From Candidatus Latescibacterota bacterium (GTDB taxonomy: Bacteria; Latescibacterota; UBA2968; UBA8231), in assembly GCA_965242865.1 (NCBI GenBank), contig CBDETK010000013.1, positions 288,001 to 352,000 on the forward strand: a DNA stretch of 64,000 nt, written 5' to 3'. The first letter of the stretch is position 1. Each line of letters begins with the position of its first letter. The notes beneath the pieces are model-generated. The model saw nothing but the letters and a program-made list of their open reading frames with translations. It searched no databases and was not told the origin of the DNA. This document shows, in pieces, positions 1 through 64,000 of this stretch. The position numbers and the translations under genes were made by a program.

Positions 1-2
1 CC

Positions 3-107
3 GGCTACGCCATTGACCGCATCTATATCGGCCAGTGGATTTCCGAAGAGAATCGCACCCTCTGGAACGCGGAGTTTGCGGGGGCCGGGGATGCTGTCCG
101 CCCTTAA
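3..107 (+). CDS. 3' end of a CDS running in from the window edge (unknown product)
   Basis: Open frame GYAIDRIYIGQWISEENRTLWNAEFAGAGDAVRP ending at TAA 105-107, with GC-rich codon usage. Confidence 0.5.
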   Translation, partial: GYAIDRIYIGQWISEENRTLWNAEFAGAGDAVRP

Positions 108-213
108 GTACACGACGGTATGCTAGCCGCCCATAGCCCGTCGCTGGCGGTTGATAGGGAAGGATGGTAGAAGGATTGAACAGGTTAGGATATACCTGAA
201 ACTACGCGGTGCC

Positions 214-468
214 CTACTCGGCTTGGTCTAACAGGGGTCTAAAGGCTTCGAGGCTGGGGACCTGTATGGCCGCCCGATGCAACTGCTTGAGGTGCTGCAC
301 ATCGTCAATGGCCCCAATGCGGGCGGCCAACGGATCCGACGCAGCTAGTTCAAAGCGAATCGCTAGCACATCGAGCAGAGCTTCAAGGGCGCGTTCTCGG
401 CCGCCTTGCTTGATGCCCTGCTTGATGCCCTTTTCCGTGAAATACTGCACTACCGACGACTCGTACAT
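214..468 (-). CDS. Putative internally initiated small Rpn C-terminal protein (RpnS-like antitoxin), 84 aa
   Basis: Strong SD GGAGGAG immediately before the in-frame ATG (MYESSVVQYF) within the Rpn frame. Confidence 0.55.
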   Translation of the reverse strand: MYESSVVQYFTEKGIKQGIKQGGRERALEALLDVLAIRFELAASDPLAARIGAIDDVQHLKQLHRAAIQVPSLEAFRPLLDQAE

Positions 469-981
469 GGTCTCCTCCGCGATGATGGTCGTAATCGTGT
501 CTAAGTTATACACCAACCCGCTCAATATCGCAAGATTGGCCAAGTAATTGGCCTGGCGGGATTCGTCTAGCGGCACCTGTTGCGCCCGGTTGACACACTG
601 GCGCAACCACCCCTCGGCATCTATCCCCGCGGGCGGCTGCATCAACGGCGCAAACGGCAGCAAGCCCGAAGGCCCCTCCTCGAGTATGCGTTGGCCATCG
701 AGCTCAATCAGCCGACTCACCTTGTATTGCACCAACACCCGGTAGCCGGGTTGCTCTTGGAGATAATACCCCGGATCGTGCCGGCCGGCGTCAGGCCGCA
801 GATAGATGACGTTGGAGTAGATCGGGCACTTGTGCTGCTCAATGCCGCGTCCGATATAGCCGACCATGCGGAGGGGCATGGGTGGTTTGCTGTCGGTGGT
901 TTGAAACTCGTGATGGACCAACGCCTCCACGCCATCGACGTGGACGCGAATGAGGCTGTCGGTGCGATGGGTTTCGATGGT

Positions 982-1006
982 GGTTCCCGTTTTCACGGGA
1001 ATGACG
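982..1006. repeat. REP-like palindrome (GTCATTCCCG-GAAA-CGGGAA type)
   Basis: ggTTCCCGT-tttc-ACGGGAAtgacg: 7-bp stem with a GAAA loop on the minus strand. A related copy lies at 16108-16133. Confidence 0.75.
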
Positions 1007-1311
1007 TTTTTGCTCGGTCTCGCCGCCGCCGTGGACTTGGATGTCGTCTTGTTGGAGGGCGAATCGGGCGAAGTCCGTTGGGTAGGTGTGGATGAGATGT
1101 TTGGCGATGGTATCGAATTCGGCCATGGGTTTTGCCTTGGGTTGCGGGTGGGGTGGTATCCGCAACTGGCAAAAATCGTGCCACGGCGTCGGCTCAGAGG
1201 GGCGGCTTGGGATTGGAGGCGTTGGTGTGTGGCGAAAAGGGTACAGGTGTGGGACGTTAAGGAAAAAGCGGCGTACCGTCCGTTGTCTGTTCGGAGGGCC
1301 GGTCCCATGAA

Positions 1312-1878
1312 TTACCCAACCATGGCGACGAAATAGCGATGCAGACTCAAATCGCTGGTCAGTTCGGGGTGGAACGAGGCGACGAGCACTGAGCCTTGGC
1401 GCACCGCAACCGCGTCGTCGCCGCATGTCGCCAGCACCTCGACTCCGTCGCCCAGCCGTGCGATGCGAGGGGCGCGGATGAAGATCATCGGCAAGGAGCG
1501 CGGTGGCCCATCCGCCGCCCAAACGCCCGTCCCCTCGAAGCTATCGACTTGGCGGCCGTAGCTGTTGCGCTCGACGTCAATGTCGATCAGGCCGAGGGAC
1601 TGCTGCGGTGGATTGGAGACGCCTTTGGCCAACAGGATCATCCCCGCGCAGGTGCCAAAAATGGGGTTGCCGGCCGCGGCAAAATCCCTCAGCGGCGTCC
1701 AGAAATCCCAAGCGTCCATGAGCTTAATGAGCGTCGTGCTCTCGCCGCCGGGGAAGATCAGCCCGTCCACCGCGGACAACTGCGCGGGTTTTTTGATTAC
1801 GCGGGATGCCACCGCCAATGCGTTGAGCATCGCGCCGTGGGCCGCGTAGTCGCCCTGCAATCCCAAAATTCCAATCAT
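1312..1878 (-). CDS. pdxT: Pyridoxal 5'-phosphate synthase glutaminase subunit
   Basis: Motifs GILGLQGD, PGGESTT, FGTCAGMILL, RNSYGRQVDSF, FIRAP, SFHPELT; adjacent to pdxS. Confidence 0.97.
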   Translation of the reverse strand: MIGILGLQGDYAAHGAMLNALAVASRVIKKPAQLSAVDGLIFPGGESTTLIKLMDAWDFWTPLRDFAAAGNPIFGTCAGMILLAKGVSNPPQQSLGLIDIDVERNSYGRQVDSFEGTGVWAADGPPRSLPMIFIRAPRIARLGDGVEVLATCGDDAVAVRQGSVLVASFHPELTSDLSLHRYFVAMVG

Positions 1879-1889
1879 CGCTCGTCCAT

Positions 1890-1931
1890 GAGAATGCCCC
1901 GCCTCTGATGGAGCAGAGACGGGGCATTCTC
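1890..1931. terminator. Strong intergenic hairpin between pdxS and pdxT (terminator-like or mRNA-stabilising)
   Basis: GAGAATGCCCCGCCTCTG / CAGAGACGGGGCATTCTC, an 18-bp stem with one mismatch (G-U on the minus strand); no clear U-tract. Confidence 0.5.
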
Positions 1932-1950
1932 GTTGGTCTCTGGCGGCGTC

Positions 1951-2853
1951 TTACCAGCCGCGGGTTTGTAGTTTGTCCTTCTCTTCGAGGGTGTCGATGT
2001 TGATGCCGACCATGGCCTCGCCGAGGTTTTCCGAGACGCGAATCAAGACCGCTGGGTCGTCGTAGTGGGTGGTGGCCTCGACGATGGCTTTGGCGCGGAT
2101 GGCCGGGTCGCCGGACTTAAAGATCCCAGATCCGACGAAAATGGCCTCGGCACCGAGCTGCATCATCAGCGAGGCATCGGCGGGGGTGGCGACGCCTCCG
2201 GCGGCAAAGTTGGGCACCGGCAGCTTGCCGTGCTCGGCGACCCAGCGGACCAATTCATACGGCGCACCCAGTTCCTTGGCCGCGGTCATTAGCTGCTCGG
2301 GACGCAGGATTGTCAGCCGGCGGATCTCGTCGGTGACCGAGCGTATGTGGCGCACGGCCTCGACGATGTTGCCCGACCCCGCCTCGCCCTTGGTGCGGAT
2401 CATGGCCGCGCCCTCGCCAATCCGCCGCAGGGCTTCGCCGAGGTTGCGGCAGCCGCAGACGAAAGGCACCTCAAAGGCGAACTTATCGACGTGATAGTGC
2501 TCGTCCGCGGGCGTCAGGACCTCGCTTTCGTCGATGTAGTCGATCCCGAGCGCTTGGAGCATCTGCGCTTCGGCAAAGTGGCCGATGCGGCACTTGGCCA
2601 TGACCGGAATGGAGACCGCGTCCATGATCTGGCGCAACTTCTCAATACTCGACATGCGCGACACGCCGCCTTCAGCGCGGATGTCGGCGGGCACTCTTTC
2701 CAGCGCCATGACCGAGACGGCCCCAGCGTCTTCGGCGATCTTGGCGTGGTCGGCGGTGACCACGTCCATGATGACCCCGCCCTTGAGCATTTCGGCGAAG
2801 CCGGTCTTGAGGCGCAGGGTGCCAGTCTGTCCATTGGTAGGAATTTCGTTCAT
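1951..2853 (-). CDS. pdxS: Pyridoxal 5'-phosphate synthase lyase subunit
   Basis: [60 protein letters not shown]-terminal RGW. Confidence 0.98.
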
Positions 2854-2931
2854 AGCACAATCTCCTTTAGAACTGTTCCTTCAAAACATATTCCAAAACA
2901 GCCTCCCACGCAATTTTCACCCCAGGCAAAA

Positions 2932-4371
2932 TCAGGCCCCGCGCAGGCTCGCCCAATAGGTGCGACAAAGGTCGCGGGCAAAGAGAAAGAGGGCGGCTGA
3001 GGTCGCGATACTGGCGAGGACCGCGCCGGTGCCTAGAACCGCAAGCGGCGACCAAGGCAGCAGGGGGCGGGCTAACAGGAGAACGGCGAACACAACGGCG
3101 ACGACCAGCCCGGGGCGGCTGAGCGCGGCGAGGTACGTTGCAAACGGCAGGTCGATCAAGCGGTTGACGAGGCACTGCGAAAGCAGCAAGAACAGCAAGG
3201 CGGCCGCGGCGATGACGCGGGCCACGCCTTCGACGCCGTGCGGCAGGCCATAGAGGTACAGGGCCGGAATCAGCACTCCCATGCTAAAGAGCGACCAATA
3301 GAACGACCAGTTGGCCTTGCCTTTGGCCATAAAAATCGAGCCAGCCAAGGATCCAGCTACCTTCAAAAGCGTCGCCGTGGCCAACAGACGCAGCACCGTC
3401 CACATCGGTTCGGCGTTGACCAAGGCGGCAATCTCCGGCGCAAAGACGAATAGCCCCGCGAGGACCGGCCCCAGCGCGAGCACCAAGCCCTGTACCGAGG
3501 ACAAATAGCCGCGACGCAGGAGCGCGTCGTCTTCTACGATCGTCGAAAAGGTCGGGAAAGAGACGCGCTGGATGGTCGTAGCCAGCCGAGTCAGGGGTTG
3601 CAAGGTCAATCGTTCGGCCAAGCTGTAATAGGCTTGAGCCGTCGCGCCGAGCGGCTGGTAGATGAAGAGATAAGCGATCTTGACGTTGAGCAGGGTCGTC
3701 ACGCGCGACCCCGTAAAATTCAGAGCAAAGCCGAGGAGTTGGCGCAGTGCTTGGGGCTGGAAGTGCCGGCGCGGCAGCCAGCGAGCCGAAAGCGCGAGGC
3801 TGCTAAAAAGACCGAGTTCGCGCACGACCGCGCCGAGGCCCGGGATCAAGACGCCCAATTCGGGCCGCCAGCAAAGCAGAATCGTCACGGCGAGGGCAAA
3901 GGTCACAACCGAAACGAGCTCAGAGAGGGCCACGGCGCGGAAGTCGAGGGTGCGCTGGAGTCTGGCCCGCAACAGGCCGGCCAATGAGGCGAAAGGGACC
4001 GTCAGGCAGAGCGCACGCAAGACGCGGCCAAAGGCGTGCGGGTCTTCGCCCCCCAAAAAGGACGCCAGCCAAGGGACTGCAGCGACGACCGCGGCGGTGA
4101 GCAGCAGCCCCCAACCCAAACAAGTCCAGAAGGCCGCATCAAAGTGTTCCTCGCCTGCGTCCGGCAGCTGGACCAAGGCCGCGCCCAGCCCCAAGTCGCC
4201 AACCAGCGCTAGGAGCATCACCAGCGCCAGTGCCCACTCAAAATGGCCCAAATCGCCGAGCGGCAAGAGCTTGTAGAGCACCAGCATGACGCCGAGCTGG
4301 ATGAGGGAGGCACTGCCATTCCAAAGGAAACCGCGCAGGGCGCGGGTGGCGAGGGCGGGCGAGGTGCTCAC
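2932..4371 (-). CDS. Oligosaccharide flippase / polysaccharide biosynthesis protein (WzxC-like)
   Basis: Multi-TM protein with RALRGFLW, DLGLGAALVQ, AFW, LQRTLDFR, RVSFPTFS motifs; start chosen at GTG 4371 (ATG 4437 is an alternative). Confidence 0.8.
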   Translation of the reverse strand: MSTSPALATRALRGFLWNGSASLIQLGVMLVLYKLLPLGDLGHFEWALALVMLLALVGDLGLGAALVQLPDAGEEHFDAAFWTCLGWGLLLTAAVVAAVPWLASFLGGEDPHAFGRVLRALCLTVPFASLAGLLRARLQRTLDFRAVALSELVSVVTFALAVTILLCWRPELGVLIPGLGAVVRELGLFSSLALSARWLPRRHFQPQALRQLLGFALNFTGSRVTTLLNVKIAYLFIYQPLGATAQAYYSLAERLTLQPLTRLATTIQRVSFPTFSTIVEDDALLRRGYLSSVQGLVLALGPVLAGLFVFAPEIAALVNAEPMWTVLRLLATATLLKVAGSLAGSIFMAKGKANWSFYWSLFSMGVLIPALYLYGLPHGVEGVARVIAAAALLFLLLSQCLVNRLIDLPFATYLAALSRPGLVVAVVFAVLLLARPLLPWSPLAVLGTGAVLASIATSAALFLFARDLCRTYWASLRGA

Positions 4372-4384
4372 AGGCTGGGAGGCG

Positions 4385-6271
4385 TCACGACGCTTCGATA
4401 TAGGCTTTGGCGATGCGACCCTTCTTGCCGAAGACATTGACCGCCCGCGCTTCGAGCTGGTTTTCACCCGCCGCGAGCGTCCACTCAAAGCGGGCCGTGC
4501 GCTCCTCGCGCCACGGGCCGCCATCCTGGCGCACCAAGAAGTGCGAGAAGTTGGGCGCGGTATGCTCTAGATCGACTTGCAGAGTACGCGCCTTTTCCAC
4601 CACCTGTAGGTAGAGCCGCGTCTGGTTGACCGACCAGTAGAAGTCTGCGGGCCGAGAGGTCTGCAAGGAGTATTCGGCGTAGCGGGGATCGGCGTCGTCT
4701 GACCACCAGAGATAGCCATCCCAGTGGTATTGCCCGGCTCCGTGGCGCAGCTCGGCTGGCTCGGCGAAGAGCAGGTGCGTGTTGCGCAGCGGAATGCCGA
4801 AGCGGCAAAACACATCGATATAGCTGGTCATGGGTTCGACGACCTTTTGCGGCAGCTTGTTGGCCGTGATCTTTTCGCGCCGCTCGTCCGCTGCGGCCTC
4901 GTGCAGTTCCAAGGCGTTGATGGGCACTCCGTCCATTTCGTAGGTGGCGTCAAATTCGCGGGTCGGCCCGGCGTCTTCGAGGATCCACTTTTGCAATTTT
5001 TCGCACCAGACCTCGGCCAAGCAGTGGTGATCGACGACGACCGACCGAGCCACCCACCCTAGGGCCGAGGCGCAGCCGGCGAACACCGCTCCGTAGTGGG
5101 TACACATGCCAAAGCCCCAGTCGCCCTTGGTGGTGTCGAGAATCTCTAGGGGGTTCCACGAGGGGCAATGGGGATATTTGTCGGATTGCCAGCCCAGCCA
5201 CTGGCTGTGGACCCAGTCGCGCAACAGGGCTAGCTGTTCGAGTTCGGTTTTTCCCGCGGCAATGACCTCGTCGAGGCGGTACTGTTTGCGCAGCCGCTCT
5301 TGGTGCGGGTGCGGCCCCATATAGGAGAAGGGGTACGAGCTATACACGAGCTGGGGTTGGTCAAATTCTGCTCGCTTAAAGGGCGCGAGGCTTTGGGCGT
5401 CCTCCTCGATGTCGGCTTCGAGGGCGACCGCTTGGAGCGTCGGGGTCTTATGGGCCGAAGCGGTTTCGAGGATGGCGCGCCACTGCACAAAGCGCCCGGG
5501 CCACTGCAAGGCGGCGCATCGTTCCCAAGCCGTCCAAGTGCGCGGATCAAAGGAAGGCGTCGAACCCGTGCGTAGCTCAAAATGTATCTGGGTGCCCTGC
5601 GGCTGGCGCGTTCGCGCTTTCAGGTGCAGGCGGCGAATGCCCAGCCGCGGGGCGATGCGGCCGCGGCCGTCTTCGTCGGCTAGATCGATAACCGGCGAGC
5701 AAAGCGTCCCCCGCGGAGGATGTCCCTTGATGCGGAGCCGCACTAGGTATTCGCCGTCTATGGCGCGGGCTTCGCCCAAGGTGCCTTGGTGCCAAGTTTT
5801 GCCGCCGTCAAAGCTGCGGCTCGAACGGCTTGGCGGGGGATCGGCTAGACCGCCCGGGAAGGGGTCGATGTGCAACACGCCGCTGTGCGAGAAGACGAAT
5901 TCGTTGAGGCCGCTTTTGAGGTACTTGGCGGCGATTTTCTTGCGGTCCCAACCGCCGGTGAGCATGCGCTGACGGTCTTGGCGGTGCGTGAGGACATGGC
6001 CGTTGACTTGGAGTCGCATGGGTTTGTCCGCGGTGGTTTGGTCGGCGTTGACGTAAAAGAGCAGCTCGGCTCCTTTGGTCTTGGCCGAGGGGATGTCGAA
6101 CTCGACTTTTGCACAGGAGGCGGGGGTAAGCTCTTCGCAGATGTCGCCGTCAACGCCCATTTCGTTGGTGATCAAATAGGTGGGGGCGAGGCGGGCGGCC
6201 GGGGTGGTTTGGGCGTCGATGAAGCGGTCGCGGCGGTAGTCGCGGAAGTCGGAGATCGCGATGCGTTTCAT
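4385..6271 (-). CDS. Transglutaminase-like domain protein
   Basis: GMCTHYG...HHCLAEVWCEKLQKWILED (Cys-His-Asp triad pattern); start MKRIAISDF with an AGGAG RBS. Confidence 0.7.
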   Translation of the reverse strand: MKRIAISDFRDYRRDRFIDAQTTPAARLAPTYLITNEMGVDGDICEELTPASCAKVEFDIPSAKTKGAELLFYVNADQTTADKPMRLQVNGHVLTHRQDRQRMLTGGWDRKKIAAKYLKSGLNEFVFSHSGVLHIDPFPGGLADPPPSRSSRSFDGGKTWHQGTLGEARAIDGEYLVRLRIKGHPPRGTLCSPVIDLADEDGRGRIAPRLGIRRLHLKARTRQPQGTQIHFELRTGSTPSFDPRTWTAWERCAALQWPGRFVQWRAILETASAHKTPTLQAVALEADIEEDAQSLAPFKRAEFDQPQLVYSSYPFSYMGPHPHQERLRKQYRLDEVIAAGKTELEQLALLRDWVHSQWLGWQSDKYPHCPSWNPLEILDTTKGDWGFGMCTHYGAVFAGCASALGWVARSVVVDHHCLAEVWCEKLQKWILEDAGPTREFDATYEMDGVPINALELHEAAADERREKITANKLPQKVVEPMTSYIDVFCRFGIPLRNTHLLFAEPAELRHGAGQYHWDGYLWWSDDADPRYAEYSLQTSRPADFYWSVNQTRLYLQVVEKARTLQVDLEHTAPNFSHFLVRQDGGPWREERTARFEWTLAAGENQLEARAVNVFGKKGRIAKAYIEAS

Positions 6272-6330
6272 GGCAGGCTCCTGAGTGGGGTCTAGGTGGG
6301 GAATGTAGGGGTGATATGGGCTGGGCAAAC
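6200..6330. repeat. Direct repeat copy 1 (upstream region plus first ~22 codons of the transglutaminase-like gene)
   Basis: Near-identical to 7191-7326: MKRIAISDFRDYRRDRFIDAQT vs MKRITTTDFRDYRRDRFIDAQT, plus shared upstream sequence. Confidence 0.85.
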
Positions 6331-6377
6331 TTGGGATGCCGCATTGATTTTTGACATCTGATCAAATCAGGAAGCTG

Positions 6378-6794
6378 TCACTGCGGCACGATCGCCGGAA
6401 TCATCTGTCGGCCGTTTCTCCGATATAGGCCAAAGTCGCTATCCAGCGTTAGTACGCGGTTTTCTGGATAAAGCTCGCTCATCCTGACTAGGCACGCATC
6501 GGCCAGAGACATGGGCACTGAGCGATACTTCTTGAGCAGTTTTTGAACAGGTTGAATTTGGTCTTCGAGGCGAAAAAAGGGGACGATAATTTTGCGCTGT
6601 AGTAAATCCATAACTGGCTCACTTTCGCCATGCATACGACTCAAGAGAAAACAAGCCTCGGAGAGTACCGCCTCGCAGGTTGCCATCGGCGGGGCAATCT
6701 GACTCCATTGTGCCATCGCCCATTCGTGATACTCGTCCCGTCGGTTTAAAAAGGCAACGAGTGGCCCTGTATCCAACAAGACACCACGTCTCAC
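6378..6794 (-). CDS. vapC: PIN-domain toxin (VapC family)
   Basis: VLLDTGPLVA...TCEAVLSEACFLL...MSLADACLV...LTLDSDF PIN motifs; overlaps the antitoxin stop. Confidence 0.9.
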   Translation of the reverse strand: MRRGVLLDTGPLVAFLNRRDEYHEWAMAQWSQIAPPMATCEAVLSEACFLLSRMHGESEPVMDLLQRKIIVPFFRLEDQIQPVQKLLKKYRSVPMSLADACLVRMSELYPENRVLTLDSDFGLYRRNGRQMIPAIVPQ

Positions 6795-7030
6795 TGGCCA
6801 TATCCTCTCAGGTGCTTCTTGTTATATGAAAGATCTTCGGCTCCCTCAAGGCATCCGCTTAAATCTCTGGCTAGGTCTAGGCACGAGTTGGACATAGGTG
6901 TTTCATCAGCTCCTACGAGGATCTCAATAGCCGCACGGATCAGGGCTGATTTACTCTCATTCCGTTGTGCTGCAACGGTCCCTAATTTGACGTCTAACTC
7001 TTCGGGAACTTTAACGGTCAGAGTTTTCAT
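6791..7030 (-). CDS. Ribbon-helix-helix (CopG-like) antitoxin
   Basis: MKTLTVKVPEELDVKL...SKSALIRAAI RHH pattern, C-terminal DLSYNKKHLRGYGQ, AGGAGG RBS; directly upstream of the PIN toxin. Confidence 0.85.
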   Translation of the reverse strand: MKTLTVKVPEELDVKLGTVAAQRNESKSALIRAAIEILVGADETPMSNSCLDLARDLSGCLEGAEDLSYNKKHLRGYGQ

Positions 7031-7064
7031 CTTTCCTCCTATTGCCAGAGCGGCTTCCCGTCCG

Positions 7065-7190
7065 CCAGCATACTCTGTAGAAACTAGCCAAGCCCTCCAA
7101 AAGGTCAACCTCAACCGCATCAGCCAATAACACCGCCTCGATCACCTGAATGCACCGATGCAACCACGCTTCCGCATCTAACCCGGGCGG
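7065..7190 (-). pseudogene. Fragment of a second Rpn-family gene
   Basis: PPGLDAEAWLHRCIQVIEAVLLADAVEVDLLEGLA resembles PAGIDAEGWLRQCVNRAQQVPLDESRQANYLANLA of the Rpn gene at 214-1126. Confidence 0.55.
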
Positions 7191-7326
7191 CGGGGGCGGT
7201 TTGGGCATCGATGAAGCGGTCGCGGCGATAGTCGCGGAAGTCGGTGGTAGTGATGCGTTTCATGGTAGGCTCCTGAGTGAGTGGGCTATGTGGGGAATGT
7301 AGGGGGTGATAAGGGGTGGGGCAAAC
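7191..7326. repeat. Direct repeat copy 2 (truncated 5' end of the transglutaminase-like gene)
   Basis: Diverged copy of 6200-6330. Confidence 0.85.
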
Positions 7327-7397
7327 AAGACCTTGCGCGGGTCAAGATAAGGCAGCCCTTTCTGTCGGGTAGCCTGCCGAATGAGCCAGTACACTTA

Positions 7398-7675
7398 GAT
7401 CAAAACGGCTCGGCCTTTGCTAGGGCAGTCGTTTCCTTTTCGGTCACTGCTGGCGGCGAGACGCTGTCAGCCACCACTGCCGCCACAGATGCCAGCGGTC
7501 GAGCCAGAAATACGCTGACGCTGGGCAGCGAGCTAGGGACGAACACGGTTGCGGTCACTGTCGCGGGGCTGGGGACGGTGACCTTTACCGCTACGACCAC
7601 CGAGCAAACGGCCCATAGTCTGAGCCAAGGTCTCCGGCGATAATCAAGCAGGCCCAGCCAGCACCCAATTGGCCG
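7398..7675 (+). pseudogene. Remnant of a bacterial Ig-like (Big_1-type) repeat surface protein
   Basis: DQNGSAFARAVVSFSVTAGGETLSATTAATDASGRARNTLTLGSELGTNTVAVTV...VTFTAT, continuing in a shifted frame as VSGDNQAGPASTQLA; no credible start. Confidence 0.6.
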
Positions 7676-7711
7676 CGCCATTATAGGCAAGGATGACAAG
7701 GAGGCTATGCT

Positions 7712-7999
7712 ATGGAAGTGACCCAAGGCCGCGATAACGTATTCGAGGATATTGGTTTTGAGCGGGAAGAAGCGGCGAGCTTAAAGGTCCGGGCTGATTT
7801 AATGCTCAACCTGAGAAAGTACATCGAAACGAGAGGGTGGACCCAGCGTCAAGCCGCGGCATTTTTTGGCGAGTCCCAACCGCGCATTAGCAACTTAATG
7901 CAGGGGGAGATCAGTCGTTTTAGTGTGGATAAACTGATTAACATGCTGACGCGGGCGGGGATGCAAGTCGAAATTTACGTCAAGCCAAAAGCCGCCTAA
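7712..7999 (+). CDS. XRE-family HTH protein (HigA-like antitoxin), no adjacent toxin
   Basis: NVFEDIGF...LKVRADLM...TQRQAAAFFGESQPRISNLMQGEISRFSVDKL; AGGAGG RBS. Confidence 0.85.
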   Translation: MEVTQGRDNVFEDIGFEREEAASLKVRADLMLNLRKYIETRGWTQRQAAAFFGESQPRISNLMQGEISRFSVDKLINMLTRAGMQVEIYVKPKAA

Positions 8000-8001
8000 G
8001 C

Positions 8002-8772
8002 TCAGGCGAGGAGGGCCTCGGCGTATTGGCGGGCGGCAAGGGCCGCTGGCAGTGGCTCGTCCCAGTGGACGCCCTCCAGCTCGACGACGAGGGGGCTGTC
8101 GTACCCGCTATCGTCTAACAGTTTGAACAATTCCGCAAAGGGCAATTCGCCTTCCCCAAAGGGCACGGGTGTTTCGCCCTGCTGGTCGCGCAGGTGGACC
8201 AGGCCGATGCGCCCGGCGAGGGCCTCGGCAAAGGGCATGATCGGCTCGCCGACCGAGAGCAGGTGACCGGTGTCTAAGAGCACGCACGCCCGTGCGGGCA
8301 ACTCGGGCATTACCGCTTGGTAGTCGGCCAGTCCTTGGAGGCGGTTGCCTTGGTGGTTGCCCAAGTTGAGGGCGATGTCAGGGATGTTTTCGAGCAGCGC
8401 GTTGACGCCTTCGACCAAGTCGGCGAGGGCCTCGTCCGTGCGGGCGCCGCCCTTCGCATTCATGGCTTTGACCCCCAGGGCGCGGCCCAAGTGGATGTCC
8501 CATTCGAGCTGGCGCAAATTGTAAGCGAGGTTGCGCTCGTCTGAGTCGGCCTTGCGGCCGGTGAGGTTGCGGATATTGAAGCCAGCAAGCGCTAGGCCGG
8601 CTTCGGCGAGCGCGGTGCGGACCCTGGGCACAGACCAGTCGCGGTGGACGGGGGTACTCTCGGTGTATGCGCGGAAAAGTTCGACGCGGGAGAAACCAGC
8701 CGCCTTTGCTAGGTCGAGCACCTCGGGCAAGAGCAGGGTTGGGCAGAGGGTTGGGCTAAAGACGAGATCCAT
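8002..8772 (-). CDS. Sugar phosphate isomerase/epimerase (xylose-isomerase-like TIM barrel)
   Basis: LDTGH, VHLRD, PFGEGELPF, LVVELE motifs. Confidence 0.8.
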   Translation of the reverse strand: MDLVFSPTLCPTLLLPEVLDLAKAAGFSRVELFRAYTESTPVHRDWSVPRVRTALAEAGLALAGFNIRNLTGRKADSDERNLAYNLRQLEWDIHLGRALGVKAMNAKGGARTDEALADLVEGVNALLENIPDIALNLGNHQGNRLQGLADYQAVMPELPARACVLLDTGHLLSVGEPIMPFAEALAGRIGLVHLRDQQGETPVPFGEGELPFAELFKLLDDSGYDSPLVVELEGVHWDEPLPAALAARQYAEALLA

Positions 8773-9524
8773 CAGCTAATCCCCTCCCAATGCGCCCACT
8801 GGTCGTCGCACGTCTCAAAGCGAATATCGTTGGCGTCTTGGCGCGCAAAGCGGCCGATGAGTGCCATGCGGATATTGCGCTTGACGTTCTTGGAGCCGGT
8901 GTGAAAGAGCTGGCCGTGCCAGAAGATGGCATCGCCGGCTTGGCCGACGAATTCGCGCCCTGGGGGGAAGGTCCCTTCGGGAAATACGTCGCTGGAAATG
9001 CCGCCCTGCACCGACAGCAGCGAGCGCGTCTGGAAGTAATCGTAGGCCACGTTGTGGCTACCGGGCCAATAGATGAAGCAGCCGCCCTGCGAGTCAATGT
9101 CCTCGACGTAGATCGTGACGTTGATGGTCATGTAGCCGACCGTGCCTTCGGGTACGCCGTTGGTAGGGGTGTAGTAGCCGTCGAGATGGCCGCGCTCGGG
9201 CAGGGACCAAGCCTTGTCTTTGGCTGGGTAAACCAGCGCCGGCCCGGCGTTGCTGGGATTGAGCGTTCCCTCGCCGACCATTTCCTCCATCATCGCGAAG
9301 ATCGGCGACTCGTGAACTGCGGCGCGGAGGGCCGGGTGATGGGCGGGCACCGGAGTGCGCGGCCCGGCTTCGACCCAAGTGGCCGGATCGTCGCGGTCGG
9401 CCTCAATGCCAGTCCAAAGGGCGGCTTGAGCGGCTTGAATTTGCGCGGGCGTGAGGGCACCGCGGACGATGAGACAGCCATTTTCCTTAAAGGAACGCCG
9501 GTCTGCGGAAGTGAGATGAGGCAT
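8772..9524 (-). CDS. Phytanoyl-CoA dioxygenase family (2OG-Fe(II)) protein
   Basis: FKENGCLIV, GHLDGY (HxD), WPGSH, GDAIFWHGQLFHTGSKN; start MPHL at 9524. Confidence 0.8.
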   Translation of the reverse strand: MPHLTSADRRSFKENGCLIVRGALTPAQIQAAQAALWTGIEADRDDPATWVEAGPRTPVPAHHPALRAAVHESPIFAMMEEMVGEGTLNPSNAGPALVYPAKDKAWSLPERGHLDGYYTPTNGVPEGTVGYMTINVTIYVEDIDSQGGCFIYWPGSHNVAYDYFQTRSLLSVQGGISSDVFPEGTFPPGREFVGQAGDAIFWHGQLFHTGSKNVKRNIRMALIGRFARQDANDIRFETCDDQWAHWEGIS

Positions 9525-9635
9525 GATAGCACCTTTCCAATTCGGTTGCAGCAGCAAATATAGAGCGGCCGACAATGCCGTTCAGCCGGTCAATCAGGCG
9601 CACGTACCTAACGACGATCCGCGGCAAGGCGGCAC

Positions 9636-10679
9636 TCAGGTGTAGCGATAGGGCCGACCGGCCTTGGCCATCGTCGCGTTGTACTGCTTGAGTATGTCGA
9701 TGACCCGGGCCGCCCTCGGGCTGGTCTGGGCGATCTCGTCCCAAAACTTGAGTGCTTCGTCTTCCACTTGCTTCCATTCCGCGTCGGGAATGGACGTGAG
9801 TTCGAGCTTCGTGCCCTGGGTCCGCAAGCGCGCCTCGCCGCCCCAGTACCAGTGCTGGCGGTAATAGTGCGAACTGTCCATGCAGACGCGGAACAGTTCC
9901 TGCAAGCGCTCGGGCAGCGCGTTCCACGAATCCCTGTTGGCAAAGAACGAGCCACACCACGCGCCAGAGATGTTGTTGGTCAGAAAGTAGTTGGTTACGT
10001 CCGCCCAGCCGACCGTGTAGTCCTCGGTGATGCCCGACCAAGCGATGCCGTCCAACTCGCCGGTCTGCACCGCGACCTCAATGTCCTCGTACGGCAGGGT
10101 AACGGGCACCACGCCGAACCGGGATAGGAACCGGCCAGCGGTCGGAAAGGTGGAAATGCGCTTGCCCTTGAGATCGTCTAGGCTGCGGATGGGTTCAACC
10201 GTGTTGAAATGGCAAGGATCCCACGCCCCCGCGCTCAGCCAAGTTACGCCGTCGATTTCGCTGTAGGCTTCTTGCCAAATTTCCCTTAGGCCGTACTGGT
10301 TGAACAGCACCGGCACGTCGAGACTGTAGCGCGTGGCAAAGGGAAAGTACCCGCCAAACACCGAAATGTCGGCGGGCGACGCCATGGAGTCGTCGTCGCT
10401 TTGCACCGCGTCGATCGTGCCCTGCTGCAATGCGCGGAACAATTCGGGCGTCGGCACGAGCTGGTCTGCGGTGTATAGATCAATGGTCATTTCGCCGTTG
10501 GCAATGTTGTTGAACGAATCGACCGCGGGCTTTACCACGTGCTCGGCCAATGGGCCACCGGCATACGTTTGTAGGCGCCACCGAATGGGGGCCTTGGTTT
10601 GCGCGATCACCGCGGGTGCGTTGACCGCAGCGGCCACGCTGGCCACGCCGGCTGTTTTCAGAAAATCGCGTTTGTTCAT
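9636..10679 (-). CDS. TRAP transporter substrate-binding protein (DctP family) with a Tat-like signal
   Basis: MNKRDFLKTAG signal, WRLQTYAG, SLDDLKGKRI, VQTGELDG. Confidence 0.88.
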   Translation of the reverse strand: MNKRDFLKTAGVASVAAAVNAPAVIAQTKAPIRWRLQTYAGGPLAEHVVKPAVDSFNNIANGEMTIDLYTADQLVPTPELFRALQQGTIDAVQSDDDSMASPADISVFGGYFPFATRYSLDVPVLFNQYGLREIWQEAYSEIDGVTWLSAGAWDPCHFNTVEPIRSLDDLKGKRISTFPTAGRFLSRFGVVPVTLPYEDIEVAVQTGELDGIAWSGITEDYTVGWADVTNYFLTNNISGAWCGSFFANRDSWNALPERLQELFRVCMDSSHYYRQHWYWGGEARLRTQGTKLELTSIPDAEWKQVEDEALKFWDEIAQTSPRAARVIDILKQYNATMAKAGRPYRYT

Positions 10680-10709
10680 CGTGGGATCGTTTCGTCTGTT
10701 GGGGACGCC

Positions 10710-11564
10710 TCAGAGGGCGATCGCTTGGTCTAAGGCGCGGATGTAGCCCACAGTCCAAGCGAGCCCGGCGGCGTGGTCGCCGGCGATGGCCGGGAAGTGC
10801 TCGGGGTAAATCTGCCCTTGGTAGTCGATCTCTTTGAGGGCGCGGATGGTGCCGAGCATATCGACTTCCCCCTTGCCGAAAGGCACTTCGAGGTAGCCTA
10901 AGTCCGCCAGCCGCTGCTCGATTTCCGGGGTACTCGGCCCTTGGGGTTGGGTGGCGATGTCGCGCACGTGGACCATAAAGACCTTGTCGCCGAAGTGGCG
11001 GATGGTGTCGGGCAGGCTGTCGCCGGCCATTTGCGACTTGCCTTGGCAGAAGGTCAGGCCGTGGGCCGGCGAGTCCGTTGCGGCCATTAGATTCGCAAAG
11101 GACTCTCGGTTCCAGATCAGGCGGTCGGACACGTGAAACGTGTGGGTAGAAATCCGCACCCCGGCGTCTTGGCCGATTTGGCCGAGCTCTTGGAAAATCT
11201 CCACCAAGCCCTGCCAGTGGGTCTGCCGCTGGTTTGGGTCGGTGGGAGCCGCGTCCGCGCTGAGGTAGAAATGCACGAAAGGGATCTGCGCATCGCCCAT
11301 GGTTTCGATTAGGCGCCGCATGTACCCTACTTCGCGCGTGCGGGCCGCGCGGTCAACGCAGGCGTCGAGGCTGAGGCGAGGCGGGGTCAGCCCGGCCAGC
11401 ACAACGTCGGCCGCGGCGTATTGGTCGGCCAGTGCCTTGAGCGAGTCGTCTGAAGAGATTTGGCCGGTGTTCAAGACGATGTGGGTCGCGCCGGCGTCGC
11501 GGCAAAAGGCGATGTTGCGCTCGTGATCGGCCCCAAACGGGGCGAAGATGCCGATGTCGAACAT
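10710..11564 (-). CDS. Mannonate-dehydratase-like TIM-barrel protein
   Basis: GLTFCQG, IRHFGDKVFMVHVRD, EVPFGKGEVDM, YPEHFP, AWTVGYIRAL; start MFDIG at 11564 with a GAGGAGG RBS. Confidence 0.7.
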   Translation of the reverse strand: MFDIGIFAPFGADHERNIAFCRDAGATHIVLNTGQISSDDSLKALADQYAAADVVLAGLTPPRLSLDACVDRAARTREVGYMRRLIETMGDAQIPFVHFYLSADAAPTDPNQRQTHWQGLVEIFQELGQIGQDAGVRISTHTFHVSDRLIWNRESFANLMAATDSPAHGLTFCQGKSQMAGDSLPDTIRHFGDKVFMVHVRDIATQPQGPSTPEIEQRLADLGYLEVPFGKGEVDMLGTIRALKEIDYQGQIYPEHFPAIAGDHAAGLAWTVGYIRALDQAIAL

Positions 11565-11590
11565 GGGTTCCTCCTCAGCGTACATAAAAA

Positions 11591-11665
11591 TGGTGCTCCC
11601 ACGGAGACTCGAACTCCGGCTACAGGGTTGAAAACCCTGGGTCCTAACCGCTAGACGATGGGAGC
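11591..11665 (-). tRNA. tRNA-Glu(TTC)
   Basis: Minus strand GCTCCCATCGTCTAGCGGTTAGGACCCAGGGTTTTCAACCCTGTAGCCGGAGTTCGAGTCTCCGTGGGAGCACCA: cloverleaf, TTC anticodon, TTCGA T-loop, encoded CCA. Confidence 0.96.
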
Positions 11666-11715
11666 ACGTAAGGCAAAAAAATATAGACCTAGCCCCGCCT
11701 ATTGGCAACCCATCC

Positions 11716-13110
11716 CTAAGCGAAGGCGTCGAGCGCGGGAGCGCGGCGATGGTAGTCGGTGGCTTGCTCAAACGCATGGGCGAGGCGCAGCAGCCGCGCC
11801 TCGTCGCGGGGGTGGCCAATGAGCTGCAAACCGATGGGCAAGCCAGCGCACGTAAACCCGCAGGGCAGGGAGACGGCGCACAGGCCGAGGAGATTGACGG
11901 CGATGGTGTTGCGTAGGCAGAGGCCATTGATGGAAAAATAGACGTCGTCGCGGTCCACCGCGTCGAGCGCGGGAGCGGCAAAGGGCGTGGTGGGGGTGAC
12001 GAGGAAATCGACGTTTTCGAGGGCCAGCTGGGCTTTGCAGCGCAGCTCGTCGCGCACTCTGAGCTGTGCGAGGAAGTCCGCCGCGAGGACTTCGCGGCCG
12101 TCGAGGATGCGCGCCGCGACAATGGGGTCAAACTGATCCAAGTGCGCTTCTAAGTTGCGCCGGTGGTAGAGATAGGCTTCAACGGCCGTGGTGCTAGGCC
12201 CGTTGCGCCATTGGGCTAGACCGTCGAGCACCTCGAGCGACATTTCATCGACATCGACGCCGAGGTCGGCGAAAACACGCGCCGAGGCGCGCACGGCCGC
12301 TTCGACCTCCGCATCGACGCCGTCCCAGAAATACTCGCGCGGGAAGCAGAGCCGGAGGCCGGCGACCGCGCCTTCCAAGGGATCCGCCATGCAAAGGGCA
12401 GGGTCCGCCATGGCTTGGAACAACAGGGCGCAATCGCGCGCCGTGCGGCACAAAGGCCCGACGCTGTCGAGGGTGGGGTCGAGGGGCAAGACGCCGGTGT
12501 TGGGGAGCAGGCCAAAGGTGGGCTTGAGCCCGGTAAGGCCGCAAAAGGACGAGGGAATCCGCACCGAGCCGCCGGTATCCGAGCCGAGGGCCGCCGGGGC
12601 CAATCCAGCCGCCACGGCCACGCCCGAGCCCGAAGATGACCCGCCCGGCAGGCGGTGAACTTTGGCATCCCAAGGGTTGACCGGAGTCCCGTAGTGGTGG
12701 TTGACGCCGGTGCCGCCAAACGCGAATTCCACGAGTTGGGTCTTGCCCAAGAGCACGACGCCCGCGGCAAAGAGCCGGCGGGCCACTGTGGCGTCGGCGT
12801 CGGCGATGCGGCCGCGCAGCAGGGTCGAGCCGCCGGTGGTGGGCAGCCCCGCGACATCTACGAGGTCCTTAACGGCGAGGGGAATGCCGTGCAGGGGACC
12901 GAGGTAGGTGCCGGCCGCGATTTGCGCTTCGGCGGCGCGGGCTTGGGCGCGGGCGCGCTCGGCTGTGACCGCGAGATAGGCGTTGAGCATTGGATCGTAT
13001 TGCTCAATGCGCGCCAGATAGACTTCGGTGAGTTCGAGCGGGGAGAGTTCGCCGCGGCGGATCAGGGGAGCGAGTTCGGCGATGGGCGCGAACGCTAAGG
13101 CATGGTCCAT
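11716..13110 (-). CDS. Amidase signature family protein (GatA-like)
   Basis: GPLHGIPLAVKD, PGGSSSGSG, GSDTGGSVRIPSSFCGLTGLKPT, GLPIGLQLIG; start MDHAL at 13110. Confidence 0.92.
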   Translation of the reverse strand: MDHALAFAPIAELAPLIRRGELSPLELTEVYLARIEQYDPMLNAYLAVTAERARAQARAAEAQIAAGTYLGPLHGIPLAVKDLVDVAGLPTTGGSTLLRGRIADADATVARRLFAAGVVLLGKTQLVEFAFGGTGVNHHYGTPVNPWDAKVHRLPGGSSSGSGVAVAAGLAPAALGSDTGGSVRIPSSFCGLTGLKPTFGLLPNTGVLPLDPTLDSVGPLCRTARDCALLFQAMADPALCMADPLEGAVAGLRLCFPREYFWDGVDAEVEAAVRASARVFADLGVDVDEMSLEVLDGLAQWRNGPSTTAVEAYLYHRRNLEAHLDQFDPIVAARILDGREVLAADFLAQLRVRDELRCKAQLALENVDFLVTPTTPFAAPALDAVDRDDVYFSINGLCLRNTIAVNLLGLCAVSLPCGFTCAGLPIGLQLIGHPRDEARLLRLAHAFEQATDYHRRAPALDAFA

Positions 13111-13115
13111 GACGG

Positions 13116-14921
13116 TCAATCCAACAGGGAAAATCCAGTGTAGCCGAGGCGGTCTTCCGCGCCTTCTACCCCGCCTTGGGGAAAGTATTCCCCCCAGCGT
13201 CGGCTGACCTTTTGCGCGGTGGCTTCGTCCGTTATCAGCTCGTCCGGGTATCCGGGCTTCATGCGGCAATCCAAGACGATCGGTGGCGTATAGCAGGGGT
13301 GGTGGCGACGAAGTTGGACGGCGGCTGGATGGGTGTCGGCAGCCGGTTCAAAGCGGGTAAAGGTACTCCAGAGAAAGGTGACGTTCTTGGCCGCGGCACG
13401 GGCGTCTTCTACTAAAAATATCAGCGGCCACGCGGCCACAGCCCGGTCTTGGGCGAGGTGTCGGGCGTAGCCGGGGTCTTCCTCGTACGTGGGGCCTTGT
13501 ACCGCGAGGGCGCCAGGGCAATAGACTGCCACAGCGCGGGCGCCGCCGGGCCGGGCGTCGTTGAATTCCCGGGGCAATTCGCCGACCGGGTCGCCTACGC
13601 CGATGAGGATTCCTTTGCTGCCTTGGTTCACGGCTGGTCCCGTGTAGTCAAGGGTATCCATGGCCAGATTGGCGAGGACGAAAAGGTCGGTTTCGAGCCG
13701 CGCCCGCGCCAAGGCATACGCGAGCACTTGCCGGAAGTCGCCCAAGTCCAAGGGGCGGTCGATGACGACCAAAAACTTGGTGAGGTTGAGCTGGCCGCCG
13801 TCCTCGCCCAAGATGCGAAAGGCGAATTTCATGGCCTCGCGCGGGTAGCGCTCCTCAACGACGATGGCCGCCAGCGAGTGATAGCCGGTCTCGCCGTAGC
13901 TCCATATCGCCTTGATCGCGGGCATTACCAGCTTGCTCAAGGGCGTCATTAGCTGCTGGATGTACGTGCCGAGGAACAGGTCTTCCTGTGGCGGCTTGCC
14001 TACTACGGTGGCCGGGAAGATGGCGTCTTTGCGGTGGTAGAGGCGCTTGGCGTGGAGCACTGGATAGTCGTGTTGCAGCGAGTAATAGCCGTAGTGATCG
14101 CCGAAAGGCCCTTCGGGCTGGCGCACGTGCGGCGGCACCACGCCCTCGATGGCAAACTCGGCTTCGGCAATGAGGGGCAGGCTCGGGCTGGGCACGCGGC
14201 GCAGGCGCTCGCCCTGCAACAGGGAGGCCAACACCAGCTCGGGCAAATCCTCGGGCAGCGGCGCGATTGCCGCTAGAATCAGGGCCGGCGGCCCCCCGAC
14301 AAAGACGACCAGCGGCAGCTCTTGGCCGCGCTGCTCGGCGACGTGGTAATGGAAGCCGCCGCCCTTTTGGATTTGCCAGTGGACGCCGAGGGTCTGGGCA
14401 TCGTGGCGTTGGATGCGGTACATGCCGAGGTTGTGATGGCCGGTATCCGGGTGTTGGGTATAGACCAGCGGCAGGGTAATGAAGTGTCCGCCGTCTTCGG
14501 GCCAAGTTTTGAGCAGGGGGACGCGCGTAAGATCGGGCGGCGACTGTACGCATTCGCCGATGGGGCCTTGGCCAACGGTTTTCAGCCCGACCTTCAGCGC
14601 GGCGGGAATCAGGTTTTTGTGCGGCCAGAGCTTGCCCAGCGAGAGCGACGGCAGGTCTTGAGCCAACTGCACGAGCTGCGCGATAAACTGCTCCGGCCTC
14701 GGGCCAAAGGCCAAATCGACGCGCCGGGCCGTGCCAAAGAGGTTGGTGACGCAGGGAAAGTCCGCGCCTTCGACGTGGGTAAAGAGCAGGGCCGGGCCGG
14801 CCGCGGCCAAGACGCGGCGATGGATCTCGGCGATTTCGAGCTCCGAGGAAACCGGGGCATCCACGGTGACGAGCTCGCCTTCGCGGCGCAGGAGATCGAG
14901 GAATTGGCGCAGGTTGTGCAT
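13116..14921 (-). CDS. UbiD-family decarboxylase (menaquinone/futalosine-pathway type)
   Basis: WPEDGGHFITLP, NLGMYRIQ, EGPFGDHYGYYS, VVGKPPQED, DTLDYTG. Confidence 0.9.
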   Translation of the reverse strand: MHNLRQFLDLLRREGELVTVDAPVSSELEIAEIHRRVLAAAGPALLFTHVEGADFPCVTNLFGTARRVDLAFGPRPEQFIAQLVQLAQDLPSLSLGKLWPHKNLIPAALKVGLKTVGQGPIGECVQSPPDLTRVPLLKTWPEDGGHFITLPLVYTQHPDTGHHNLGMYRIQRHDAQTLGVHWQIQKGGGFHYHVAEQRGQELPLVVFVGGPPALILAAIAPLPEDLPELVLASLLQGERLRRVPSPSLPLIAEAEFAIEGVVPPHVRQPEGPFGDHYGYYSLQHDYPVLHAKRLYHRKDAIFPATVVGKPPQEDLFLGTYIQQLMTPLSKLVMPAIKAIWSYGETGYHSLAAIVVEERYPREAMKFAFRILGEDGGQLNLTKFLVVIDRPLDLGDFRQVLAYALARARLETDLFVLANLAMDTLDYTGPAVNQGSKGILIGVGDPVGELPREFNDARPGGARAVAVYCPGALAVQGPTYEEDPGYARHLAQDRAVAAWPLIFLVEDARAAAKNVTFLWSTFTRFEPAADTHPAAVQLRRHHPCYTPPIVLDCRMKPGYPDELITDEATAQKVSRRWGEYFPQGGVEGAEDRLGYTGFSLLD

Positions 14922-15167
14922 GGGCGGCTCGTGGTGGGGGTGGAAGGTCAGGTTGGTCTTGAATATATAGAAAGACCGGTCCGTTACAATGGATCGGTCC
15001 AGCTTATAGGGAAGTTCGTGGGGCCGGGCTGGTTGAAGGCTGGGCTAGTTGTCTATATATTGAAAAAATTGCGAAACGGGCACTTTGGTCCTTTGGTCCT
15101 ACTGGATCACGAGGACGAGGCGTTGGAGCGCAAGGCGGTCCGGTCTCGGGTATTGGGGCTCAAAGAG

Positions 15168-17342
15168 ATGAGATTGAACAGGAAAATAACTGCACAATTA
15201 TTGAACAGGAAAATAACTGTACAATTCTGGAGGGCTAAAGGACTTAGCGTTCGTGCATCTAATTGTCTGGCAATGGCAAATATTACAGACGAACAAGAAC
15301 TAATCGAGAAAGTTACAACTCTTGATTACCTACTTGCTCTCAGAAATTGTGGCAAACAAACAGCCGAAGAGGTTTGGACATTCCTCACGCACTTAAAACC
15401 TATCTCCAACCACCATCAAAGAGTAGAAACTACATCGTCCAATTCGGGCGATGATCGTTCTACTGAAGCACAATCAGTTTTTGTTCCACTTTTGGACATA
15501 GAGGTATCCATACATATATGGGAAGTCCTCCAAAATACTCCAGTCGATAGTATCCGATGGAGCGTTCGGACACGAAACGTAATCGGCCGTCAGAAGTTAC
15601 AGGAACTAGCTGAGATTGCCGAACTTTCCCCTGGAGAGTGGCTCGATTTTAGAAATTTCGGAGATACCTCTTTGACAGAAATCCAAGGACGCATGGCAGA
15701 AATAATTGAGCAACTTAGGGCTAACCCCAGTGGTATTGAGCCGAGCGACGAGCATTCTGTCGAGACGCAATCTGTCTTTATACCCATTCTAAACACAGAA
15801 ATATCTGCCCACACATGGGAAGCAATTCAAAACATGTCTATTCATCAATTCAACTGGAGTGTTCGGACACAAAATGTTCTCCGTCGGCAGGGCTTCAAAA
15901 CGATTGCCGAGATTGCCGAATTTTCCCCTAGAGAGTGGCTCAATTTTAGAAATTTTGGACGCAAATCTCTGACTGAGATTCAGGAAACAGTTAATAAGAT
16001 CGTTGCGAATACTGACCTGACGTGCCTTGATTCGATGAATGAGCATTCTGCTGAGGAGCTATCTGAAAACTCTGGTGGTCGTCCCTTGTGTCCAAACGAT
16101 CCCGGCTGGATTCCCGCTTTCGCGGAAATGACGACGAGCGGCTCTACGGCTTGCCCAACACGCCCCAAGGTGGGTTTTCAGACAGACTCTGAAGTATCGC
16201 AGATTCAAACACTCGCCAATCTTGGCGACGTAGTTTTTCAATCCCTTCAAACTCGCCAACAGAAGATTATTGCGTCCTATTACGGTTACAAGGAAGTACC
16301 TAAAAAATTACATCAAATTGGTGAAATGCTCGGAGTTACCCGTGAGCGAGTCAGGCAGATTAAGGTAAGGGTCAACAAGAAAATCAATCAAGGCGCGGAC
16401 AACCATCTAATCAAAACCACAATCTTCTATCTATTGAGCCAGTCCATCTACGATGTTCTCGCGAAGGCTGGTGGCTGGTGTTCTGTCAAAGACCTCCGGG
16501 AAAGTATTCATCAGCGGCTGGGGTGGGAAGATAGCGATCAGTGGATTATCGCTTGGTTTGACGAAGCATTCGGCGAGGCGTGGGTATGCTTAGGGACAGA
16601 CGATTACAAAATTATTGATGGCACCTGTTGTCTTAGAGCAGAAGAACGCATTCAAGATGTTTTTACAAAATTTGTGGCGAGACTTCAACGTTATGGCTAT
16701 CGGCCTTTAGCATTGGAAGAATGCCAATACCTCATTCAAAAAAAAGACGAAACTGCTTTCGATCCAGATTATTTGCTTAATAAAATTGTAAGCCATCCCG
16801 CTTTGAAAGTTCATCAGTATAGAAAAACACTCATAGGGCTAAAGGAGTGGACCTGGTTCAGTCCTGAAAAACCAACGACTGCCGCAGGACTAGTCTCACT
16901 CATCGAATGGTTCCTCCGAATGACCAATGAACCTACCACGGCAAAAGCAATCGCCAATGGGATAGGAAGCGAACTCGGCAATTTTAGGTTGACGTCTTTT
17001 GATGTTGCCGACATCTGCGAAAAACAGCCTTATCTTTTTTTTGTTAATGACAATGGGACCTATGGCTTAAACCTTTGGGAGAGAGCCTCAAAATACCGGC
17101 AAGCCCTCACACGGTTACTGTCAGATGAACCGTTACCTATTGAGCGGATTGCCGAGCTATTGTCCCCCCAAGACCCAGAGGAGACTAGGCTTATTGTCGC
17201 AGCATTGAACTTTTATACAGATTCGTTTGTGGAAGCGGTGCCTTTTGAGTGGGCATTAAAGTTGCAGGTGGACAAAATTGAGGCGAAAACAGATTTTGAC
17301 TATACTAATCTCACTTTTGAAGACTTAATGCCTAAATTATGA
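15168..17342 (+). CDS. Protein with three RNA polymerase alpha-CTD-like repeats, a sigma70 region-4-like HTH and C-terminal HTH-like regions; first gene of the island
   Basis: LSVRASNCL..LRNCGKQT, WSVRTRNV..FRNFGDTSLTEI, WSVRTQNV..FRNFGRKSLTEI, then KLHQIGEMLGVTRERVRQI; start uncertain (ATG 15168 or nearby TTG). Confidence 0.8.
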   Translation: MRLNRKITAQLLNRKITVQFWRAKGLSVRASNCLAMANITDEQELIEKVTTLDYLLALRNCGKQTAEEVWTFLTHLKPISNHHQRVETTSSNSGDDRSTEAQSVFVPLLDIEVSIHIWEVLQNTPVDSIRWSVRTRNVIGRQKLQELAEIAELSPGEWLDFRNFGDTSLTEIQGRMAEIIEQLRANPSGIEPSDEHSVETQSVFIPILNTEISAHTWEAIQNMSIHQFNWSVRTQNVLRRQGFKTIAEIAEFSPREWLNFRNFGRKSLTEIQETVNKIVANTDLTCLDSMNEHSAEELSENSGGRPLCPNDPGWIPAFAEMTTSGSTACPTRPKVGFQTDSEVSQIQTLANLGDVVFQSLQTRQQKIIASYYGYKEVPKKLHQIGEMLGVTRERVRQIKVRVNKKINQGADNHLIKTTIFYLLSQSIYDVLAKAGGWCSVKDLRESIHQRLGWEDSDQWIIAWFDEAFGEAWVCLGTDDYKIIDGTCCLRAEERIQDVFTKFVARLQRYGYRPLALEECQYLIQKKDETAFDPDYLLNKIVSHPALKVHQYRKTLIGLKEWTWFSPEKPTTAAGLVSLIEWFLRMTNEPTTAKAIANGIGSELGNFRLTSFDVADICEKQPYLFFVNDNGTYGLNLWERASKYRQALTRLLSDEPLPIERIAELLSPQDPEETRLIVAALNFYTDSFVEAVPFEWALKLQVDKIEAKTDFDYTNLTFEDLMPKL
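15173..15226 (+). repeat. 27-bp tandem duplication at the 5' end of the island
   Basis: ATTGAACAGGAAAATAACTGCACAATT followed by ATTGAACAGGAAAATAACTGTACAATT (1 mismatch). Confidence 0.9.
16055..16189. mobile_element. 135-bp MITE-like element inserted in frame, with a 3-bp TGA target-site duplication
   Basis: Imperfect TIRs GGAGCTATCTGAAAAC / GTTTTCAGACAGACTC, TGA on both flanks (16052-54, 16190-92), internal GGATTCCCGCTTTCGCGGAAATGACG palindrome; 138 bp equals 46 codons. Confidence 0.75.
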
Positions 17343-18982
17343 GAGATTCGCACCGAATGATTTTGCCACAACATCAACAACCAGTAACCGTTCGACTTGC
17401 GCGGGAAGAAGATATTGAAGGCGCGAAACGAATTGCGGATCAACACCGATCTGAATTGGGGTTTGTCAACATCGCCATTTTGCGGGTAGCACAAAGCAAA
17501 GAATGGCTTCTTGTTGCGGCCGAATGGGAAAATCAGAGAAAGTGTGATGTAGTTGTTGGATTTGCAAATTTCCGGATCAAACGGGATAAAAACGCAACGC
17601 TATACGAAATTGCAGTAGCTGATTCACACAGACGTACAAGAGTCGGGACCCGTTTGCTGAGCGAATTAATTCGACGTGTTCACCTAGCTGGCGGGCAATA
17701 TGTTCGTCTCAAGTGCCCACAAGATCTAAATGCCAATAAATTTTACCAAAAATTCGGATTTCGGCATGGCGAAACAGAGCAACGCAAGAAGAGACAGCTC
17801 CAAGTGTGGTACTACCATATTCCCTTAATGCACGGCTCAGGCGCGGAAACATCCTTAGTTACTCCTTTTATTCGCATAGCTGATGAACAGGCTTTGCCGC
17901 AACCTTTCACACCGGAGAACGAACTTCACGCATCCGCACATTTTTACGCTTCCCTGACAGTCAAACCGGATGAAATGAGGACATTGCATCGCCTCTGGCA
18001 TACACATGCACACGACTTTGACTGGAAGTTCGGCAAACCGAATCCATTTCAACGGGTGCTCATCTCTCCTGTCGTTGCCAGCAGGTACATCTTCGATTTT
18101 GTCCGAGAACTGAAACGGACAGGTGAAACGGAAGTGGTCATGTTCGATTCTGGTGGCTATTTCGTCCAGAAAGGAGATATCTCTTATTACGATCTTCATC
18201 GGAAACTCTATGAATACTATCAGCAGGAGGATTGGGCGGATATATATGTTCTGCCAGATAATCCACCACTCAGTAGAGACTCGCTACGTTCTGCGGAAGC
18301 GAAGATAAAACAAACTGTTGAGGGCAGCCTGCGACTTTACGGCGACCTTTCTTACGAAGTTCAGCAGAAAGCGATGCCTGTCGTTCACGCAACGAGAAGT
18401 GAACATCTCGACTATTGCCTGAGACAATACGCTGATTTTAAGAATATCGGTTTCGGCTCATTTCCAACAAGCGGAACTTCAAATTCTATCAACCGATTGA
18501 ACATCAACGCGCTAATGATTCTCCGGCAACTGACTCGGATGCTGGATTCTGAGGGTGTAAAACTACATACCTTTGGTATTTCAACACCACCCGCGATTTA
18601 CCTACTATCACTGGCTGGTGTACATTCTTTTGATTCTAATGGTTGGATGCGGTCTGGTGGATATGGTAAGATATTCCTCCCATTTATGCGGGGCTATCTA
18701 GTCACTTTCAACTCTCGGAGGAATAGGAGTTTGAATGAAACAGAATTCAAATTGTGGAAGGAAAATATAAAGCATGATTGTCCGTTCTGCGGTTCTTTCG
18801 AGCAGCTTTCAAATAACCGATGGGATCGAATTATGCACAATCTGATAGTTATGTCAGAATTAGAAACACATCAGAGGACACCCCGAACAGATATGTTACG
18901 AGAGCTATCAGGAACGTACTATCGTATGTCACAAAGTCTGATAGGTGAAAACTTGTGGCCTGTTAATAATCACGACCTTTAA
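17339..18982 (+). CDS. GNAT acetyltransferase fused to a tRNA-guanine transglycosylase-like (TGT/DpdA-like) domain
   Basis: N-terminal GNAT: LYEIAVADSHRRTRVGTRLL, ANKFYQKFGF. C-terminal TGT fold: MFDSGGY, LPDNPP, MPVVHA, LHTFG, SFDSNGW, HDCPFC...HN Zn site. ATGA overlap with the upstream gene. Confidence 0.8.
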   Translation: MRDSHRMILPQHQQPVTVRLAREEDIEGAKRIADQHRSELGFVNIAILRVAQSKEWLLVAAEWENQRKCDVVVGFANFRIKRDKNATLYEIAVADSHRRTRVGTRLLSELIRRVHLAGGQYVRLKCPQDLNANKFYQKFGFRHGETEQRKKRQLQVWYYHIPLMHGSGAETSLVTPFIRIADEQALPQPFTPENELHASAHFYASLTVKPDEMRTLHRLWHTHAHDFDWKFGKPNPFQRVLISPVVASRYIFDFVRELKRTGETEVVMFDSGGYFVQKGDISYYDLHRKLYEYYQQEDWADIYVLPDNPPLSRDSLRSAEAKIKQTVEGSLRLYGDLSYEVQQKAMPVVHATRSEHLDYCLRQYADFKNIGFGSFPTSGTSNSINRLNINALMILRQLTRMLDSEGVKLHTFGISTPPAIYLLSLAGVHSFDSNGWMRSGGYGKIFLPFMRGYLVTFNSRRNRSLNETEFKLWKENIKHDCPFCGSFEQLSNNRWDRIMHNLIVMSELETHQRTPRTDMLRELSGTYYRMSQSLIGENLWPVNNHDL

Positions 18983-18992
18983 TGGAGGAACA

Positions 18993-19805
18993 ATGGCACG
19001 CTCACACATCTTAAAAGGATTTTCGGACTTGGAGTCGGCATTATGGGTCCACAAATATCACCCTGGGCTTGATACAATTCGGCAAATGGTCAAAACCGCT
19101 TCGGAAAATGGATACACAGTAACGGATACAGCGCGTTACGAAGCGGTTCAGCTATTAAGCGAGTGGGGACTAGCGGATGGAAAAAGCAAGTCATTAACTC
19201 CCGAAGGCGAGACTTTCTATTCCTTGTGGGAAACGAAGCGAAGTACCGCAATTGATTTTCTTCACGCACGGCAATACGGTCTATGGACTCAAAATGCCCC
19301 TGACCAAAACATTGCGTCGTGGGCGTACAAAAATATCTGTGACTACCTATGGACACGGCAAACGCTTCCGGGAGATCGGGATCTGGTGGCTTACATACAT
19401 GATCTCCGAGCCTCTGACGAAGTGGTGATTCCACCGGATATCGGCAATGCGTTCTCCAATAAATCGATCAATGACGCTTATGATTGGCTTCTGCCGTTAG
19501 ACCCGCCCGTATTAGAAAAGGATAGCGCGACATTTGCACAACGGCCATTCTGTTCAACACCACTTTTTGCGATGGGGCTCGGTTATCTCGTGCGAGAATC
19601 CGATACGGCATTTGGGGATTTGGTCAAAATTGACGAAGCGCGAAAACAGGCCGTTTGTCGCTTCTGTCTCATTGACGAAACCGGTTTCGATCTCATGCTC
19701 GACGAGGCATTGCGCCAAGTTCCGTACCTTTCGGTGCAGCGGAGTTGGGACGGGATTTACGTAGAGTTGAATCGAGAACCGCAGATCGGGGATTTTCTCG
19801 ATTAA
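18993..19805 (+). CDS. Hypothetical winged-helix protein, DUF4007/BrxA-like
   Basis: 270 aa with GGAGG RBS; WGLAD...LTPEG helix-wing pattern and a C-terminal FCLIDETGFDLMLDEAL...YLSVQRSWDGIYVEL wHTH-like segment; position in the operon. Family call is tentative. Confidence 0.5.
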   Translation: MARSHILKGFSDLESALWVHKYHPGLDTIRQMVKTASENGYTVTDTARYEAVQLLSEWGLADGKSKSLTPEGETFYSLWETKRSTAIDFLHARQYGLWTQNAPDQNIASWAYKNICDYLWTRQTLPGDRDLVAYIHDLRASDEVVIPPDIGNAFSNKSINDAYDWLLPLDPPVLEKDSATFAQRPFCSTPLFAMGLGYLVRESDTAFGDLVKIDEARKQAVCRFCLIDETGFDLMLDEALRQVPYLSVQRSWDGIYVELNREPQIGDFLD

Positions 19806-19807
19806 AA

Positions 19808-20359
19808 ATGAGCGGATTAAACTCAATGCGCTGGCAATCTTACCACAGGAAACTCCTCAAACTGGCGGAAATTGGCGAAACTTTGACGTCCTCTCAGCAG
19901 GTAGTTGGTCGGTTTCTGCGGCGGGAGATCAGAGACCATCAGCAACGCATCGATCTCTGGGGTGCTCCGGGCGTTGGCAAGACGTTTCTCGCGCACCATC
20001 TCCATCACTGTGCAGACGGTCTCTATTTCTCGTCTGTAGAAACTTGTTCATATACCGAAGTTTCCCCAAATTCGGTGGTTATCATCGACAACGCACCGCA
20101 TGACCGAAGTTCAGCGCGGTCAATTTTCGGGGATGTGCTTTGGGCAGGCGCGTCGTCGGTCGTTTTGGTGACGCGCCAACCCATTGACGATGCGGTTCGG
20201 AGCGTTGAATTGGGCTTAACAATTCAGGAATTGGCACAAGTTGAGGATGTGATGCGTAGGCTTTTCGGCCATTTCCCGCCCGATGACCTGCGCGATGTTG
20301 ACCTCCTCCGCTGTGGAATTTGGCAACGGCTTAACACTCTCGCGGAGCGAAAATTATAA
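19808..20359 (+). CDS. Small P-loop ATPase (BrxF/BrxB-position component)
   Basis: Walker A WGAPGVGKT, Walker B-like VVIIDN; 183 aa. Confidence 0.65.
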   Translation: MSGLNSMRWQSYHRKLLKLAEIGETLTSSQQVVGRFLRREIRDHQQRIDLWGAPGVGKTFLAHHLHHCADGLYFSSVETCSYTEVSPNSVVIIDNAPHDRSSARSIFGDVLWAGASSVVLVTRQPIDDAVRSVELGLTIQELAQVEDVMRRLFGHFPPDDLRDVDLLRCGIWQRLNTLAERKL

Positions 20360-20373
20360 AAAGGAAATCTGGC

Positions 20374-23300
20374 ATGGCTTTAGAAGAAATCATCCAAAAA
20401 AGTGTGGTGGTCGATACGCCACGCGCAGAAGATCTCGCGGCGAGGCCAGCGGAATGGGCTGATCGCTTTCAATTTCACGTCTCGACGCATGTCGCGATAG
20501 CCGATATGACCGATAAGTGGGATGCGATTCTCAAAAACCTCCTACGCGGCCGTTCTGCAACAGGACTCATCCACGCCGATACGGGTTACGGCAAAACCTC
20601 GACCGCAGCCGCGCTTTGGCATTATGTAGAACAACGCGAGATTGTCGCGGTTCCGCCATTTGTGTGGAATAGCATCGCCGACATGCTCATTGCAACTCAC
20701 GGGTGGGTCTGCCACCGCTTGAAGGCGAAGAGGCCGGATCTGATTCCCGATTTAGAGCAACAGTATCAAACGCTGATTGCGAGTAGTGATGAAGATCGGG
20801 CGAGCAAAATAAGCCAAGAGCAAGGTGTTCCGCTCGATTATGCCAGAAAGTCCGTCCAGTCCCTTAAAGCGCGGGGCGATCTGATGGACGCGGTTTCCGC
20901 AAATCGCCTCATTGATTACTTGCGAATGGCGACTTCGACGCTTTTGGAGGCGGAGTATAAAGGGTTGCTCATTCTGCCAGATGAGTTCAAGCTTTTTGAC
21001 AATACGAATTCAGACATCGCCAAGAATTTCGCGGAACTCAAAGACTTTATCTTTCCCATTTTCCAAGAAAACAGCCTCCCAATAGGCTGTGTGGTTTTGA
21101 CCTATCGCCGAACATTTTCCGACATCCAACTCAGAGAACCTTACATATTTGCCCGATTCAACAAGCCTGAAGGGAGTTTGATCGACCTCGAGCAGGCATA
21201 CAGAAAGATCGAAAATGAAAAGTCTTTCGCCGATGAACTTTGGGAGAAATTGTCCATTGGGTGTAACCTGACCGACGCGGAGAAAGAGGCTATCGATCCG
21301 GATGTGCTGTTTGCCCTCGGGCAGTTTTTGGGACATCAGCGCACGACGCAACTGATTAGTGGCCCCCGGTCTGTTGTCGCGACGTTCCGCCGTGCGGCTA
21401 ACCACTACGGCCAAAAGAAGCGACCCTATTCCATTTTCGATTTTTGTGCAGACTATATCTCTCAAGGGCTTATTTGCTTCAACAATCAGGAAATCGACAC
21501 GGTCAAAGCGCATACCTCAATCATGAGTCAGCCCATCATTGGCACTGATGAGGCAAAGCAGCGCGTCGTCAAACTACTGTGCGTTTGCCCCGATGGCGTA
21601 CCAGAGGAACTGTTCAAAAAGCACGGCATTTCCGCTGAAGATCGCTTGGCGGTCGTGCAAGGGTTGTTGGGTACACACATCATTAGGAAAATCATCGGAC
21701 CGACTTTAACCCATTACAAGGATGATTTACAAGCAGGCGACGCTCTCATCGAGATTCTTAAAATTCTGCGGAATCAGTACAATCCCGCCAGTGAAGAAAC
21801 TCATCGCGCCGCTGTCAGATCATTTGCGAATTACATTCTGCCCGAAATTTTTCAACAACTCACCGGAGCCGCCCACACGGGTTGGGGAGGTTTGACAAAG
21901 ATGGAAGGGGATATAGAACCGATCTTTCAGGGCAGGCTCCAAGGGACTTCTCTCCGAGACTATCCAGACCGAACATTGACCGTCCACGTTGGCACCGAGA
22001 AATTTCAAGAAATTAGCGGTGCCTACCGCGAGAGCCAGTTGTTTACATCTTTTATTTTGCGGACTCAAGGGAGTACACCGATCTCGAATACCTGTAATGT
22101 TCGCGCAGACGGTCTCTACTTCCGCCTCAACATCTCCGAGGCTATCGACAACCGAGAAATTCCAAAAGAGATTGGCAAACTCGGCGACCTTTTTTTGCCG
22201 GAGTCCGTTACCCCTTCGCTGCTCCTATCCATGCTCGACTTCTTTGACCAAGAATCGACAACCGCCCAAATCAAGGAGCTAAAACAGGAAGCGCAGGTGC
22301 GACTCTTGAAATCCCAAATTCATACCCAACTGATCGGTTACTTCTTTTCCGCTGAGGTCAAGGCGAGTGCCGTATCACAGCAAGCAGATTTGGCACGAGT
22401 ACCCGCGGGGAAAAGTTTTGTCGAACGGGCTTTGGGCGTACTGATAAGGGAAAAATTCAAATCATATCGCGCTGTTGCAATCTCGCATCAATGGGAAAAG
22501 AATTTGGGGACGTACATGCTGGCAGCAAAAAATGCCGAAAGTCTCGGCGTAAAACGGGGTGAGAATCCCATTAAAATGAGTGCCAGAGACGTGCCAAGGC
22601 TGTTTAGTATCGGTCAACACACCACTTTTGCCAATACATTCTACCCAAACGGCGTCTTGCGCGATCTCTTGCTCGTCAATGAAATTGACGCCAATGGCAA
22701 AACCATAGCGGAAGGGATTGAGGTTAAAAACAACCAGAGTTCCGTCGCGGTCTATTTTAAGCTCCATGACGTGGAAAAGCGCGTTTTGGAAATGCTCGAG
22801 GCAAGCGCAGAAAGCATTGTCGTTGATGGCAGGCCCGCCAAAGCAATGCCGATCCCCGAGGTTTTCCAACGGGAAGGAAAATTTGGGTATCTCGATGATG
22901 AAATCGAAGCGTTAATCAAAGTGTTGAAGGCAAGGGGCTTGGTCGATCAAAGACAGCAACGGGGGATGGATTATCTGTATTGCGTTGAGACAGAGATCAA
23001 CTTGACCGAATTGCAACGCAAGTTCGACCGACTTGAGGCACTTGAGGAACTGGCACAATCAAAAGGCTTCGCACTGGAAAGTGACGGTGATAACTCGCTG
23101 GCATCGGTGCAGGCAGATTTTCAGATCATCGGAATTGCGTCTAATGAAGTCCGCAAGGATTCACTTCGGCAAAAACTCAATTCGATTGAGGACGCTTTCA
23201 AAACGCAGTGTACGGTGTGGCTAACGAAGGTCCGCGACCAACTCAATCGAAAAACCGCAGAGGTCGAAACATTGGAGTTGGATCTACCGAGGGTGCTGGA

Positions 23301-24459
23301 GCGAGAAACCGACCACCCGACGACCGAGTTTTCAGTTCTGCTGTTTCAGGATATCCGTAATGAAATTCGGAAGGTGTATAACGCCATTCCCCGAGAAAGA
23401 GACAAAGTAAAACAGCAAGTGCGGGCAATCCTCGATAAGAAGATTCAAGAATACCAATCTGACCAAACCTTTGAAAAAGCGATTGCAGTGGCGGCAGATT
23501 TTCGCGGTTCCATGCAGACGGTTGACAAGGAGATCGAAGCACTCCGCGAGAAGCGTTCAGAAGCTGAACTGCTTTATGAGTTATTTGAAAAATGGCGCAA
23601 CCTCGCTAGACAAGTTGAGCGTAATCGACTGACGATGACAGATGCCCAAGAGATTGATGAGGTAAAAATTCTCTGTGATAAGCTGGACGAGGAACAGCAG
23701 CGGATTAAACGCTATCTTGCGGATCGGGCGAAAACTGTCAAGCAGGTTCTGGAAAACCACGAGTACTTTTTCAATCAAATTGCCGCGATCAAGGACGAAT
23801 TTGACCAGATCTCCGAACGCCGAAAAGATGACTTTATCCGGTTTCAAGCCGATATTGAAGGCCAACTCCGTCAACTCATTGACAGACCCGGCATTGGCGA
23901 ACAATTCAACCCTAACGATGTAGAAGGATCGTACAGCCGAATCCGCGAAAAAGCGGTTGAGAAGATTCAGGAACTTGTCATCAAATTTGCAATTCAGCGT
24001 ATTACAGAACTGAAAAGCGAATTGATGAAACCGCTTGAGGTTTTTACCGTCAGTGACCGGATCAAAAATCAGGCAAAGGAAATGAGCGACGCGATATATG
24101 CTTTGGAGGAGAGAATCAATGAGGTGAGCGTTGATCTGAAACCCGATGACGTTGATGCCCTGTTGCCTGCATGGGTGGAATCACTCAAGTCTATTCGTGA
24201 AGAGGGAAATGAGGTTTTCACAAAATGGGAAGGCATTCAAGATCAACTCAGATGTGACAAAAGTGAGTTGGGTCCAAAGGAAGTAGTGCTGCTGGATATG
24301 ATTGAAGCTAATGCGGATAAGGATTTTACAGAATTGATTATCGATCTCAGGCAGTCTGAAAATGAAGTGTTCGGTTCGACTTCAGAGATCATTAAGAGTC
24401 TTGAAGAGTTATACCAACGCAATTGGTTGAACATCAAAATCTCACGAACTATAGGATAG
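20374..24459 (+). CDS. Large P-loop ATPase with long coiled-coil C-terminus (BrxC-like)
   Basis: Walker A HADTGYGKTS, Walker B LLILPDEFK, FARF, GPRSVV; heptad-rich C-terminal half; terminal wHTH-like SLEELYQRNWLNIKI; AAGGA RBS. Confidence 0.75.
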   Translation: MALEEIIQKSVVVDTPRAEDLAARPAEWADRFQFHVSTHVAIADMTDKWDAILKNLLRGRSATGLIHADTGYGKTSTAAALWHYVEQREIVAVPPFVWNSIADMLIATHGWVCHRLKAKRPDLIPDLEQQYQTLIASSDEDRASKISQEQGVPLDYARKSVQSLKARGDLMDAVSANRLIDYLRMATSTLLEAEYKGLLILPDEFKLFDNTNSDIAKNFAELKDFIFPIFQENSLPIGCVVLTYRRTFSDIQLREPYIFARFNKPEGSLIDLEQAYRKIENEKSFADELWEKLSIGCNLTDAEKEAIDPDVLFALGQFLGHQRTTQLISGPRSVVATFRRAANHYGQKKRPYSIFDFCADYISQGLICFNNQEIDTVKAHTSIMSQPIIGTDEAKQRVVKLLCVCPDGVPEELFKKHGISAEDRLAVVQGLLGTHIIRKIIGPTLTHYKDDLQAGDALIEILKILRNQYNPASEETHRAAVRSFANYILPEIFQQLTGAAHTGWGGLTKMEGDIEPIFQGRLQGTSLRDYPDRTLTVHVGTEKFQEISGAYRESQLFTSFILRTQGSTPISNTCNVRADGLYFRLNISEAIDNREIPKEIGKLGDLFLPESVTPSLLLSMLDFFDQESTTAQIKELKQEAQVRLLKSQIHTQLIGYFFSAEVKASAVSQQADLARVPAGKSFVERALGVLIREKFKSYRAVAISHQWEKNLGTYMLAAKNAESLGVKRGENPIKMSARDVPRLFSIGQHTTFANTFYPNGVLRDLLLVNEIDANGKTIAEGIEVKNNQSSVAVYFKLHDVEKRVLEMLEASAESIVVDGRPAKAMPIPEVFQREGKFGYLDDEIEALIKVLKARGLVDQRQQRGMDYLYCVETEINLTELQRKFDRLEALEELAQSKGFALESDGDNSLASVQADFQIIGIASNEVRKDSLRQKLNSIEDAFKTQCTVWLTKVRDQLNRKTAEVETLELDLPRVLERETDHPTTEFSVLLFQDIRNEIRKVYNAIPRERDKVKQQVRAILDKKIQEYQSDQTFEKAIAVAADFRGSMQTVDKEIEALREKRSEAELLYELFEKWRNLARQVERNRLTMTDAQEIDEVKILCDKLDEEQQRIKRYLADRAKTVKQVLENHEYFFNQIAAIKDEFDQISERRKDDFIRFQADIEGQLRQLIDRPGIGEQFNPNDVEGSYSRIREKAVEKIQELVIKFAIQRITELKSELMKPLEVFTVSDRIKNQAKEMSDAIYALEERINEVSVDLKPDDVDALLPAWVESLKSIREEGNEVFTKWEGIQDQLRCDKSELGPKEVVLLDMIEANADKDFTELIIDLRQSENEVFGSTSEIIKSLEELYQRNWLNIKISRTIG

Positions 24460-24464
24460 CGATT

Positions 24465-25592
24465 GTGCTAGACCTTTTAGAGAAATTTCCCTGTATAACC
24501 GACCTGCCAGAAACGACGCTAGGACTGTGGGAAATATGCCTGTCTGATATTTGGTGTCCCAATTCGCTGGCAGAATGGCGAGGTGTTGTTGATGCACCAC
24601 AGGAAGTTCCCACAAAGGCGACGCTTTTTGTGAATTTTTCAGAGGCTGAAAGTAAAGAATTGACAGACATTTTCGGTTTCCCTACGATTGACCTTCCGGC
24701 GGTTCCCCCAATTGAATGGGTGAATCAGAAATTGCCCGACCGTTTTAGTGCCTTGTGTACAGATGAATCGAAACTCTTAAAACAATCGCAACTCGCCCAA
24801 ACCGTTACAGACCGCGTATCATACATGCTTCCCGACATTGTTGTTTTTATGGTACTCGATGGGCTATCATCGTATGATGTCGCAGACTGGATATTCCCAG
24901 AGGCTTGGCGCGTAGTGTATGAGCCGTGTCTTGTTGATGGACTAAGTGTCACAACGAACGGCATGCGTCGATTGATCGGATCACCACCCTTAACGCATCG
25001 TTTGTTTGAGTTAGGGTACGTACAGCGACTTGGCTTTTCATATTGGGAACGCTCTCGAAATCAACTTACCAATGTACTCTTTTCTGAATTTCCACCGAGC
25101 CAACTGTTTCGCTTCACAACCTTTGAAGAGGTTTTAGATACATTGCAGAATACGGACTTACCTAACCGAACGTTCATTCAAATCGTCCGCACAGGACTCG
25201 ATGGAGTCTGCCATAGCCATAGAGAAAAGCCGAATATAGATATGATGCTTAACCAGCTTAAATTGGATATTGAACAGATTTTTGAAACAGTTGGCTCATC
25301 TCAGAAAGTCGTGCGGGTTTTTGTAACTAGCGACCATGGAATTCTTTGGTTCACAGATCAAAAGATGAAGACATTTAAGTCGGGCAGTACTTCTGCCCGT
25401 TACACTTATGCGAACCCCTCATCTGACGTGTCTGGAATCACTATTGCTGAATCTGGGAAGACGTTTACAGTCTTAACAGGCGATGAAGTCATCGCCAGAA
25501 ACCGAAAGGTGACGGAATGGGGATTTCACGGCGGAATTTCTGCACAAGAGTCTTTCATTCCGTTACTCGACATTACCCTAAATAGTAGGTGA
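24465..25592 (+). CDS. PglZ-like alkaline-phosphatase-superfamily protein
   Basis: VVFMVLDGLS, LDGVCH, FVTSDHG, FHGGISAQESFIPLL match PglZ core motifs; start uncertain (GTG 24465 or TTG 24423). Confidence 0.75.
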   Translation: MLDLLEKFPCITDLPETTLGLWEICLSDIWCPNSLAEWRGVVDAPQEVPTKATLFVNFSEAESKELTDIFGFPTIDLPAVPPIEWVNQKLPDRFSALCTDESKLLKQSQLAQTVTDRVSYMLPDIVVFMVLDGLSSYDVADWIFPEAWRVVYEPCLVDGLSVTTNGMRRLIGSPPLTHRLFELGYVQRLGFSYWERSRNQLTNVLFSEFPPSQLFRFTTFEEVLDTLQNTDLPNRTFIQIVRTGLDGVCHSHREKPNIDMMLNQLKLDIEQIFETVGSSQKVVRVFVTSDHGILWFTDQKMKTFKSGSTSARYTYANPSSDVSGITIAESGKTFTVLTGDEVIARNRKVTEWGFHGGISAQESFIPLLDITLNSR

Positions 25593-25597
25593 TCCAA

Positions 25598-26806
25598 ATG
25601 GCCGAGATCAACTTGCGAATTGGCACTGAATACGAAAACAGCGAATTAATTTATATGAACGCAACAGGATCACGCGCCGTATTCATTTGTGGCAAGCGTG
25701 GTTCTGGCAAAAGCTATACGATGGGCGTCATTGTCGAAGAACTGTTCAACCAAGAACAAGGTGAGGCAACAATTATCATTGCCGATCCGATGGGGATTTA
25801 CCACACGATGGCTCTGCCGAATCAAACTCAAGCAGATGAAGTTCGTCATGCCGGATTCCTTACCAGCGGCTTTCCAGTTCGGCTCATTGTCCCTGGCGAT
25901 CCCTTGGTTCGATACGGAGATGCTGTGGTGCTGGCGAAACTGCGAGAGAACGGCGTCGAGGTTGTTCCACTCCAAATTAACGCCGCAGACCTCTCTCCCG
26001 AGGCTTGGTGCGAGCTGTTTGACATTAGCATGAACGAAGTGATGGGGATTATTTTGTGGCGAGCAGTTGATACTCTTCTTGAAAAAGACCAGCATTTTAC
26101 TATTGATGACATCCTTGCGGCAATCGAGAGCGATCCAAGAGCGAAAGATACCTCTAAAGAAGCTTTAGAAAACCGTTTAACGGCGGCGAATAGGTGGGGT
26201 ATTTTCTCAAGAGAACCCACCTCATTGAATGACGTGTTTCTCTTGAACCAGATCAATGTTTTAGACCTAAGTGTGATTGATGCTGGTACAAAAGGGCTAC
26301 GTAACATGGTTCTCGATGTTGTCGCCCATCGTCTTTTTTCTGAACGAACACGAGAAAGACGTAGAGAAGAATTTGGTTTGTCAACGAAACTACCACGGGT
26401 TTGGCTGGCGATTGACGAAGCCCATCAATTTGTGCCGAAAGGACGAGCCTCGCTCTGCAAGGAAATGCTCATCCGTTGGGTGAAGGAGGGGCGTCAACCC
26501 GGTCTCAGCCTCGTCGTAGCGACGCAACAGCCGGCCGCGATTGATCCTGAACTATTATCGCAGTGCGACGTCATTGTCGCGCACAAAATTACAACTTGGG
26601 ACGACATCAATGCACTTGATCGACTGAGTGCAACGTATATGGAGGGAAACTTAAAAGGCTACATTCGCAACTTGAATCGCAGGGGTGAGGCTCTATTGGT
26701 TGATGATGAAACCGAGTCTGTTACGACAATTCGGGTCCGCCCGCGATTCAGTTCGCATGGAGGGGCCGAAATTCAAGAGAAGACTGTGCGGAAATCTTTA
26801 TTTTAG
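25598..26806 (+). CDS. HerA/FtsK-like (DUF87) ATPase
   Basis: [63 protein letters not shown]; ATG 25598 (GTG 25589 is an alternative). Confidence 0.85.
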
Positions 26807-26844
26807 TATCTAATTCACGTCCATCCATCCCCGAAAGGCTTTCC

Positions 26845-29520
26845 ATGACGACACATAACGACGAATTCGGCGCACGCACCCGGCTGGAATGCAGCGGCGG
26901 CAGCGGCGTCCTGTACCGCATTCAAAAGCTAGAAGACGACGGCATCGCCGCGGTGAGCCGGCTGCCCTATTCGATCAAAATCCTGCTGGAGGCCGCGCTC
27001 CGGCAGTGCGACGGGTTTGAGATTACCCGCGAGGACGTCGAGCGCATTGCACGCTGGAGTCCCGAGACAGCGGGCCAAGTAGAGATTCCCTTCAAGCCAG
27101 CGCGCGTGGTGATGCAGGATTTTACCGGCGTGCCGGCCGTGGTCGACTTGGCCGCCATGCGCGACGCCGTGGCCGATTTGGGCGACGACCCGGAAAAGGT
27201 CAATCCCCTGATTCCGGTTGACTTGGTCATCGATCATTCGGTGCAGGTCGATTACTACGGCATGCGCGAGGCACTGGCCATGAACGCCGCCCGCGAGTTT
27301 GAGCGCAACCGCGAGCGCTACGAGTTTTTGCGCTGGGGTCAGCAATCCTTCGACAATTTCCGCGTGGTGCCGCCGGCCACCGGCATCGTGCATCAGGTCA
27401 ACTTGGAGTATCTGGCGCAGGTGGTGCAGGAGCAGGACGGAGTGTTTTACCCGGACAGCCTAGTGGGCACGGACAGCCACACGACCATGATCAACGGCCT
27501 CGGCGTCCTCGGCTGGGGCGTGGGCGGCATTGAGGCCGAAGCCGTGATGTTGGGGCAGCCGATTTACATGCTTTTGCCCCAAGTGGTCGGCGTCAAGCTG
27601 ACGGGCGCGTTGCCCACAGGAACGACGGCTACGGACTTGGTGCTGACGGTGGTGCAGATGCTCCGGGCGCATGGGGTGGTTGGCAAGTTCGTCGAATTTT
27701 ACGGCCCGGGCTTGAGCGAACTGAGCTTGGCCGACCGGGCGACCCTCGCCAACATGGCCCCGGAATACGGGGCGACGACAGGCATTTTCCCGGTTGACGA
27801 GGAGACGCTCGCGTACTTGGTGCTCACCGGGCGCAAAAAAGCGGTGGTTGAGCGAGTTCGCGCGTACATGGAAGCGCAGGGCATGCTCTACCGCGCCGAG
27901 GGGCCTGACCCCGTCTTTAGCGAACACTTGGCATTGGATATGGGGGCCGTTGAGCCGAGCTTGGCCGGTCCGACGCGGCCGCAGGACCGCGTCGCGCTCA
28001 AGGATGTGCCCACGGCCTTCGCCGCCTCCCTGACAGACCGCTTTGAGGTGGCAGACAGCGGCAAAAAGGTCGCCGTCCATTTGGGCGAGCAGGGCGCGGT
28101 TGAGTTGGCCCACGGCGCAGTGCTCATCGCCGCCATTACCTCCTGCACGAATACCAGCAACCCGAGCGCGATGGTGGGGGCGGGGCTGTTGGCGCGCAAT
28201 GCAGCCGAGCGGGGCCTTTCAGTACCGGCCCACGTCAAGACCAGCTTGGCGCCGGGCAGCCGGGTCGTCTCCCGCTACCTCGACGCGGCTGGCCTCACCG
28301 AGAGCCTAGAGGCTCTCGGCTTCCACACGGTCGGCTATGGTTGCACGACCTGCATCGGCAACTCGGGGCCGCTGCCCGAGGAAATCGCCGCGGCCGTGGC
28401 CGACAACGACTTGGTGGTGTGTAGCGTACTCAGCGGCAACCGCAATTTCGAGGGCCGGGTCCACGCGACGACGCGGGCCAATTTCCTCGCCTCGCCGCCT
28501 TTAGTCGTGGCCTACGCGCTCGCCGGCCGAGCGACGATCGCCTTTGAACGCGAGCCGCTGGGGCGCGACCAAGCCGGCCGCGAGGTGTTCCTGCGCGATA
28601 TATGGCCCTCGCCGGACCAGATCCGCGCCGCGCTTGCTCGCTCGCTGACGCCCAAGATGTTCGAGGAAGAATACGGCAATGCGTTCCGGCAAAACGAGAC
28701 TTGGAACGCCATTCCCGTGCCCGAGGGCACGCGCTACGCTTGGGCCGAGGAGAGCACGTACATTCGCAAGCCGAACTTCTTCGACGGCCTCACCAAGAAG
28801 GCCCAGCCGATCCAGCCGATTCGCGGCGCCCGCGTCTTGGCCCAGCTCGGCGACAGCGTGACGACCGACCACATCTCGCCGGCCGGTGCGATCGCCGTGG
28901 GCAGCCCGGGGGCCGAGTATCTCGCCCGCCGCGGCGTTGAGCGCAAGGATTGGAACAGCTATGGCTCCAGACGCGGCAACCACGAGGTGATGATGCGGGG
29001 CACGTTTGCCAATATCCGCATCCGCAATGAGCTGGTGCCCGGCGTCGAGGGAGGTTATACGCGCCACCTGCCTTCGGGCGAGCAGATGACCATCTACGAG
29101 GCGGCCATGCGCTACGGAGCGGAAGGCGTACCGTCGATAGTTATCGCGGGTAAGGAGTACGGATCGGGTTCGAGCCGCGACTGGGCGGCCAAAGGCCCCT
29201 TCCTGCAAGGCGTCAAGGCCGCCATCGCCGAGAGCTACGAGCGCATCCACCGCTCAAACCTGATTGGGATGGGCATTCTGCCGCTGCAATTTTCCCCCGG
29301 TGAAGGCCGCCACGCGCTGGGGCTGACCGGCGAGGAGCTATACGATGTCGAGGGCCTCGACGACGACCTACAGCCGGGGCAGGTGCTGGAGGTGGTGGCG
29401 AAGAGCACTGCGGGCGAGAAGCGCTTTGCAGTGATATGCCGGATAGACACCCCGGTGGAGATCAACTACTACCGCAACGGGGGGATCCTGCACACCGTAC
29501 TCAGGCGGATGGCCGAGTAG
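26845..29520 (+). CDS. acnA: Aconitate hydratase A
   Basis: [78 protein letters not shown]. Confidence 0.98.
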
Positions 29521-29628
29521 GCGAGAGATGCAATGCGTTCTTTTGCCGGGGATGCAGCGAGCGATGCGGCTCGATGATGGCAGCGAAGAATTTGATCGAG
29601 AGTACCGGGAGCGGTTCCCGGAGCGAGC

Positions 29629-31707
29629 TTAGGGCTTCTCGCCCCCGATGAAATCGGCGATGGCGCGGGCTTCCGCTGGAGTGATGTTCAACGACTTGGA
29701 CGTTCCCGGGGCAAACTGCTTGGGATTGGCGAGAAACCGTTCCAAGCGGGTCGGCGTCCACACCTCGTCCAGCGAGCGGAGGGCGTCTGAGAACAGGTAG
29801 CCGCCCACCGAGCCGATGCGCCGCCCAACCACGCCGACCAGATGCGGACCGATGCCGTGCTCCTCGGCAGTCAGGTTATGACAACCGCTGCAATGCATGC
29901 CGTATAGCTGAGCACCAGTCGCCGCGCCCGTACCCGCCGTATCCGCGCAGTCAACCGCATAGACCTTGCGGTTCAACGTATTCTCGTCGTTGCAGTAGGC
30001 GTAGGATCGGCTCAGGAAATAGACTCGTCCATCATCGGCCAACAGCGCGATCCGTCCATCCGGCATCTGCGCGAGATCCCGGATCCGGTCGCCAATGTCA
30101 ATGCGCTCGACGTATTGTACATCCGTACCGTGGCGGCGGGCTCGAAAGAGCGCGTGACCGGCAAGCGAACTGATCAGCAGGTCGTCTTTCCACAGCGGGA
30201 ACCAGTGCTCGTCATTGACGACGAGATTGGAGATGCCGATGGACGGGACCCAAGCGGAAACGGGCTTTATAAAGCCATCGTGGAACCCCGCCTCTTCGGC
30301 GTTGGGCACGAGAACTTCTCTAAAATACCCCATGCCATAGGTAACCTGCGGCCAGCCGTAATTGCCGCCCAGTTCCAGCACATTGAGTTCATCGCCGCCG
30401 CGCGGTCCGTGCTCGGTTTCCCACACGGTGCCGGCCACGTCCCGGGTCAGCCCTTGCGGATTGCGGAGGCCCCAAGCCAGGGTCAACGCCCGGCCGGTCT
30501 CGATTTCGATGCGGACGAGCTTGCCTAAGTGCGAGTTTGGGTCTTGAGCGGGGGAGGGATGCCTATAATGATCGCCAATTACGACCAACAAGTGGTCGGG
30601 ACCATCCGTTACCATCCGGCCGCCCGCTTGCTCGGATGCAGCACTCAGGCAAGGCTCCGCATCAAAGATCGTCCTCCACGCTGGCGAGACCGACACATCC
30701 GCGCCTGCAAAAAGAAGCGTCGTAGCGGACAACCGGAAGCGGATGCACTCGCCCGTGAAGTAGTGATGCGTCACAAACAGGTCATACCGCCCCGCCGAGT
30801 GCTGTTTCAACAAAATGTCGGCCACTCGAAACTCGTCCGGTCTGAAATCTGCTTTGTCCGGGTGCGCTTGGAGTTCCTCCCTATTCATCGGCACGTTCCC
30901 CTCGAGATAGGCCACCTCCCGGGTTGGGCGCACCAGCGCGAGCTTTCCCCACGGCGTTGCCATGAGCAACTCACTGCCCAACAGCGCGATGGCACCGCCG
31001 TACGCACCATCTAATGAGCGGAAATAGACCCCATTGAGATCCAGAGCATATAAGTGCGTCGTAAGTGTCCGGGTTCGGGCGGCGCCGACGACGCCCACCA
31101 CCGCTGTCGCCGAGTACGACACCCCATCCTTGTCATAGTCTATCTGAACCGATACGCGCTTCCCTTGCATTTCGGGCGTCGTAAAGCACTTCCAATTCTC
31201 CTGATTCGGCAACAGCTTGCACCCGGCTCCGTCGGCGTTGCAAATAGACCAATAAAACGGCGACCGGTTCGCAACTGGATACTGGCTGTCCAAGCCGACC
31301 GTTATGAATTCTCCTACAAAATACGGGGGCAGGGAGCTTCCAATCGCATCGGCTGGGGCCGCTTGGAGCGCGGGGGCTGTTATCCCAACCGGGGCCGACC
31401 ACTCGGACAGCCCCTCAGCGTTGGCAGCAGCCACCCGAACCTCATACTCCATCCCGCTCATCGCCCACCGATCCGCGATGGTATAGGGCGAGGAGGGCGA
31501 GGTGTATTCGCTCCAAGCGGGGACGAGTTGGTTTTTCGGTCGGACCGCGACCTTGTAACGGGTCGCGCCGGGAATTTCGCGCCAAGCGACGGTCAGGCGT
31601 CGGTTGGCAGCACTCACGGCGACTTCGGTAGGCGTACCGAGGGCTTCCGTCTTGTCGGGGATGCTTTCGGCGTACACGCCGCTCGCGGCAGCCAACAGCA
31701 TGAGCAA
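29629..31707 (-). CDS. Secreted FN3 + PQQ-dependent sugar dehydrogenase (GSDH-like beta-propeller) + cytochrome c protein
   Basis: FN3-like N-terminus (YEVRVAAANAEGLSEWS), GLRNPQGL, TEHGPRGGDELN, NYGWP, heme motif CSGCH with GPHLVGV; the true ATG may be 31757 across a poly-C tract. Confidence 0.8.
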   Translation of the reverse strand: MLMLLAAASGVYAESIPDKTEALGTPTEVAVSAANRRLTVAWREIPGATRYKVAVRPKNQLVPAWSEYTSPSSPYTIADRWAMSGMEYEVRVAAANAEGLSEWSAPVGITAPALQAAPADAIGSSLPPYFVGEFITVGLDSQYPVANRSPFYWSICNADGAGCKLLPNQENWKCFTTPEMQGKRVSVQIDYDKDGVSYSATAVVGVVGAARTRTLTTHLYALDLNGVYFRSLDGAYGGAIALLGSELLMATPWGKLALVRPTREVAYLEGNVPMNREELQAHPDKADFRPDEFRVADILLKQHSAGRYDLFVTHHYFTGECIRFRLSATTLLFAGADVSVSPAWRTIFDAEPCLSAASEQAGGRMVTDGPDHLLVVIGDHYRHPSPAQDPNSHLGKLVRIEIETGRALTLAWGLRNPQGLTRDVAGTVWETEHGPRGGDELNVLELGGNYGWPQVTYGMGYFREVLVPNAEEAGFHDGFIKPVSAWVPSIGISNLVVNDEHWFPLWKDDLLISSLAGHALFRARRHGTDVQYVERIDIGDRIRDLAQMPDGRIALLADDGRVYFLSRSYAYCNDENTLNRKVYAVDCADTAGTGAATGAQLYGMHCSGCHNLTAEEHGIGPHLVGVVGRRIGSVGGYLFSDALRSLDEVWTPTRLERFLANPKQFAPGTSKSLNITPAEARAIADFIGGEKP

Positions 31708-31890
31708 GAGAGCAAGTAGCGAAACTCGGGAGCGGATTTTTCGGGGGGGGGTAACATATTGTTTTTCAACGACTTATGAAAAATTATTTAACATTATTGT
31801 TTCAAAGATGTCCAACCCATGGTGCTTGGCAGGCTTTCGCGCTTGCGTCAATTTGCTCTCGATACTCTCTGATAAAAGACGGTGGCGTTT

Positions 31891-32262
31891 TTACTTGAGC
31901 ACGGCGACGGCTGCACCCAGCGCGGTGACGAGAATGCTGGTGCAGGCGATGAGCATGGCCATTAGCCGTGCATAGCGTGCATCGAGTTGCTTGCCTAAGT
32001 CGTTGATCTGTTCGTTGGTCTGGTCAATTCGCTCGCTCATCTCGGTGCGTAGGTCGTCAATCCGCCCGTTCATCTCGGTACGTAGGTCGTCAATCCGCCC
32101 GTTGGTCTGCTCAATCCGCTGACCCATCTCGGTGCGTAGGTCGTCAATCCGCCCGTGTACTTGGCGGACGTCTTGACGCAGGTCTTGAATATCCTCGCGC
32201 AGGAAGCTCAACGCGAGGGTGGATTCCGTCGGCTGGACGGGCTTGGGGGCTTGATCGGCCAT
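31891..32262 (-). CDS. Coiled-coil repeat protein with C-terminal membrane anchor
   Basis: Three GRIDDLRTEM repeats and a hydrophobic C-terminus; start MADQAP with a GGAGG RBS. Confidence 0.7.
   Translation of the reverse strand: MADQAPKPVQPTESTLALSFLREDIQDLRQDVRQVHGRIDDLRTEMGQRIEQTNGRIDDLRTEMNGRIDDLRTEMSERIDQTNEQINDLGKQLDARYARLMAMLIACTSILVTALGAAVAVLK
32038..32156. repeat. Three intragenic 32-bp near-identical repeats
   Basis: CATCTCGGTRCGTAGGTCGTCAATCCGCCCGT at 32038, 32071 and 32125. Confidence 0.85.
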
Positions 32263-32421
32263 GAGAAGTTCCTCCGTTGATAAATGTAGGGGACGACTTC
32301 GCACCTGCAAAAAGCAGGCCACGCCTAAGTCACCGCCCGCTCCCTCTGGTAGAAGTATATGCCGTATGCCTCATGTATGCCTTTGTGGAAACGACCCTGT
32401 TCCTCAGAGGTAACAGCCCCT

Positions 32422-32961
32422 TCATTTGACCAAGGTGGCAATTTGCTTGAACTCCGCCGTCCCCGCCTCCTGTAGCAATTCAAATAGACCCATTTCCACC
32501 GCTGTGATCTGTGCGCCAGCGGCCGCCATTTTTTGCAGTCCCAGTGCCTTGTTCTCAGGGGTGCGCGAGGAGACCGCGTCGGCGACGACTTCGACTTGGT
32601 ACCCTGAGCCGAGCAAATCGCGGGCAGTTTGATAGACGCAGATGTGGCTTTCGATCCCGGCCAACAGGATCTGGCGTCGGCCAGTCTGGCGCAGTTGGGT
32701 TTGGAAAGCACTCAGGCCCCAGGCACTAAAGCAGGTCTTGGCCAGCGGTTTTTGGCCGGAGAGCAGGTCGGCGACCTCGGGAATGGTGGGACCAAGCCCT
32801 TGGGGATATTGCTCCAGCCACAGGATGGGCAGCTTTAGAACCTGGGCGCCCTTGACGAGAATCTGTAGCTGGCAATAGAGGGCCTCGCGCTCGTGCATCA
32901 GCGAGGCCAGCTTGCCCTGAATGTCGATGAGGACGAGCGCGGTGTGGTCGCGGTTGAGCAT
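32422..32961 (-). CDS. Isochorismatase-family hydrolase
   Basis: LVLIDIQ, EQYPQGLGPT, KTCFS, GIESHICVYQT, DAVSSR. Confidence 0.9.
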   Translation of the reverse strand: MLNRDHTALVLIDIQGKLASLMHEREALYCQLQILVKGAQVLKLPILWLEQYPQGLGPTIPEVADLLSGQKPLAKTCFSAWGLSAFQTQLRQTGRRQILLAGIESHICVYQTARDLLGSGYQVEVVADAVSSRTPENKALGLQKMAAAGAQITAVEMGLFELLQEAGTAEFKQIATLVK

Positions 32962-34106
32962 TAGATGTACCCGGTCGAGCCGTCGGGAAGCGTCGGGCTG
33001 GAGCGTTCCCAGTGGATGTATTCGTCGCCGGCAATGGCTTCTTCATTGACCTCAACGCCGAGCCCCGGCCGGTCCGGCCGCAACTCGAGATAGCCGTCTT
33101 TGGGCAGATACGGTTCGTCAACCCAGTCGTTCCATTCAGACTCGGTCGGCAGGAGGTATTCGAGGATTTTGAAGTTGGGCGCCGAAGCGCAGAAGTGCAG
33201 ATTGACCGCTGTCGCCAACGGCCCCATGGGATTGTGCGGAGCGATGCTGATGTAGTGGGCTTCGGCAAGGGCGTTGATCTTGCGCATTTCGAGCAGGCCG
33301 CCGCAGACGCAGATGTCGGGTTGGATAATATCGGCGCCTTGGTTGGCGATTAGATCGAGAAACTCAAAGCGGGCGTACAGACTCTCGCCGGTGGCCAACG
33401 GCACCTGCAGTTGCGACTTGAGGCTGGTCCACGCTGGAATGTGCTCGGGGCGCAGCGGCTCTTCGTAGAACAGGGGGTCGTACGGCGCAAGGGCGTTGGC
33501 TAGCTGCAAGGCGCGAATCGGCTCAAAAATTTTGGCGTGCGGGTCAAAGGCAAATTCCCAGTCGTCGGGGCAGCCAACGCGCAATTCCTCAAAGTACTGG
33601 GCCGCGGCCCGGCAGACCCGGCCCCAGCGATGGGCGTCTGGACTGAGTCGGTACGGGCTGGTTTTGAAGGCGGTGAAGCCATATTCCTCGTTCAGCCGCC
33701 GAGCTTGGTCGGCGGCCTCTTGGCCGTCGCGGCCCCCGATGGAGCGATAGACGCGCACCCGGTCGCGGGCGTGGCCGCCCAAGAGCTGATAGACCGGGAC
33801 GCCCGCGGCTTTGCCGGAGATGTCCCACAGCGCGTGGTCAATGCCGGAGATGGCCGACAGGCCGATCCCGCCCGGTGGAAAGCGGAACTGCTGGTGCAGC
33901 TTCATCATGATGAACTCGACCCGCCGCGGGTCAATGCCCTTGATTAGCTCAAAGCAGTAATCAACGGTTGGCCCCACGGCGAGATCTGGGCCGATGGAGT
34001 AGGTCTCGCCCCAGCCCGTGATGCCCTCGTCGGTCTCGACTTTGACCAAGACGCGGGGGCGGTTGCCGAAGCGGGCGACGCTGGGGGTGATGGCGGTAAT
34101 TTTCAC
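32961..34106 (-). CDS. Mandelate racemase/muconate lactonizing enzyme family (galactonate-dehydratase-like)
   Basis: VKVETDEGITGWGE, SGIDHALWDISGK, FYEEP, ATGE, IIQPD, APHNPMGP; GTG start at 34106. Confidence 0.88.
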   Translation of the reverse strand: MKITAITPSVARFGNRPRVLVKVETDEGITGWGETYSIGPDLAVGPTVDYCFELIKGIDPRRVEFIMMKLHQQFRFPPGGIGLSAISGIDHALWDISGKAAGVPVYQLLGGHARDRVRVYRSIGGRDGQEAADQARRLNEEYGFTAFKTSPYRLSPDAHRWGRVCRAAAQYFEELRVGCPDDWEFAFDPHAKIFEPIRALQLANALAPYDPLFYEEPLRPEHIPAWTSLKSQLQVPLATGESLYARFEFLDLIANQGADIIQPDICVCGGLLEMRKINALAEAHYISIAPHNPMGPLATAVNLHFCASAPNFKILEYLLPTESEWNDWVDEPYLPKDGYLELRPDRPGLGVEVNEEAIAGDEYIHWERSSPTLPDGSTGYI

Positions 34107-34117
34107 GGCGGGCCTCG

Positions 34118-35491
34118 CTATTGAAAGAAAAGGGGGTACGGGGCGTTTTCGGCTTCGCGTTTGATCAGGTTCATCAGCTCCATGGCGTGGTAGTCGCCCC
34201 ACATGGCTGCCTCGCCGCACGGCATGGCGCGGCCTGGGGGCACGTAGTCCCAGCCGTTGGGCCGATGGTAAATCGCGTGCAGGGTAATGCCTTGGTGTTG
34301 GGGATCGACCGCGAGGTACGGTTCCTCCAAGAGGGCGCGGGCAATGGTAAAGGCCGCGGCGCGATAGCGCGTCCCCCGCGCCCGATCGCCCTTGGACACA
34401 TAGTAATTGCCCAAGCGCAAATACCCTTGGCCGCAGACAGCCGCGGCCGAGCTGTCGAGCGGTTCGACGTCGTTGTACGGGTCGGAGGGCGCGTCGGTTA
34501 TCGCGCCAAAAGAGGCGACCCCGGGCGCGCCCGTATCCCAAAACGGCACGCCGTCGGCAAAGCTGTTGGCGATGTGGAATTCCGCGGTGGCTACGGCGGC
34601 TTTTTCCATGGTTTGCACGATGTCGGCCTTGGCGCCGAAAGGCTCGACGTCGGCCTCGCTGAGCGCGGCGAAATACTCTAGCTGCTCGGCGTAGCCGGCC
34701 AGCACCCACGACAGCCCGCGCGTCCAAGTCGAAAACGGGGTGTAGCCCTGTTGGGTGCTGGGGCAGCGGTACTGGCCGTCGCGGATGTTGAAGATGGATT
34801 CGTGGGCCACCCGGCCGGGCACGTCAAACGCATCGCGTCCCTCGCCGTAATAGACGTTGAACCGGGCGTTGGTCTGGGCGTGTTCAATCAAGCGGCCGAG
34901 CAGGCTGACGCGCTCGTCGCCCTCGCCCATCAGCGCGTGGCCTAGCTGGTGGGCGGTCCCCAAGATGCGCAGCGAGCGCATGGTGTCGGCAAAGAGCGAA
35001 TGCGGGCCGTTGAAGGAGTGGATAAAACCCGAGCCGTACGCGGTTTCGGTCCAGCGCGCGGCCTGCACGGCACCGGACAGCTTGATGGCCAACTCGTAAA
35101 AGTCTAGCTCGCGCGGGTCGTGCGGAATGCGGCCTTCGAGCATCAGGCGGCGCAAGTTGCCATACGTGGAGAGGTTGTTAAAGCCGTGGTCGTGGACGCC
35201 GACATGCGAGACGTGCGGTGCCATCTGCGCGATGGTGCGGTCGCGGCCGAGCGCGAGAAAGCACTCGTCGTCGGCCATGTCGTACTGGAGTATGGCGCAG
35301 CCGTATTGGAATCCTTGGGTCCACTCGGTCCAGCCGCGGGTGGTGTAACGCCCCTGCTGGGTAAAGACCGGGGTGCCGCGCTCTGGGTCCCAAGTGCGGT
35401 CGAGATCGAGAATTTTGGCGCCGGTAAGGGCTAAAAAGCGTTGGATTGCCGGAAGGAGCTTTTGGGCGTTTAGAGCTTGGTCGGGTTTCAC
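34118..35491 (-). CDS. Glycoside hydrolase family 88-like (unsaturated glucuronyl hydrolase-like)
   Basis: WTEWTQGF, HDHGF, TWTRGLSW, PFWD, DSSAAA, WGDY motifs. Confidence 0.75.
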   Translation of the reverse strand: MKPDQALNAQKLLPAIQRFLALTGAKILDLDRTWDPERGTPVFTQQGRYTTRGWTEWTQGFQYGCAILQYDMADDECFLALGRDRTIAQMAPHVSHVGVHDHGFNNLSTYGNLRRLMLEGRIPHDPRELDFYELAIKLSGAVQAARWTETAYGSGFIHSFNGPHSLFADTMRSLRILGTAHQLGHALMGEGDERVSLLGRLIEHAQTNARFNVYYGEGRDAFDVPGRVAHESIFNIRDGQYRCPSTQQGYTPFSTWTRGLSWVLAGYAEQLEYFAALSEADVEPFGAKADIVQTMEKAAVATAEFHIANSFADGVPFWDTGAPGVASFGAITDAPSDPYNDVEPLDSSAAAVCGQGYLRLGNYYVSKGDRARGTRYRAAAFTIARALLEEPYLAVDPQHQGITLHAIYHRPNGWDYVPPGRAMPCGEAAMWGDYHAMELMNLIKREAENAPYPLFFQ

Positions 35492-35618
35492 AGCGGCGGT
35501 TCCTCCTGTTGGGCAGCGAGAAGATAGGAGGGGGGCGGGGGTGGGTCAATGCGGGTTGGTCGGGCGTTGGTCGCTTGCTTATTTTTTCGCCGCACAACCG
35601 AGGCCAAGGAGCAAGCAC

Positions 35619-38132
35619 GTGAGCATACCGAGTGAAGGCATTGCCTTAAAAGTATCCGAAACCGCGGGCATTACCCGCCGAAAGTACCCTCTGACGAGGG
35701 GCGTCCCCTTGCCCCAAGGCACTCGCCTCGAGGCCCTGTCTTTGCAGGACGCACAGGGCCGAGAGGTGCCGCTGCAACTACGGGTCTTGGGCCGCTGGCC
35801 GGACGACAGCGCGAAGTGGGTGTTGTTGGACTTTCAGGCCGACGTGGAAGCGGGCCAAGAGGCCGTGTACACCTTGCAATCCACAAAGGAGCCAAACGCC
35901 GCGGCGAGGGGGCGCGGCGTGGAAATCGCCGAGCGGGAAGACCGCTTTGAGGTGTGTACCGGCCCCCTGCGATTTGGCGTTGGCAAAAAGGCATTCGCGC
36001 TTTTTGACGGGGTGGAGCTAGGGCAGCGTGTCGCCGCCGTCGAAGTGCTCCCGCGGGGCGGCGGCGACGCTTGGGCCAAAATATCCGAGTCCGAGTTCGC
36101 CGGCGGAACCCAGCGGCGCATCTTCGGAATGGGGGGCCGCTGTTTGGCGTCAGCGGGTGCGGAAGAATACGCTGTCGAAATCGAAGAGGCCGGTCCCTTG
36201 CGGGCGGTGATTTGCTGCCGCGGGGCCTACGAATCAATCGCGCCGATGCACCACTACGCCGGCTATCGCCCGCTGCGCTTTGCGACCCGGATCTACGCCT
36301 ATGCCGGCAAGGCGCAGGTGCGGGTGGTCCATACCGTGGTCGCGACCTGCAATCCGCGCGAGACCGAGGTCGAGGAGCTGGGCTTGCGCGTCCCGCTCTC
36401 GCCCGCAGGCCGCGGCACTTGGCGCGTCGGGGCCGAGCGGGTCCTAACCGGGCCTTGGGTACCCGAGCGCTACGCATTGCTCTCGCAGCGGCTGGACAAT
36501 CACTTCTGTTGGGAGGAGTACGAAGGCGTTGAGCGCACCGTGCGGGCCGAGGGCGAGCGCGCGGCTGGCTGGATTTGCGCCGAAAACGACCGCGGCGGCG
36601 TTGGCGTCGCGCTGCGCTACATGGCCGAGGAGTATCCCAAGGCCCTCGGCGTCGGCCCCCAAGGCGTTGATATTTTTTTCTGGCGCGACCCAGCCGGCCG
36701 CCGGCTCAGTTTCAAACGCTACGCCGAGGAAGTTGCTTGGCACGAAGGCGAAGGGGTCTATGCCGACGGCACGGGCACGGCAAAGAGCAGCGAATTTTTC
36801 GTGGACTTTTTTCGCGCCGGGTCCGCCAGCCCCGAGCGGTTGCAGGGCCTTTTGCACCCGCCACAGGTGAGCGTCGCGCCGGATTGGGTGGTGCGGACCG
36901 GGGCGGTCGGCGGCTTGGCCACCGGCGCGGAGTTTCCGCGCTCCGACCGCATGTTGACGGGCTTTGTCGCTTGGCTGGAAGGGCACATCGAGCGTTATCG
37001 CTGGAAGGGGTTTTTCGATTGGGGCGACGTGATGGCCACTTGGGAAGAGGGCGCGGGCGGCTGGCGTTTTAAGGGCCGCTGGGGTTGGTGCAACAGCGAA
37101 TGGGACCCGCGCCACGCCGTGTGGTTGCAGTACTTGCGCACGGGCGACGGGCACTACTACGCGCTCGGCGAGGCCATGACCCGGCACTCGCTAGACGTAG
37201 ATACCTGCCACTATCACCCGTTTCGGCCTTACATGGTCGGCGGCAGCTTCCGCCACAGCATGGACCACTTTGGCGACGAGCCGTGCGCTTCGCACACCTT
37301 CATCGACAACTGGGTCGATTACTACTACTTGAGCGGTGACGAGCGGGCGCGGGAGGTGTTGCGCGAGGCCGGGGAATTTTTCCTGCGCTACCGCTGGAGC
37401 GAGGACCCGCGGTACAGCTTCAGCTTGCGCTCCATCGGCAACGCGCTGCGGGGCTTGCTCTACCTGTACGAGCTAACCGGCCAAGCGCGCTTTATGCGCC
37501 GAGCCGAAGCGGTGTACGACGCCGTGGCGCGCGGCCAAAACCCAGACGGCAGTTGGCACAAGCGATTCCAAGTAGCTACGGCGGACAAACGGCCAGACCA
37601 AGGGCCGTACGGCATGGCGACCGAGGGCACGACCCTCGCAGTGGAAATGGGCGCGGCCGCCCCGTTTAGCGACGAAGAGTACCGCGCGCTGGGGGGCAGC
37701 TTTAGCTCGTTGAGGCGGGTTTTGCCCTACGAGGAGCAAAAGGGCTATCAGACTCACTATTTGCTGGTCGGGTTGGAGCGGCTCCACAGAATGACCGAGC
37801 GCACGGATGTGGCCGAGGTCTTCGTGCGGGCGGTCGATTGGTTTTGCGGCGGCCCAGACGTCTTCAACGCCGAGGTGGCCTGCGCCCAAAGCTACCACGG
37901 CGTCCTGTGCGGCTCGTTGGCGTACGCTTGGCGGCTGACCGGCAAGCAGGGCTATCTAAAGATGGGGCGCGCGGTGCTCGCCGAGTTGATCGCCCAGCAG
38001 GACTGGAGCGACCGGCCGGATTACCGGGGCGCGGTCGCCATGCACCCTACCGCGTTGAGCTTAGTGTTCTTTGGGGTGCCGCCGCTTTTGGGGGCACTCG
38101 CAGAAGCAGACTTGGAGGAAATACCATGCTAG
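35619..38132 (+). CDS. Hypothetical glycan-processing protein (PcRGLX/YetA-like architecture)
   Basis: N-terminal PLTRGVPLPQG...WPDDSAKWVLLDF, EEAGPLRAVI, GFFDWGD...WCNSEWD; GTG start with AAGGAG RBS. Confidence 0.6.
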   Translation: MSIPSEGIALKVSETAGITRRKYPLTRGVPLPQGTRLEALSLQDAQGREVPLQLRVLGRWPDDSAKWVLLDFQADVEAGQEAVYTLQSTKEPNAAARGRGVEIAEREDRFEVCTGPLRFGVGKKAFALFDGVELGQRVAAVEVLPRGGGDAWAKISESEFAGGTQRRIFGMGGRCLASAGAEEYAVEIEEAGPLRAVICCRGAYESIAPMHHYAGYRPLRFATRIYAYAGKAQVRVVHTVVATCNPRETEVEELGLRVPLSPAGRGTWRVGAERVLTGPWVPERYALLSQRLDNHFCWEEYEGVERTVRAEGERAAGWICAENDRGGVGVALRYMAEEYPKALGVGPQGVDIFFWRDPAGRRLSFKRYAEEVAWHEGEGVYADGTGTAKSSEFFVDFFRAGSASPERLQGLLHPPQVSVAPDWVVRTGAVGGLATGAEFPRSDRMLTGFVAWLEGHIERYRWKGFFDWGDVMATWEEGAGGWRFKGRWGWCNSEWDPRHAVWLQYLRTGDGHYYALGEAMTRHSLDVDTCHYHPFRPYMVGGSFRHSMDHFGDEPCASHTFIDNWVDYYYLSGDERAREVLREAGEFFLRYRWSEDPRYSFSLRSIGNALRGLLYLYELTGQARFMRRAEAVYDAVARGQNPDGSWHKRFQVATADKRPDQGPYGMATEGTTLAVEMGAAAPFSDEEYRALGGSFSSLRRVLPYEEQKGYQTHYLLVGLERLHRMTERTDVAEVFVRAVDWFCGGPDVFNAEVACAQSYHGVLCGSLAYAWRLTGKQGYLKMGRAVLAELIAQQDWSDRPDYRGAVAMHPTALSLVFFGVPPLLGALAEADLEEIPC

Positions 38133-39619
38133 CGCAACCCAACATCATCCTGATCATGACCGACCAACAGCGCTTCGACTCGATCGGCGCTTGGGGCTAC
38201 GACCACGCGATCACGCCGGCCATGGACCGCTTGGCGGCCGAAGGGCTTTCCTTCCGCAATGCCTTTTGCCCGGGCGCGACCTGCATTGCCTCGCGGGCGG
38301 CGATTTTCACGGGGATGTACCCGCACAATACCGGCGTGTACAGCTTTGACCACTGGGCCAGTCACCGCAATTGGGTCCAAGACCTCAACGACGCGGGGTA
38401 TCACTGCGTCAACATCGGCAAGATGCACTTTGCGCCGCGCGATGTCGCCGGAGGCTTCCACGAGCGGGTCATCGTGGAAAACCCCACCAGCCGATACCTC
38501 CACTCGGGCAGTGCCGACGACGATTGGGGCCGCTATCTGCGGCTTCACGGCTTAGAACGGCCCAACGACCGCAACAAAACCGACCCCGATTGGCTGCGGA
38601 AATACCAAGGCGTCCCTTGGCACTTGGAAGAGCGCTTTCACTCGGATGTCTTTATCGGCGACTCGGCCCTTGCTTGGATTCGCGCGTACCAGGGCCGGTT
38701 TCCGTTTTTCTTGCAAATAGGTTTTACCGGCCCGCACGAGCCGTGGGATCCCCTGCCGAGGCATCTGGAGCAATACGCGGGCCGGCCAATGCCTCCGTGC
38801 GTGCTGCGCGATGGCGAGCTAGCGGACAAGCCGCCCCAGCACGAGGCCCAGCGAACCACGCACGCGACGACCGAGCACGAGTCCGCGATCGACATGTACT
38901 CGCCCAGCGAAGAGGACATCGCCCGCATGCGGCGGCACTACTACGCCAAAATCACCACGGTAGATGAGAAGTTAGGCGAGGTCCTCGACGCGCTTGAGGC
39001 GCGGGGCTTTTTGGACAACAGCCTGCTGGTCTTCTGCTCGGATCACGGCGAACTGCTGGGCGATCACGGGCTGGCGTACAAATGGCTGATGTACGACCCG
39101 GTGGTACACGTGCCCCTGATTGTGCGCGACAGCACTCGGGCGCAACAGGGCGGCCAAACCAACGACTTGGTTTCGCTGATGGATTTGGGGCCGACGGTCC
39201 TAGAAGCGGCTGGCGTGGAGGTGCCCAGCTATCTAGAGGGACGCTCGTTGCGGCCCTACTTGGAGGGGTCCGCAGATTGCACGCCGCGCAAGTGGGTGTT
39301 CAGCGAGGACAACTATCAGGTGATGATGCGCGGCCAGCGGCACAAAATGGTCTATTACATCGGCCAAGATCAGGGCGAGCTATACGACTTGGAACAGGAC
39401 CCGCACGAACTGTGGAACCTTTGGGGCCGAGCCGAGCACCACGCCCTGCAAAACGAGTTGCTGGCCCACCTGCTTCGCTGGCTCGCCGCGAGCACGTACT
39501 ACAATGCGGGCTACCGCCGCCAGCGCAGCCGGCAGTACGCGATGCGCTGGCCGCGCCCGGACGACGCGTTTTTACACGGGGCACGGGGCCGGCCGGTGCC
39601 GCGGTCGTTTGACCTCTAA
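38126..39619 (+). CDS. Sulfatase (Cys-type)
   Basis: PNIILIMTDQQR, CIASRAAIFTG formylglycine motif, GKMH, GPHEPWD, SDHGE, ELYDLEQDPHE. Confidence 0.92.
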   Translation: MLAQPNIILIMTDQQRFDSIGAWGYDHAITPAMDRLAAEGLSFRNAFCPGATCIASRAAIFTGMYPHNTGVYSFDHWASHRNWVQDLNDAGYHCVNIGKMHFAPRDVAGGFHERVIVENPTSRYLHSGSADDDWGRYLRLHGLERPNDRNKTDPDWLRKYQGVPWHLEERFHSDVFIGDSALAWIRAYQGRFPFFLQIGFTGPHEPWDPLPRHLEQYAGRPMPPCVLRDGELADKPPQHEAQRTTHATTEHESAIDMYSPSEEDIARMRRHYYAKITTVDEKLGEVLDALEARGFLDNSLLVFCSDHGELLGDHGLAYKWLMYDPVVHVPLIVRDSTRAQQGGQTNDLVSLMDLGPTVLEAAGVEVPSYLEGRSLRPYLEGSADCTPRKWVFSEDNYQVMMRGQRHKMVYYIGQDQGELYDLEQDPHELWNLWGRAEHHALQNELLAHLLRWLAASTYYNAGYRRQRSRQYAMRWPRPDDAFLHGARGRPVPRSFDL

Positions 39620-41112
39620 ACCATTCCTGTACGGGACGGGCGCGGCCCTTTGCCTGCTCCTAGGGGCGGGGTTGCGCTTTGCGGGGCTGACGCGGGGCAC
39701 CAGCGACTTTGTCTTGCCCGAGGCGCGGCAGCAGGGTGTTGAGCGGGCTTTTTATACCTTTCACCCCGATGATGTTGGTGCCGTTTTCCTTAGCCGATAT
39801 GCACACGGTGCCGCATCTCCACCACTGGACCCACCTTTGGCCCCAAGCGGTGGGCTGGCCGCTAACTATTGGGTTCGCCGGGGGGTTGCTCTGGGTGCTG
39901 TGGCATCGCCCGCGGGGCGCACTGCCCGCGCTCGTCTGGTGTCTGATTTCCCTAGCAATGATAGGCGGTCTGCACACCAAGTACATCCGCTACGTACTGC
40001 CCCTATTGCCTTTGCTGAGTCTTTTTGCCGCCGGTCTTTGTCAGGTGCTCTGGCGACGCCACAAGCTGGTCGGCGGTGCCGTTACAGCGGCCTTCTTGGG
40101 TTATACGGCTTTCTACGGGCTGGCCTTTACCCGCATCTACCTCGAAGAGGACAGCCGGATTCAGGCCGGCCGCTTTGTCGCCGCCCATGCCGAGGACGGG
40201 GCGCGAATCGGTGTGGAAAACGGGGGGTTTAGCATGAAGCCGCTAATTTCGGATGGCACTATCCCCTTGAACGCTCAGCTACTCTTTTGGATGCGTCATT
40301 ACCTGAGTTGTACGGCAGCGGCCGAAGTCCTTTGGAATAGAGTAAAGCGAATGGACTATATCGCCGCTGTTGATGTCAACCGCTATCGCCAGTTCGTGGC
40401 CGTACCGGAATTGCTCCCCGTCGCCCATTCATTTTACCGGAGTCTGTGGGGCGGCGAACTGGGGTTTGAACGAATGAATCGCTTCAAGGTCTATCCCCAC
40501 ATGTTCGGAGTCACCCTGATGGACGACGATGCCGAAGTCTCGTTTTTGGGCTTCGACCATCCGGCCGTGCTCGTTTTCCGTCGGTACGCTAGTGGAGAGG
40601 AACTGGACTGGACTTCTTGGCAACAGCAATTCTTGCAGGATGAACGCTGCGCCGACCGCCTGCTCGCCCAAGCTGCCGATCACTTCCGCGCAGGTGCCTA
40701 TCACAAGACGCTGGCGGCACTCGACTTGGCCCTCGCGTCCTACCCTCAGATGCACTACTCGCATTTGTTGCAGGCTTTTGCTTACGAGCAAATCGGGGCC
40801 GAGAAATCCAAGCTCCACAGCGGCGCAAAATTTGTGGCTGGCTACGACGAAGGAAACGGTTTCCTAGTGCCTTGGGCGACAGCGGCCACCTCACTAACCC
40901 TCGGCCTGCCCGATGTGGCACTTTCCGCCCTGCACCACGGGGTCCAGCTAAACGAGCCGCTAACGGACGCGGAAAGTGACCAAATGGCCACCTCCTATCT
41001 CTACGCCGGCCGACAAGCACAGGAGCTTGGCTATTTGAGCCAAGCCGACGAAATCTACGACATGGCCGCTGCTTTGCGGCCGACCGCGAAGGAAATGCCG
41101 GTTGAAGAATGA
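39609..41112 (+). pseudogene. Membrane glycosyltransferase-like (ArnT/GT-C-like) protein with TPR-like tail; internally deleted or frameshifted
   Basis: The N-terminal LRFAGLTRG...FHPDD fragment joins out of frame to VPFSL...HTKYIRYVLPLLP...DSRIQAGRF...FDHPAVLVF; the central TM region appears to be missing. Confidence 0.55.
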
Positions 41113-41122
41113 GCCGACCGAC

Positions 41123-41806
41123 TTATTTCCGGCTAGCTAAGAAGCTGGCGAGGAGATCAACGGCGGCGGTCCGGGCTATTTTGCCGGTGTTGATCGTCAA
41201 GTCGTAGAGTAGGGGATCGTTCCAGTCGGCTTGGTGGAAGTTGCGCAGGTAGCTCTGACGCCATTGGTCGTGTTGCTCGATGAGTTTCTGCGCTTGCTCG
41301 CGATCTACGTCGCGGCTTTGGATCAATCGTTCGATCCGCGTTTCGAGCGGGGCGATGATTTTGACGTGGTAGGCATTGGGATGATCGGCGAGGATGACTT
41401 GGCTGGCCCGGCCGACGATGACGGCTTGGCCGCTTTGGCCAAAATCCTGCACCAAGGTCGTGATGAGCAACTGATACGTGCCCCGGTCGAGGTACGTCGC
41501 TTCGCCGACCTCGTGCTCGCGTATATGGGGAAACTCGAGTCCAAACTCGGGTGCATAAGCGGCAGCCGATAGGGGAAACGCCCCGGGAGCGACTTCGGGC
41601 ACGAGCAATTTCTTGAGAAAAAACCGGAGCCGACCCTCCCCCTTTTCGTCGTAGCGCTCCACCTCTTCAACCGAGGTGTCGGTGATGCTGGCGATCTCTT
41701 CGACGAGGCGGCGGTCTATGAATTCGTAGTCTAGCTTGGTAGCCAACTGCTCGGCGATCCAGTCGCCAAAGCTGCCGAGCTGACGGGCAACCGTGATGAC
41801 AGTCAT
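41123..41806 (-). CDS. Cytidylate-kinase-like family protein
   Basis: VITVARQLGSFG, VIVGRAS, APLETRIER, YDLTINTGK. Confidence 0.85.
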   Translation of the reverse strand: MTVITVARQLGSFGDWIAEQLATKLDYEFIDRRLVEEIASITDTSVEEVERYDEKGEGRLRFFLKKLLVPEVAPGAFPLSAAAYAPEFGLEFPHIREHEVGEATYLDRGTYQLLITTLVQDFGQSGQAVIVGRASQVILADHPNAYHVKIIAPLETRIERLIQSRDVDREQAQKLIEQHDQWRQSYLRNFHQADWNDPLLYDLTINTGKIARTAAVDLLASFLASRK

Positions 41807-41888
41807 AGCGAGTCTCTTCTCAAATGCCAGCCAGATGCCAGCTTGTACTCATCTTGAACTAGAGTATAAAAGGCAGGCATTCTCCGTG

Positions 41889-42983
41889 TCAACGCTGGTC
41901 CGGCCGACCCAGCTTCGGCCCCAAGCGGATGGAATGGGTTTTGACGAGGCAGTAGATCGGGTCGCCGATACCGAGCTGCATTTCCTCAAGGGCTTCCGGG
42001 GTCGTCTTGGCGGCCAGCCGACACCCGACATCCACGTAGATGAGCTGTTTCCCCCCCACCTCGGCGATTGCGCGGATGGTTCCCTGCAACGCATTGCGGA
42101 TGCTCAACCCTTCGGGGCGCTGGCGAGCGAGGACGATGTCGTCGGCGCGGATGCCGATGAAGAGGCGGCTGCCTACGGGCTGATCAACGTAGGGAATTTT
42201 GAGCTGCTGGCCGTGGCACCGGACCTCGCAGACGCCCCGCTCAGCCTGGGTTGCCGCGATTTCCACGTCGAGGACGTTTTCAAAGCCGTGCTCTTCAACC
42301 AGCGGCAGGACTTGGGGATGGGCGGCGATGTCAAAAAAGTCGCCGTGCGCTACGACTTGGCCGCGGTTGAGGACGACGACTTGGCTGGTGAGTTCGAGGA
42401 TTTCGGCGACCGAGTGGCTGACGTAGAGAATGGGGATCTGGAGGGCGTCGCGCACGTGGCACAAGTAGGGGATGATGCGGTTTTTAAGGCCCTGATCGAG
42501 CGAGGCGAGCGGCTCGTCCATTAGCAGAAGGCGCGGGGAAGTGAGCAGGGCGCGGCCCAAGGCCACGCGCTGACGCTCGCCCCCGGACAGGTGCCTCGGC
42601 CGGCGCGTGAGCAGGGAACCGAGGCCGAGCAAATCGACGATCGGGTCCAAGGCCACGCGGCGTGCGGTCGCCGGCAGCAGATCGCGGCCGTAGCAGAGGT
42701 TTTCCTCGGTGCTCAGGTGCGGAAAGAGCAAGTCGTCTTGAAACACGTAGCCGATGCGGCGGCGCTCAGGCGGCAGATCAATGCGCTGGGCCGAGGAAAA
42801 GAGCGTTTGACCGTCCAAGGATATTTCGCCGTGGTCCGGCCGCACCAGCCCGGCGACCGCGTTGAGCAGCGAGGTTTTGCCCGCGCCCGACGGGCCGTAG
42901 ATGGCGGTGACGGCGTGGGGGCACTCAATATCCACGTCGAGCGCGAAGGGGCCTAGCGGGCGTTGGGCGCAAAGGCGCAGCAT
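41889..42983 (-). CDS. modC: Molybdate ABC transporter ATP-binding protein
   Basis: GPSGAGKT, LPPERRRIGYVFQD, LSGGERQRVALGRALL, C-terminal TOBE/Mop (LSIRN). Confidence 0.93.
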   Translation of the reverse strand: MLRLCAQRPLGPFALDVDIECPHAVTAIYGPSGAGKTSLLNAVAGLVRPDHGEISLDGQTLFSSAQRIDLPPERRRIGYVFQDDLLFPHLSTEENLCYGRDLLPATARRVALDPIVDLLGLGSLLTRRPRHLSGGERQRVALGRALLTSPRLLLMDEPLASLDQGLKNRIIPYLCHVRDALQIPILYVSHSVAEILELTSQVVVLNRGQVVAHGDFFDIAAHPQVLPLVEEHGFENVLDVEIAATQAERGVCEVRCHGQQLKIPYVDQPVGSRLFIGIRADDIVLARQRPEGLSIRNALQGTIRAIAEVGGKQLIYVDVGCRLAAKTTPEALEEMQLGIGDPIYCLVKTHSIRLGPKLGRPDQR

Positions 42984-42985
42984 GG

Positions 42986-43660
42986 CTAACTCAAGCGCAA
43001 GCGACGGGCCGCCCACTCGCTGGCCACGAGCGCCAGCAGCGAAAGCGCGACCGAGAGCAACACGAGCCCGGCCGCCCGGCCCTCGCCATCCGGTTGGTTG
43101 AGGTACGAGTAAATGGCTAAAGGGAGGGTGCGCGTCTGCCCGGCGATATTGGCCGCAAAAACCATGGTCGCACCAAACTCGCCCAACGAGCGGGCAAAGC
43201 TCAACAGCGAGCCGACCAGCAGGCTAGGGGCCGCGAGGCGCAAGGTCACGGTCAGAAAGGCGCGCACCGGGCCTGCTCCGAGGGTGCGGGCGACGCGCTC
43301 TAGGCGCGGCTCTACGCTCTCAATCCCGAGGCGGACGGAGCGCAGCATCAGGGGAAAGCCCACCACGGCCGAGGCCAGCACCGCGCCCTTCCAATCAAAG
43401 GCCAACTGGAGGTCAAGGGCGGCGAGCACCGGGCCAAAGAGGCCGCCGCGGCCAAACAGCAATAGGAGCAAGTAGCCGGTGACCACCGGCGGCAAGACCA
43501 GCGGCAAGTGACAGAGGCCATCGAGCGCGATCTTGAGCGGAAACTCCCGCCGGGCCAGCAGCCAGCCCAGCAACACGGCCGGCACCAAACTCAGCAACAC
43601 GCAGCAAAAGGCCACGCGCAACGAGAGCAAGAGGACTTGCACTTCCTCAGTGCTGAACAC
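42986..43660 (-). CDS. modB: Molybdate ABC transporter permease
   Basis: LPLVLPPVVTGY, FARSLGEFGAT, TRTLPLAIY. Confidence 0.95.
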   Translation of the reverse strand: MFSTEEVQVLLLSLRVAFCCVLLSLVPAVLLGWLLARREFPLKIALDGLCHLPLVLPPVVTGYLLLLLFGRGGLFGPVLAALDLQLAFDWKGAVLASAVVGFPLMLRSVRLGIESVEPRLERVARTLGAGPVRAFLTVTLRLAAPSLLVGSLLSFARSLGEFGATMVFAANIAGQTRTLPLAIYSYLNQPDGEGRAAGLVLLSVALSLLALVASEWAARRLRLS

Positions 43661-44390
43661 GTGGGTCGCCCAAAAAGGTAAAGCCGTGTTTGCGGAAGAT
43701 GTCGGCGGCCAGTGCTGAGCCGAAAAAAGCCAGCAGGCGGCGGACCTGGGCGTTGGCGCGGCCCTTGACGATGGCCGCTGGATAGACGATGGGGCGGTGC
43801 AGTGAGTCCGGCACCGTGGCCAGCGTTATGGCGCGGTCGCTTTGGGCCGCATCGGTGGCGTACACCCAGCCCGCGGCGCACTCTCCGCGCTCGACGTACA
43901 CCAAGGCGGCGCGGACGTCGGGCGCGGGGGCGATGCGGTTTTTGAGTGCCGGCCACCAGCCCAAGGTCGCTAGAGCTTGGCGGGCGTACTGACCAGCCGG
44001 CACGTGGTCCGGGTCGCCGAGGGCCAAGCGGCCAGCAAAAGCACCGGCAAAGTCAAAATCCTTGGCCCAGCGCACGGCAAAAGGCCCTCCCTTTGGTGCA
44101 ATGACCACGAGGGCGTTGCCGAGGAGATCGACGCGGGAGTCTTGCTCGAGGTGCTGGTGCGCTTGGAGATAGTCCATCCACTCGGCATTGGCGGAAAAGT
44201 AAATGTCGGCCGGCGCCCCGGCGGCAATTTGTTTGGCCAAGGTCGAAGAGCTGGCAATGGACAGGCGCATCCCTTCGCGGTGGCTGGACAGTTCCGCGAG
44301 GGCGGCGCTCAAGCTGGCCGCGGCAAACACGCTTTGGGCCGCGGCCAGCGCGGGGCAGAGCAAGAAGAGTAAGATGCTAAGGGTGGGCAT
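43647..44390 (-). CDS. modA: Molybdate ABC transporter substrate-binding protein
   Basis: FAAASL, ASSSTLAKQI, GDPDHVPAGQYA, VYATDA, HRPIVYP; signal-peptide start at 44390. Confidence 0.92.
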   Translation of the reverse strand: MPTLSILLFLLCPALAAAQSVFAAASLSAALAELSSHREGMRLSIASSSTLAKQIAAGAPADIYFSANAEWMDYLQAHQHLEQDSRVDLLGNALVVIAPKGGPFAVRWAKDFDFAGAFAGRLALGDPDHVPAGQYARQALATLGWWPALKNRIAPAPDVRAALVYVERGECAAGWVYATDAAQSDRAITLATVPDSLHRPIVYPAAIVKGRANAQVRRLLAFFGSALAADIFRKHGFTFLGDPRVQH

Positions 44391-46743
44391 GACGCCAAAA
44401 CTCGGCCAGCGACTGGGCGATATGGGCTGGGGTGCGGACAGCATGCACGGGGTGCCAAGCCGGGGGAAAGAGCTGGCGATAGCGGCTCTGACCAAAGCGG
44501 CGATCGACGAGGAGGATCGCGCCGCGGTCGCTCGCGGTGCGGATGACGCGACCGGCCGCCTGCAACACGCGGTTCATGCCCGGATAAACGTAGGCATAAG
44601 CAAAGCCAGAAATCTCGCGCTCGTCGAAATAGTCGCGGATCAGGTCGCGTTCCAAGCACAGTTGCGGCAGCCCAACGCCGACGACCACCGCCCCGACCAG
44701 CCGCTCGCCGACTAAGTCAATTCCCTCGCCAAAGACGCCGCCCATCACCGCGAACCCCACCGTGTACTGCGCGGGCTGCAATAGGTCCGCGTCAAAGGCG
44801 GCGAGGAACGCCTCGCGCTGGCGGTCGGACATGCCGCTTTTTTGCACGAGGAGGTCGATGTTCGGGTGCGCCTCGGCAAAGCGCGTCGCCACTTCCTCCA
44901 TGTACTTGTACGAAGGGAAAAAGGCGAGATAGTTGCCGGCGCGCTGGCTGACGAGCGCGGCGATGGACTCGGCGATAGCGTCGTAGCTCTCCCCGCGCTT
45001 TTTATACGTCGTCTCAATGCGGTCGGCCAGCAGCAGGCGCAGGTGTTCGGGCGGGAAGGGCGAACCCAAGCTCAACAAGGTATCCCCCTCCTCGCCGCCG
45101 AGCAGGTCGCGGAAGTACGCCAGCGGCGAGAGCGTGGCCGAGAAGAACACGGCCGCGCAGCCGCGTTCTAGGGCTTGGCGGATGTTGTGCGCGGGGTCGA
45201 GACAGAAGAGCCGGAAGCGAATGTCCTGCCCCTGTTTTTCGGTGTACGTGGTGTAATGCTCGTCGAACAACTCGCCGATGCGTTCAAAGCCGAGTGCCCG
45301 GAAGTAGCACTCAACCAACTCGTCCCAAAAGGGCAGGGCCGCGCCTTGCTCTAGGACCTTTTCGGCCGCGCGGAGGACCTTGTGGACTAGCGCCAGCAGG
45401 GCCGTCGGCAATTGCGGACTAACCCAGTTCTCGCCGCCTTCCTGCTCGACCGTCTTGCCGAGCTGGGCAAAGTAGCGGTTGAGGGCATTGAGCGTCTTGC
45501 CCAAGTCGGGATGCGTCTTGCCGACTAAGCGCTTGAGGCCAGCGATCTCGGACTGGCACAAATCGGCCGAGAACATTTCGCGCGCCCGATCGACGAGGTT
45601 GTGCGCCTCGTCAATCAAGAAGGCGTATTGCCCGCCGGCGTCTTGGAAGAAGCGCTTGAGGAAGGCTCGCGGGTCGAAGACGTAGTTGTAATCGCAGATG
45701 ATGACGTCGCACCACGGCGCGAGGTCGAGCGAAAACTCAAAGGGGCAGACGCGGTGCTTTTGCGCGCATTCCTCAATGAGCGTGCGGGTAAAGGCGTCGT
45801 GGGTAAAGATGTCTTCAAGCGCGTCGTTGATGCGGTCGTAGTAGCCGCGGGCGAACTCGCATTGCTCGGGGTCGCAGGTGCTGCCGCCGTTGGGTTTGAA
45901 GCAAATTTTGTCGCGGGCCGTCAGCGTCAGGCTCTTGAGGTGTGCGTCTCCCCCGCGCAGGTCGTCAATGGCTTTTTCAGCAACCCGGCGGCCGCTGGTC
46001 TTGGCCGTCAGGTAGAAGATCTTTTCGGCATGGCCCAAGCCGAGGGCCTTGGCCGCTGGAAACAGGGTCGAAATGGTCTTGCCGATGCCGGTGGGTGCTT
46101 GGGCAAAGGCCCGCCCGCGACCGTCAATGGTGCGATAGGTGGCTGCGGCTAGATCGCGCTGGCCGGGTCGGTACTCGGCGAAGGGAAATTTGAGGGCCGC
46201 AAGCGAACGATCGCGCTCGGCACACCACTGGTGGTAGCGCCGCGCCCAATGCAGGTAGCGCTCGATGAGCTCGGCGCAAAACGCCGCGAGCTCGGCGCAC
46301 GCAAAGGTGCGGCGGTCCTCGCGGCGCTCATCGGTATCCAACTGGAGGTACGTTAGCTGGACGTCGATGGCGTCGAGGCCGCTTTGCTCGGCCACCATAA
46401 AGGCGTAGAGTTTGGCCTGGGCCCAATGCGCCAAGTTTTCGGCGATCGCGTCGAGGTCGGCCTCGGTGGTTTTAATTTCCTCGACGAGCACGACGTCGCC
46501 TTCGACGAGCAGGCCATCGATGCGGCCGCTTATTTCGAGGGCAATTTCCTCGGTCTCAACTAGATAGGAGATGGGCACTTCCGCCTGATAGTCGGCGGGG
46601 CGGGCGCGCTGAATTTTCTGGTGGCCGCGGGTGCCTTCCACTAAGCGGTCGGGGCGGGAAAAGCCGCCGGAGACTAGATCGCCGGAGCGCAGCACGAAGC
46701 CGACCAGTTCGCGCACCGAGGTTTTGAGCAGGCGCGGGGGCAT
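44377..46743 (-). CDS. ATP-dependent DNA helicase, Rad3/XPD/DinG family, with N-terminal PD-(D/E)XK nuclease-like domain
   Basis: GRIDG..EEIKT nuclease motif; APTGIGKT, Fe-S cysteines, IDEAHNL, FFPSY, EGIDL, QAAGRVIR. Confidence 0.9.
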   Translation of the reverse strand: MPPRLLKTSVRELVGFVLRSGDLVSGGFSRPDRLVEGTRGHQKIQRARPADYQAEVPISYLVETEEIALEISGRIDGLLVEGDVVLVEEIKTTEADLDAIAENLAHWAQAKLYAFMVAEQSGLDAIDVQLTYLQLDTDERREDRRTFACAELAAFCAELIERYLHWARRYHQWCAERDRSLAALKFPFAEYRPGQRDLAAATYRTIDGRGRAFAQAPTGIGKTISTLFPAAKALGLGHAEKIFYLTAKTSGRRVAEKAIDDLRGGDAHLKSLTLTARDKICFKPNGGSTCDPEQCEFARGYYDRINDALEDIFTHDAFTRTLIEECAQKHRVCPFEFSLDLAPWCDVIICDYNYVFDPRAFLKRFFQDAGGQYAFLIDEAHNLVDRAREMFSADLCQSEIAGLKRLVGKTHPDLGKTLNALNRYFAQLGKTVEQEGGENWVSPQLPTALLALVHKVLRAAEKVLEQGAALPFWDELVECYFRALGFERIGELFDEHYTTYTEKQGQDIRFRLFCLDPAHNIRQALERGCAAVFFSATLSPLAYFRDLLGGEEGDTLLSLGSPFPPEHLRLLLADRIETTYKKRGESYDAIAESIAALVSQRAGNYLAFFPSYKYMEEVATRFAEAHPNIDLLVQKSGMSDRQREAFLAAFDADLLQPAQYTVGFAVMGGVFGEGIDLVGERLVGAVVVGVGLPQLCLERDLIRDYFDEREISGFAYAYVYPGMNRVLQAAGRVIRTASDRGAILLVDRRFGQSRYRQLFPPAWHPVHAVRTPAHIAQSLAEFWRHAHP

Positions 46744-46796
46744 GATGTATAATATAGGGTGCTATCCGGCACTTGCATTTTCAACAGGAGACGACA

Positions 46797-47669
46797 ATGA
46801 GTCAATCCGCAGTCTTGGGCGTCATCGGCGGGTCGGGGCTGTACCACCTAGAAGGGATCGAAACCGTGGCCGAGCACCGGCTAGACACGCCCTTTGGCCC
46901 CCCCTCGGACGCCATCGTCGAGGCGCGAATCAACGACCGGCCGGTGCATTTTCTGCCGCGCCATGGCCGGGGGCATCGGCTGCTGCCAACCGAAGTGCCC
47001 GCGTGCGCCAATATCCACGCGCTCAAGCAACTAGGGGTGAATCGCGTTTTGGCCATAAGTGCCTGCGGCATCATGCAGGAGCACATCCGGCCCGGGGACC
47101 TGATCGTGCCCGACCAGCTATTCGACCGCACCCGCGGACGCCGCCCATCGACGTTTTTTGGCGACGGGATCGTCGGACACGTGCTGTTTGCCGACCCGTT
47201 CTGTGCAGGCCTGCGGGGCGAGGTCGTCGCGGCGGCTCAGGCGGCCGGAGCCAATGTCCACGAGGGCGGCACGTACCTCTGCATGGAGGGGCCGGCCTTT
47301 TCCACCCGCGCGGAGTCGCATTTCTACCGCAACGCCGTGGGCGCGGCCGTGATCGGCATGACCGCGCTGCCCGAGGCCAAGCTAGCGCGCGAGGCAGAAA
47401 TGTGTTACGCGCTGCTGGCGACGGGCACGGACTACGACTGCTGGCACGCGGAGGAAGAAGACGTGACCGTCGAGCAAGTGCTCGCGGTGCTGCGGGCCAA
47501 CAGCACCTTGGCCAAGCAAATTGTCGCCGAGGTCGCCACGCGCCTGCCGCCCGAAGCCGCTTGCCCTTGCTGGCGCGCGGCCGAAAGCGCCATCGTCACC
47601 GATCCAGCGGCGATTCCTCCCGCGGCAAAGGAGCGGCTCTGGGTGTTCTACGGGAAGTACTGGGACTAA
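46797..47669 (+). CDS. mtnP: S-methyl-5'-thioadenosine phosphorylase
   Basis: GVIGGSGLY, TPFG, FLPRHG, EGPAFSTRAES, IGMT..PEAKLAREAE, TDYDCW. Confidence 0.93.
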   Translation: MSQSAVLGVIGGSGLYHLEGIETVAEHRLDTPFGPPSDAIVEARINDRPVHFLPRHGRGHRLLPTEVPACANIHALKQLGVNRVLAISACGIMQEHIRPGDLIVPDQLFDRTRGRRPSTFFGDGIVGHVLFADPFCAGLRGEVVAAAQAAGANVHEGGTYLCMEGPAFSTRAESHFYRNAVGAAVIGMTALPEAKLAREAEMCYALLATGTDYDCWHAEEEDVTVEQVLAVLRANSTLAKQIVAEVATRLPPEAACPCWRAAESAIVTDPAAIPPAAKERLWVFYGKYWD

Positions 47670-47831
47670 GCGGGCGAACCGCATGACCGCGGAGATTTGC
47701 CGATGGCGAAATGTTTTAGATTGCCATAGCTTTTGCGGGAAATTGTCCATGTCCACTATCTATTGTTCCACTGCCGCGGCGTCACCAAGTAACTGCGGCG
47801 GCTGGACGAGACCTAACCATAGGAGGTCGTT

Positions 47832-48284
47832 ATGGCACTAGCCTACGCCTTGGGGTTTTTTCTGCTAGATTTTTTTCTGCTTTTTCTCTTTCTTTTTTTA
47901 GGCCCGTATCTTGGGTGGAAAATAGAGATACCAGACTATTTCCCCCTGTTTCCCGTCTTATTTTTCGCCCTAGCTTCCGCCCTGTATTTCGGCTGGAGCG
48001 AAGAAAAGAAGCGCGAACGGCTGGAACAGCTAGCCGAGCGACTGCGCCGGCTCTACAAGCGCACCGGTCAGCCGGCTCTGCGGGTGCGCCGTCCTAGGCG
48101 ACTCCACTTTGAGACGAATCAGGCTCTTCGAGAGTTGGAAAAGAGCCTCAAAGCCTTGGAGCGTCACTACCAAATCCGAGACCGTCGGCTGCGCCAGTCC
48201 CGGATGTTCATCGACAACCCCAAGCCCGTCCTCGACGACATGAATCAACGCATCTCGCGGCTGGAAGAGGTTGCCATCAAGTAG
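47832..48284 (+). CDS. Hypothetical membrane protein (two TM helices, coiled C-terminus)
   Basis: AGGAGG RBS; two hydrophobic segments followed by a charged helical tail. Confidence 0.55.
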   Translation: MALAYALGFFLLDFFLLFLFLFLGPYLGWKIEIPDYFPLFPVLFFALASALYFGWSEEKKRERLEQLAERLRRLYKRTGQPALRVRRPRRLHFETNQALRELEKSLKALERHYQIRDRRLRQSRMFIDNPKPVLDDMNQRISRLEEVAIK

Positions 48285-48343
48285 AGGAGCCGGGCTCGCT
48301 CCGTTGTCGGTCAAAGGGTCGCCGGTATGCGAAAAGTGTATAT

Positions 48344-48378
48344 GTTGTCGTCAAATTGTTGTGAAAAATGACGACAGC
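48344..48378. promoter_or_regulatory. Inverted repeat (operator-like) upstream of the AAA/DUF4143 remnant
   Basis: GTTGTCGTCA-N15-TGACGACAGC (9/10 match). Confidence 0.35.
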
Positions 48379-48386
48379 CTAGTCAA

Positions 48387-49014
48387 ATGACGATTCCACC
48401 CGGGATTCGCTCGCTTTCTGCCCGTTGCAGCCCTCTTTCACGGTCAGACCCTGAACGTGATTAACATCGCCCGAGACGCTCAGGTTGCCCGCACGACGGT
48501 GACGGGTTATCTGGACATCCTAGAGGACACGCTCCTCTGCTTTCGACTTCCTGCCTATGAGACCCGGTTGCGCGTCCGCGAACGCAAATTGCCCAAATGG
48601 TATTGGTGTGACCCTGGTATTGTACGAGCCATGAAAAAGGTCACGACGACGCCAACTCCAGAAGAGCGCGGTGCCCTGTTTGAGGGGCTGATTGCACAGT
48701 TGATTCGGTCGTACAAAGACTATCGCAACTTGTGCGACGAATGCTTTTATTGGGCCACCGTTGCCCAGACCCAAACCGAGGTCGATTTCCTGCTCAAACG
48801 CGCCGGAGAGTTTGTCGCCATTGAGGTCAAGTCCGGCGGCACATTTGCCGAATCTTGGTGCAAAGGACTGAGAGTGCTGGCCGACTTAGAGGGTCTGTGC
48901 CGACGCATTGTCGTCTATCCCGAAGGGCCTGAATTGCAAACGGTAGATGGCATTGAGATCCTTCCATTTTCGCAATTTTCCAACCTGTTGGCCGCCGATG
49001 CACTGTGGCCATAA
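48387..49014 (+). pseudogene. AAA+ ATPase-DUF4143 protein, N-terminal ATPase domain deleted
   Basis: ATG 48387 (MTIP) is out of frame with FARFLPVAALFHGQTLN...KWYWCDPG...GALFEG...EVDFLL...AIEVKS; no Walker motifs remain. Confidence 0.7.
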
Positions 49015-49132
49015 GTGCCTTCGCGAAGTAGGAACCAGTGTCTGCAACGGGCGGCTGTTGCACGTGGTAAAGGAGCGTTGAAGAGGTCTGCGCTAGCGGA
49101 CTAAGAGCCAAGACGATAAGGCGAGCTTCTCT

Positions 49133-49678
49133 ATGATCACGGAAATCAACCAAGCATCCCTTGCGCTGGTGCGAGGGGATATTACAAGAGAACGCGTCGA
49201 TGCGATTGCCAATGCTGCTAACGAGCGGCTCATCGGCGGTGGGGGCGTTGATGGCGCCATTCACCGTGCTGGAGGACCGGCCATCGCGGCCGAATGCAGC
49301 GCAATCCGCGCCAAGCAGGGCGGTTGTCCCCCCGGTCGAGCCGTAATTACGACGGGGGGCAATCTTGCCGCGAAGTACGTCATCCACACCGTGGGGCCGA
49401 TCTGGAGGGGTGGAACCGCCGGTGAACCCGAACTTCTCGCTAGCTGTTATCGAGAAAGTTTAGGACTCGCACTGGAGCACCGCGTCAAGACGATTGCCTT
49501 CCCGTCCATCAGCACTGGCGTGTACGGTTATCCGGTCGCGCAAGCGGCGGTCATCGCGCTCAATGCGGTAAAGCAATTCCTCGTAGAGCACAAAGGTCTC
49601 GCTGAAGTGCGCTTCGTCCTCTTCGACGATGCGACGTACGGTGCTTATGAGAATGCCCTTGCGGACATGCGAGTATAA
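49133..49678 (+). CDS. Macro-domain O-acetyl-ADP-ribose deacetylase (YmdB-like)
   Basis: GDIT, ANAAN, GGGGVDGAIHRAGG, VIHTVGP, AFPSISTGVYGYP. Confidence 0.93.
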   Translation: MITEINQASLALVRGDITRERVDAIANAANERLIGGGGVDGAIHRAGGPAIAAECSAIRAKQGGCPPGRAVITTGGNLAAKYVIHTVGPIWRGGTAGEPELLASCYRESLGLALEHRVKTIAFPSISTGVYGYPVAQAAVIALNAVKQFLVEHKGLAEVRFVLFDDATYGAYENALADMRV

Positions 49679-49762
49679 CGCATGTATGACTGACCGCCTC
49701 GGGAGGGTGTTTTGAAGGTAAAGGAGAGCTGCTCGTCGCCGATGCCAAAGATTCTCTCGGGC

Positions 49763-50653
49763 TTACTGAGTGCGAGAAGTGCAGATGTGGCAGTTGCAAC
49801 TGGAATCAGTGAAGTGACGGACTCCCACCACCGCACCGTCCTTGCGGTCAGCTCGATCAAACACCAATTGGAACAAGTCGTCCTCTTGATTCTCTAAGTA
49901 GCGACGAATCGCATACGAACATACGTCAGCGAGTTGCACCATACTCGTGAGTTGGCTATCGACAAACAGAGGAGTCTCGATGATGTTCTCTACGGCAGTC
50001 CAGCGCGTCCCCCTATGATGGAATCCACGCATAAGATCAGTATGGCGTTTGGCCACCGTCTGGTTATTGTCGTGTATCAACAATCCATAGTTCTTTTGAC
50101 TTGTTCCTGTGACTTGTAAGTACTGTTCAAACCGTGAGACGACCTGATCGAAAGCCATTTCTCCAATATTGTATGGAGTATGCTTCCGTGGATCGAAATG
50201 AACCTTGTCAACACCTTCGGCGAACAGTCGCGCAAAGCCCCACTGGGATAGCGTCTTAGCCGCCTCGGAGATGAACATTCTTCGCTCATCCTCGGTTAGG
50301 TGTATGTATGGCGCAGTTTTGCTGTAGTTCTTTTTTGCCTGACGATACTGCGTCTTCGATGTTCGCTGTAGGCGCAGTAGTTCCGCATTGCGAAACTTTT
50401 CAACCTCGGCTCGCCGGTCGTCGTGCCTCAGTCTCGCGAAGTCTTTTATCTTGGTTTGCTCCAGATACCGGCGGAGCATCCACGCACAGTGAATCTCTTC
50501 ATCATCGAGGAAGTGCTTCCGTTTCAGTTCCGCTATTTCCCTGTCGCATGTCTTCCAGTGCCAGACAGGAATCGACAGACCGACTAGAATGAAGTGAGAG
50601 GTGTTTCCCGGAAGGTCTGGTGTGCCGGACTCATCCATGTAGCACAGATACAT
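49763..50653 (-). CDS. DUF3800 domain protein
   Basis: N-terminal YLCYMDESG, C-terminal FVDS...MVQLADVCSYAIRR (QxAD). Confidence 0.85.
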   Translation of the reverse strand: MYLCYMDESGTPDLPGNTSHFILVGLSIPVWHWKTCDREIAELKRKHFLDDEEIHCAWMLRRYLEQTKIKDFARLRHDDRRAEVEKFRNAELLRLQRTSKTQYRQAKKNYSKTAPYIHLTEDERRMFISEAAKTLSQWGFARLFAEGVDKVHFDPRKHTPYNIGEMAFDQVVSRFEQYLQVTGTSQKNYGLLIHDNNQTVAKRHTDLMRGFHHRGTRWTAVENIIETPLFVDSQLTSMVQLADVCSYAIRRYLENQEDDLFQLVFDRADRKDGAVVGVRHFTDSSCNCHICTSRTQ

Positions 50654-50691
50654 ATCATTCGTTTATAAGCAATTAGGCCCACACAGTACAT

Positions 50692-50759
50692 AAAAAAGCG
50701 TCTAGGATTCAGGCTTAAAGCCCAAAGACGAGACGCTTGGCGACTCATCCCAGACGCTT
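50692..50759 (-). ncRNA. Putative structured ncRNA / leader upstream of the DUF3800 gene, ending in a U-tract
   Basis: 13-bp outer stem AAGCGUCUGGGAU/AUCCUAGACGCUU enclosing two small hairpins, followed by U-run. Confidence 0.6.
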
Positions 50760-50763
50760 ATAC

Positions 50764-50792
50764 AAATTACCCTTATTATTAGGAAAAGTCAA
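50764..50792 (-). promoter_or_regulatory. Sigma70-type promoter for the ncRNA/DUF3800 unit
   Basis: TTGACT (50792-50787), 17-nt spacer, TAATTT (50769-50764), a few nt upstream of the stem. Confidence 0.6.
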
Positions 50793-50881
50793 CGACAATC
50801 CCGCGTGCAATACGATGCCGAGCAGCATGGCCGCGGTGCGCAGGGCGTCGAGGTTATAGCGACGAGGATATGAGCCTCTAT

Positions 50882-52141
50882 TCACTCAGCCTCCTCCACC
50901 CTCCTCAACGTCCCCCCATCCCGCACGGCCTCGTAAATCTGGGCGAACTCGCGGCTGCCATCGTCTTCGACGGGGAGGCATTCGGAGCCGCTTTCGCAGA
51001 TGGGCATGGCGTCGCGAGGGTATTCGCTGTGGAGGGCCTGCTTGGAGCAGCCATAATAGGTGACTTCGCCGTTGGCGCGGGCGTAGCGATAGACGTGACG
51101 AGGCGGATCGACCCAACTGTAATCCACCCGATATTGCTCTATGGCCTGCTGGTCAATTTCGACGCCGAGGCCGGGCCGGGCCGGGACTTGGTAGTAGCCG
51201 CCGCGCAGTTGGATGGGAGCGGCCAACAGTTGGTGTTCCCAGATGTTCATGCAGGTAATGGCCGGCCACTTGCCCTGGGGACAGACCGCGCCCAAGTGGG
51301 CGGCCCACGTGGTGGTGATGCCCGTGCCGACGAGCTGGAGCCAGAAGGGTTTGTTGGCTGCGTCTGCGACCGCAGATTGCTGCACAATGCCGTAGGCCCC
51401 AGCGCAGACGACAAAGCCATCGGCGACGTCCTCTCGCAGGGCAGTGAGAATGGGCGGCGAGCCGTAGTGCATGGCCAGCGGGCGGCGGATGTGGCGGCGA
51501 ATTTGGACATTGCCGGCCACATCGCCTTGGGGGATCGGCGTCTCAATCATGGCCACCTGCGGGTATTGCTCCAAGGTCGCCAAAAACTCGACCGCGCTGG
51601 CGGCGTTGGCGAGCGTTCCGTTGAAGTCTAAGTCGAGCTTGAACTGCGGGGGAACGGCCGCGATGATGGCTTGGATACAGGCGTGTAGGTCGAACCAAGT
51701 CCGCGCCTTGAGCTTGGCGGTGGTATAGCCCTGGGCGACGGCGTCCGCGCATTGACGCGCCCAGTCGGCGGGCGGCATGTCTATCGCCCACCACGACAGC
51801 GGGCACCACGTGCGGACCTTGGTCCCCAGCAGGCGATAGGCCGGGGAGCCCAAGGCTTTGCCCACCGCGTCGAACAACGCCTGTTGGACCCCAGCACCCA
51901 GCGCATCCTCCCACAACAAGTCGCCCGCGGCGCGGCCGACAATGCGGTCTTCAATGTCCGCGGGGACTTTGGCCCACGTGTAATTGGGAATGGTCTCGCC
52001 CCAGCCTATGGTGCCGTCGGCGAGGGTGATTTTGCAGAGTTGGACAATGCGCCAATGCGGCAGCCAGTACTGCATCTGCTGATTGGTGTGGTCGGTAAAC
52101 GGAACGTCCAAGTGGATGAGTTCGACGGATTGGACTTGCAT
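50882..52141 (-). CDS. Enolase-superfamily (mandelate racemase/muconate lactonizing) protein
   Basis: GWGET, ALFDAVGKALG, KLKAR, LDLDFN, MIETP, PGLGVEID. Confidence 0.82.
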   Translation of the reverse strand: MQVQSVELIHLDVPFTDHTNQQMQYWLPHWRIVQLCKITLADGTIGWGETIPNYTWAKVPADIEDRIVGRAAGDLLWEDALGAGVQQALFDAVGKALGSPAYRLLGTKVRTWCPLSWWAIDMPPADWARQCADAVAQGYTTAKLKARTWFDLHACIQAIIAAVPPQFKLDLDFNGTLANAASAVEFLATLEQYPQVAMIETPIPQGDVAGNVQIRRHIRRPLAMHYGSPPILTALREDVADGFVVCAGAYGIVQQSAVADAANKPFWLQLVGTGITTTWAAHLGAVCPQGKWPAITCMNIWEHQLLAAPIQLRGGYYQVPARPGLGVEIDQQAIEQYRVDYSWVDPPRHVYRYARANGEVTYYGCSKQALHSEYPRDAMPICESGSECLPVEDDGSREFAQIYEAVRDGGTLRRVEEAE

Positions 52142-52172
52142 GGGAAACTCCTTTGGGAGATTGTTTCTGAAA

Positions 52173-52790
52173 TTACAGGATATTCAAAAGGTCCTTCAAA
52201 GGGCCGAATGCGTCGGTATCAAATGCCCATAGACCGCTTTCCGCGGCTTCGCCTAGGCGGAGATTGGGGCGTTCTCTCGATGCGAGAAATGCGTGTACCC
52301 GCGCTTTTGGCATCCACACTTTTCTCGGCCCCTTTATATCTGCTTGGCTGATGCATTCGAAATACCGATTTACACATTCCATTGCAGGATCGGTTTTTAC
52401 GGACTCAAGGCAGACATCCTCAATCATCGTGCCCGCTATATTATGCGGAATGATCAGGTAAGCGACCTTCAAAGAATCATTTGAAACTGGTTCAAGAGAT
52501 CTGGAAGGAACTGGTAGCCCAGCATTCGATAGAGCACTGCGGATTTGTTGTTCGCGACCGCTCCTATTTGAGTTCGCATCTGCCACGATTGCAAGAGAGC
52601 GGACAAGTCCAAAGTTGGATGAACTGCTGAAAGCCTTGAGAAATCGCCTCAGATTTTTATTCCCACCGTAATGTTGTAATTCCAAGTCTCGAGTATTCAA
52701 ATGCCTAGATAACGATTTAAACACCCGGATCTCGTCGTTGCCCTCGACAATGACCTGTCTTGGTTGTGTAATCTTCCAAGCAGCGAGCAC
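52173..52790 (-). CDS. DUF3226-like (TOPRIM-type) protein
   Basis: VIVEGNDE, GGNKNL, IVADAN, GTMIEDVCL, KARVHAFLAS. Confidence 0.72.
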   Translation of the reverse strand: MLAAWKITQPRQVIVEGNDEIRVFKSLSRHLNTRDLELQHYGGNKNLRRFLKAFSSSSNFGLVRSLAIVADANSNRSGREQQIRSALSNAGLPVPSRSLEPVSNDSLKVAYLIIPHNIAGTMIEDVCLESVKTDPAMECVNRYFECISQADIKGPRKVWMPKARVHAFLASRERPNLRLGEAAESGLWAFDTDAFGPLKDLLNIL

Positions 52791-53900
52791 TTACCTTATC
52801 TCCATGTTGAAATCAATGGCTGTTTCAAGCATTTCATCGTCGAAGCGCACCGCATTGACCTCTCTTTTGACACGATCAAGGCGGTAAAACGCCAACTCTT
52901 GCTGTCCATGGTTTCTAAACGCACGGTGCGCCGCCCTTATACACTCACCACTGTGCGTCGTGGCGAATATCTGCACATCAAATGCTTTGGCAAGAGCTAG
53001 CAGGGTGGAAAACACTTCTTCTTGAACGCTGTGATGCAGTCCGTTTTCAATCTCGTCAATTAGGAGCAGGCCACCTCGTACCTCGCCGATAGACAACGCG
53101 AGTCCGAGCATTCGATTCAAACCTTCGCCAAGTAATTGAACAGGTATTGGCCCATCCATATTGTCTATATAGGCATGAATGACGGGTATATTGTTGATCG
53201 GAATAAGCGTTAATCTCCGCAGACGGGGTTCCAGTGGACGAATAAATTGCAGAATCTTTTCATCCACTCCTGCTAACTGGAATCTGCCAAATTTCGATGC
53301 AATGGCTTGCAGATCTTCTCTTTGAACTGATGCCATGAATACCGAATTGGCCCTATTGTGGACTGCTTGGCGTTCTTGCCGGATACTCAAACCTGGCAAT
53401 GCCGCACCGCGACCAACCGGCATTTGCTCTGCAACCCACCAAGCCCTGGATGTATATTCGTTTTTATTCTCATGCTGATACTTAAACACAATCTCAAACT
53501 CACCTTCGGTTTGAGGGCGTGTCAGTCGTTCTGTACTCGTCCTTTCGAGAGCATCGGAACGGATCATATCAACTTGCTGGTGCTCCTGTAGATAGATATC
53601 TAACGTACGCGGAAGACTACCCCAATCTCCATAGGCACTTACTCTGATGTACCTACCAATATCAAAGTCGCGAAAAATATCGTAGAAGGTTCTCTCGGGG
53701 CCGAGCATGGGAATTCCCCTCAATGTCCTTACTCTGGCAACCAACTCGGGAAGGTCCGCGCCGCTAAACAGCCACAGTGCTTCGAGCAAAGCTGTCTTAC
53801 CCGCTCCGTTTTTCCCACAGATCAGCGTCAGCCGGCCAAGATGTTCTAGCGCGACTGACTTGAGATTGCGGAAATTTGTTACAGTAAGACTCGTCAGCAT
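52791..53900 (-). CDS. ABC-type AAA ATPase (AAA_15/AAA_21 family)
   Basis: NFRNL, GKNGAGKTALLEAL, signature-like LGEGLNR, LLIDEIENGLH, FATTHS, C-terminal EIR. Confidence 0.88.
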   Translation of the reverse strand: MLTSLTVTNFRNLKSVALEHLGRLTLICGKNGAGKTALLEALWLFSGADLPELVARVRTLRGIPMLGPERTFYDIFRDFDIGRYIRVSAYGDWGSLPRTLDIYLQEHQQVDMIRSDALERTSTERLTRPQTEGEFEIVFKYQHENKNEYTSRAWWVAEQMPVGRGAALPGLSIRQERQAVHNRANSVFMASVQREDLQAIASKFGRFQLAGVDEKILQFIRPLEPRLRRLTLIPINNIPVIHAYIDNMDGPIPVQLLGEGLNRMLGLALSIGEVRGGLLLIDEIENGLHHSVQEEVFSTLLALAKAFDVQIFATTHSGECIRAAHRAFRNHGQQELAFYRLDRVKREVNAVRFDDEMLETAIDFNMEIR

Positions 53901-54052
53901 GGGATCTTTCCTCGTTTTCTCCGATAAAACTTAGTAGATAGACTAAGAGAAGGGCTGTGTCAAGCTGTTTACGCGATGGTGAGCACTACTGGGCGAGGGG
54001 CATCGCTCGGGCGAGCTCCTATGCACAACGGCAGTGCATTATATTTTTCGGC

Positions 54053-56170
54053 ATGGAAATTCGCCAATTCGCCGAGCAGGTGCTCTTCGGAACGCGCTGG
54101 GAAGACAAGCTCATCGTCCTCGATCGCTATGAGGACCACGCGCCCGGGGCGGGGATTGAGACCCCCAGTGCCCCGGGCCGCCCGCCCGGCTTGGGGCTGG
54201 ACGAGTGGCACCAGCGGGAAAAGCTCCGCTTCCGCGACGTGCGCCACTTCCACAACGAAAAAGAACGCGGGCTGGTCTTGCACTTTTTTGCCAATCACGA
54301 GCTGCTCGCCTTGGAGCTGATGGCACTGGCCCTGCTCAAATTTCCGCAGGCCCCCAAGAAGTTTCGTCGCGGCTTGGTGCAGACGCTCAAAGACGAGCAA
54401 GAGCACGTGCGGCTCTACCAGCAGCGGATGCAGGAGATTGGGGTGAAGTTTGGCGAGATTCCGGTCGGCGACTTTTTCTGGCAGGCCATCGGGCCGATGG
54501 AGACCCCGATGGACTTTGTAACGGGCTTGAGCCTGACCCTCGAACAAGCCAATCTCGACTACTCCAAGCACTACGCCGCGATCTATCGGCAGTTGGACGA
54601 CCCAGAGACTGCGGCGATTCTGGAGCGGATCTACCGCGACGAAATCGGCCACGTCAAACACGGGTTGGCGTGGTTTAGACGCTGGCAGGAGGCCGGGTTG
54701 AGCGAGTGGGAAGCCTATCGCCGGGCACTGCGCTTCCCGCTGGGACCTGCGCGGGCCAAAGGCATTGGCTTCAATCGCACGGGTCGGCTCAAGGCCGGGC
54801 TTTCCGCGGATTATATCGACGAGTTAGAGCTGTTCTCGCAGTCGCGGGGACGCTGTCCAGCCGTGTACTGGTTCAATGCCAACTGCGAGGAGCAAGTGGC
54901 CTTGGGGCGGCCCGGTGTTACGCCGCCGCAGCGGGTGGCCGAATTGGAGGCCGACTTCCAAGCGCTGCCCATGCTCCTGTGTGCCCGCGATGACGTGGTG
55001 CTCCTGCGCGCAAAGCCTTCGCCGGCCTTTTTGCGGCGGATGCAGGAGGTGGGCTTTGCGATTCCAGAGTTCGTCGAATGCAGCGCGGATGGCCTAGCGG
55101 CCCTTGCCGAGCGCAAGGTCAACGTGCTCAGACCTTGGGGCTGGAGTCCAGACAGTGCCGAGTTGCTCGCACCATTGGCCGCGGGCTTGCCGCACGGTGG
55201 AGAAGGGCCTTGCTGGAGCACGGCACTTAGGTCGCTCTACGCCAAGTCGTGGAGCGCGGCGCGACTGGGCGAATTCCTCGCAGTACACGAGGCCGACTAC
55301 TTCTGCGGGACGGATGCGGTCGGCACGGCTTGCGAGACGACGGAACAAGTCCTAACGCAGATAGAGCGTTTGGCGGCGGGTTCTGGCGCGGTGGTCGTCA
55401 AGGCTCTGTACGGCTCTTCGGGCCGGGGCCAGATCCACTGCCGCGAAGGTCAGGTGCGCGCAGAGCAACGCGGCCAGTTGGCGAACATGTTGCGGCGGCA
55501 AGGCCAAGTCGTAGTAGAGCCGTGGCTCGACAAGGTGGTGGATTTGTCGCTGCATTTCGATGTGGGGGGCGAGGGTGCGGCGGTGGTGGCTGGCTGGACG
55601 CGGTTTCTCACCGATGGGCGCGGGCAGTATCGCGGCTCGTTTGTCGGCTCGCTCACCGCTGGCCTCGACGAGGAGGCAAAGCGATTTCTCTACGGCGATG
55701 GCCGCGATGCACGCCGCTTACCGCGCTTGGGCGAGCAACTGGCCGAATGGCTCGTTGAGCCGTTGTGCGCTGCTGGTTATCAAGGGCCGGTTGGCGTGGA
55801 TGCCATGGTGTACCGCGACCGCGACCGACTGCGGCTAAAGCCGATTGTGGAGCTCAACCCGCGCACGACGATGGGTCGGGTGGCACTCAAGCTGCGACAG
55901 GCGGTTAATTCGGCGCGCACGGCCCTGTGGTTGGTACTCAGCCGCCGCGAAGTGGTAGCGGCTGGATTTGCTGGCTTGGCCGAATGCGCCGCTGCGCTGG
56001 AGGCCGCGCATCCGGCCCGGCTGATGCCCGATGGCAAGCAATTGAGCGGTGGGGTGCTTTTTACGACCGATCCAGCCCAGGCCCGTTCCTTCGCCACCGC
56101 GCTGCTGGTCGGCGAATCGCTGGCCGAGTGCGAGGAGTACCTGCGAGAAGCGGGGCTGGTGCTCAAGTAG
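54053..56170 (+). CDS. Ferritin-like DUF455 domain fused to an ATP-grasp-like domain
   Basis: HFFANHELLALE, DEQEH, LEQANLD, DEIGHV diiron ligands; C-terminal VVKALYGSSGRG, VVEPW, GPVGVDAM, VELNPRTTMG. Confidence 0.78.
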   Translation: MEIRQFAEQVLFGTRWEDKLIVLDRYEDHAPGAGIETPSAPGRPPGLGLDEWHQREKLRFRDVRHFHNEKERGLVLHFFANHELLALELMALALLKFPQAPKKFRRGLVQTLKDEQEHVRLYQQRMQEIGVKFGEIPVGDFFWQAIGPMETPMDFVTGLSLTLEQANLDYSKHYAAIYRQLDDPETAAILERIYRDEIGHVKHGLAWFRRWQEAGLSEWEAYRRALRFPLGPARAKGIGFNRTGRLKAGLSADYIDELELFSQSRGRCPAVYWFNANCEEQVALGRPGVTPPQRVAELEADFQALPMLLCARDDVVLLRAKPSPAFLRRMQEVGFAIPEFVECSADGLAALAERKVNVLRPWGWSPDSAELLAPLAAGLPHGGEGPCWSTALRSLYAKSWSAARLGEFLAVHEADYFCGTDAVGTACETTEQVLTQIERLAAGSGAVVVKALYGSSGRGQIHCREGQVRAEQRGQLANMLRRQGQVVVEPWLDKVVDLSLHFDVGGEGAAVVAGWTRFLTDGRGQYRGSFVGSLTAGLDEEAKRFLYGDGRDARRLPRLGEQLAEWLVEPLCAAGYQGPVGVDAMVYRDRDRLRLKPIVELNPRTTMGRVALKLRQAVNSARTALWLVLSRREVVAAGFAGLAECAAALEAAHPARLMPDGKQLSGGVLFTTDPAQARSFATALLVGESLAECEEYLREAGLVLK

Positions 56171-56303
56171 GAAGCGAACTGAGGTAAGCGATCTTACGCA
56201 CGGGCTTCTTGGATATAGGATGCTGCTCATGCCTAAAGACGCAGCGTAGGCCGCGCCGAAGGCGAGGACGCAGCACAAGACCGCGCCAAGGGCGCCGGAC
56301 CCG

Positions 56304-56927
56304 CTAATTTTCCTCGACAAACGAGCGCAAATCCCCTTTGCCCACCCGCAGCACCTCGGCGCGATCCCCCACCAACGACACCACGCTCGAAGCCTCCACC
56401 GGCAGCGGCCCGCACTCCAAGATCAAATCCACTTGCGGCCCCAACTCTTCCTCCAAGGCCCACGGCTCGGTCAGCACGGCTTGATCGGCGTAGTTCGCGC
56501 TGGTGCTCAGGATGGGTTGGCCGAGGGCGCGGACCAAGGCCAGCGGCACTGGGTGATCGGGAATCCGCAGGCCGACCGTCTTCTGCTTGGTTTGGAGGAT
56601 GCGCGGCGTCTGGCGGGTAGCGGGCAACACAAAGGTGTACGCCCCCGGCAGGCACTGCTTGAGGATGCGATGGGCATAATTGGAGACGCGGGCGTAGTCG
56701 CTGATGTGGGTCAGGTCGGCGCACACAAAGGACATGGGCTTCTTTTTGTCGCGCCCCTTGATGCGCTGTACGCGCTCAATCGCCTGCTTGTTGGTGATGT
56801 CGCAGCCGAGGCCGTAGATCGTATCGGTGGGATAGACGAGGACGCCGCCTTGGCGCAACACCTCAACGGCGCGCTGGATGTGGCGGCCTTTGAGGCGGTC
56901 GGGATGCACGGTCAGGACTTGGGCCAT
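56304..56927 (-). CDS. L-threonylcarbamoyladenylate synthase (Sua5/YrdC/YciO family)
   Basis: YPTDTIYGLGC, IKGR, PGAYT, VGLRIP, LSTSAN. Confidence 0.9.
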   Translation of the reverse strand: MAQVLTVHPDRLKGRHIQRAVEVLRQGGVLVYPTDTIYGLGCDITNKQAIERVQRIKGRDKKKPMSFVCADLTHISDYARVSNYAHRILKQCLPGAYTFVLPATRQTPRILQTKQKTVGLRIPDHPVPLALVRALGQPILSTSANYADQAVLTEPWALEEELGPQVDLILECGPLPVEASSVVSLVGDRAEVLRVGKGDLRSFVEEN

Positions 56928-56928
56928 T

Positions 56929-57663
56929 TTAACGCTCCCGGTCAATTTTGGCGACCCACGCCTCGACGACGGCCGCGATCATGGCTTGGCCGTGCTCGGC
57001 ATTGGCCGTGTAGCTGTTTCGCGCCTCGTCTTGCTGGCAGTACCAAGGCGGCGCGTCGCCGAGGCGGTCTTGCTCCACCAGCTCGGGACGTGCGGCGAGC
57101 AGGAAGGAGGTCTCGTTGTACCCGGCGTGATCGCCCCCGGCCGGCGGACTCGATTCCGGGAGGATCATGGGCTGTACTTCAATGCGCCCGCCCCAAGAGC
57201 CGGCCCGGTTGAGCGCGTCGCGGTCGCCCCACCAGCCGCGTGGGTGCCCCTCGGCGAGCACCTGCTCAAATGCCAGCTCGGCTGCGGCCTTGCTAAAGGC
57301 CAAGGCGAGGGGACCGCCCATGCCTTGGTGCATGATGATGACGTAGGTCTTGCGAAAGCCCATTTCGAGAAAGTTGCGTAGGATGCTCTTGACCAAGCGG
57401 CCAAAGGCGTCGTAGTCCGGGTCGATGGTCCCGTCGGCCGGGCCGCCGAGGGCATAGCCGGTGGGGCCGTAGTCAAACGACGGGGCAATGGCGCAAGGAG
57501 TGTGTGCGGCCACGCGGTCGCAGATCGCCTCGACGATGAGGGTGTCGTGGCCGATGGCCATGTGCGGGCCGTGGGTCTCGATACAGCCGGCCGGCACGAG
57601 CAGGGGATGCCCTTGGGCCACCGCAGCGGTGAGTTGGTAGGGACGCAGGTGCTTGAGGTACAT
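56929..57663 (-). CDS. Creatininase family protein
   Basis: [27 protein letters not shown]. Confidence 0.85.
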
Positions 57664-57740
57664 GGAAGCTCCTTGTTGGGGCCGCGGAATTGGGCATAAT
57701 ATAGGCTAGGAAGAACACGTCAAGCGAGGACATTGAGCAG

Positions 57741-59642
57741 ATGGCGCACACGGTGATTGGCACGGCCGGGCACATTGACCACGGCAAAACCCTGTTGGTC
57801 AAGGCCCTGACCGGCATGGATACGGACCAAGCCCCAGAAGAGCGGGCGCGCGGGATTACCATTGAACTCGGGTTTGCCTTTTTGGGCGATCGGGCCACGA
57901 TCATCGACGTGCCCGGGCACGAGCGCTTCGTCAAGACCATGGTGGCCGGCGTCAGCACCATTGACGTGGCCATGCTGGTCATTGCCGCCGACGACGGGGT
58001 GATGCCGCAGTCGCGGGAGCACCTCGACGTGTTGCGGCTTTTGGGGGTTGAGCGCGGGGTGGTGGTGATCAACAAGGTTGATTTGGTGGAAGAGGAGTGG
58101 TTGGACTTGGTGGAGGAAGAGGTGCGCGAGTTTGTGCGCGGAACTTTTTTGGCGCCGGCCGAAATGTTCCGCGTCTCTGCGCTCAGCGGCGCGGGCATTG
58201 CCCCATTGCGGCAGCGGCTGTTGGCCATGGCCGAGGACACCGCAGCCAAACGCACGGACGCGCCGTTCCGCCTGCCCGTAGATCGGGCGTTTGGGGTCAA
58301 GGGCTTTGGTCTGGTCTGCACGGGCACGGTGCAGGCCGGGGCCTTGGCCGAGGGCGACCGCGTCGAGGTCGCGCCCGAGGGGCGATTGGTGCGCGTGCGT
58401 CGCTTGCAACAGCACGGAGCGGCCGTACAAGCGGTGCGGGCCGGCGACCGCGCCGCGATCAACTTGGCCGGCGTGGAGCAGGGCCAACTCGCACGCGGGC
58501 ACTCGCTGGTCGCGCCCGGATTTTTTCGCCCCACCCAAATGCTAGACGCCCAAGTGCAGCTCCTCGCCGCAAGCCCCGTGCCCATGGCGTCGCGCACCCG
58601 CGTACGCCTGCACTTGGGCACCCGGGAGATTATGGCGCGGGTCGTCCTCCCTACGGCCAAGCCGTTGACGCCCGGGCAGGAGAGCTTCGCCCAGCTTCGC
58701 TTGGAGGCCCCGGTCGTTGCGGCTTGGGGCGACCGCTTTGTGCTGCGCCGATACTCGCCGGCTCTGACGATTGGCGGCGGTCGGGTACTCAACCCGCATC
58801 CGGCCAAGCACCGGCGCTTTGAGCCGGCGTTGCTCGCGCATTTGCAGGTGTTGACCGAGGGCGACCTGCCCGAAGTCGTGGAGTGCTGGCTCCGCGGCGC
58901 GGACGACCGGCTCAAGAGCCAGCAGGTGCTGGCCGGCGAGCTGGGCCTCGGAGTGGAGCGGTTGACGCGCTGGACGGACGCACTCGTGGCGGCGGGCCGC
59001 GCCGTGCGCGTGACGTCCGAGGGACAGCCGCACGTTTTGCATCGCGCCGTGTGCGAGCACTGGGGGGCGCAGATCGAGGCCGCGCTGGCCCGCTTTCACC
59101 GCGTCCAGCCGCTCAAGTTGGGATTGCCGCGCGAAGAGCTCCGCAATTTGAGTGCCCGCTACGTCCAGCCCGAATTGTTCGACTGTGTGTTGCGCTACTT
59201 GGAGGAAGCCGGGCGGGTCGCGCTGGACGGGGCCGTGGTGCGGGCTGCGGCGCACCGAATATGCTTTACCCCAGAGCAAGCGGAGCTCAAGGCGGCACTG
59301 GAGGCGCGGCTCAACCCCGCGAATTTCGCCAACTTGCCGACGCTGGCCGAGCTAGCCCAAGCCCTCGACGCCTCGCGGGCCGAAGTGGCGGATATGCTGC
59401 AAGCGCTGCAAGCGCTAGGGGAGGTCGTCGCGTTGGAGGGGGGCTTGCTGATCCATTGTGCAGCCCTTGCCCGCGCTCGGGCACTGTTGAGCGATGTTCT
59501 CGCGCGCGACGGCGAGATTGCGGTCGCTGCATTCCGCACCCTGATTGGCAGCAACCGCAAATGCGCCATCGCGCTTTTGGGCTACTTTGACGCCGAGGGC
59601 CTGACGGTGCGCCGGGGCGATGTGCGGGTTTTGGTGGGCTGA
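57741..59642 (+). CDS. selB: Selenocysteine-specific translation elongation factor
   Basis: [40 protein letters not shown]-terminal winged-helix [24 protein letters not shown]. Confidence 0.95.
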
Positions 59643-59765
59643 CTACGGCGCGGTGCGGTGTGTTGGCGAGCAATCTGCATACCTTGAAATATGAGCGACC
59701 GCCGCACAAATTTCAAGGTATCCATTTACTGGATAGACTCCCGCGTCAGAGCCCCCAACGATTCA

Positions 59766-60491
59766 TCAGCCTTCGTCGTACCCCTTTACGGGCCGCGCCC
59801 AGATATTGCGATAGCGCACTAAATCGCCGTGGTCTTGCAAGCGGAGCGGGCCGGTGGGGGGGTGCGCTTCGTAGCGATAGACGCCGCGGTGGCCGGTGGG
59901 GCCTAAAATCTCGACGTGGTGGTGGACCAAGACGCCGTTGTGGATCAACGTCAGATAGGCCGGGCTGACCAACTCGGCGCCGTTGAAGCGCGGGGCCTGC
60001 CAGAAGATGTCGTAGGTCTGCCATGCGCCGGGCGGGCGGCAGGCGTTGACCAGCGGTGGGTACTCGCCATAGACGGCGGCCGTGGTGCCGTCGGCGTACG
60101 TGGGGTTGTCGTACCCGTCGAGGACTTGGATCTCGTATCGGCTCATGAGAAAGACTCCGCTGTTGCCGCGCCCTTGGCTCTCGCCTTTGACCTCGCTGGG
60201 ACAAGCAAATTCGAGGTGGTACTGGACATCGCCAAAGCGCGCTGTACTCGCGATGTCGCCGGTGCGGGGCGCGACCTCCAGGTATCCGTCGGCCACTCGC
60301 CAAGGCGCGTCGCCGCCGTTGACGCTCTGCCAGCTATCGAGACCGGTCCCGTCGAAAAGGACGACCGCGTCTGAAGGGGGGCTGTTGTCGCGGCCGGGCG
60401 TCACGACCGCCGGGGTTGGCCGCCGGTAATCGTGGACGCAATAGGGAGAGTTGGGGAGTAGGGGGGTATCGTCGTACCCTGATTTGCCCAT
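59766..60491 (-). CDS. DUF1080 (3-keto-disaccharide hydrolase-like) protein
   Basis: PSDAVVLFDG, GNSGVFL, YEIQVLD, WQTYDI, LQDHG..VRYRNIW. Confidence 0.88.
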   Translation of the reverse strand: MGKSGYDDTPLLPNSPYCVHDYRRPTPAVVTPGRDNSPPSDAVVLFDGTGLDSWQSVNGGDAPWRVADGYLEVAPRTGDIASTARFGDVQYHLEFACPSEVKGESQGRGNSGVFLMSRYEIQVLDGYDNPTYADGTTAAVYGEYPPLVNACRPPGAWQTYDIFWQAPRFNGAELVSPAYLTLIHNGVLVHHHVEILGPTGHRGVYRYEAHPPTGPLRLQDHGDLVRYRNIWARPVKGYDEG

Positions 60492-60620
60492 GGCAAAGCT
60501 CCTTGTTGGGGGTGGCTGGATTGGCATATAAGGCATATAAAGGGAGCCGGCCGCGCTCGCGTCAATAGCTCGCCTAGGTGCGTTGGGTTATATTGAGGGC
60601 CGTTCAACTTGGAGGGCGCG

Positions 60621-62600
60621 ATGTACAGCATTGCCCTGATCGCGCTTGCGCTGTGCTCCGCGGCGGAAGCGCAAATATCGCGGTGGCAAATCGGCGGGGC
60701 CGGGTTGGCGTGGGAAAAAAGCGACACCACGCGGGTCATCATGGACGTCAGCGCCGAGCGCATCCGGCCGGTGTATTTTGCCGCTGGCGACAACATGTTC
60801 CTGTCGGTAGCGGGTTGGTCCGAGCTGATCGCCCCGCGCGAGTTGGGGTACATCAACGGGCATCAGCCGCGGTTGTGGTACGGCGACGGTACGAACGTCA
60901 ATCAGACTTCGTACTACGACAGCCCGCTCTACGTGGATGGGTTGCGGAGCACGTACAACACGGCCCGCGACGGCTGGTGGACCATAGACATCGGCGTCCC
61001 GGTGCCGGCCACGCGCTTTGGGTTTGCCACGCCGACCGAGGGGATTCGCTCCGACGGCGTACCGCTCAACCAAGACCCGGTGCCGGCCTTTGAGGTGAGC
61101 ATGGCCGCTGAGGCGAGCGACATCCTCGCGCAAAAGGGCTATCACCGCTTGAACACCCTCATCGCGGACGTGCCGGTCAACTTCGATTCAGAGGTCGCGC
61201 TCGATTTTCCCCGCCAATACGTGCGCTTTGTGCGCTACCAGCGCAAAGCATCCGCGCTCGACGAGCAGCGCACCACCGACAGCAACACCGTGCGCGGCAC
61301 CATCGCCGAGTTTGTGCTCACCGGCCGCGGCGTCCCCAAGCGGGCCATTTACCGAAGCAAAATCCTCGACTTGGGGGCCGAGGTCAATTTTGGCCGCTTG
61401 GCGTGGGCCGCCCGCGCTCGGCGGATGGTCGGCCCAGAGGCCGTGGCCGCGCCAGACGCCGCGGCGTGGGTGGAGGTGGAGGTGCGAACCGGCCGCGACA
61501 GCGACCCCAATATCTACTATGAATACACGGATTCGGGCCGGGAGTTTGCGGTGACCCGCGTGCGCTACGAAGGCGAATTGCGCCAGCCCGAGACCGAGGG
61601 AATCCTGCAAATTGACCGCCAGCCCGGCATCCGCGCTTCCATTGGGTACGACCGGGAGAACTGGTCTTTTTGGTCCAGCCCGATCGCAGAATCCGGCACG
61701 TGGCTCGACTTGCGCAACGGCTCGCATTTGCAGGTCCAAATCACCCTGCAAAGCCGGGCTTTTGACGACTGGGTGGAGCTCGATTCGCTGTGGATCGAAA
61801 CCTCGCCGCCGCTGGCCGCTCAGATCGTGGGCGAGATTGCCCGCGCCGCCGACATGCAGCCGGCCCTCGGGTTTGTCCAAGTTGAGTTGGGTACGCGGGA
61901 GACGTTTGTGTACGATGTGCGCGCTTCGTTTGCCAACGCCGCGGAAGGGGGCTTTGACCGGGTGCGGATCCACACGGGTATTGCGCCCGAGTTTGTGCGC
62001 TTGGAAATGGGCGACCCGCTCTCGGCCGTCGAGCCGCTCGCCGCAGTCGCCAACGACGCCAGCTTGGAGGTGCTGCTGCCGCAAAAGGTAACGGCCGAGT
62101 CCAACGAGCCGTTGCGCCTAGTCTTTGCCGCGGAGATTTTTGCGCGGGCGACGACCTTTACCGGCGAGGTCTCGACCGAGGACGACAGGCGCCTGCCGCA
62201 GCCGATCGAGCCGGGCGACGCCAGCGACGCGGTCTCCACCAATAGTCTGCGGGTGCTCGGCACGGCGGCCTCGGCCTCAGAGGTCGTCCGGCGCGTGCGC
62301 TTGTCGAGCGGGGTCGTCACGCCCAACGGCGACGGGGTCAACGACCGCGTAGATCTAGCGTACTCGCTCTTTCTCCTGCCCGCGCCCGTGCCGGTGGTGC
62401 TCGCGGTGTACGATTTGGCAGGCAACCGGCGCGCCCACGTGGCGGTCGGGCTGCAGGGCACTGGGCCGCAGCGGGCCTTTTGGGACGGCCGCGACGAGCA
62501 GGGGGTGCTCCTGCCGCCGGGCCTGTACTTATTGGAGCTGACGCTGGCTACCGAGGCCGAGCGCGGGCGCACCGTACAGCCCGTTGGCTTGGCCTATTGA
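60621..62600 (+). CDS. Secreted protein with C-terminal FlgD-Ig-like domain
   Basis: Signal peptide; C-terminal TPNGDGVND...VYDLAG...WDGRDEQG..LPPGLY. Confidence 0.75.
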   Translation: MYSIALIALALCSAAEAQISRWQIGGAGLAWEKSDTTRVIMDVSAERIRPVYFAAGDNMFLSVAGWSELIAPRELGYINGHQPRLWYGDGTNVNQTSYYDSPLYVDGLRSTYNTARDGWWTIDIGVPVPATRFGFATPTEGIRSDGVPLNQDPVPAFEVSMAAEASDILAQKGYHRLNTLIADVPVNFDSEVALDFPRQYVRFVRYQRKASALDEQRTTDSNTVRGTIAEFVLTGRGVPKRAIYRSKILDLGAEVNFGRLAWAARARRMVGPEAVAAPDAAAWVEVEVRTGRDSDPNIYYEYTDSGREFAVTRVRYEGELRQPETEGILQIDRQPGIRASIGYDRENWSFWSSPIAESGTWLDLRNGSHLQVQITLQSRAFDDWVELDSLWIETSPPLAAQIVGEIARAADMQPALGFVQVELGTRETFVYDVRASFANAAEGGFDRVRIHTGIAPEFVRLEMGDPLSAVEPLAAVANDASLEVLLPQKVTAESNEPLRLVFAAEIFARATTFTGEVSTEDDRRLPQPIEPGDASDAVSTNSLRVLGTAASASEVVRRVRLSSGVVTPNGDGVNDRVDLAYSLFLLPAPVPVVLAVYDLAGNRRAHVAVGLQGTGPQRAFWDGRDEQGVLLPPGLYLLELTLATEAERGRTVQPVGLAY

Positions 62601-64000
62601 GCACGCGACGCATGGCGGTCTTTCTCTTCTGCGCGATTTTCTGGGGCAGCCCCCTCGCGGCCGAGGTCTTTACCTTTGACAGCACCGAAAAGTGGCAGAC
62701 TTGGCAGCTCCCGCAGGGGCTGGTGCAGCTCGGCCCCTCTGGGCATCTAGCGTTGGTCAAGTTCCGCAAGGACATCGATCCCGTCGGCAATGCGGGTGAA
62801 TTTTTCCACGATACCATGGAGCGCCAAGCCGTGCAGGGCGGCATCTTTCGGGCGGGGTCCAATCCAAGCGACGCCTTTAAGATCATCGACAGCGACGCCA
62901 ACACGTTTTGGCGGCCCGACCCGGCCGATCCGCTGGCCAAGTGGGAGGTCGAGATCGACTTGGGCCGGGCGGTGTTGGCCCAAGAGCTGCGCTTGCGCTT
63001 CCCCAACCAAGAAGGTGCCCGCCCCTTGCGGCAGTTTACCGTGTATGTGTCCACCGGGGCGACGATCGATCCCCGGAAGGATTTGTTCCGCTTTGAGTCC
63101 GTGTATCAGACGACCTTGCCCAACGAGGCGACCGAGCTCCGCATCGGGCTGAGCGGGCGCAACGACACCACGCGGGTCTTAGACCCCGGCTTGGATGTGG
63201 TGCTGGCGGACGCGGCGCGCTTCCGGGTCGTCCAGTACATCCGCATTGGCGTCGATGAGCAGAGTGCGGACGCGGCCCTCGCCGAGGTCGAGATCCGCGC
63301 GGTCGGCGACAACCTCAGCCTCGGGGTCGTAGAGCGCGGTGGGGGATTTGCAACCGGCCTAGTGGTGCGCGACGTGGTGGGCTTGGTCGACGGCGACATG
63401 AATACTTACGCCAACAAGTTCACTACCTATCGAGCCACCTCTGGCTGGCGCAACGAAGGGCTGTGGTGGGAGCTGGATCTGGGGGCCCAGTTCTGGATTG
63501 ACGAGATCTTCCTCTACTTCAACGACCGGGGCGAAGGGGCTTCCGGCTCTTCGGTGCGCAACGGGGGCACGGGATTCGCCTTTTTGGTCTCGGACGGTCG
63601 GCGCACGACCGCGGGCGAGGTGGACTACGATCGGCTGGTGGCCCACGGCAACGAGCAAAACCCCGCGGTCACGCCAGAGCGGCACTATCGCTACCTGTTC
63701 GAGCCGCGCAAGGTGCGCTACCTATTCTGGCACGGCTTTCTCACCGAGCAAGAGTGGCACGCGCGCCCGGCCGAGCTGATGCTTTTTTCGCCCGGCTACC
63801 CGGCGCAAGTAGTGCTGCGCTCGGGCTTTATCGACTTGGGCCAGATCGTCGGCGACGGCCGCCCCAAGGCCATTCGGAACCTGTCGTGGGATGCGGATTT
63901 GCCCGCGGGCACGCGGATGCAACTGCGCTCTCGCTCGGGCGCGGTGCTCAGCGAGGAGTACGCGTATCACAACAAGATCGGCGAGGCGGTCACCGAAGAG
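62597..64000 (+). CDS. Secreted protein paralogous to the upstream gene, truncated by the window end
   Basis: Open frame from TTG 62597/ATG 62612 (MAVFLFCAIFWGSPLAAEVF...) to the edge, with WEVEIDLG and WWELDLG discoidin-like motifs; no stop, so absent from the ORF track. Confidence 0.7.
   Translation, partial: MSTRRMAVFLFCAIFWGSPLAAEVFTFDSTEKWQTWQLPQGLVQLGPSGHLALVKFRKDIDPVGNAGEFFHDTMERQAVQGGIFRAGSNPSDAFKIIDSDANTFWRPDPADPLAKWEVEIDLGRAVLAQELRLRFPNQEGARPLRQFTVYVSTGATIDPRKDLFRFESVYQTTLPNEATELRIGLSGRNDTTRVLDPGLDVVLADAARFRVVQYIRIGVDEQSADAALAEVEIRAVGDNLSLGVVERGGGFATGLVVRDVVGLVDGDMNTYANKFTTYRATSGWRNEGLWWELDLGAQFWIDEIFLYFNDRGEGASGSSVRNGGTGFAFLVSDGRRTTAGEVDYDRLVAHGNEQNPAVTPERHYRYLFEPRKVRYLFWHGFLTEQEWHARPAELMLFSPGYPAQVVLRSGFIDLGQIVGDGRPKAIRNLSWDADLPAGTRMQLRSRSGAVLSEEYAYHNKIGEAVTEE

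What the first reader, a model, noticed from the sequence alone, without database searches (positions are those of the whole stretch)
17339..18982. GNAT-transglycosylase fusion suggests an acylated deazaguanine base
Seen: a complete GNAT domain (acetyl-CoA-binding-like HRRTRVG and ANKFYQKFGF) joined by a linker to a TGT barrel that keeps DSGG, the second catalytic Asp (SFDS), HxFG and a Zn site (HDCPFC...HN). Established: TGT/DpdA enzymes exchange guanine for preQ0/preQ1, and preQ1 has a free primary amine. Inference: the GNAT could N-acetylate the inserted base, giving a new DNA modification, or it could acetylate a protein partner as a switch. No folE/queD/queE/queC genes lie in this window, so precursor would have to come from the host or from salvage.
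Basis: partly seen in the sequence, partly recalled or inferred. Interest (0 to 1): 0.82.

Follow-up and report, generated by a model that had tools for sequence, protein, structure and literature searches.

The report
GNAT–transglycosylase fusion in BREX-like island
This gene fuses an acetyltransferase to a divergent guanine-swapping enzyme inside a BREX-like anti-phage island of a kind first described by computer analysis in 2026, and it probably marks the cell's own DNA with a modified base whose chemistry nobody has yet measured.

Summary
ORF 17339-18982 (+, 547 aa) is a GNAT domain, a disordered linker and a TGT-fold barrel. All three active-site Asp and a His-Cys-Cys-His zinc site are invariant in 55 of 55 relatives.

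It is neither the housekeeping Tgt nor a bona fide DpdA; the genome encodes both elsewhere. It is the first enzyme of a low-GC, seven-gene island: sigma/alpha-CTD protein, GNAT-TGT, SspB/DUF4007-like protein, small P-loop NTPase, 1361-aa BrxC-like ATPase, PglZ-like protein and HerA. This architecture matches the "BREX-Related Capture" (BRC) system predicted in NAR 2026, so the kind is already in print, though only in silico.

New here:
- GNAT is present at all 74 of 74 assessable loci, whether fused, adjacent or at the operon's end. One reverse-order fusion exists.
- Two viral genomes carry only the GNAT + TGT-like pair.
- The GNAT-TGT/SspB-like/ATPase triad also occurs with other downstream modules.
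- No locus co-encodes a preQ0 pathway, and 11 of 50 carrier genomes lack QueC and QueF.

Best reading: a DNA guanine-exchange self-marking module whose GNAT acts on the inserted base. An acetylated 7-deazaguanine is plausible (formyl- and methyl-preQ1 are known in phage DNA) but untested.

The parts
15168..17342 (+). Upstream operon gene: three RNA-polymerase alpha-CTD-like repeats, a sigma-70 region 4 and a C-terminal domain of unknown function. The start is uncertain: ATG 15168 or ATG 15273, and the frame is open from 14322. Its stop overlaps the start of the fusion gene by 4 nt.
   Evidence: Pfam RNA_pol_A_CTD E 1.5e-35 (3 stretches) and Sigma70_r4 E 1.5e-10. NCBIfam BREX_PglW E 9.3e-9 and MzaA E 1.7e-6, both far below their cut-offs. 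Candidate starts were listed. tblastn homologues lie upstream of the fusion in the close relatives.
17339..18982 (+). The GNAT-linker-TGT-like fusion gene (547 aa), the subject of the finding.
17366..17818 (+). GNAT (acyl-CoA N-acyltransferase) domain, about aa 10-160.
   Evidence: Pfam PF00583/PF13508/PF13673/PF08445. Ard1-like fold, TM on target 0.86. R19, A21, D25, K30, G41, F42, A60, G74, T87, Y89, G103, L124, C126, N133, F135, Y136 and W157 are identical in 38 of 38 GNAT-bearing relatives.
17837..17917 (+). Disordered linker, aa 167-193.
   Evidence: pLDDT below 50 over 167-193. No conserved columns in this stretch.
17924..18952 (+). TGT-fold (beta/alpha)8 barrel with a C-terminal zinc subdomain, about aa 196-538. 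D270 (nt 18146-18148) aligns with the general acid/base Asp, D307 (18257-18259) with the base-recognition Asp, and D432 (18632-18634) with the nucleophile Asp. H479/C481/C484/H500 (18773-18838) align with the CxCxxC...H zinc site.
   Evidence: Invariance in 55 of 55 sequences. hhalign against a 6-sequence DpdA alignment: probability 98.2%, E 2.8e-14. hhalign against a 6-sequence Tgt alignment: probability 93.7%, E 2e-7. The motifs pair as stated. Roles of the DpdA residues Asp95/Asp130/Asp256 and the CXCX2CX22H zinc site come from passages of PMC10164549.
18945..19805 (+). 286-aa SspB/DUF4007/BrxA-like DNA-binding protein. The likely true start is ATG 18993, since residues 1-16 are unconserved and have low pLDDT.
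   Evidence: No Pfam, NCBIfam, PADLOC or PHROG hit. AF2 model pLDDT 89.9. Best Foldseek match is SspB 6juf (probability 1.00, E 0.024, TM on query 0.57-0.59), and no match reaches E <= 0.001. PMC12839542 equates DUF4007 with SspB. A homologue lies directly downstream of the TGT-like gene in 63 of 80 loci by tblastn.
19745..20359 (+). Small P-loop NTPase (204 aa as listed; likely start ATG 19808). Candidate counterpart of the BRC 'STAND NTPase / BrxB homologue'.
   Evidence: Only weak P-loop hits: AAA_25 E 0.0099, nSTAND3 E 0.062. The Walker A motif GAPGVGKT is visible. Syntenic homologues appear.
20374..24459 (+). 1361-aa P-loop ATPase, BrxC/DUF6079-like by position and weak signals.
   Evidence: AAA_16 E 0.0013. 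The Atlas first hit scores 0.97 to a cluster in which 20% of members carry BrxC_BrxD; DUF6079 clusters score 0.87, which is a lead only. The Pfam DUF6079 model does not hit it, and BLASTP against the genome's true DUF6079 protein finds nothing. A homologue is present in 61 of the 62 loci with enough downstream DNA.
24423..25592 (+). 389-aa PglZ/alkaline-phosphatase-like protein.
   Evidence: PADLOC PglZ E 1.3e-5. NCBIfam BREX_PglZ_2 E 6.7e-7, 27.9 bits against a cut-off of 200. Pfam PglZ only E 0.067. The short motifs TSDHG and HGGI...E...PL are shared with the genome's true PglZ.
25589..26806 (+). 405-aa HerA/FtsK-type ATPase, the last gene of the island.
   Evidence: Pfam DUF87 (HerA central domain) E 3.7e-19. 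PADLOC HerA E 1.8e-23 and mad8 E 3.6e-22. It is the most conserved island protein, at 50-98% identity across loci.

Best explanation
The fusion is the DNA-modification enzyme of a BREX-related, HerA-containing defence island (BRC type).

Proposed mechanism:
1. The TGT-like barrel flips out a guanine in double-stranded DNA.
2. It removes the guanine by the TGT/DpdA double-displacement mechanism: D270 as general acid/base, D432 as nucleophile forming a covalent enzyme-deoxyribose intermediate, D307 reading the Watson-Crick edge.
3. It installs a guanine-like replacement base, most likely a 7-deazaguanine taken from the host queuosine pool.
4. The obligatory GNAT partner uses an acyl-CoA to acylate an amine of that base, before or after insertion. 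The simplest candidate is the aminomethyl group of preQ1.
5. The SspB-like DNA-binding protein and the P-loop ATPases provide site selection and ATP-driven access, taking the role DpdB plays for DpdA.
6. The PglZ-like protein and HerA act on unmarked foreign DNA.

What is shown: domain identity, conservation of all catalytic and zinc residues, obligate GNAT association, and conserved operon context.

What is inferred: DNA as the target, self-marking as the purpose, the identity of the base, and the GNAT substrate.

My odds: active base-exchange enzyme about 0.85; DNA target about 0.7; self-mark of this defence system about 0.55; GNAT acting on the base about 0.3; specifically N-acetyl-preQ1 about 0.2.
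For: (1) Catalytic integrity. The three Asp and the zinc ligands are invariant in 55 of 55 sequences. By hhalign they align to the catalytic Asp, the base-recognition Asp, the nucleophile Asp and CxCxxC...H of Tgt and DpdA. In DpdA, mutation to alanine abolished guanine-exchange activity, and all three active-site aspartates are described as invariant in both enzyme families (PMC10164549 passages).

(2) Not a tRNA housekeeping enzyme.
- The genome has a separate Tgt (548.5 bits) and a separate DpdA (NF041059, 346 bits).
- The fusion reaches none of the Tgt, TgtA or DpdA cut-offs.
- It lies in its own clade, SH-aLRT 99.

(3) Obligate coupling to GNAT, across 80 loci.
- 56 have GNAT and TGT-like in one open frame.
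- 10 have them adjacent.
- 8 have a homologous GNAT gene 8.6-10.6 kb downstream, after HerA.
- The other 6 contigs end 1.4-6.9 kb after the TGT start.
- A reverse-order fusion also exists (P0173: TGT-like then C-terminal GNAT).
- GNAT residues are strongly conserved.

(4) Context.
- The order GNAT-TGT, SspB-like, P-loop, large ATPase, PglZ-like, HerA is conserved from 95% down to about 33% identity.
- The island has GC 0.40-0.51 against 0.61-0.66 in the flanks.
- No methyltransferase is present in the island, whereas a second BREX-related locus in the same genome (P-loop, DUF6079, N6-methylase, AAA_15, PglZ) has one.

(5) Two viral genomes carry only the pair.
- Thermocrinis Great Boiling Spring virus has a GNAT (36% identity, E 6e-22) overlapping a TGT-like gene (35%, E 6e-52). 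They sit beside the sliding clamp, helicase, nuclease and PolA genes.
- A 73.7-kb IMG/VR contig with terminal repeats has a TGT-like gene followed by a GNAT gene and no island partners.

(6) Precedent. N-formyl and N-methyl dPreQ1 occur in phage DNA, made by the predicted DpdN and the validated DpdM (abstract of PMC10516641).

(7) Supply. The host genome has queC x2, queD, queF and folE.

(8) PMC12839542 independently proposed GNAT/TGT as the modification arm of this system.
Against: - No modified nucleoside has been measured for any member, so everything about the target and the base is inference.
- Pfam TGT is below its cut-off. Sequence matches to solved TGT and DpdA structures are weak: 1iq8 E 0.019, 7ui4 E 0.07.
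- No preQ0 pathway gene is co-encoded. QueD, QueF and FolE are found in 0 of 80 loci, and QueC in 1 of 80, 9 kb away.
- 11 of 50 carrier genomes have no convincing QueC and 0 of those 11 have QueF. All 11 do have Tgt and 6 of 11 have a Vut_1/YhhQ-family transporter, so these genomes would depend on salvage. They are MAGs of unknown completeness.
- Both viral records lack QueC, QueD and QueF.
- The GNAT's nearest named relatives are protein N-terminal acetyltransferases (RimI E 3.2e-8; Ard1), which fits a protein substrate equally well.
- The viral TGBSV gene ends at the residue aligned to aa 449 and so lacks the zinc subdomain.
- Pfam DUF6079 and DUF4007 do not recognise the island's proteins, so equivalence with the published BRC components rests on fold, position and weak signals.
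Confidence: 0.45

Rival explanations
1. The TGT-like domain inserts plain preQ0 or preQ1 into DNA, as PMC12839542 suggests ('perhaps restricted to dPreQ0 alone'). The GNAT does not touch the base. Instead it acetylates a protein, for example the N-terminus or a lysine of a system component or of a phage protein, as a switch or sensor.
For: The GNAT's best named matches are RimI (E 3.2e-8) and Ard1 (Foldseek TM on target 0.86; PDB profile hit 4pv6 E 1.9e-7). These are protein N-alpha-acetyltransferases. The paper's own reading is in section 36. The archaeal-type and DpdA relatives, to which this domain is closest, use preQ0, which has no acylatable side-chain amine; that substrate preference is recalled knowledge.
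Against: A purely regulatory acetyltransferase would not be expected to stay with the TGT-like gene in 74 of 74 assessable loci, in both fusion orders, and in two viral genomes that lack every other system component. GNAT folds are too similar for nearest-neighbour names to fix a substrate.
Confidence: 0.17
2. The replacement base is not a 7-deazaguanine. The GNAT makes or finishes an acylated guanine-like base from common metabolites. The two enzymes alone would then be a self-sufficient DNA-modification cassette, independent of the queuosine pathway.
For: No que genes lie in 79 of 80 loci. Eleven of 50 carrier genomes lack QueC and QueF. Both viral genomes, one rated 100% complete, lack QueC, QueD and QueF. 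GNAT association is obligate.
Against: Every characterised TGT-family enzyme handles 7-deazaguanines (passages read). All 11 QueC-less genomes keep Tgt and so must obtain such bases by salvage. No candidate free base with an acylatable amine other than preQ1 is evident. MAG incompleteness could explain some of the absences.
Confidence: 0.12
3. The pair is an effector or sensor rather than a self-marker. It would act as a base-excision enzyme that removes guanine or a modified guanine from invader DNA, leaving abasic sites or covalent adducts that PglZ and HerA then process.
For: The TGT mechanism passes through a covalent enzyme-sugar intermediate after base removal. Base-excision restriction enzymes exist (PMC10273834; title and abstract seen only in the listing).
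Against: Viruses carrying only the pair within a replication module fit protection of their own DNA better than attack. The island has no other candidate self/non-self marker, so an effector role would leave the system without one.
Confidence: 0.08
4. The TGT-like domain acts on a protein (as Cap10 does in type IV CBASS deazaguanylation) or on tRNA, not on DNA.
For: TGT-family enzymes have been repurposed for nucleobase-protein conjugation in defence (10.1101/2025.04.06.647259, passages). The GNAT half resembles N-terminal acetyltransferases, and Cap10's substrate is a protein N-terminus.
Against: Per the passages read, Cap10 lacks the zinc site and has remodelled nucleic-acid surfaces, and it works with the QueC-like Cap9. 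Here the zinc site is invariant. No QueC-like or CD-NTase gene is in the island. The neighbours are DNA-binding or DNA-translocating proteins. A tRNA role would duplicate the genome's own Tgt.
Confidence: 0.08

Closest known systems
BREX-Related Capture (BRC) system, predicted in PMC12839542 (NAR 2026; bioRxiv Oct 2025)
   Same: The component list matches: PglZ-like, large BrxC-type ATPase, small NTPase, SspB/DUF4007/BrxA-like DNA binder, HerA/FtsK, GNAT and TGT. The paper already notes that GNAT is 'occasionally fused with TGT' and proposes that the pair marks host DNA (section 36).
   Different: - Pfam's DUF6079 and DUF4007 models do not hit this island's proteins.
- The island has an extra sigma/alpha-CTD gene.
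- The paper reports 45 taxa with HerA universal and GNAT/TGT in a subset. Starting from the TGT side, I find 151 genomic loci. Fusion is the majority form, 56 of the 80 loci kept. Of the 62 loci with enough downstream DNA, 29 have no HerA hit and carry other downstream modules instead.
- I could not see the paper's supplementary tables, so I cannot say whether this lineage is among its 45 taxa.
Bacterial Dpd system: DpdA with DpdB and DpdC (PMC10164549)
   Same: A TGT-fold enzyme in a restriction-modification-like island. It has three invariant active-site Asp and a structural zinc site, and it depends on partner ATPases. It is the closest profile match (hhalign probability 98.2%, E 2.8e-14).
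   Different: - No NF041059 hit at E <= 0.1, and a separate clade in the tree.
- The zinc motif is HxCxxC-x15-H rather than CXCX2CX22H.
- No ParB-like DpdB or DUF328 DpdC is in the island.
- GNAT is the obligate partner instead.
- Bona fide DpdA is over its cut-off in only 6 of 50 carrier genomes.
Phage DpdA with preQ1-tailoring enzymes DpdN (formyltransferase) and DpdM (methyltransferase) (PMC10516641, abstract)
   Same: A transglycosylase is paired with an enzyme that derivatises the preQ1 side-chain amine, giving N-acylated or N-alkylated 7-deazaguanine in DNA. Viral copies of the present pair exist.
   Different: - The tailoring enzyme here is a GNAT and is physically fused.
- No acetylated derivative is reported: five spellings found no paper, and one search listed none that describes one.
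- The two viral carriers encode no QueC, QueD or QueF.
Cap10, the TGT-like protein of type IV CBASS (10.1101/2025.04.06.647259)
   Same: A TGT-fold protein recruited into an anti-phage system.
   Different: Cap10 lacks the zinc site, has remodelled nucleic-acid-binding surfaces, binds a CD-NTase and works with the QueC-like Cap9. The present domain keeps the zinc site and catalytic Asp, and the island has no such partners.
Type-4 BREX and Ssp phosphorothioation modules (SspB = DUF4007, SspC = BrxC-type ATPase; PMC12839542 section 34)
   Same: A BREX-like chassis in which the methyltransferase is replaced by another DNA-modification chemistry. That chemistry works with an SspB-like DNA binder and a BrxC-like ATPase. 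The 286-aa neighbour's best fold match is SspB.
   Different: The chemistry here is base exchange plus acyl transfer, not sulfur insertion. There is no PAPS reductase or cysteine desulfurase in the island.

Membership tests
TGT superfamily (Tgt/TgtA/DpdA fold) | (beta/alpha)8 TIM-barrel TGT fold | tested here: met
   AF2 model pLDDT 88.9. Foldseek to Z. mobilis TGT: E 2.7e-9, probability 1.00, TM on target 0.55. PHROG 887 E 1.3e-11. Pfam PF01702 reaches only 20.3 bits against a cut-off of 26.3.
TGT superfamily (Tgt/TgtA/DpdA fold) | Three active-site aspartates: general acid/base, base recognition and nucleophile | tested here: met
   D270, D307 and D432 are invariant in 55 of 55 sequences. 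hhalign aligns them to the DSGG, FDEC and FDC aspartates of Tgt and to the matching DpdA aspartates. Residue roles are from PMC10164549.
TGT superfamily (Tgt/TgtA/DpdA fold) | Structural zinc site CxCxxC...H | tested here: met
   H479-x-C481-x-x-C484-x15-H500 is invariant and aligns to CxCxxC...H of Tgt. The first ligand is His instead of Cys. Metal binding itself was not tested.
Bacterial housekeeping Tgt (TIGR00430) | Score over the equivalog cut-off (306.75 bits) and being the genome's only Tgt | tested here: not met
   TIGR00430 is not among the 14 families listed at E <= 0.1. The genome has a separate Tgt at 548.5 bits to PF01702. The Tgt clade is separate in the tree, SH-aLRT 100.
bDpdA (NF041059) / Dpd system | Score over the equivalog cut-off (200 bits) | tested here: not met
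   No NF041059 hit at E <= 0.1, whereas the genome's true DpdA scores 346 bits. The DpdA clade is separate, SH-aLRT 99.
bDpdA (NF041059) / Dpd system | Partner genes dpdB (ParB-like ATPase) and dpdC (DUF328) | tested here: not met
   No ParB-like or DUF328 hit in any of the seven island proteins.
GNAT superfamily | GNAT fold with acyl-CoA-binding motif A and the motif B Tyr | tested here: met
   Four Pfam GNAT families are over their cut-offs. Ard1-like fold. R98...G103 and N133-x-F135-Y136 are conserved in 34-38 of 38 sequences. The motif definitions are recalled, and cofactor binding was not tested.
BRC system (PMC12839542) | HerA/FtsK translocase, universal in the family | tested here: met
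   DUF87 E 3.7e-19 and PADLOC HerA E 1.8e-23 for 25589-26806.
BRC system (PMC12839542) | GNAT and TGT components | tested here: met
   They are fused here.
BRC system (PMC12839542) | Short PglZ | tested here: inconclusive
   PADLOC PglZ E 1.3e-5 and NCBIfam BREX_PglZ_2 at 27.9 bits against a cut-off of 200. Pfam PglZ E 0.067. The DHG and HGG motifs are shared with a true PglZ. No fold prediction was run.
BRC system (PMC12839542) | DUF4007 / BrxA-like tripartite DNA-binding protein | tested here: inconclusive
   No Pfam hit. The DUF4007 genome search was uninformative because nothing rang in the controls either. The best fold match of the AF2 model is SspB 6juf (probability 1.00, but E 0.024; TM on query 0.57-0.59). 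The paper equates SspB with DUF4007.
BRC system (PMC12839542) | DUF6079 (BrxC-like ORC/Cdc6 AAA+ ATPase) | tested here: inconclusive
   The Pfam DUF6079 model finds a different gene in this genome (1828.7 bits) and not the island's 1361-aa protein. BLASTP between the two gives E 0.96. Atlas leads: BrxC_BrxD in 20% of members of the top cluster (score 0.97), and DUF6079 clusters at 0.87.
BRC system (PMC12839542) | Active STAND NTPase (BrxB homologue) | tested here: inconclusive
   The 204-aa protein has a Walker A motif and only weak P-loop hits (AAA_25 E 0.0099, nSTAND3 E 0.062).
Cap10-type protein deazaguanylation (type IV CBASS) | Loss of the zinc site, and partners Cap9 (QueC-like) and a CD-NTase | tested here: not met
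   The zinc site is invariant. There is no QueC-like gene in the window and no such hits among the island proteins. The features come from passages read.

The most novel reading that the evidence does not exclude
The GNAT + TGT-like pair is a self-contained two-enzyme cassette that replaces guanine in DNA with a previously unseen N-acylated base. That base could be N-acetyl-preQ1 or an acylated base that does not come from the queuosine pathway. Bacteria would use it as the self mark of at least three different restriction chassis: PglZ+HerA, an unknown 576-aa + 460-aa pair, and BrxD-like ATPase + PRTase-CE. Viruses would use it as anti-restriction armour.
Probability: 0.25. Interest if true: 0.85.

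Novelty: new member of a known kind. Interest (0 to 1): 0.55.

Why it matters
BREX-family systems are defined by an epigenetic self mark. So far the known marks are N6-methyladenine and, in type 4, phosphorothioate. If this module does what its anatomy suggests, it adds base exchange plus acylation as a third chemistry. It may also add a new natural DNA base to the eight known 7-deazaguanine derivatives.

The fusion makes the question easy to test. One 547-aa protein carries both activities. Its catalytic residues are identified. Natural split, adjacent, fused and reverse-fused forms exist, as do virus-borne minimal versions.

The census here shows three things the published prediction does not: the family is much wider than the 45 taxa reported, it is not tied to HerA, and it is not co-inherited with a preQ0 pathway. 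That last point bears directly on which base is used.

Tried and rejected
- Housekeeping Tgt: rejected.
- Bona fide DpdA: rejected.
- Sequence-only matches to solved structures were nearly uninformative. The phmmer search found only weak GNATs. The profile of the whole fusion was swamped by GNATs. The profile of the TGT half gave 1iq8 at E 0.019 and 7ui4 at E 0.07, plus a spurious designed protein.
- Pairwise BLASTP of the island's ATPase, P-loop and PglZ-like proteins against the genome's DUF6079 locus found nothing beyond two short PglZ motifs.
- The DUF4007 genome search rang nowhere, controls included, so it says nothing.
- Complex prediction on the TGT-like half with the SspB-like protein gave 'no answer' (score 0.00, mark 0.32). 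I treat this as no evidence either way.
- The look-up of sequencing runs listed no RNA holder: 6 runs from 2 studies, none on record as RNA. Read laying was therefore not used, and nothing is said about expression.
- PHROG scans of 10 ORFs around the pair in the IMG/VR contig named only the acetyltransferase and one family of unknown function. The viral nature of that contig therefore rests on IMG/VR's call and CheckV.
- The TGBSV paper does not discuss the gene pair. The three 'transglycosylase' occurrences refer to the lysin, and 'acetyltransferase' does not occur.
- Two Atlas leads (DpdG-like at 0.87 for the 286-aa protein; DUF6079 at 0.87 for the ATPase) are below the tool's reliability mark and are used only as leads.
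- The tree used the quick method with SH-aLRT only. It has no archaeal TgtA or phage DpdA1-4 reference rows, and the root is arbitrary. It supports 'separate clade', not a branching order.
- The QueC tally needs care. The tool counts 45 of 50 genomes with a match at or over the cut-off. Six of those have only weak matches (best E 2.9e-7 to 1.6e-4). The ones individually listed score 23-31 bits and cover at most the first ~180 of 210 profile positions, within 360-1410-aa frames. I read these as probably other related ATP-dependent enzymes, which gives 39 of 50 with a full-length QueC.
- QueE was not searched.
- Supplementary tables of PMC12839542 were not available. They may already list this lineage, the fusion frequency or the viral homologues.

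Full report
**The gene**

One search lists a single ATG-initiated open frame at 17339..18982 on the + strand, 547 aa.

- Pfam recognises four overlapping GNAT families (best PF00583, E 1.3e-11, aa 58-141). TGT (PF01702) hits only below its cut-off: 20.3 against 26.3 bits, aa 292-485.
- The phage-protein family phrog_887 ('queuine tRNA-ribosyltransferase') matches aa 263-505 at E 1.3e-11.
- PADLOC's TGT model matches at E 9.8e-5.
- An AlphaFold2 model on a 55-sequence alignment is confident: mean pLDDT 88.9, pTM 0.88. Two folded halves are joined by a disordered stretch, residues 167-193.
- Foldseek matches the C-terminal half to Z. mobilis tRNA-guanine transglycosylase (2nqz, E 2.7e-9, TM on target 0.55). 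It matches the N-terminal half to the acetyltransferase Ard1 (4pv6, TM on target 0.86).

**Catalytic integrity**

The alignment covers 55 relatives: the window protein, 37 other GNAT-bearing proteins and 17 stand-alone TGT-like proteins, down to about 32% identity. Invariant residues include F269-D270-S271-G272-G273, D307, G371-F372-G373, H410/F412/G413, D432, and H479/C481/C484/H500-N501.

I ran profile-profile alignments in the script box.
- Against six DpdA sequences: probability 98.2%, E 2.8e-14.
- Against six bacterial Tgt sequences: probability 93.7%, E 2e-7.

These alignments pair the residues as follows.
- D270 pairs with the Asp of the Tgt DSGG motif.
- D307 pairs with the Asp of FDEC.
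- D432 pairs with the Asp of FDC(V).
- H479-x-C481-x-x-C484 ... H500 pairs with the CxCxxC...H zinc site.

In the DpdA structural paper the corresponding residues have defined roles. Asp95 is the general acid/base, Asp130 binds the Watson-Crick edge and Asp256 is the nucleophile. [quoted passage not shown] The Z. mobilis residue numbers I associate with these motifs are recalled, not taken from a call.

The GNAT half is equally constrained. R19, A21, D25, K30, G41, F42, A60, G74, T87, Y89, G103, L124, C126, N133, F135, Y136 and W157 are identical in 38 of 38 GNAT-bearing sequences. Both halves look like working enzymes.

**What it is not**

- The genome (6.0 Mb, 13 contigs, completeness 93.59%, contamination 6.84%) encodes a housekeeping Tgt at 548.5 bits to PF01702.
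- It encodes a bona fide DpdA, scoring 346 bits to NF041059 against a cut-off of 200. This DpdA is fused to an N-terminal DUF6884 domain.
- It encodes a third TGT-like protein next to a BrxD-like ATPase.
- The window's fusion gets no NF041059 or TIGR00430 hit at E <= 0.1, and only 20.1 bits to the archaeal TgtA model, whose cut-off is 350.
- A profile of the TGT half scanned against 1.84 billion representative proteins finds only 609 at E <= 1e-3, 232 at <= 1e-10 and 113 at <= 1e-30. It does not reach the very large canonical Tgt family.
- Some lower-scoring representatives (P0253, P0260, P0265) score 43-114 bits to the TgtA model.

I built a quick maximum-likelihood tree of 59 rows.
- The GNAT-associated TGT-like proteins form one group of 39 rows with SH-aLRT 99. 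The group includes the viral copy.
- Tgt is a separate group (SH-aLRT 100).
- DpdA is a separate group (SH-aLRT 99).
- The TgtA-like representatives together with the genome's third TGT-like protein are nearest (SH-aLRT 94 for their own group).

The tree lacks archaeal TgtA and phage DpdA1-4 rows, and the root is arbitrary.

**The island**

The gene sits in a low-GC stretch. GC is 0.40-0.51 from about 15.0 to 26.8 kb, against 0.61-0.66 in the flanks. The stretch lies between a UbiD-like gene and aconitase. Seven co-directional, mostly overlapping genes fill it.

1. A protein with three alpha-CTD-like repeats and a sigma-70 region 4. It weakly resembles the middle of PglW and MzaA.
2. The fusion.
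3. A 286-aa protein with no family hit.
4. A small P-loop NTPase.
5. A 1361-aa P-loop ATPase.
6. A 389-aa PglZ/alkaline-phosphatase-like protein (PADLOC PglZ E 1.3e-5; the DHG and HGG motifs are shared with a true PglZ).
7. A HerA/FtsK ATPase (DUF87 E 3.7e-19; PADLOC HerA E 1.8e-23).

For the 286-aa protein, an AlphaFold2 model (pLDDT 89.9) has SspB as its best structural match (6juf, probability 1.00, TM on query 0.57-0.59). The E-value is only 0.024, and no match reaches 0.001.

For the 1361-aa protein, the Atlas gives a first hit at 0.97 to a cluster in which 20% of members carry BrxC_BrxD.

The island contains no methyltransferase. The same island lies at the same UbiD/aconitase site in three related genomes, L011, L012 and L014.

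**Prior description**

A full-text search led to PMC12839542 (NAR, January 2026; preprint October 2025). I read its section 36 in full, plus other passages. It predicts a 'BREX-Related Capture' system of seven components.

- PglZ.
- A DUF6079 BrxC-like ATPase.
- A STAND NTPase (BrxB homologue).
- DUF4007 (BrxA-like, equated with SspB).
- HerA/FtsK.
- GNAT.
- TGT.

The paper reports the system in 45 taxa, with HerA universal and GNAT/TGT in a subset, 'occasionally fused'. It proposes that the pair may mark host DNA. It suggests that the base is 'perhaps restricted to dPreQ0 alone' and that the STAND NTPase substitutes for DpdB.

The window's island matches this architecture gene for gene. However, Pfam's DUF6079 and DUF4007 models do not recognise its proteins. 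The genome's true DUF6079 protein lies in a different locus: P-loop, DUF6079, N6-methylase, AAA_15/DUF3696, an unknown protein and PglZ. That locus is a useful internal comparison. The chassis is similar, with a methylase where the present island has GNAT-TGT.

No other paper in the library uses the BRC name. I found none that reports experimental work on this system.

**Census of relatives**

A word-based protein search returned 161 relatives. Of the 120 listed, 87 carry GNAT Pfam domains and cover 81-100% of the query. The other 33 are 319-356 aa and cover only the TGT half.

A scan of one genome per species found 151 loci and kept 80. They come from Latescibacterota, Gemmatimonadota, Poribacteria, Chloroflexota, Cyanobacteria, Armatimonadota, Planctomycetota, Acidobacteriota and others.

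The order fusion, SspB-like, (P-loop), large ATPase, PglZ-like, HerA is kept from 95% down to about 33% identity.

The GNAT-TGT relationship in the 80 loci is as follows.

| Arrangement | Loci |
|---|---|
| One open frame | 56 |
| Adjacent, with a stop or frame change between the halves | 10 |
| Stand-alone TGT-like gene, with a homologous GNAT gene 8.6-10.6 kb downstream after HerA | 8 |
| Stand-alone TGT-like gene on a contig that ends 1.4-6.9 kb after the TGT start | 6 |

In two of the ten adjacent cases (L064 and L074) the stop is at the very edge of the hit. L064 is a single ORF.

GNAT is therefore present in 74 of 74 assessable loci. One representative protein, P0173, is fused in the reverse order: TGT-like followed by a C-terminal GNAT. 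This is classic fusion and gene-neighbourhood evidence that the two enzymes act in one pathway.

The census also shows the module is not tied to HerA. Of the 62 loci with at least 9.5 kb after the TGT start, the counts are as follows.

| Feature detected by tblastn | Loci (of 62) |
|---|---|
| Large ATPase | 61 |
| SspB-like protein | 49 |
| PglZ-like protein | 34 |
| HerA | 33 |

Among the 29 loci without a HerA hit, two other downstream modules recur.
- 13 loci carry a conserved pair of about 576 and 460 aa. The one pair I scanned has no Pfam match (L051).
- 6 cyanobacterial loci carry a 289-aa protein, a BrxD-like ATPase and a PRTase-CE protein.

**Viruses**

A tblastn search of the TGT half against 50,697 phage records found one hit: Thermocrinis Great Boiling Spring virus.
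- A 135-aa acetyltransferase (36% identical to the window's GNAT, E 6e-22, keeping the RLKCP and AN-FY motifs) overlaps a 257-aa TGT-like gene (35% identical, E 6e-52).
- The pair lies next to the sliding clamp, a helicase, a PD-(D/E)XK nuclease and DNA polymerase I genes.
- The viral TGT-like protein stops at the residue aligned to aa 449, so it lacks the zinc subdomain.
- The virus paper does not discuss these genes.

A scan of IMG/VR found a 73.7-kb contig with direct terminal repeats, rated 100% complete.
- A full-length TGT-like gene is followed by a GNAT gene.
- No homologue of the other island genes lies within 8 kb.

The pair alone, in viral genomes, fits protection of the virus's own DNA. 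This is the best indirect evidence that the pair is a self-sufficient nucleic-acid-modifying unit.

**Which base?**

The host genome can make preQ0 and preQ1. It has QueC (twice), QueD/PTPS, QueF and FolE elsewhere. Three observations still keep the identity of the base open.

1. Unlike many dpd clusters, these loci do not carry the pathway. QueD, QueF and FolE homologues are in 0 of 80 loci, QueC is in 1 of 80 (9 kb away), and Tgt is in 1 of 80.
2. Of 50 carrier genomes searched, 39 have a full-length QueC. The tool's own tally is 45 of 50 at the cut-off. Six of those have only weak matches, best E 2.9e-7 to 1.6e-4. The 11 genomes without a full-length QueC are mostly Chloroflexota and Fervidibacter MAGs. 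None of them has QueF (0 of 11). All 11 have Tgt. Six of the 11 have a Vut_1/YhhQ-family transporter. That this family salvages preQ0/preQ1 is recalled knowledge. These genomes would have to rely on salvage, and their completeness is unknown.
3. Both viral records lack QueC, QueD and QueF.

An N-acetyl analogue would therefore be a small chemical step. No paper in the library uses any of five spellings of acetyl-preQ1.

**Protein or tRNA targets**

TGT-fold proteins can also work on proteins. Cap10 of type IV CBASS binds a CD-NTase whose N-terminus carries a deazaguanine. Per the passages read, Cap10 lacks the zinc site, its nucleic-acid surfaces are remodelled, and it needs the QueC-like Cap9.

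The present domain keeps the zinc site and all catalytic Asp, and the island has no such partners. The GNAT's resemblance to N-terminal acetyltransferases (RimI, Ard1) keeps a protein substrate for the GNAT on the table.

**Verdict**

A DNA-directed base-exchange enzyme with an obligate acyltransferase partner, serving as the modification arm of a BREX-related system, is the best reading. I give the whole statement about 0.45 and acetyl-preQ1 specifically about 0.2.
- The kind has been in print since 2025/2026 as a computational prediction, so this locus is a new member of a known kind.

The additions here are:
- the invariant catalytic and zinc residues;
- the obligate GNAT linkage in every gene arrangement;
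- the viral minimal pairs;
- the alternative downstream modules;
- the independence from a co-encoded, and sometimes even a genomic, preQ0 pathway.

The open and readily testable question is the structure of the base.

Noticed in passing
L003:1063-2781 (-) = G000:C13 about 783.9-785.6 kb: The same genome encodes a bona fide DpdA (NF041059, 346 bits). It is fused to an N-terminal DUF6884 domain (E 5.7e-6, below cut-off; a weak YaaA/DUF328-like signal is also present). A UvrD-like helicase gene follows it. Similar 579-642-aa frames hold DpdA in five other carrier genomes; a sixth (G035) has it in a 734-aa frame.
   Followed up: partly
L002:1450-2628 (-) = G000:C13 about 3.035 Mb: A third TGT-like protein of 392 aa (PF01702 80.8 bits; TgtA model 79.8 bits, below cut-off). 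It lies between a BrxD-like ATPase and a large ATPase-like ORF with no family scan. It may be yet another TGT-based defence locus. In the tree it groups with unnamed TgtA-like representatives.
   Followed up: partly
L091 = G000:C13:3914000-3933900: A second BREX-related locus in the genome: small P-loop protein (172 aa), true DUF6079 (1251 aa, 1828.7 bits), N6/N4 DNA methylase (777 aa), AAA_15/DUF3696 ATPase (639 aa), an unknown 349-aa protein and PglZ (694 aa). It parallels the island studied here but has a methylase in place of GNAT-TGT.
   Followed up: partly
L038, L039, L040, L044, L050, L051, L054, L056, L063, L066, L070, L089, L090, downstream of the large ATPase: In 13 loci, the GNAT-TGT / SspB-like / large-ATPase triad is followed by a conserved pair of about 576 and 460 aa instead of PglZ-like + HerA. 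L051's copies were scanned and have no Pfam match. In L090 the pair is on the opposite strand. This may be an unknown effector module.
   Followed up: partly
L078, L079, L080, L081, L082, L084 (cyanobacteria), downstream of the large ATPase: In six loci the triad is followed by a 289-aa protein, a 424-aa BrxD-like ATPase and a 371-aa PRTase-CE protein (PF24390, E 7.6e-23 in L078). This is a third chassis for the same modification module.
   Followed up: partly
P0173 (481 aa, from the representatives search): A reverse-order fusion. The TGT-like domain spans aa 26-324 and the GNAT domain aa 365-478. A weak hit to Pfam PF23859 'DpdA' (E 5.7e-4) is also present. No genomic context could be fetched.
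   Followed up: no
window 15168-17342 (+): A protein with three tandem RNA-polymerase alpha-subunit C-terminal-domain-like repeats, then a sigma-70 region 4 and a roughly 300-aa unknown C-terminal domain. It appears translationally coupled to the fusion gene (a 4-nt overlap). Its architecture recalls the BrxA-like DNA-binding triad reported inside PglW. Its role (sensor or regulator) is unknown.
   Followed up: partly
window 52001-54000, also 6001-8000 and 48001-52000: Other stretches of lowered GC (0.487, 0.551 and 0.56-0.58, against about 0.63 elsewhere) in the 2-kb composition profile. They may be further acquired segments and were not examined.
   Followed up: no
L106:4357-5130 (Thermocrinis Great Boiling Spring virus, BK013347.1): The viral TGT-like gene ends at the position aligned to aa 449 of the window protein. 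It lacks the zinc-binding C-terminal subdomain that is invariant in the cellular family. The cause could be a genuinely minimal enzyme, an assembly error or a frameshift; this was not resolved.
   Followed up: partly
L013:2560-3681 and L089:229-888: These are the only queuosine-pathway neighbours found among the 80 loci. One is a housekeeping-type Tgt 6 kb upstream on the opposite strand (L013). The other is a QueC 9 kb upstream (L089). Both are probably chance proximity.
   Followed up: no
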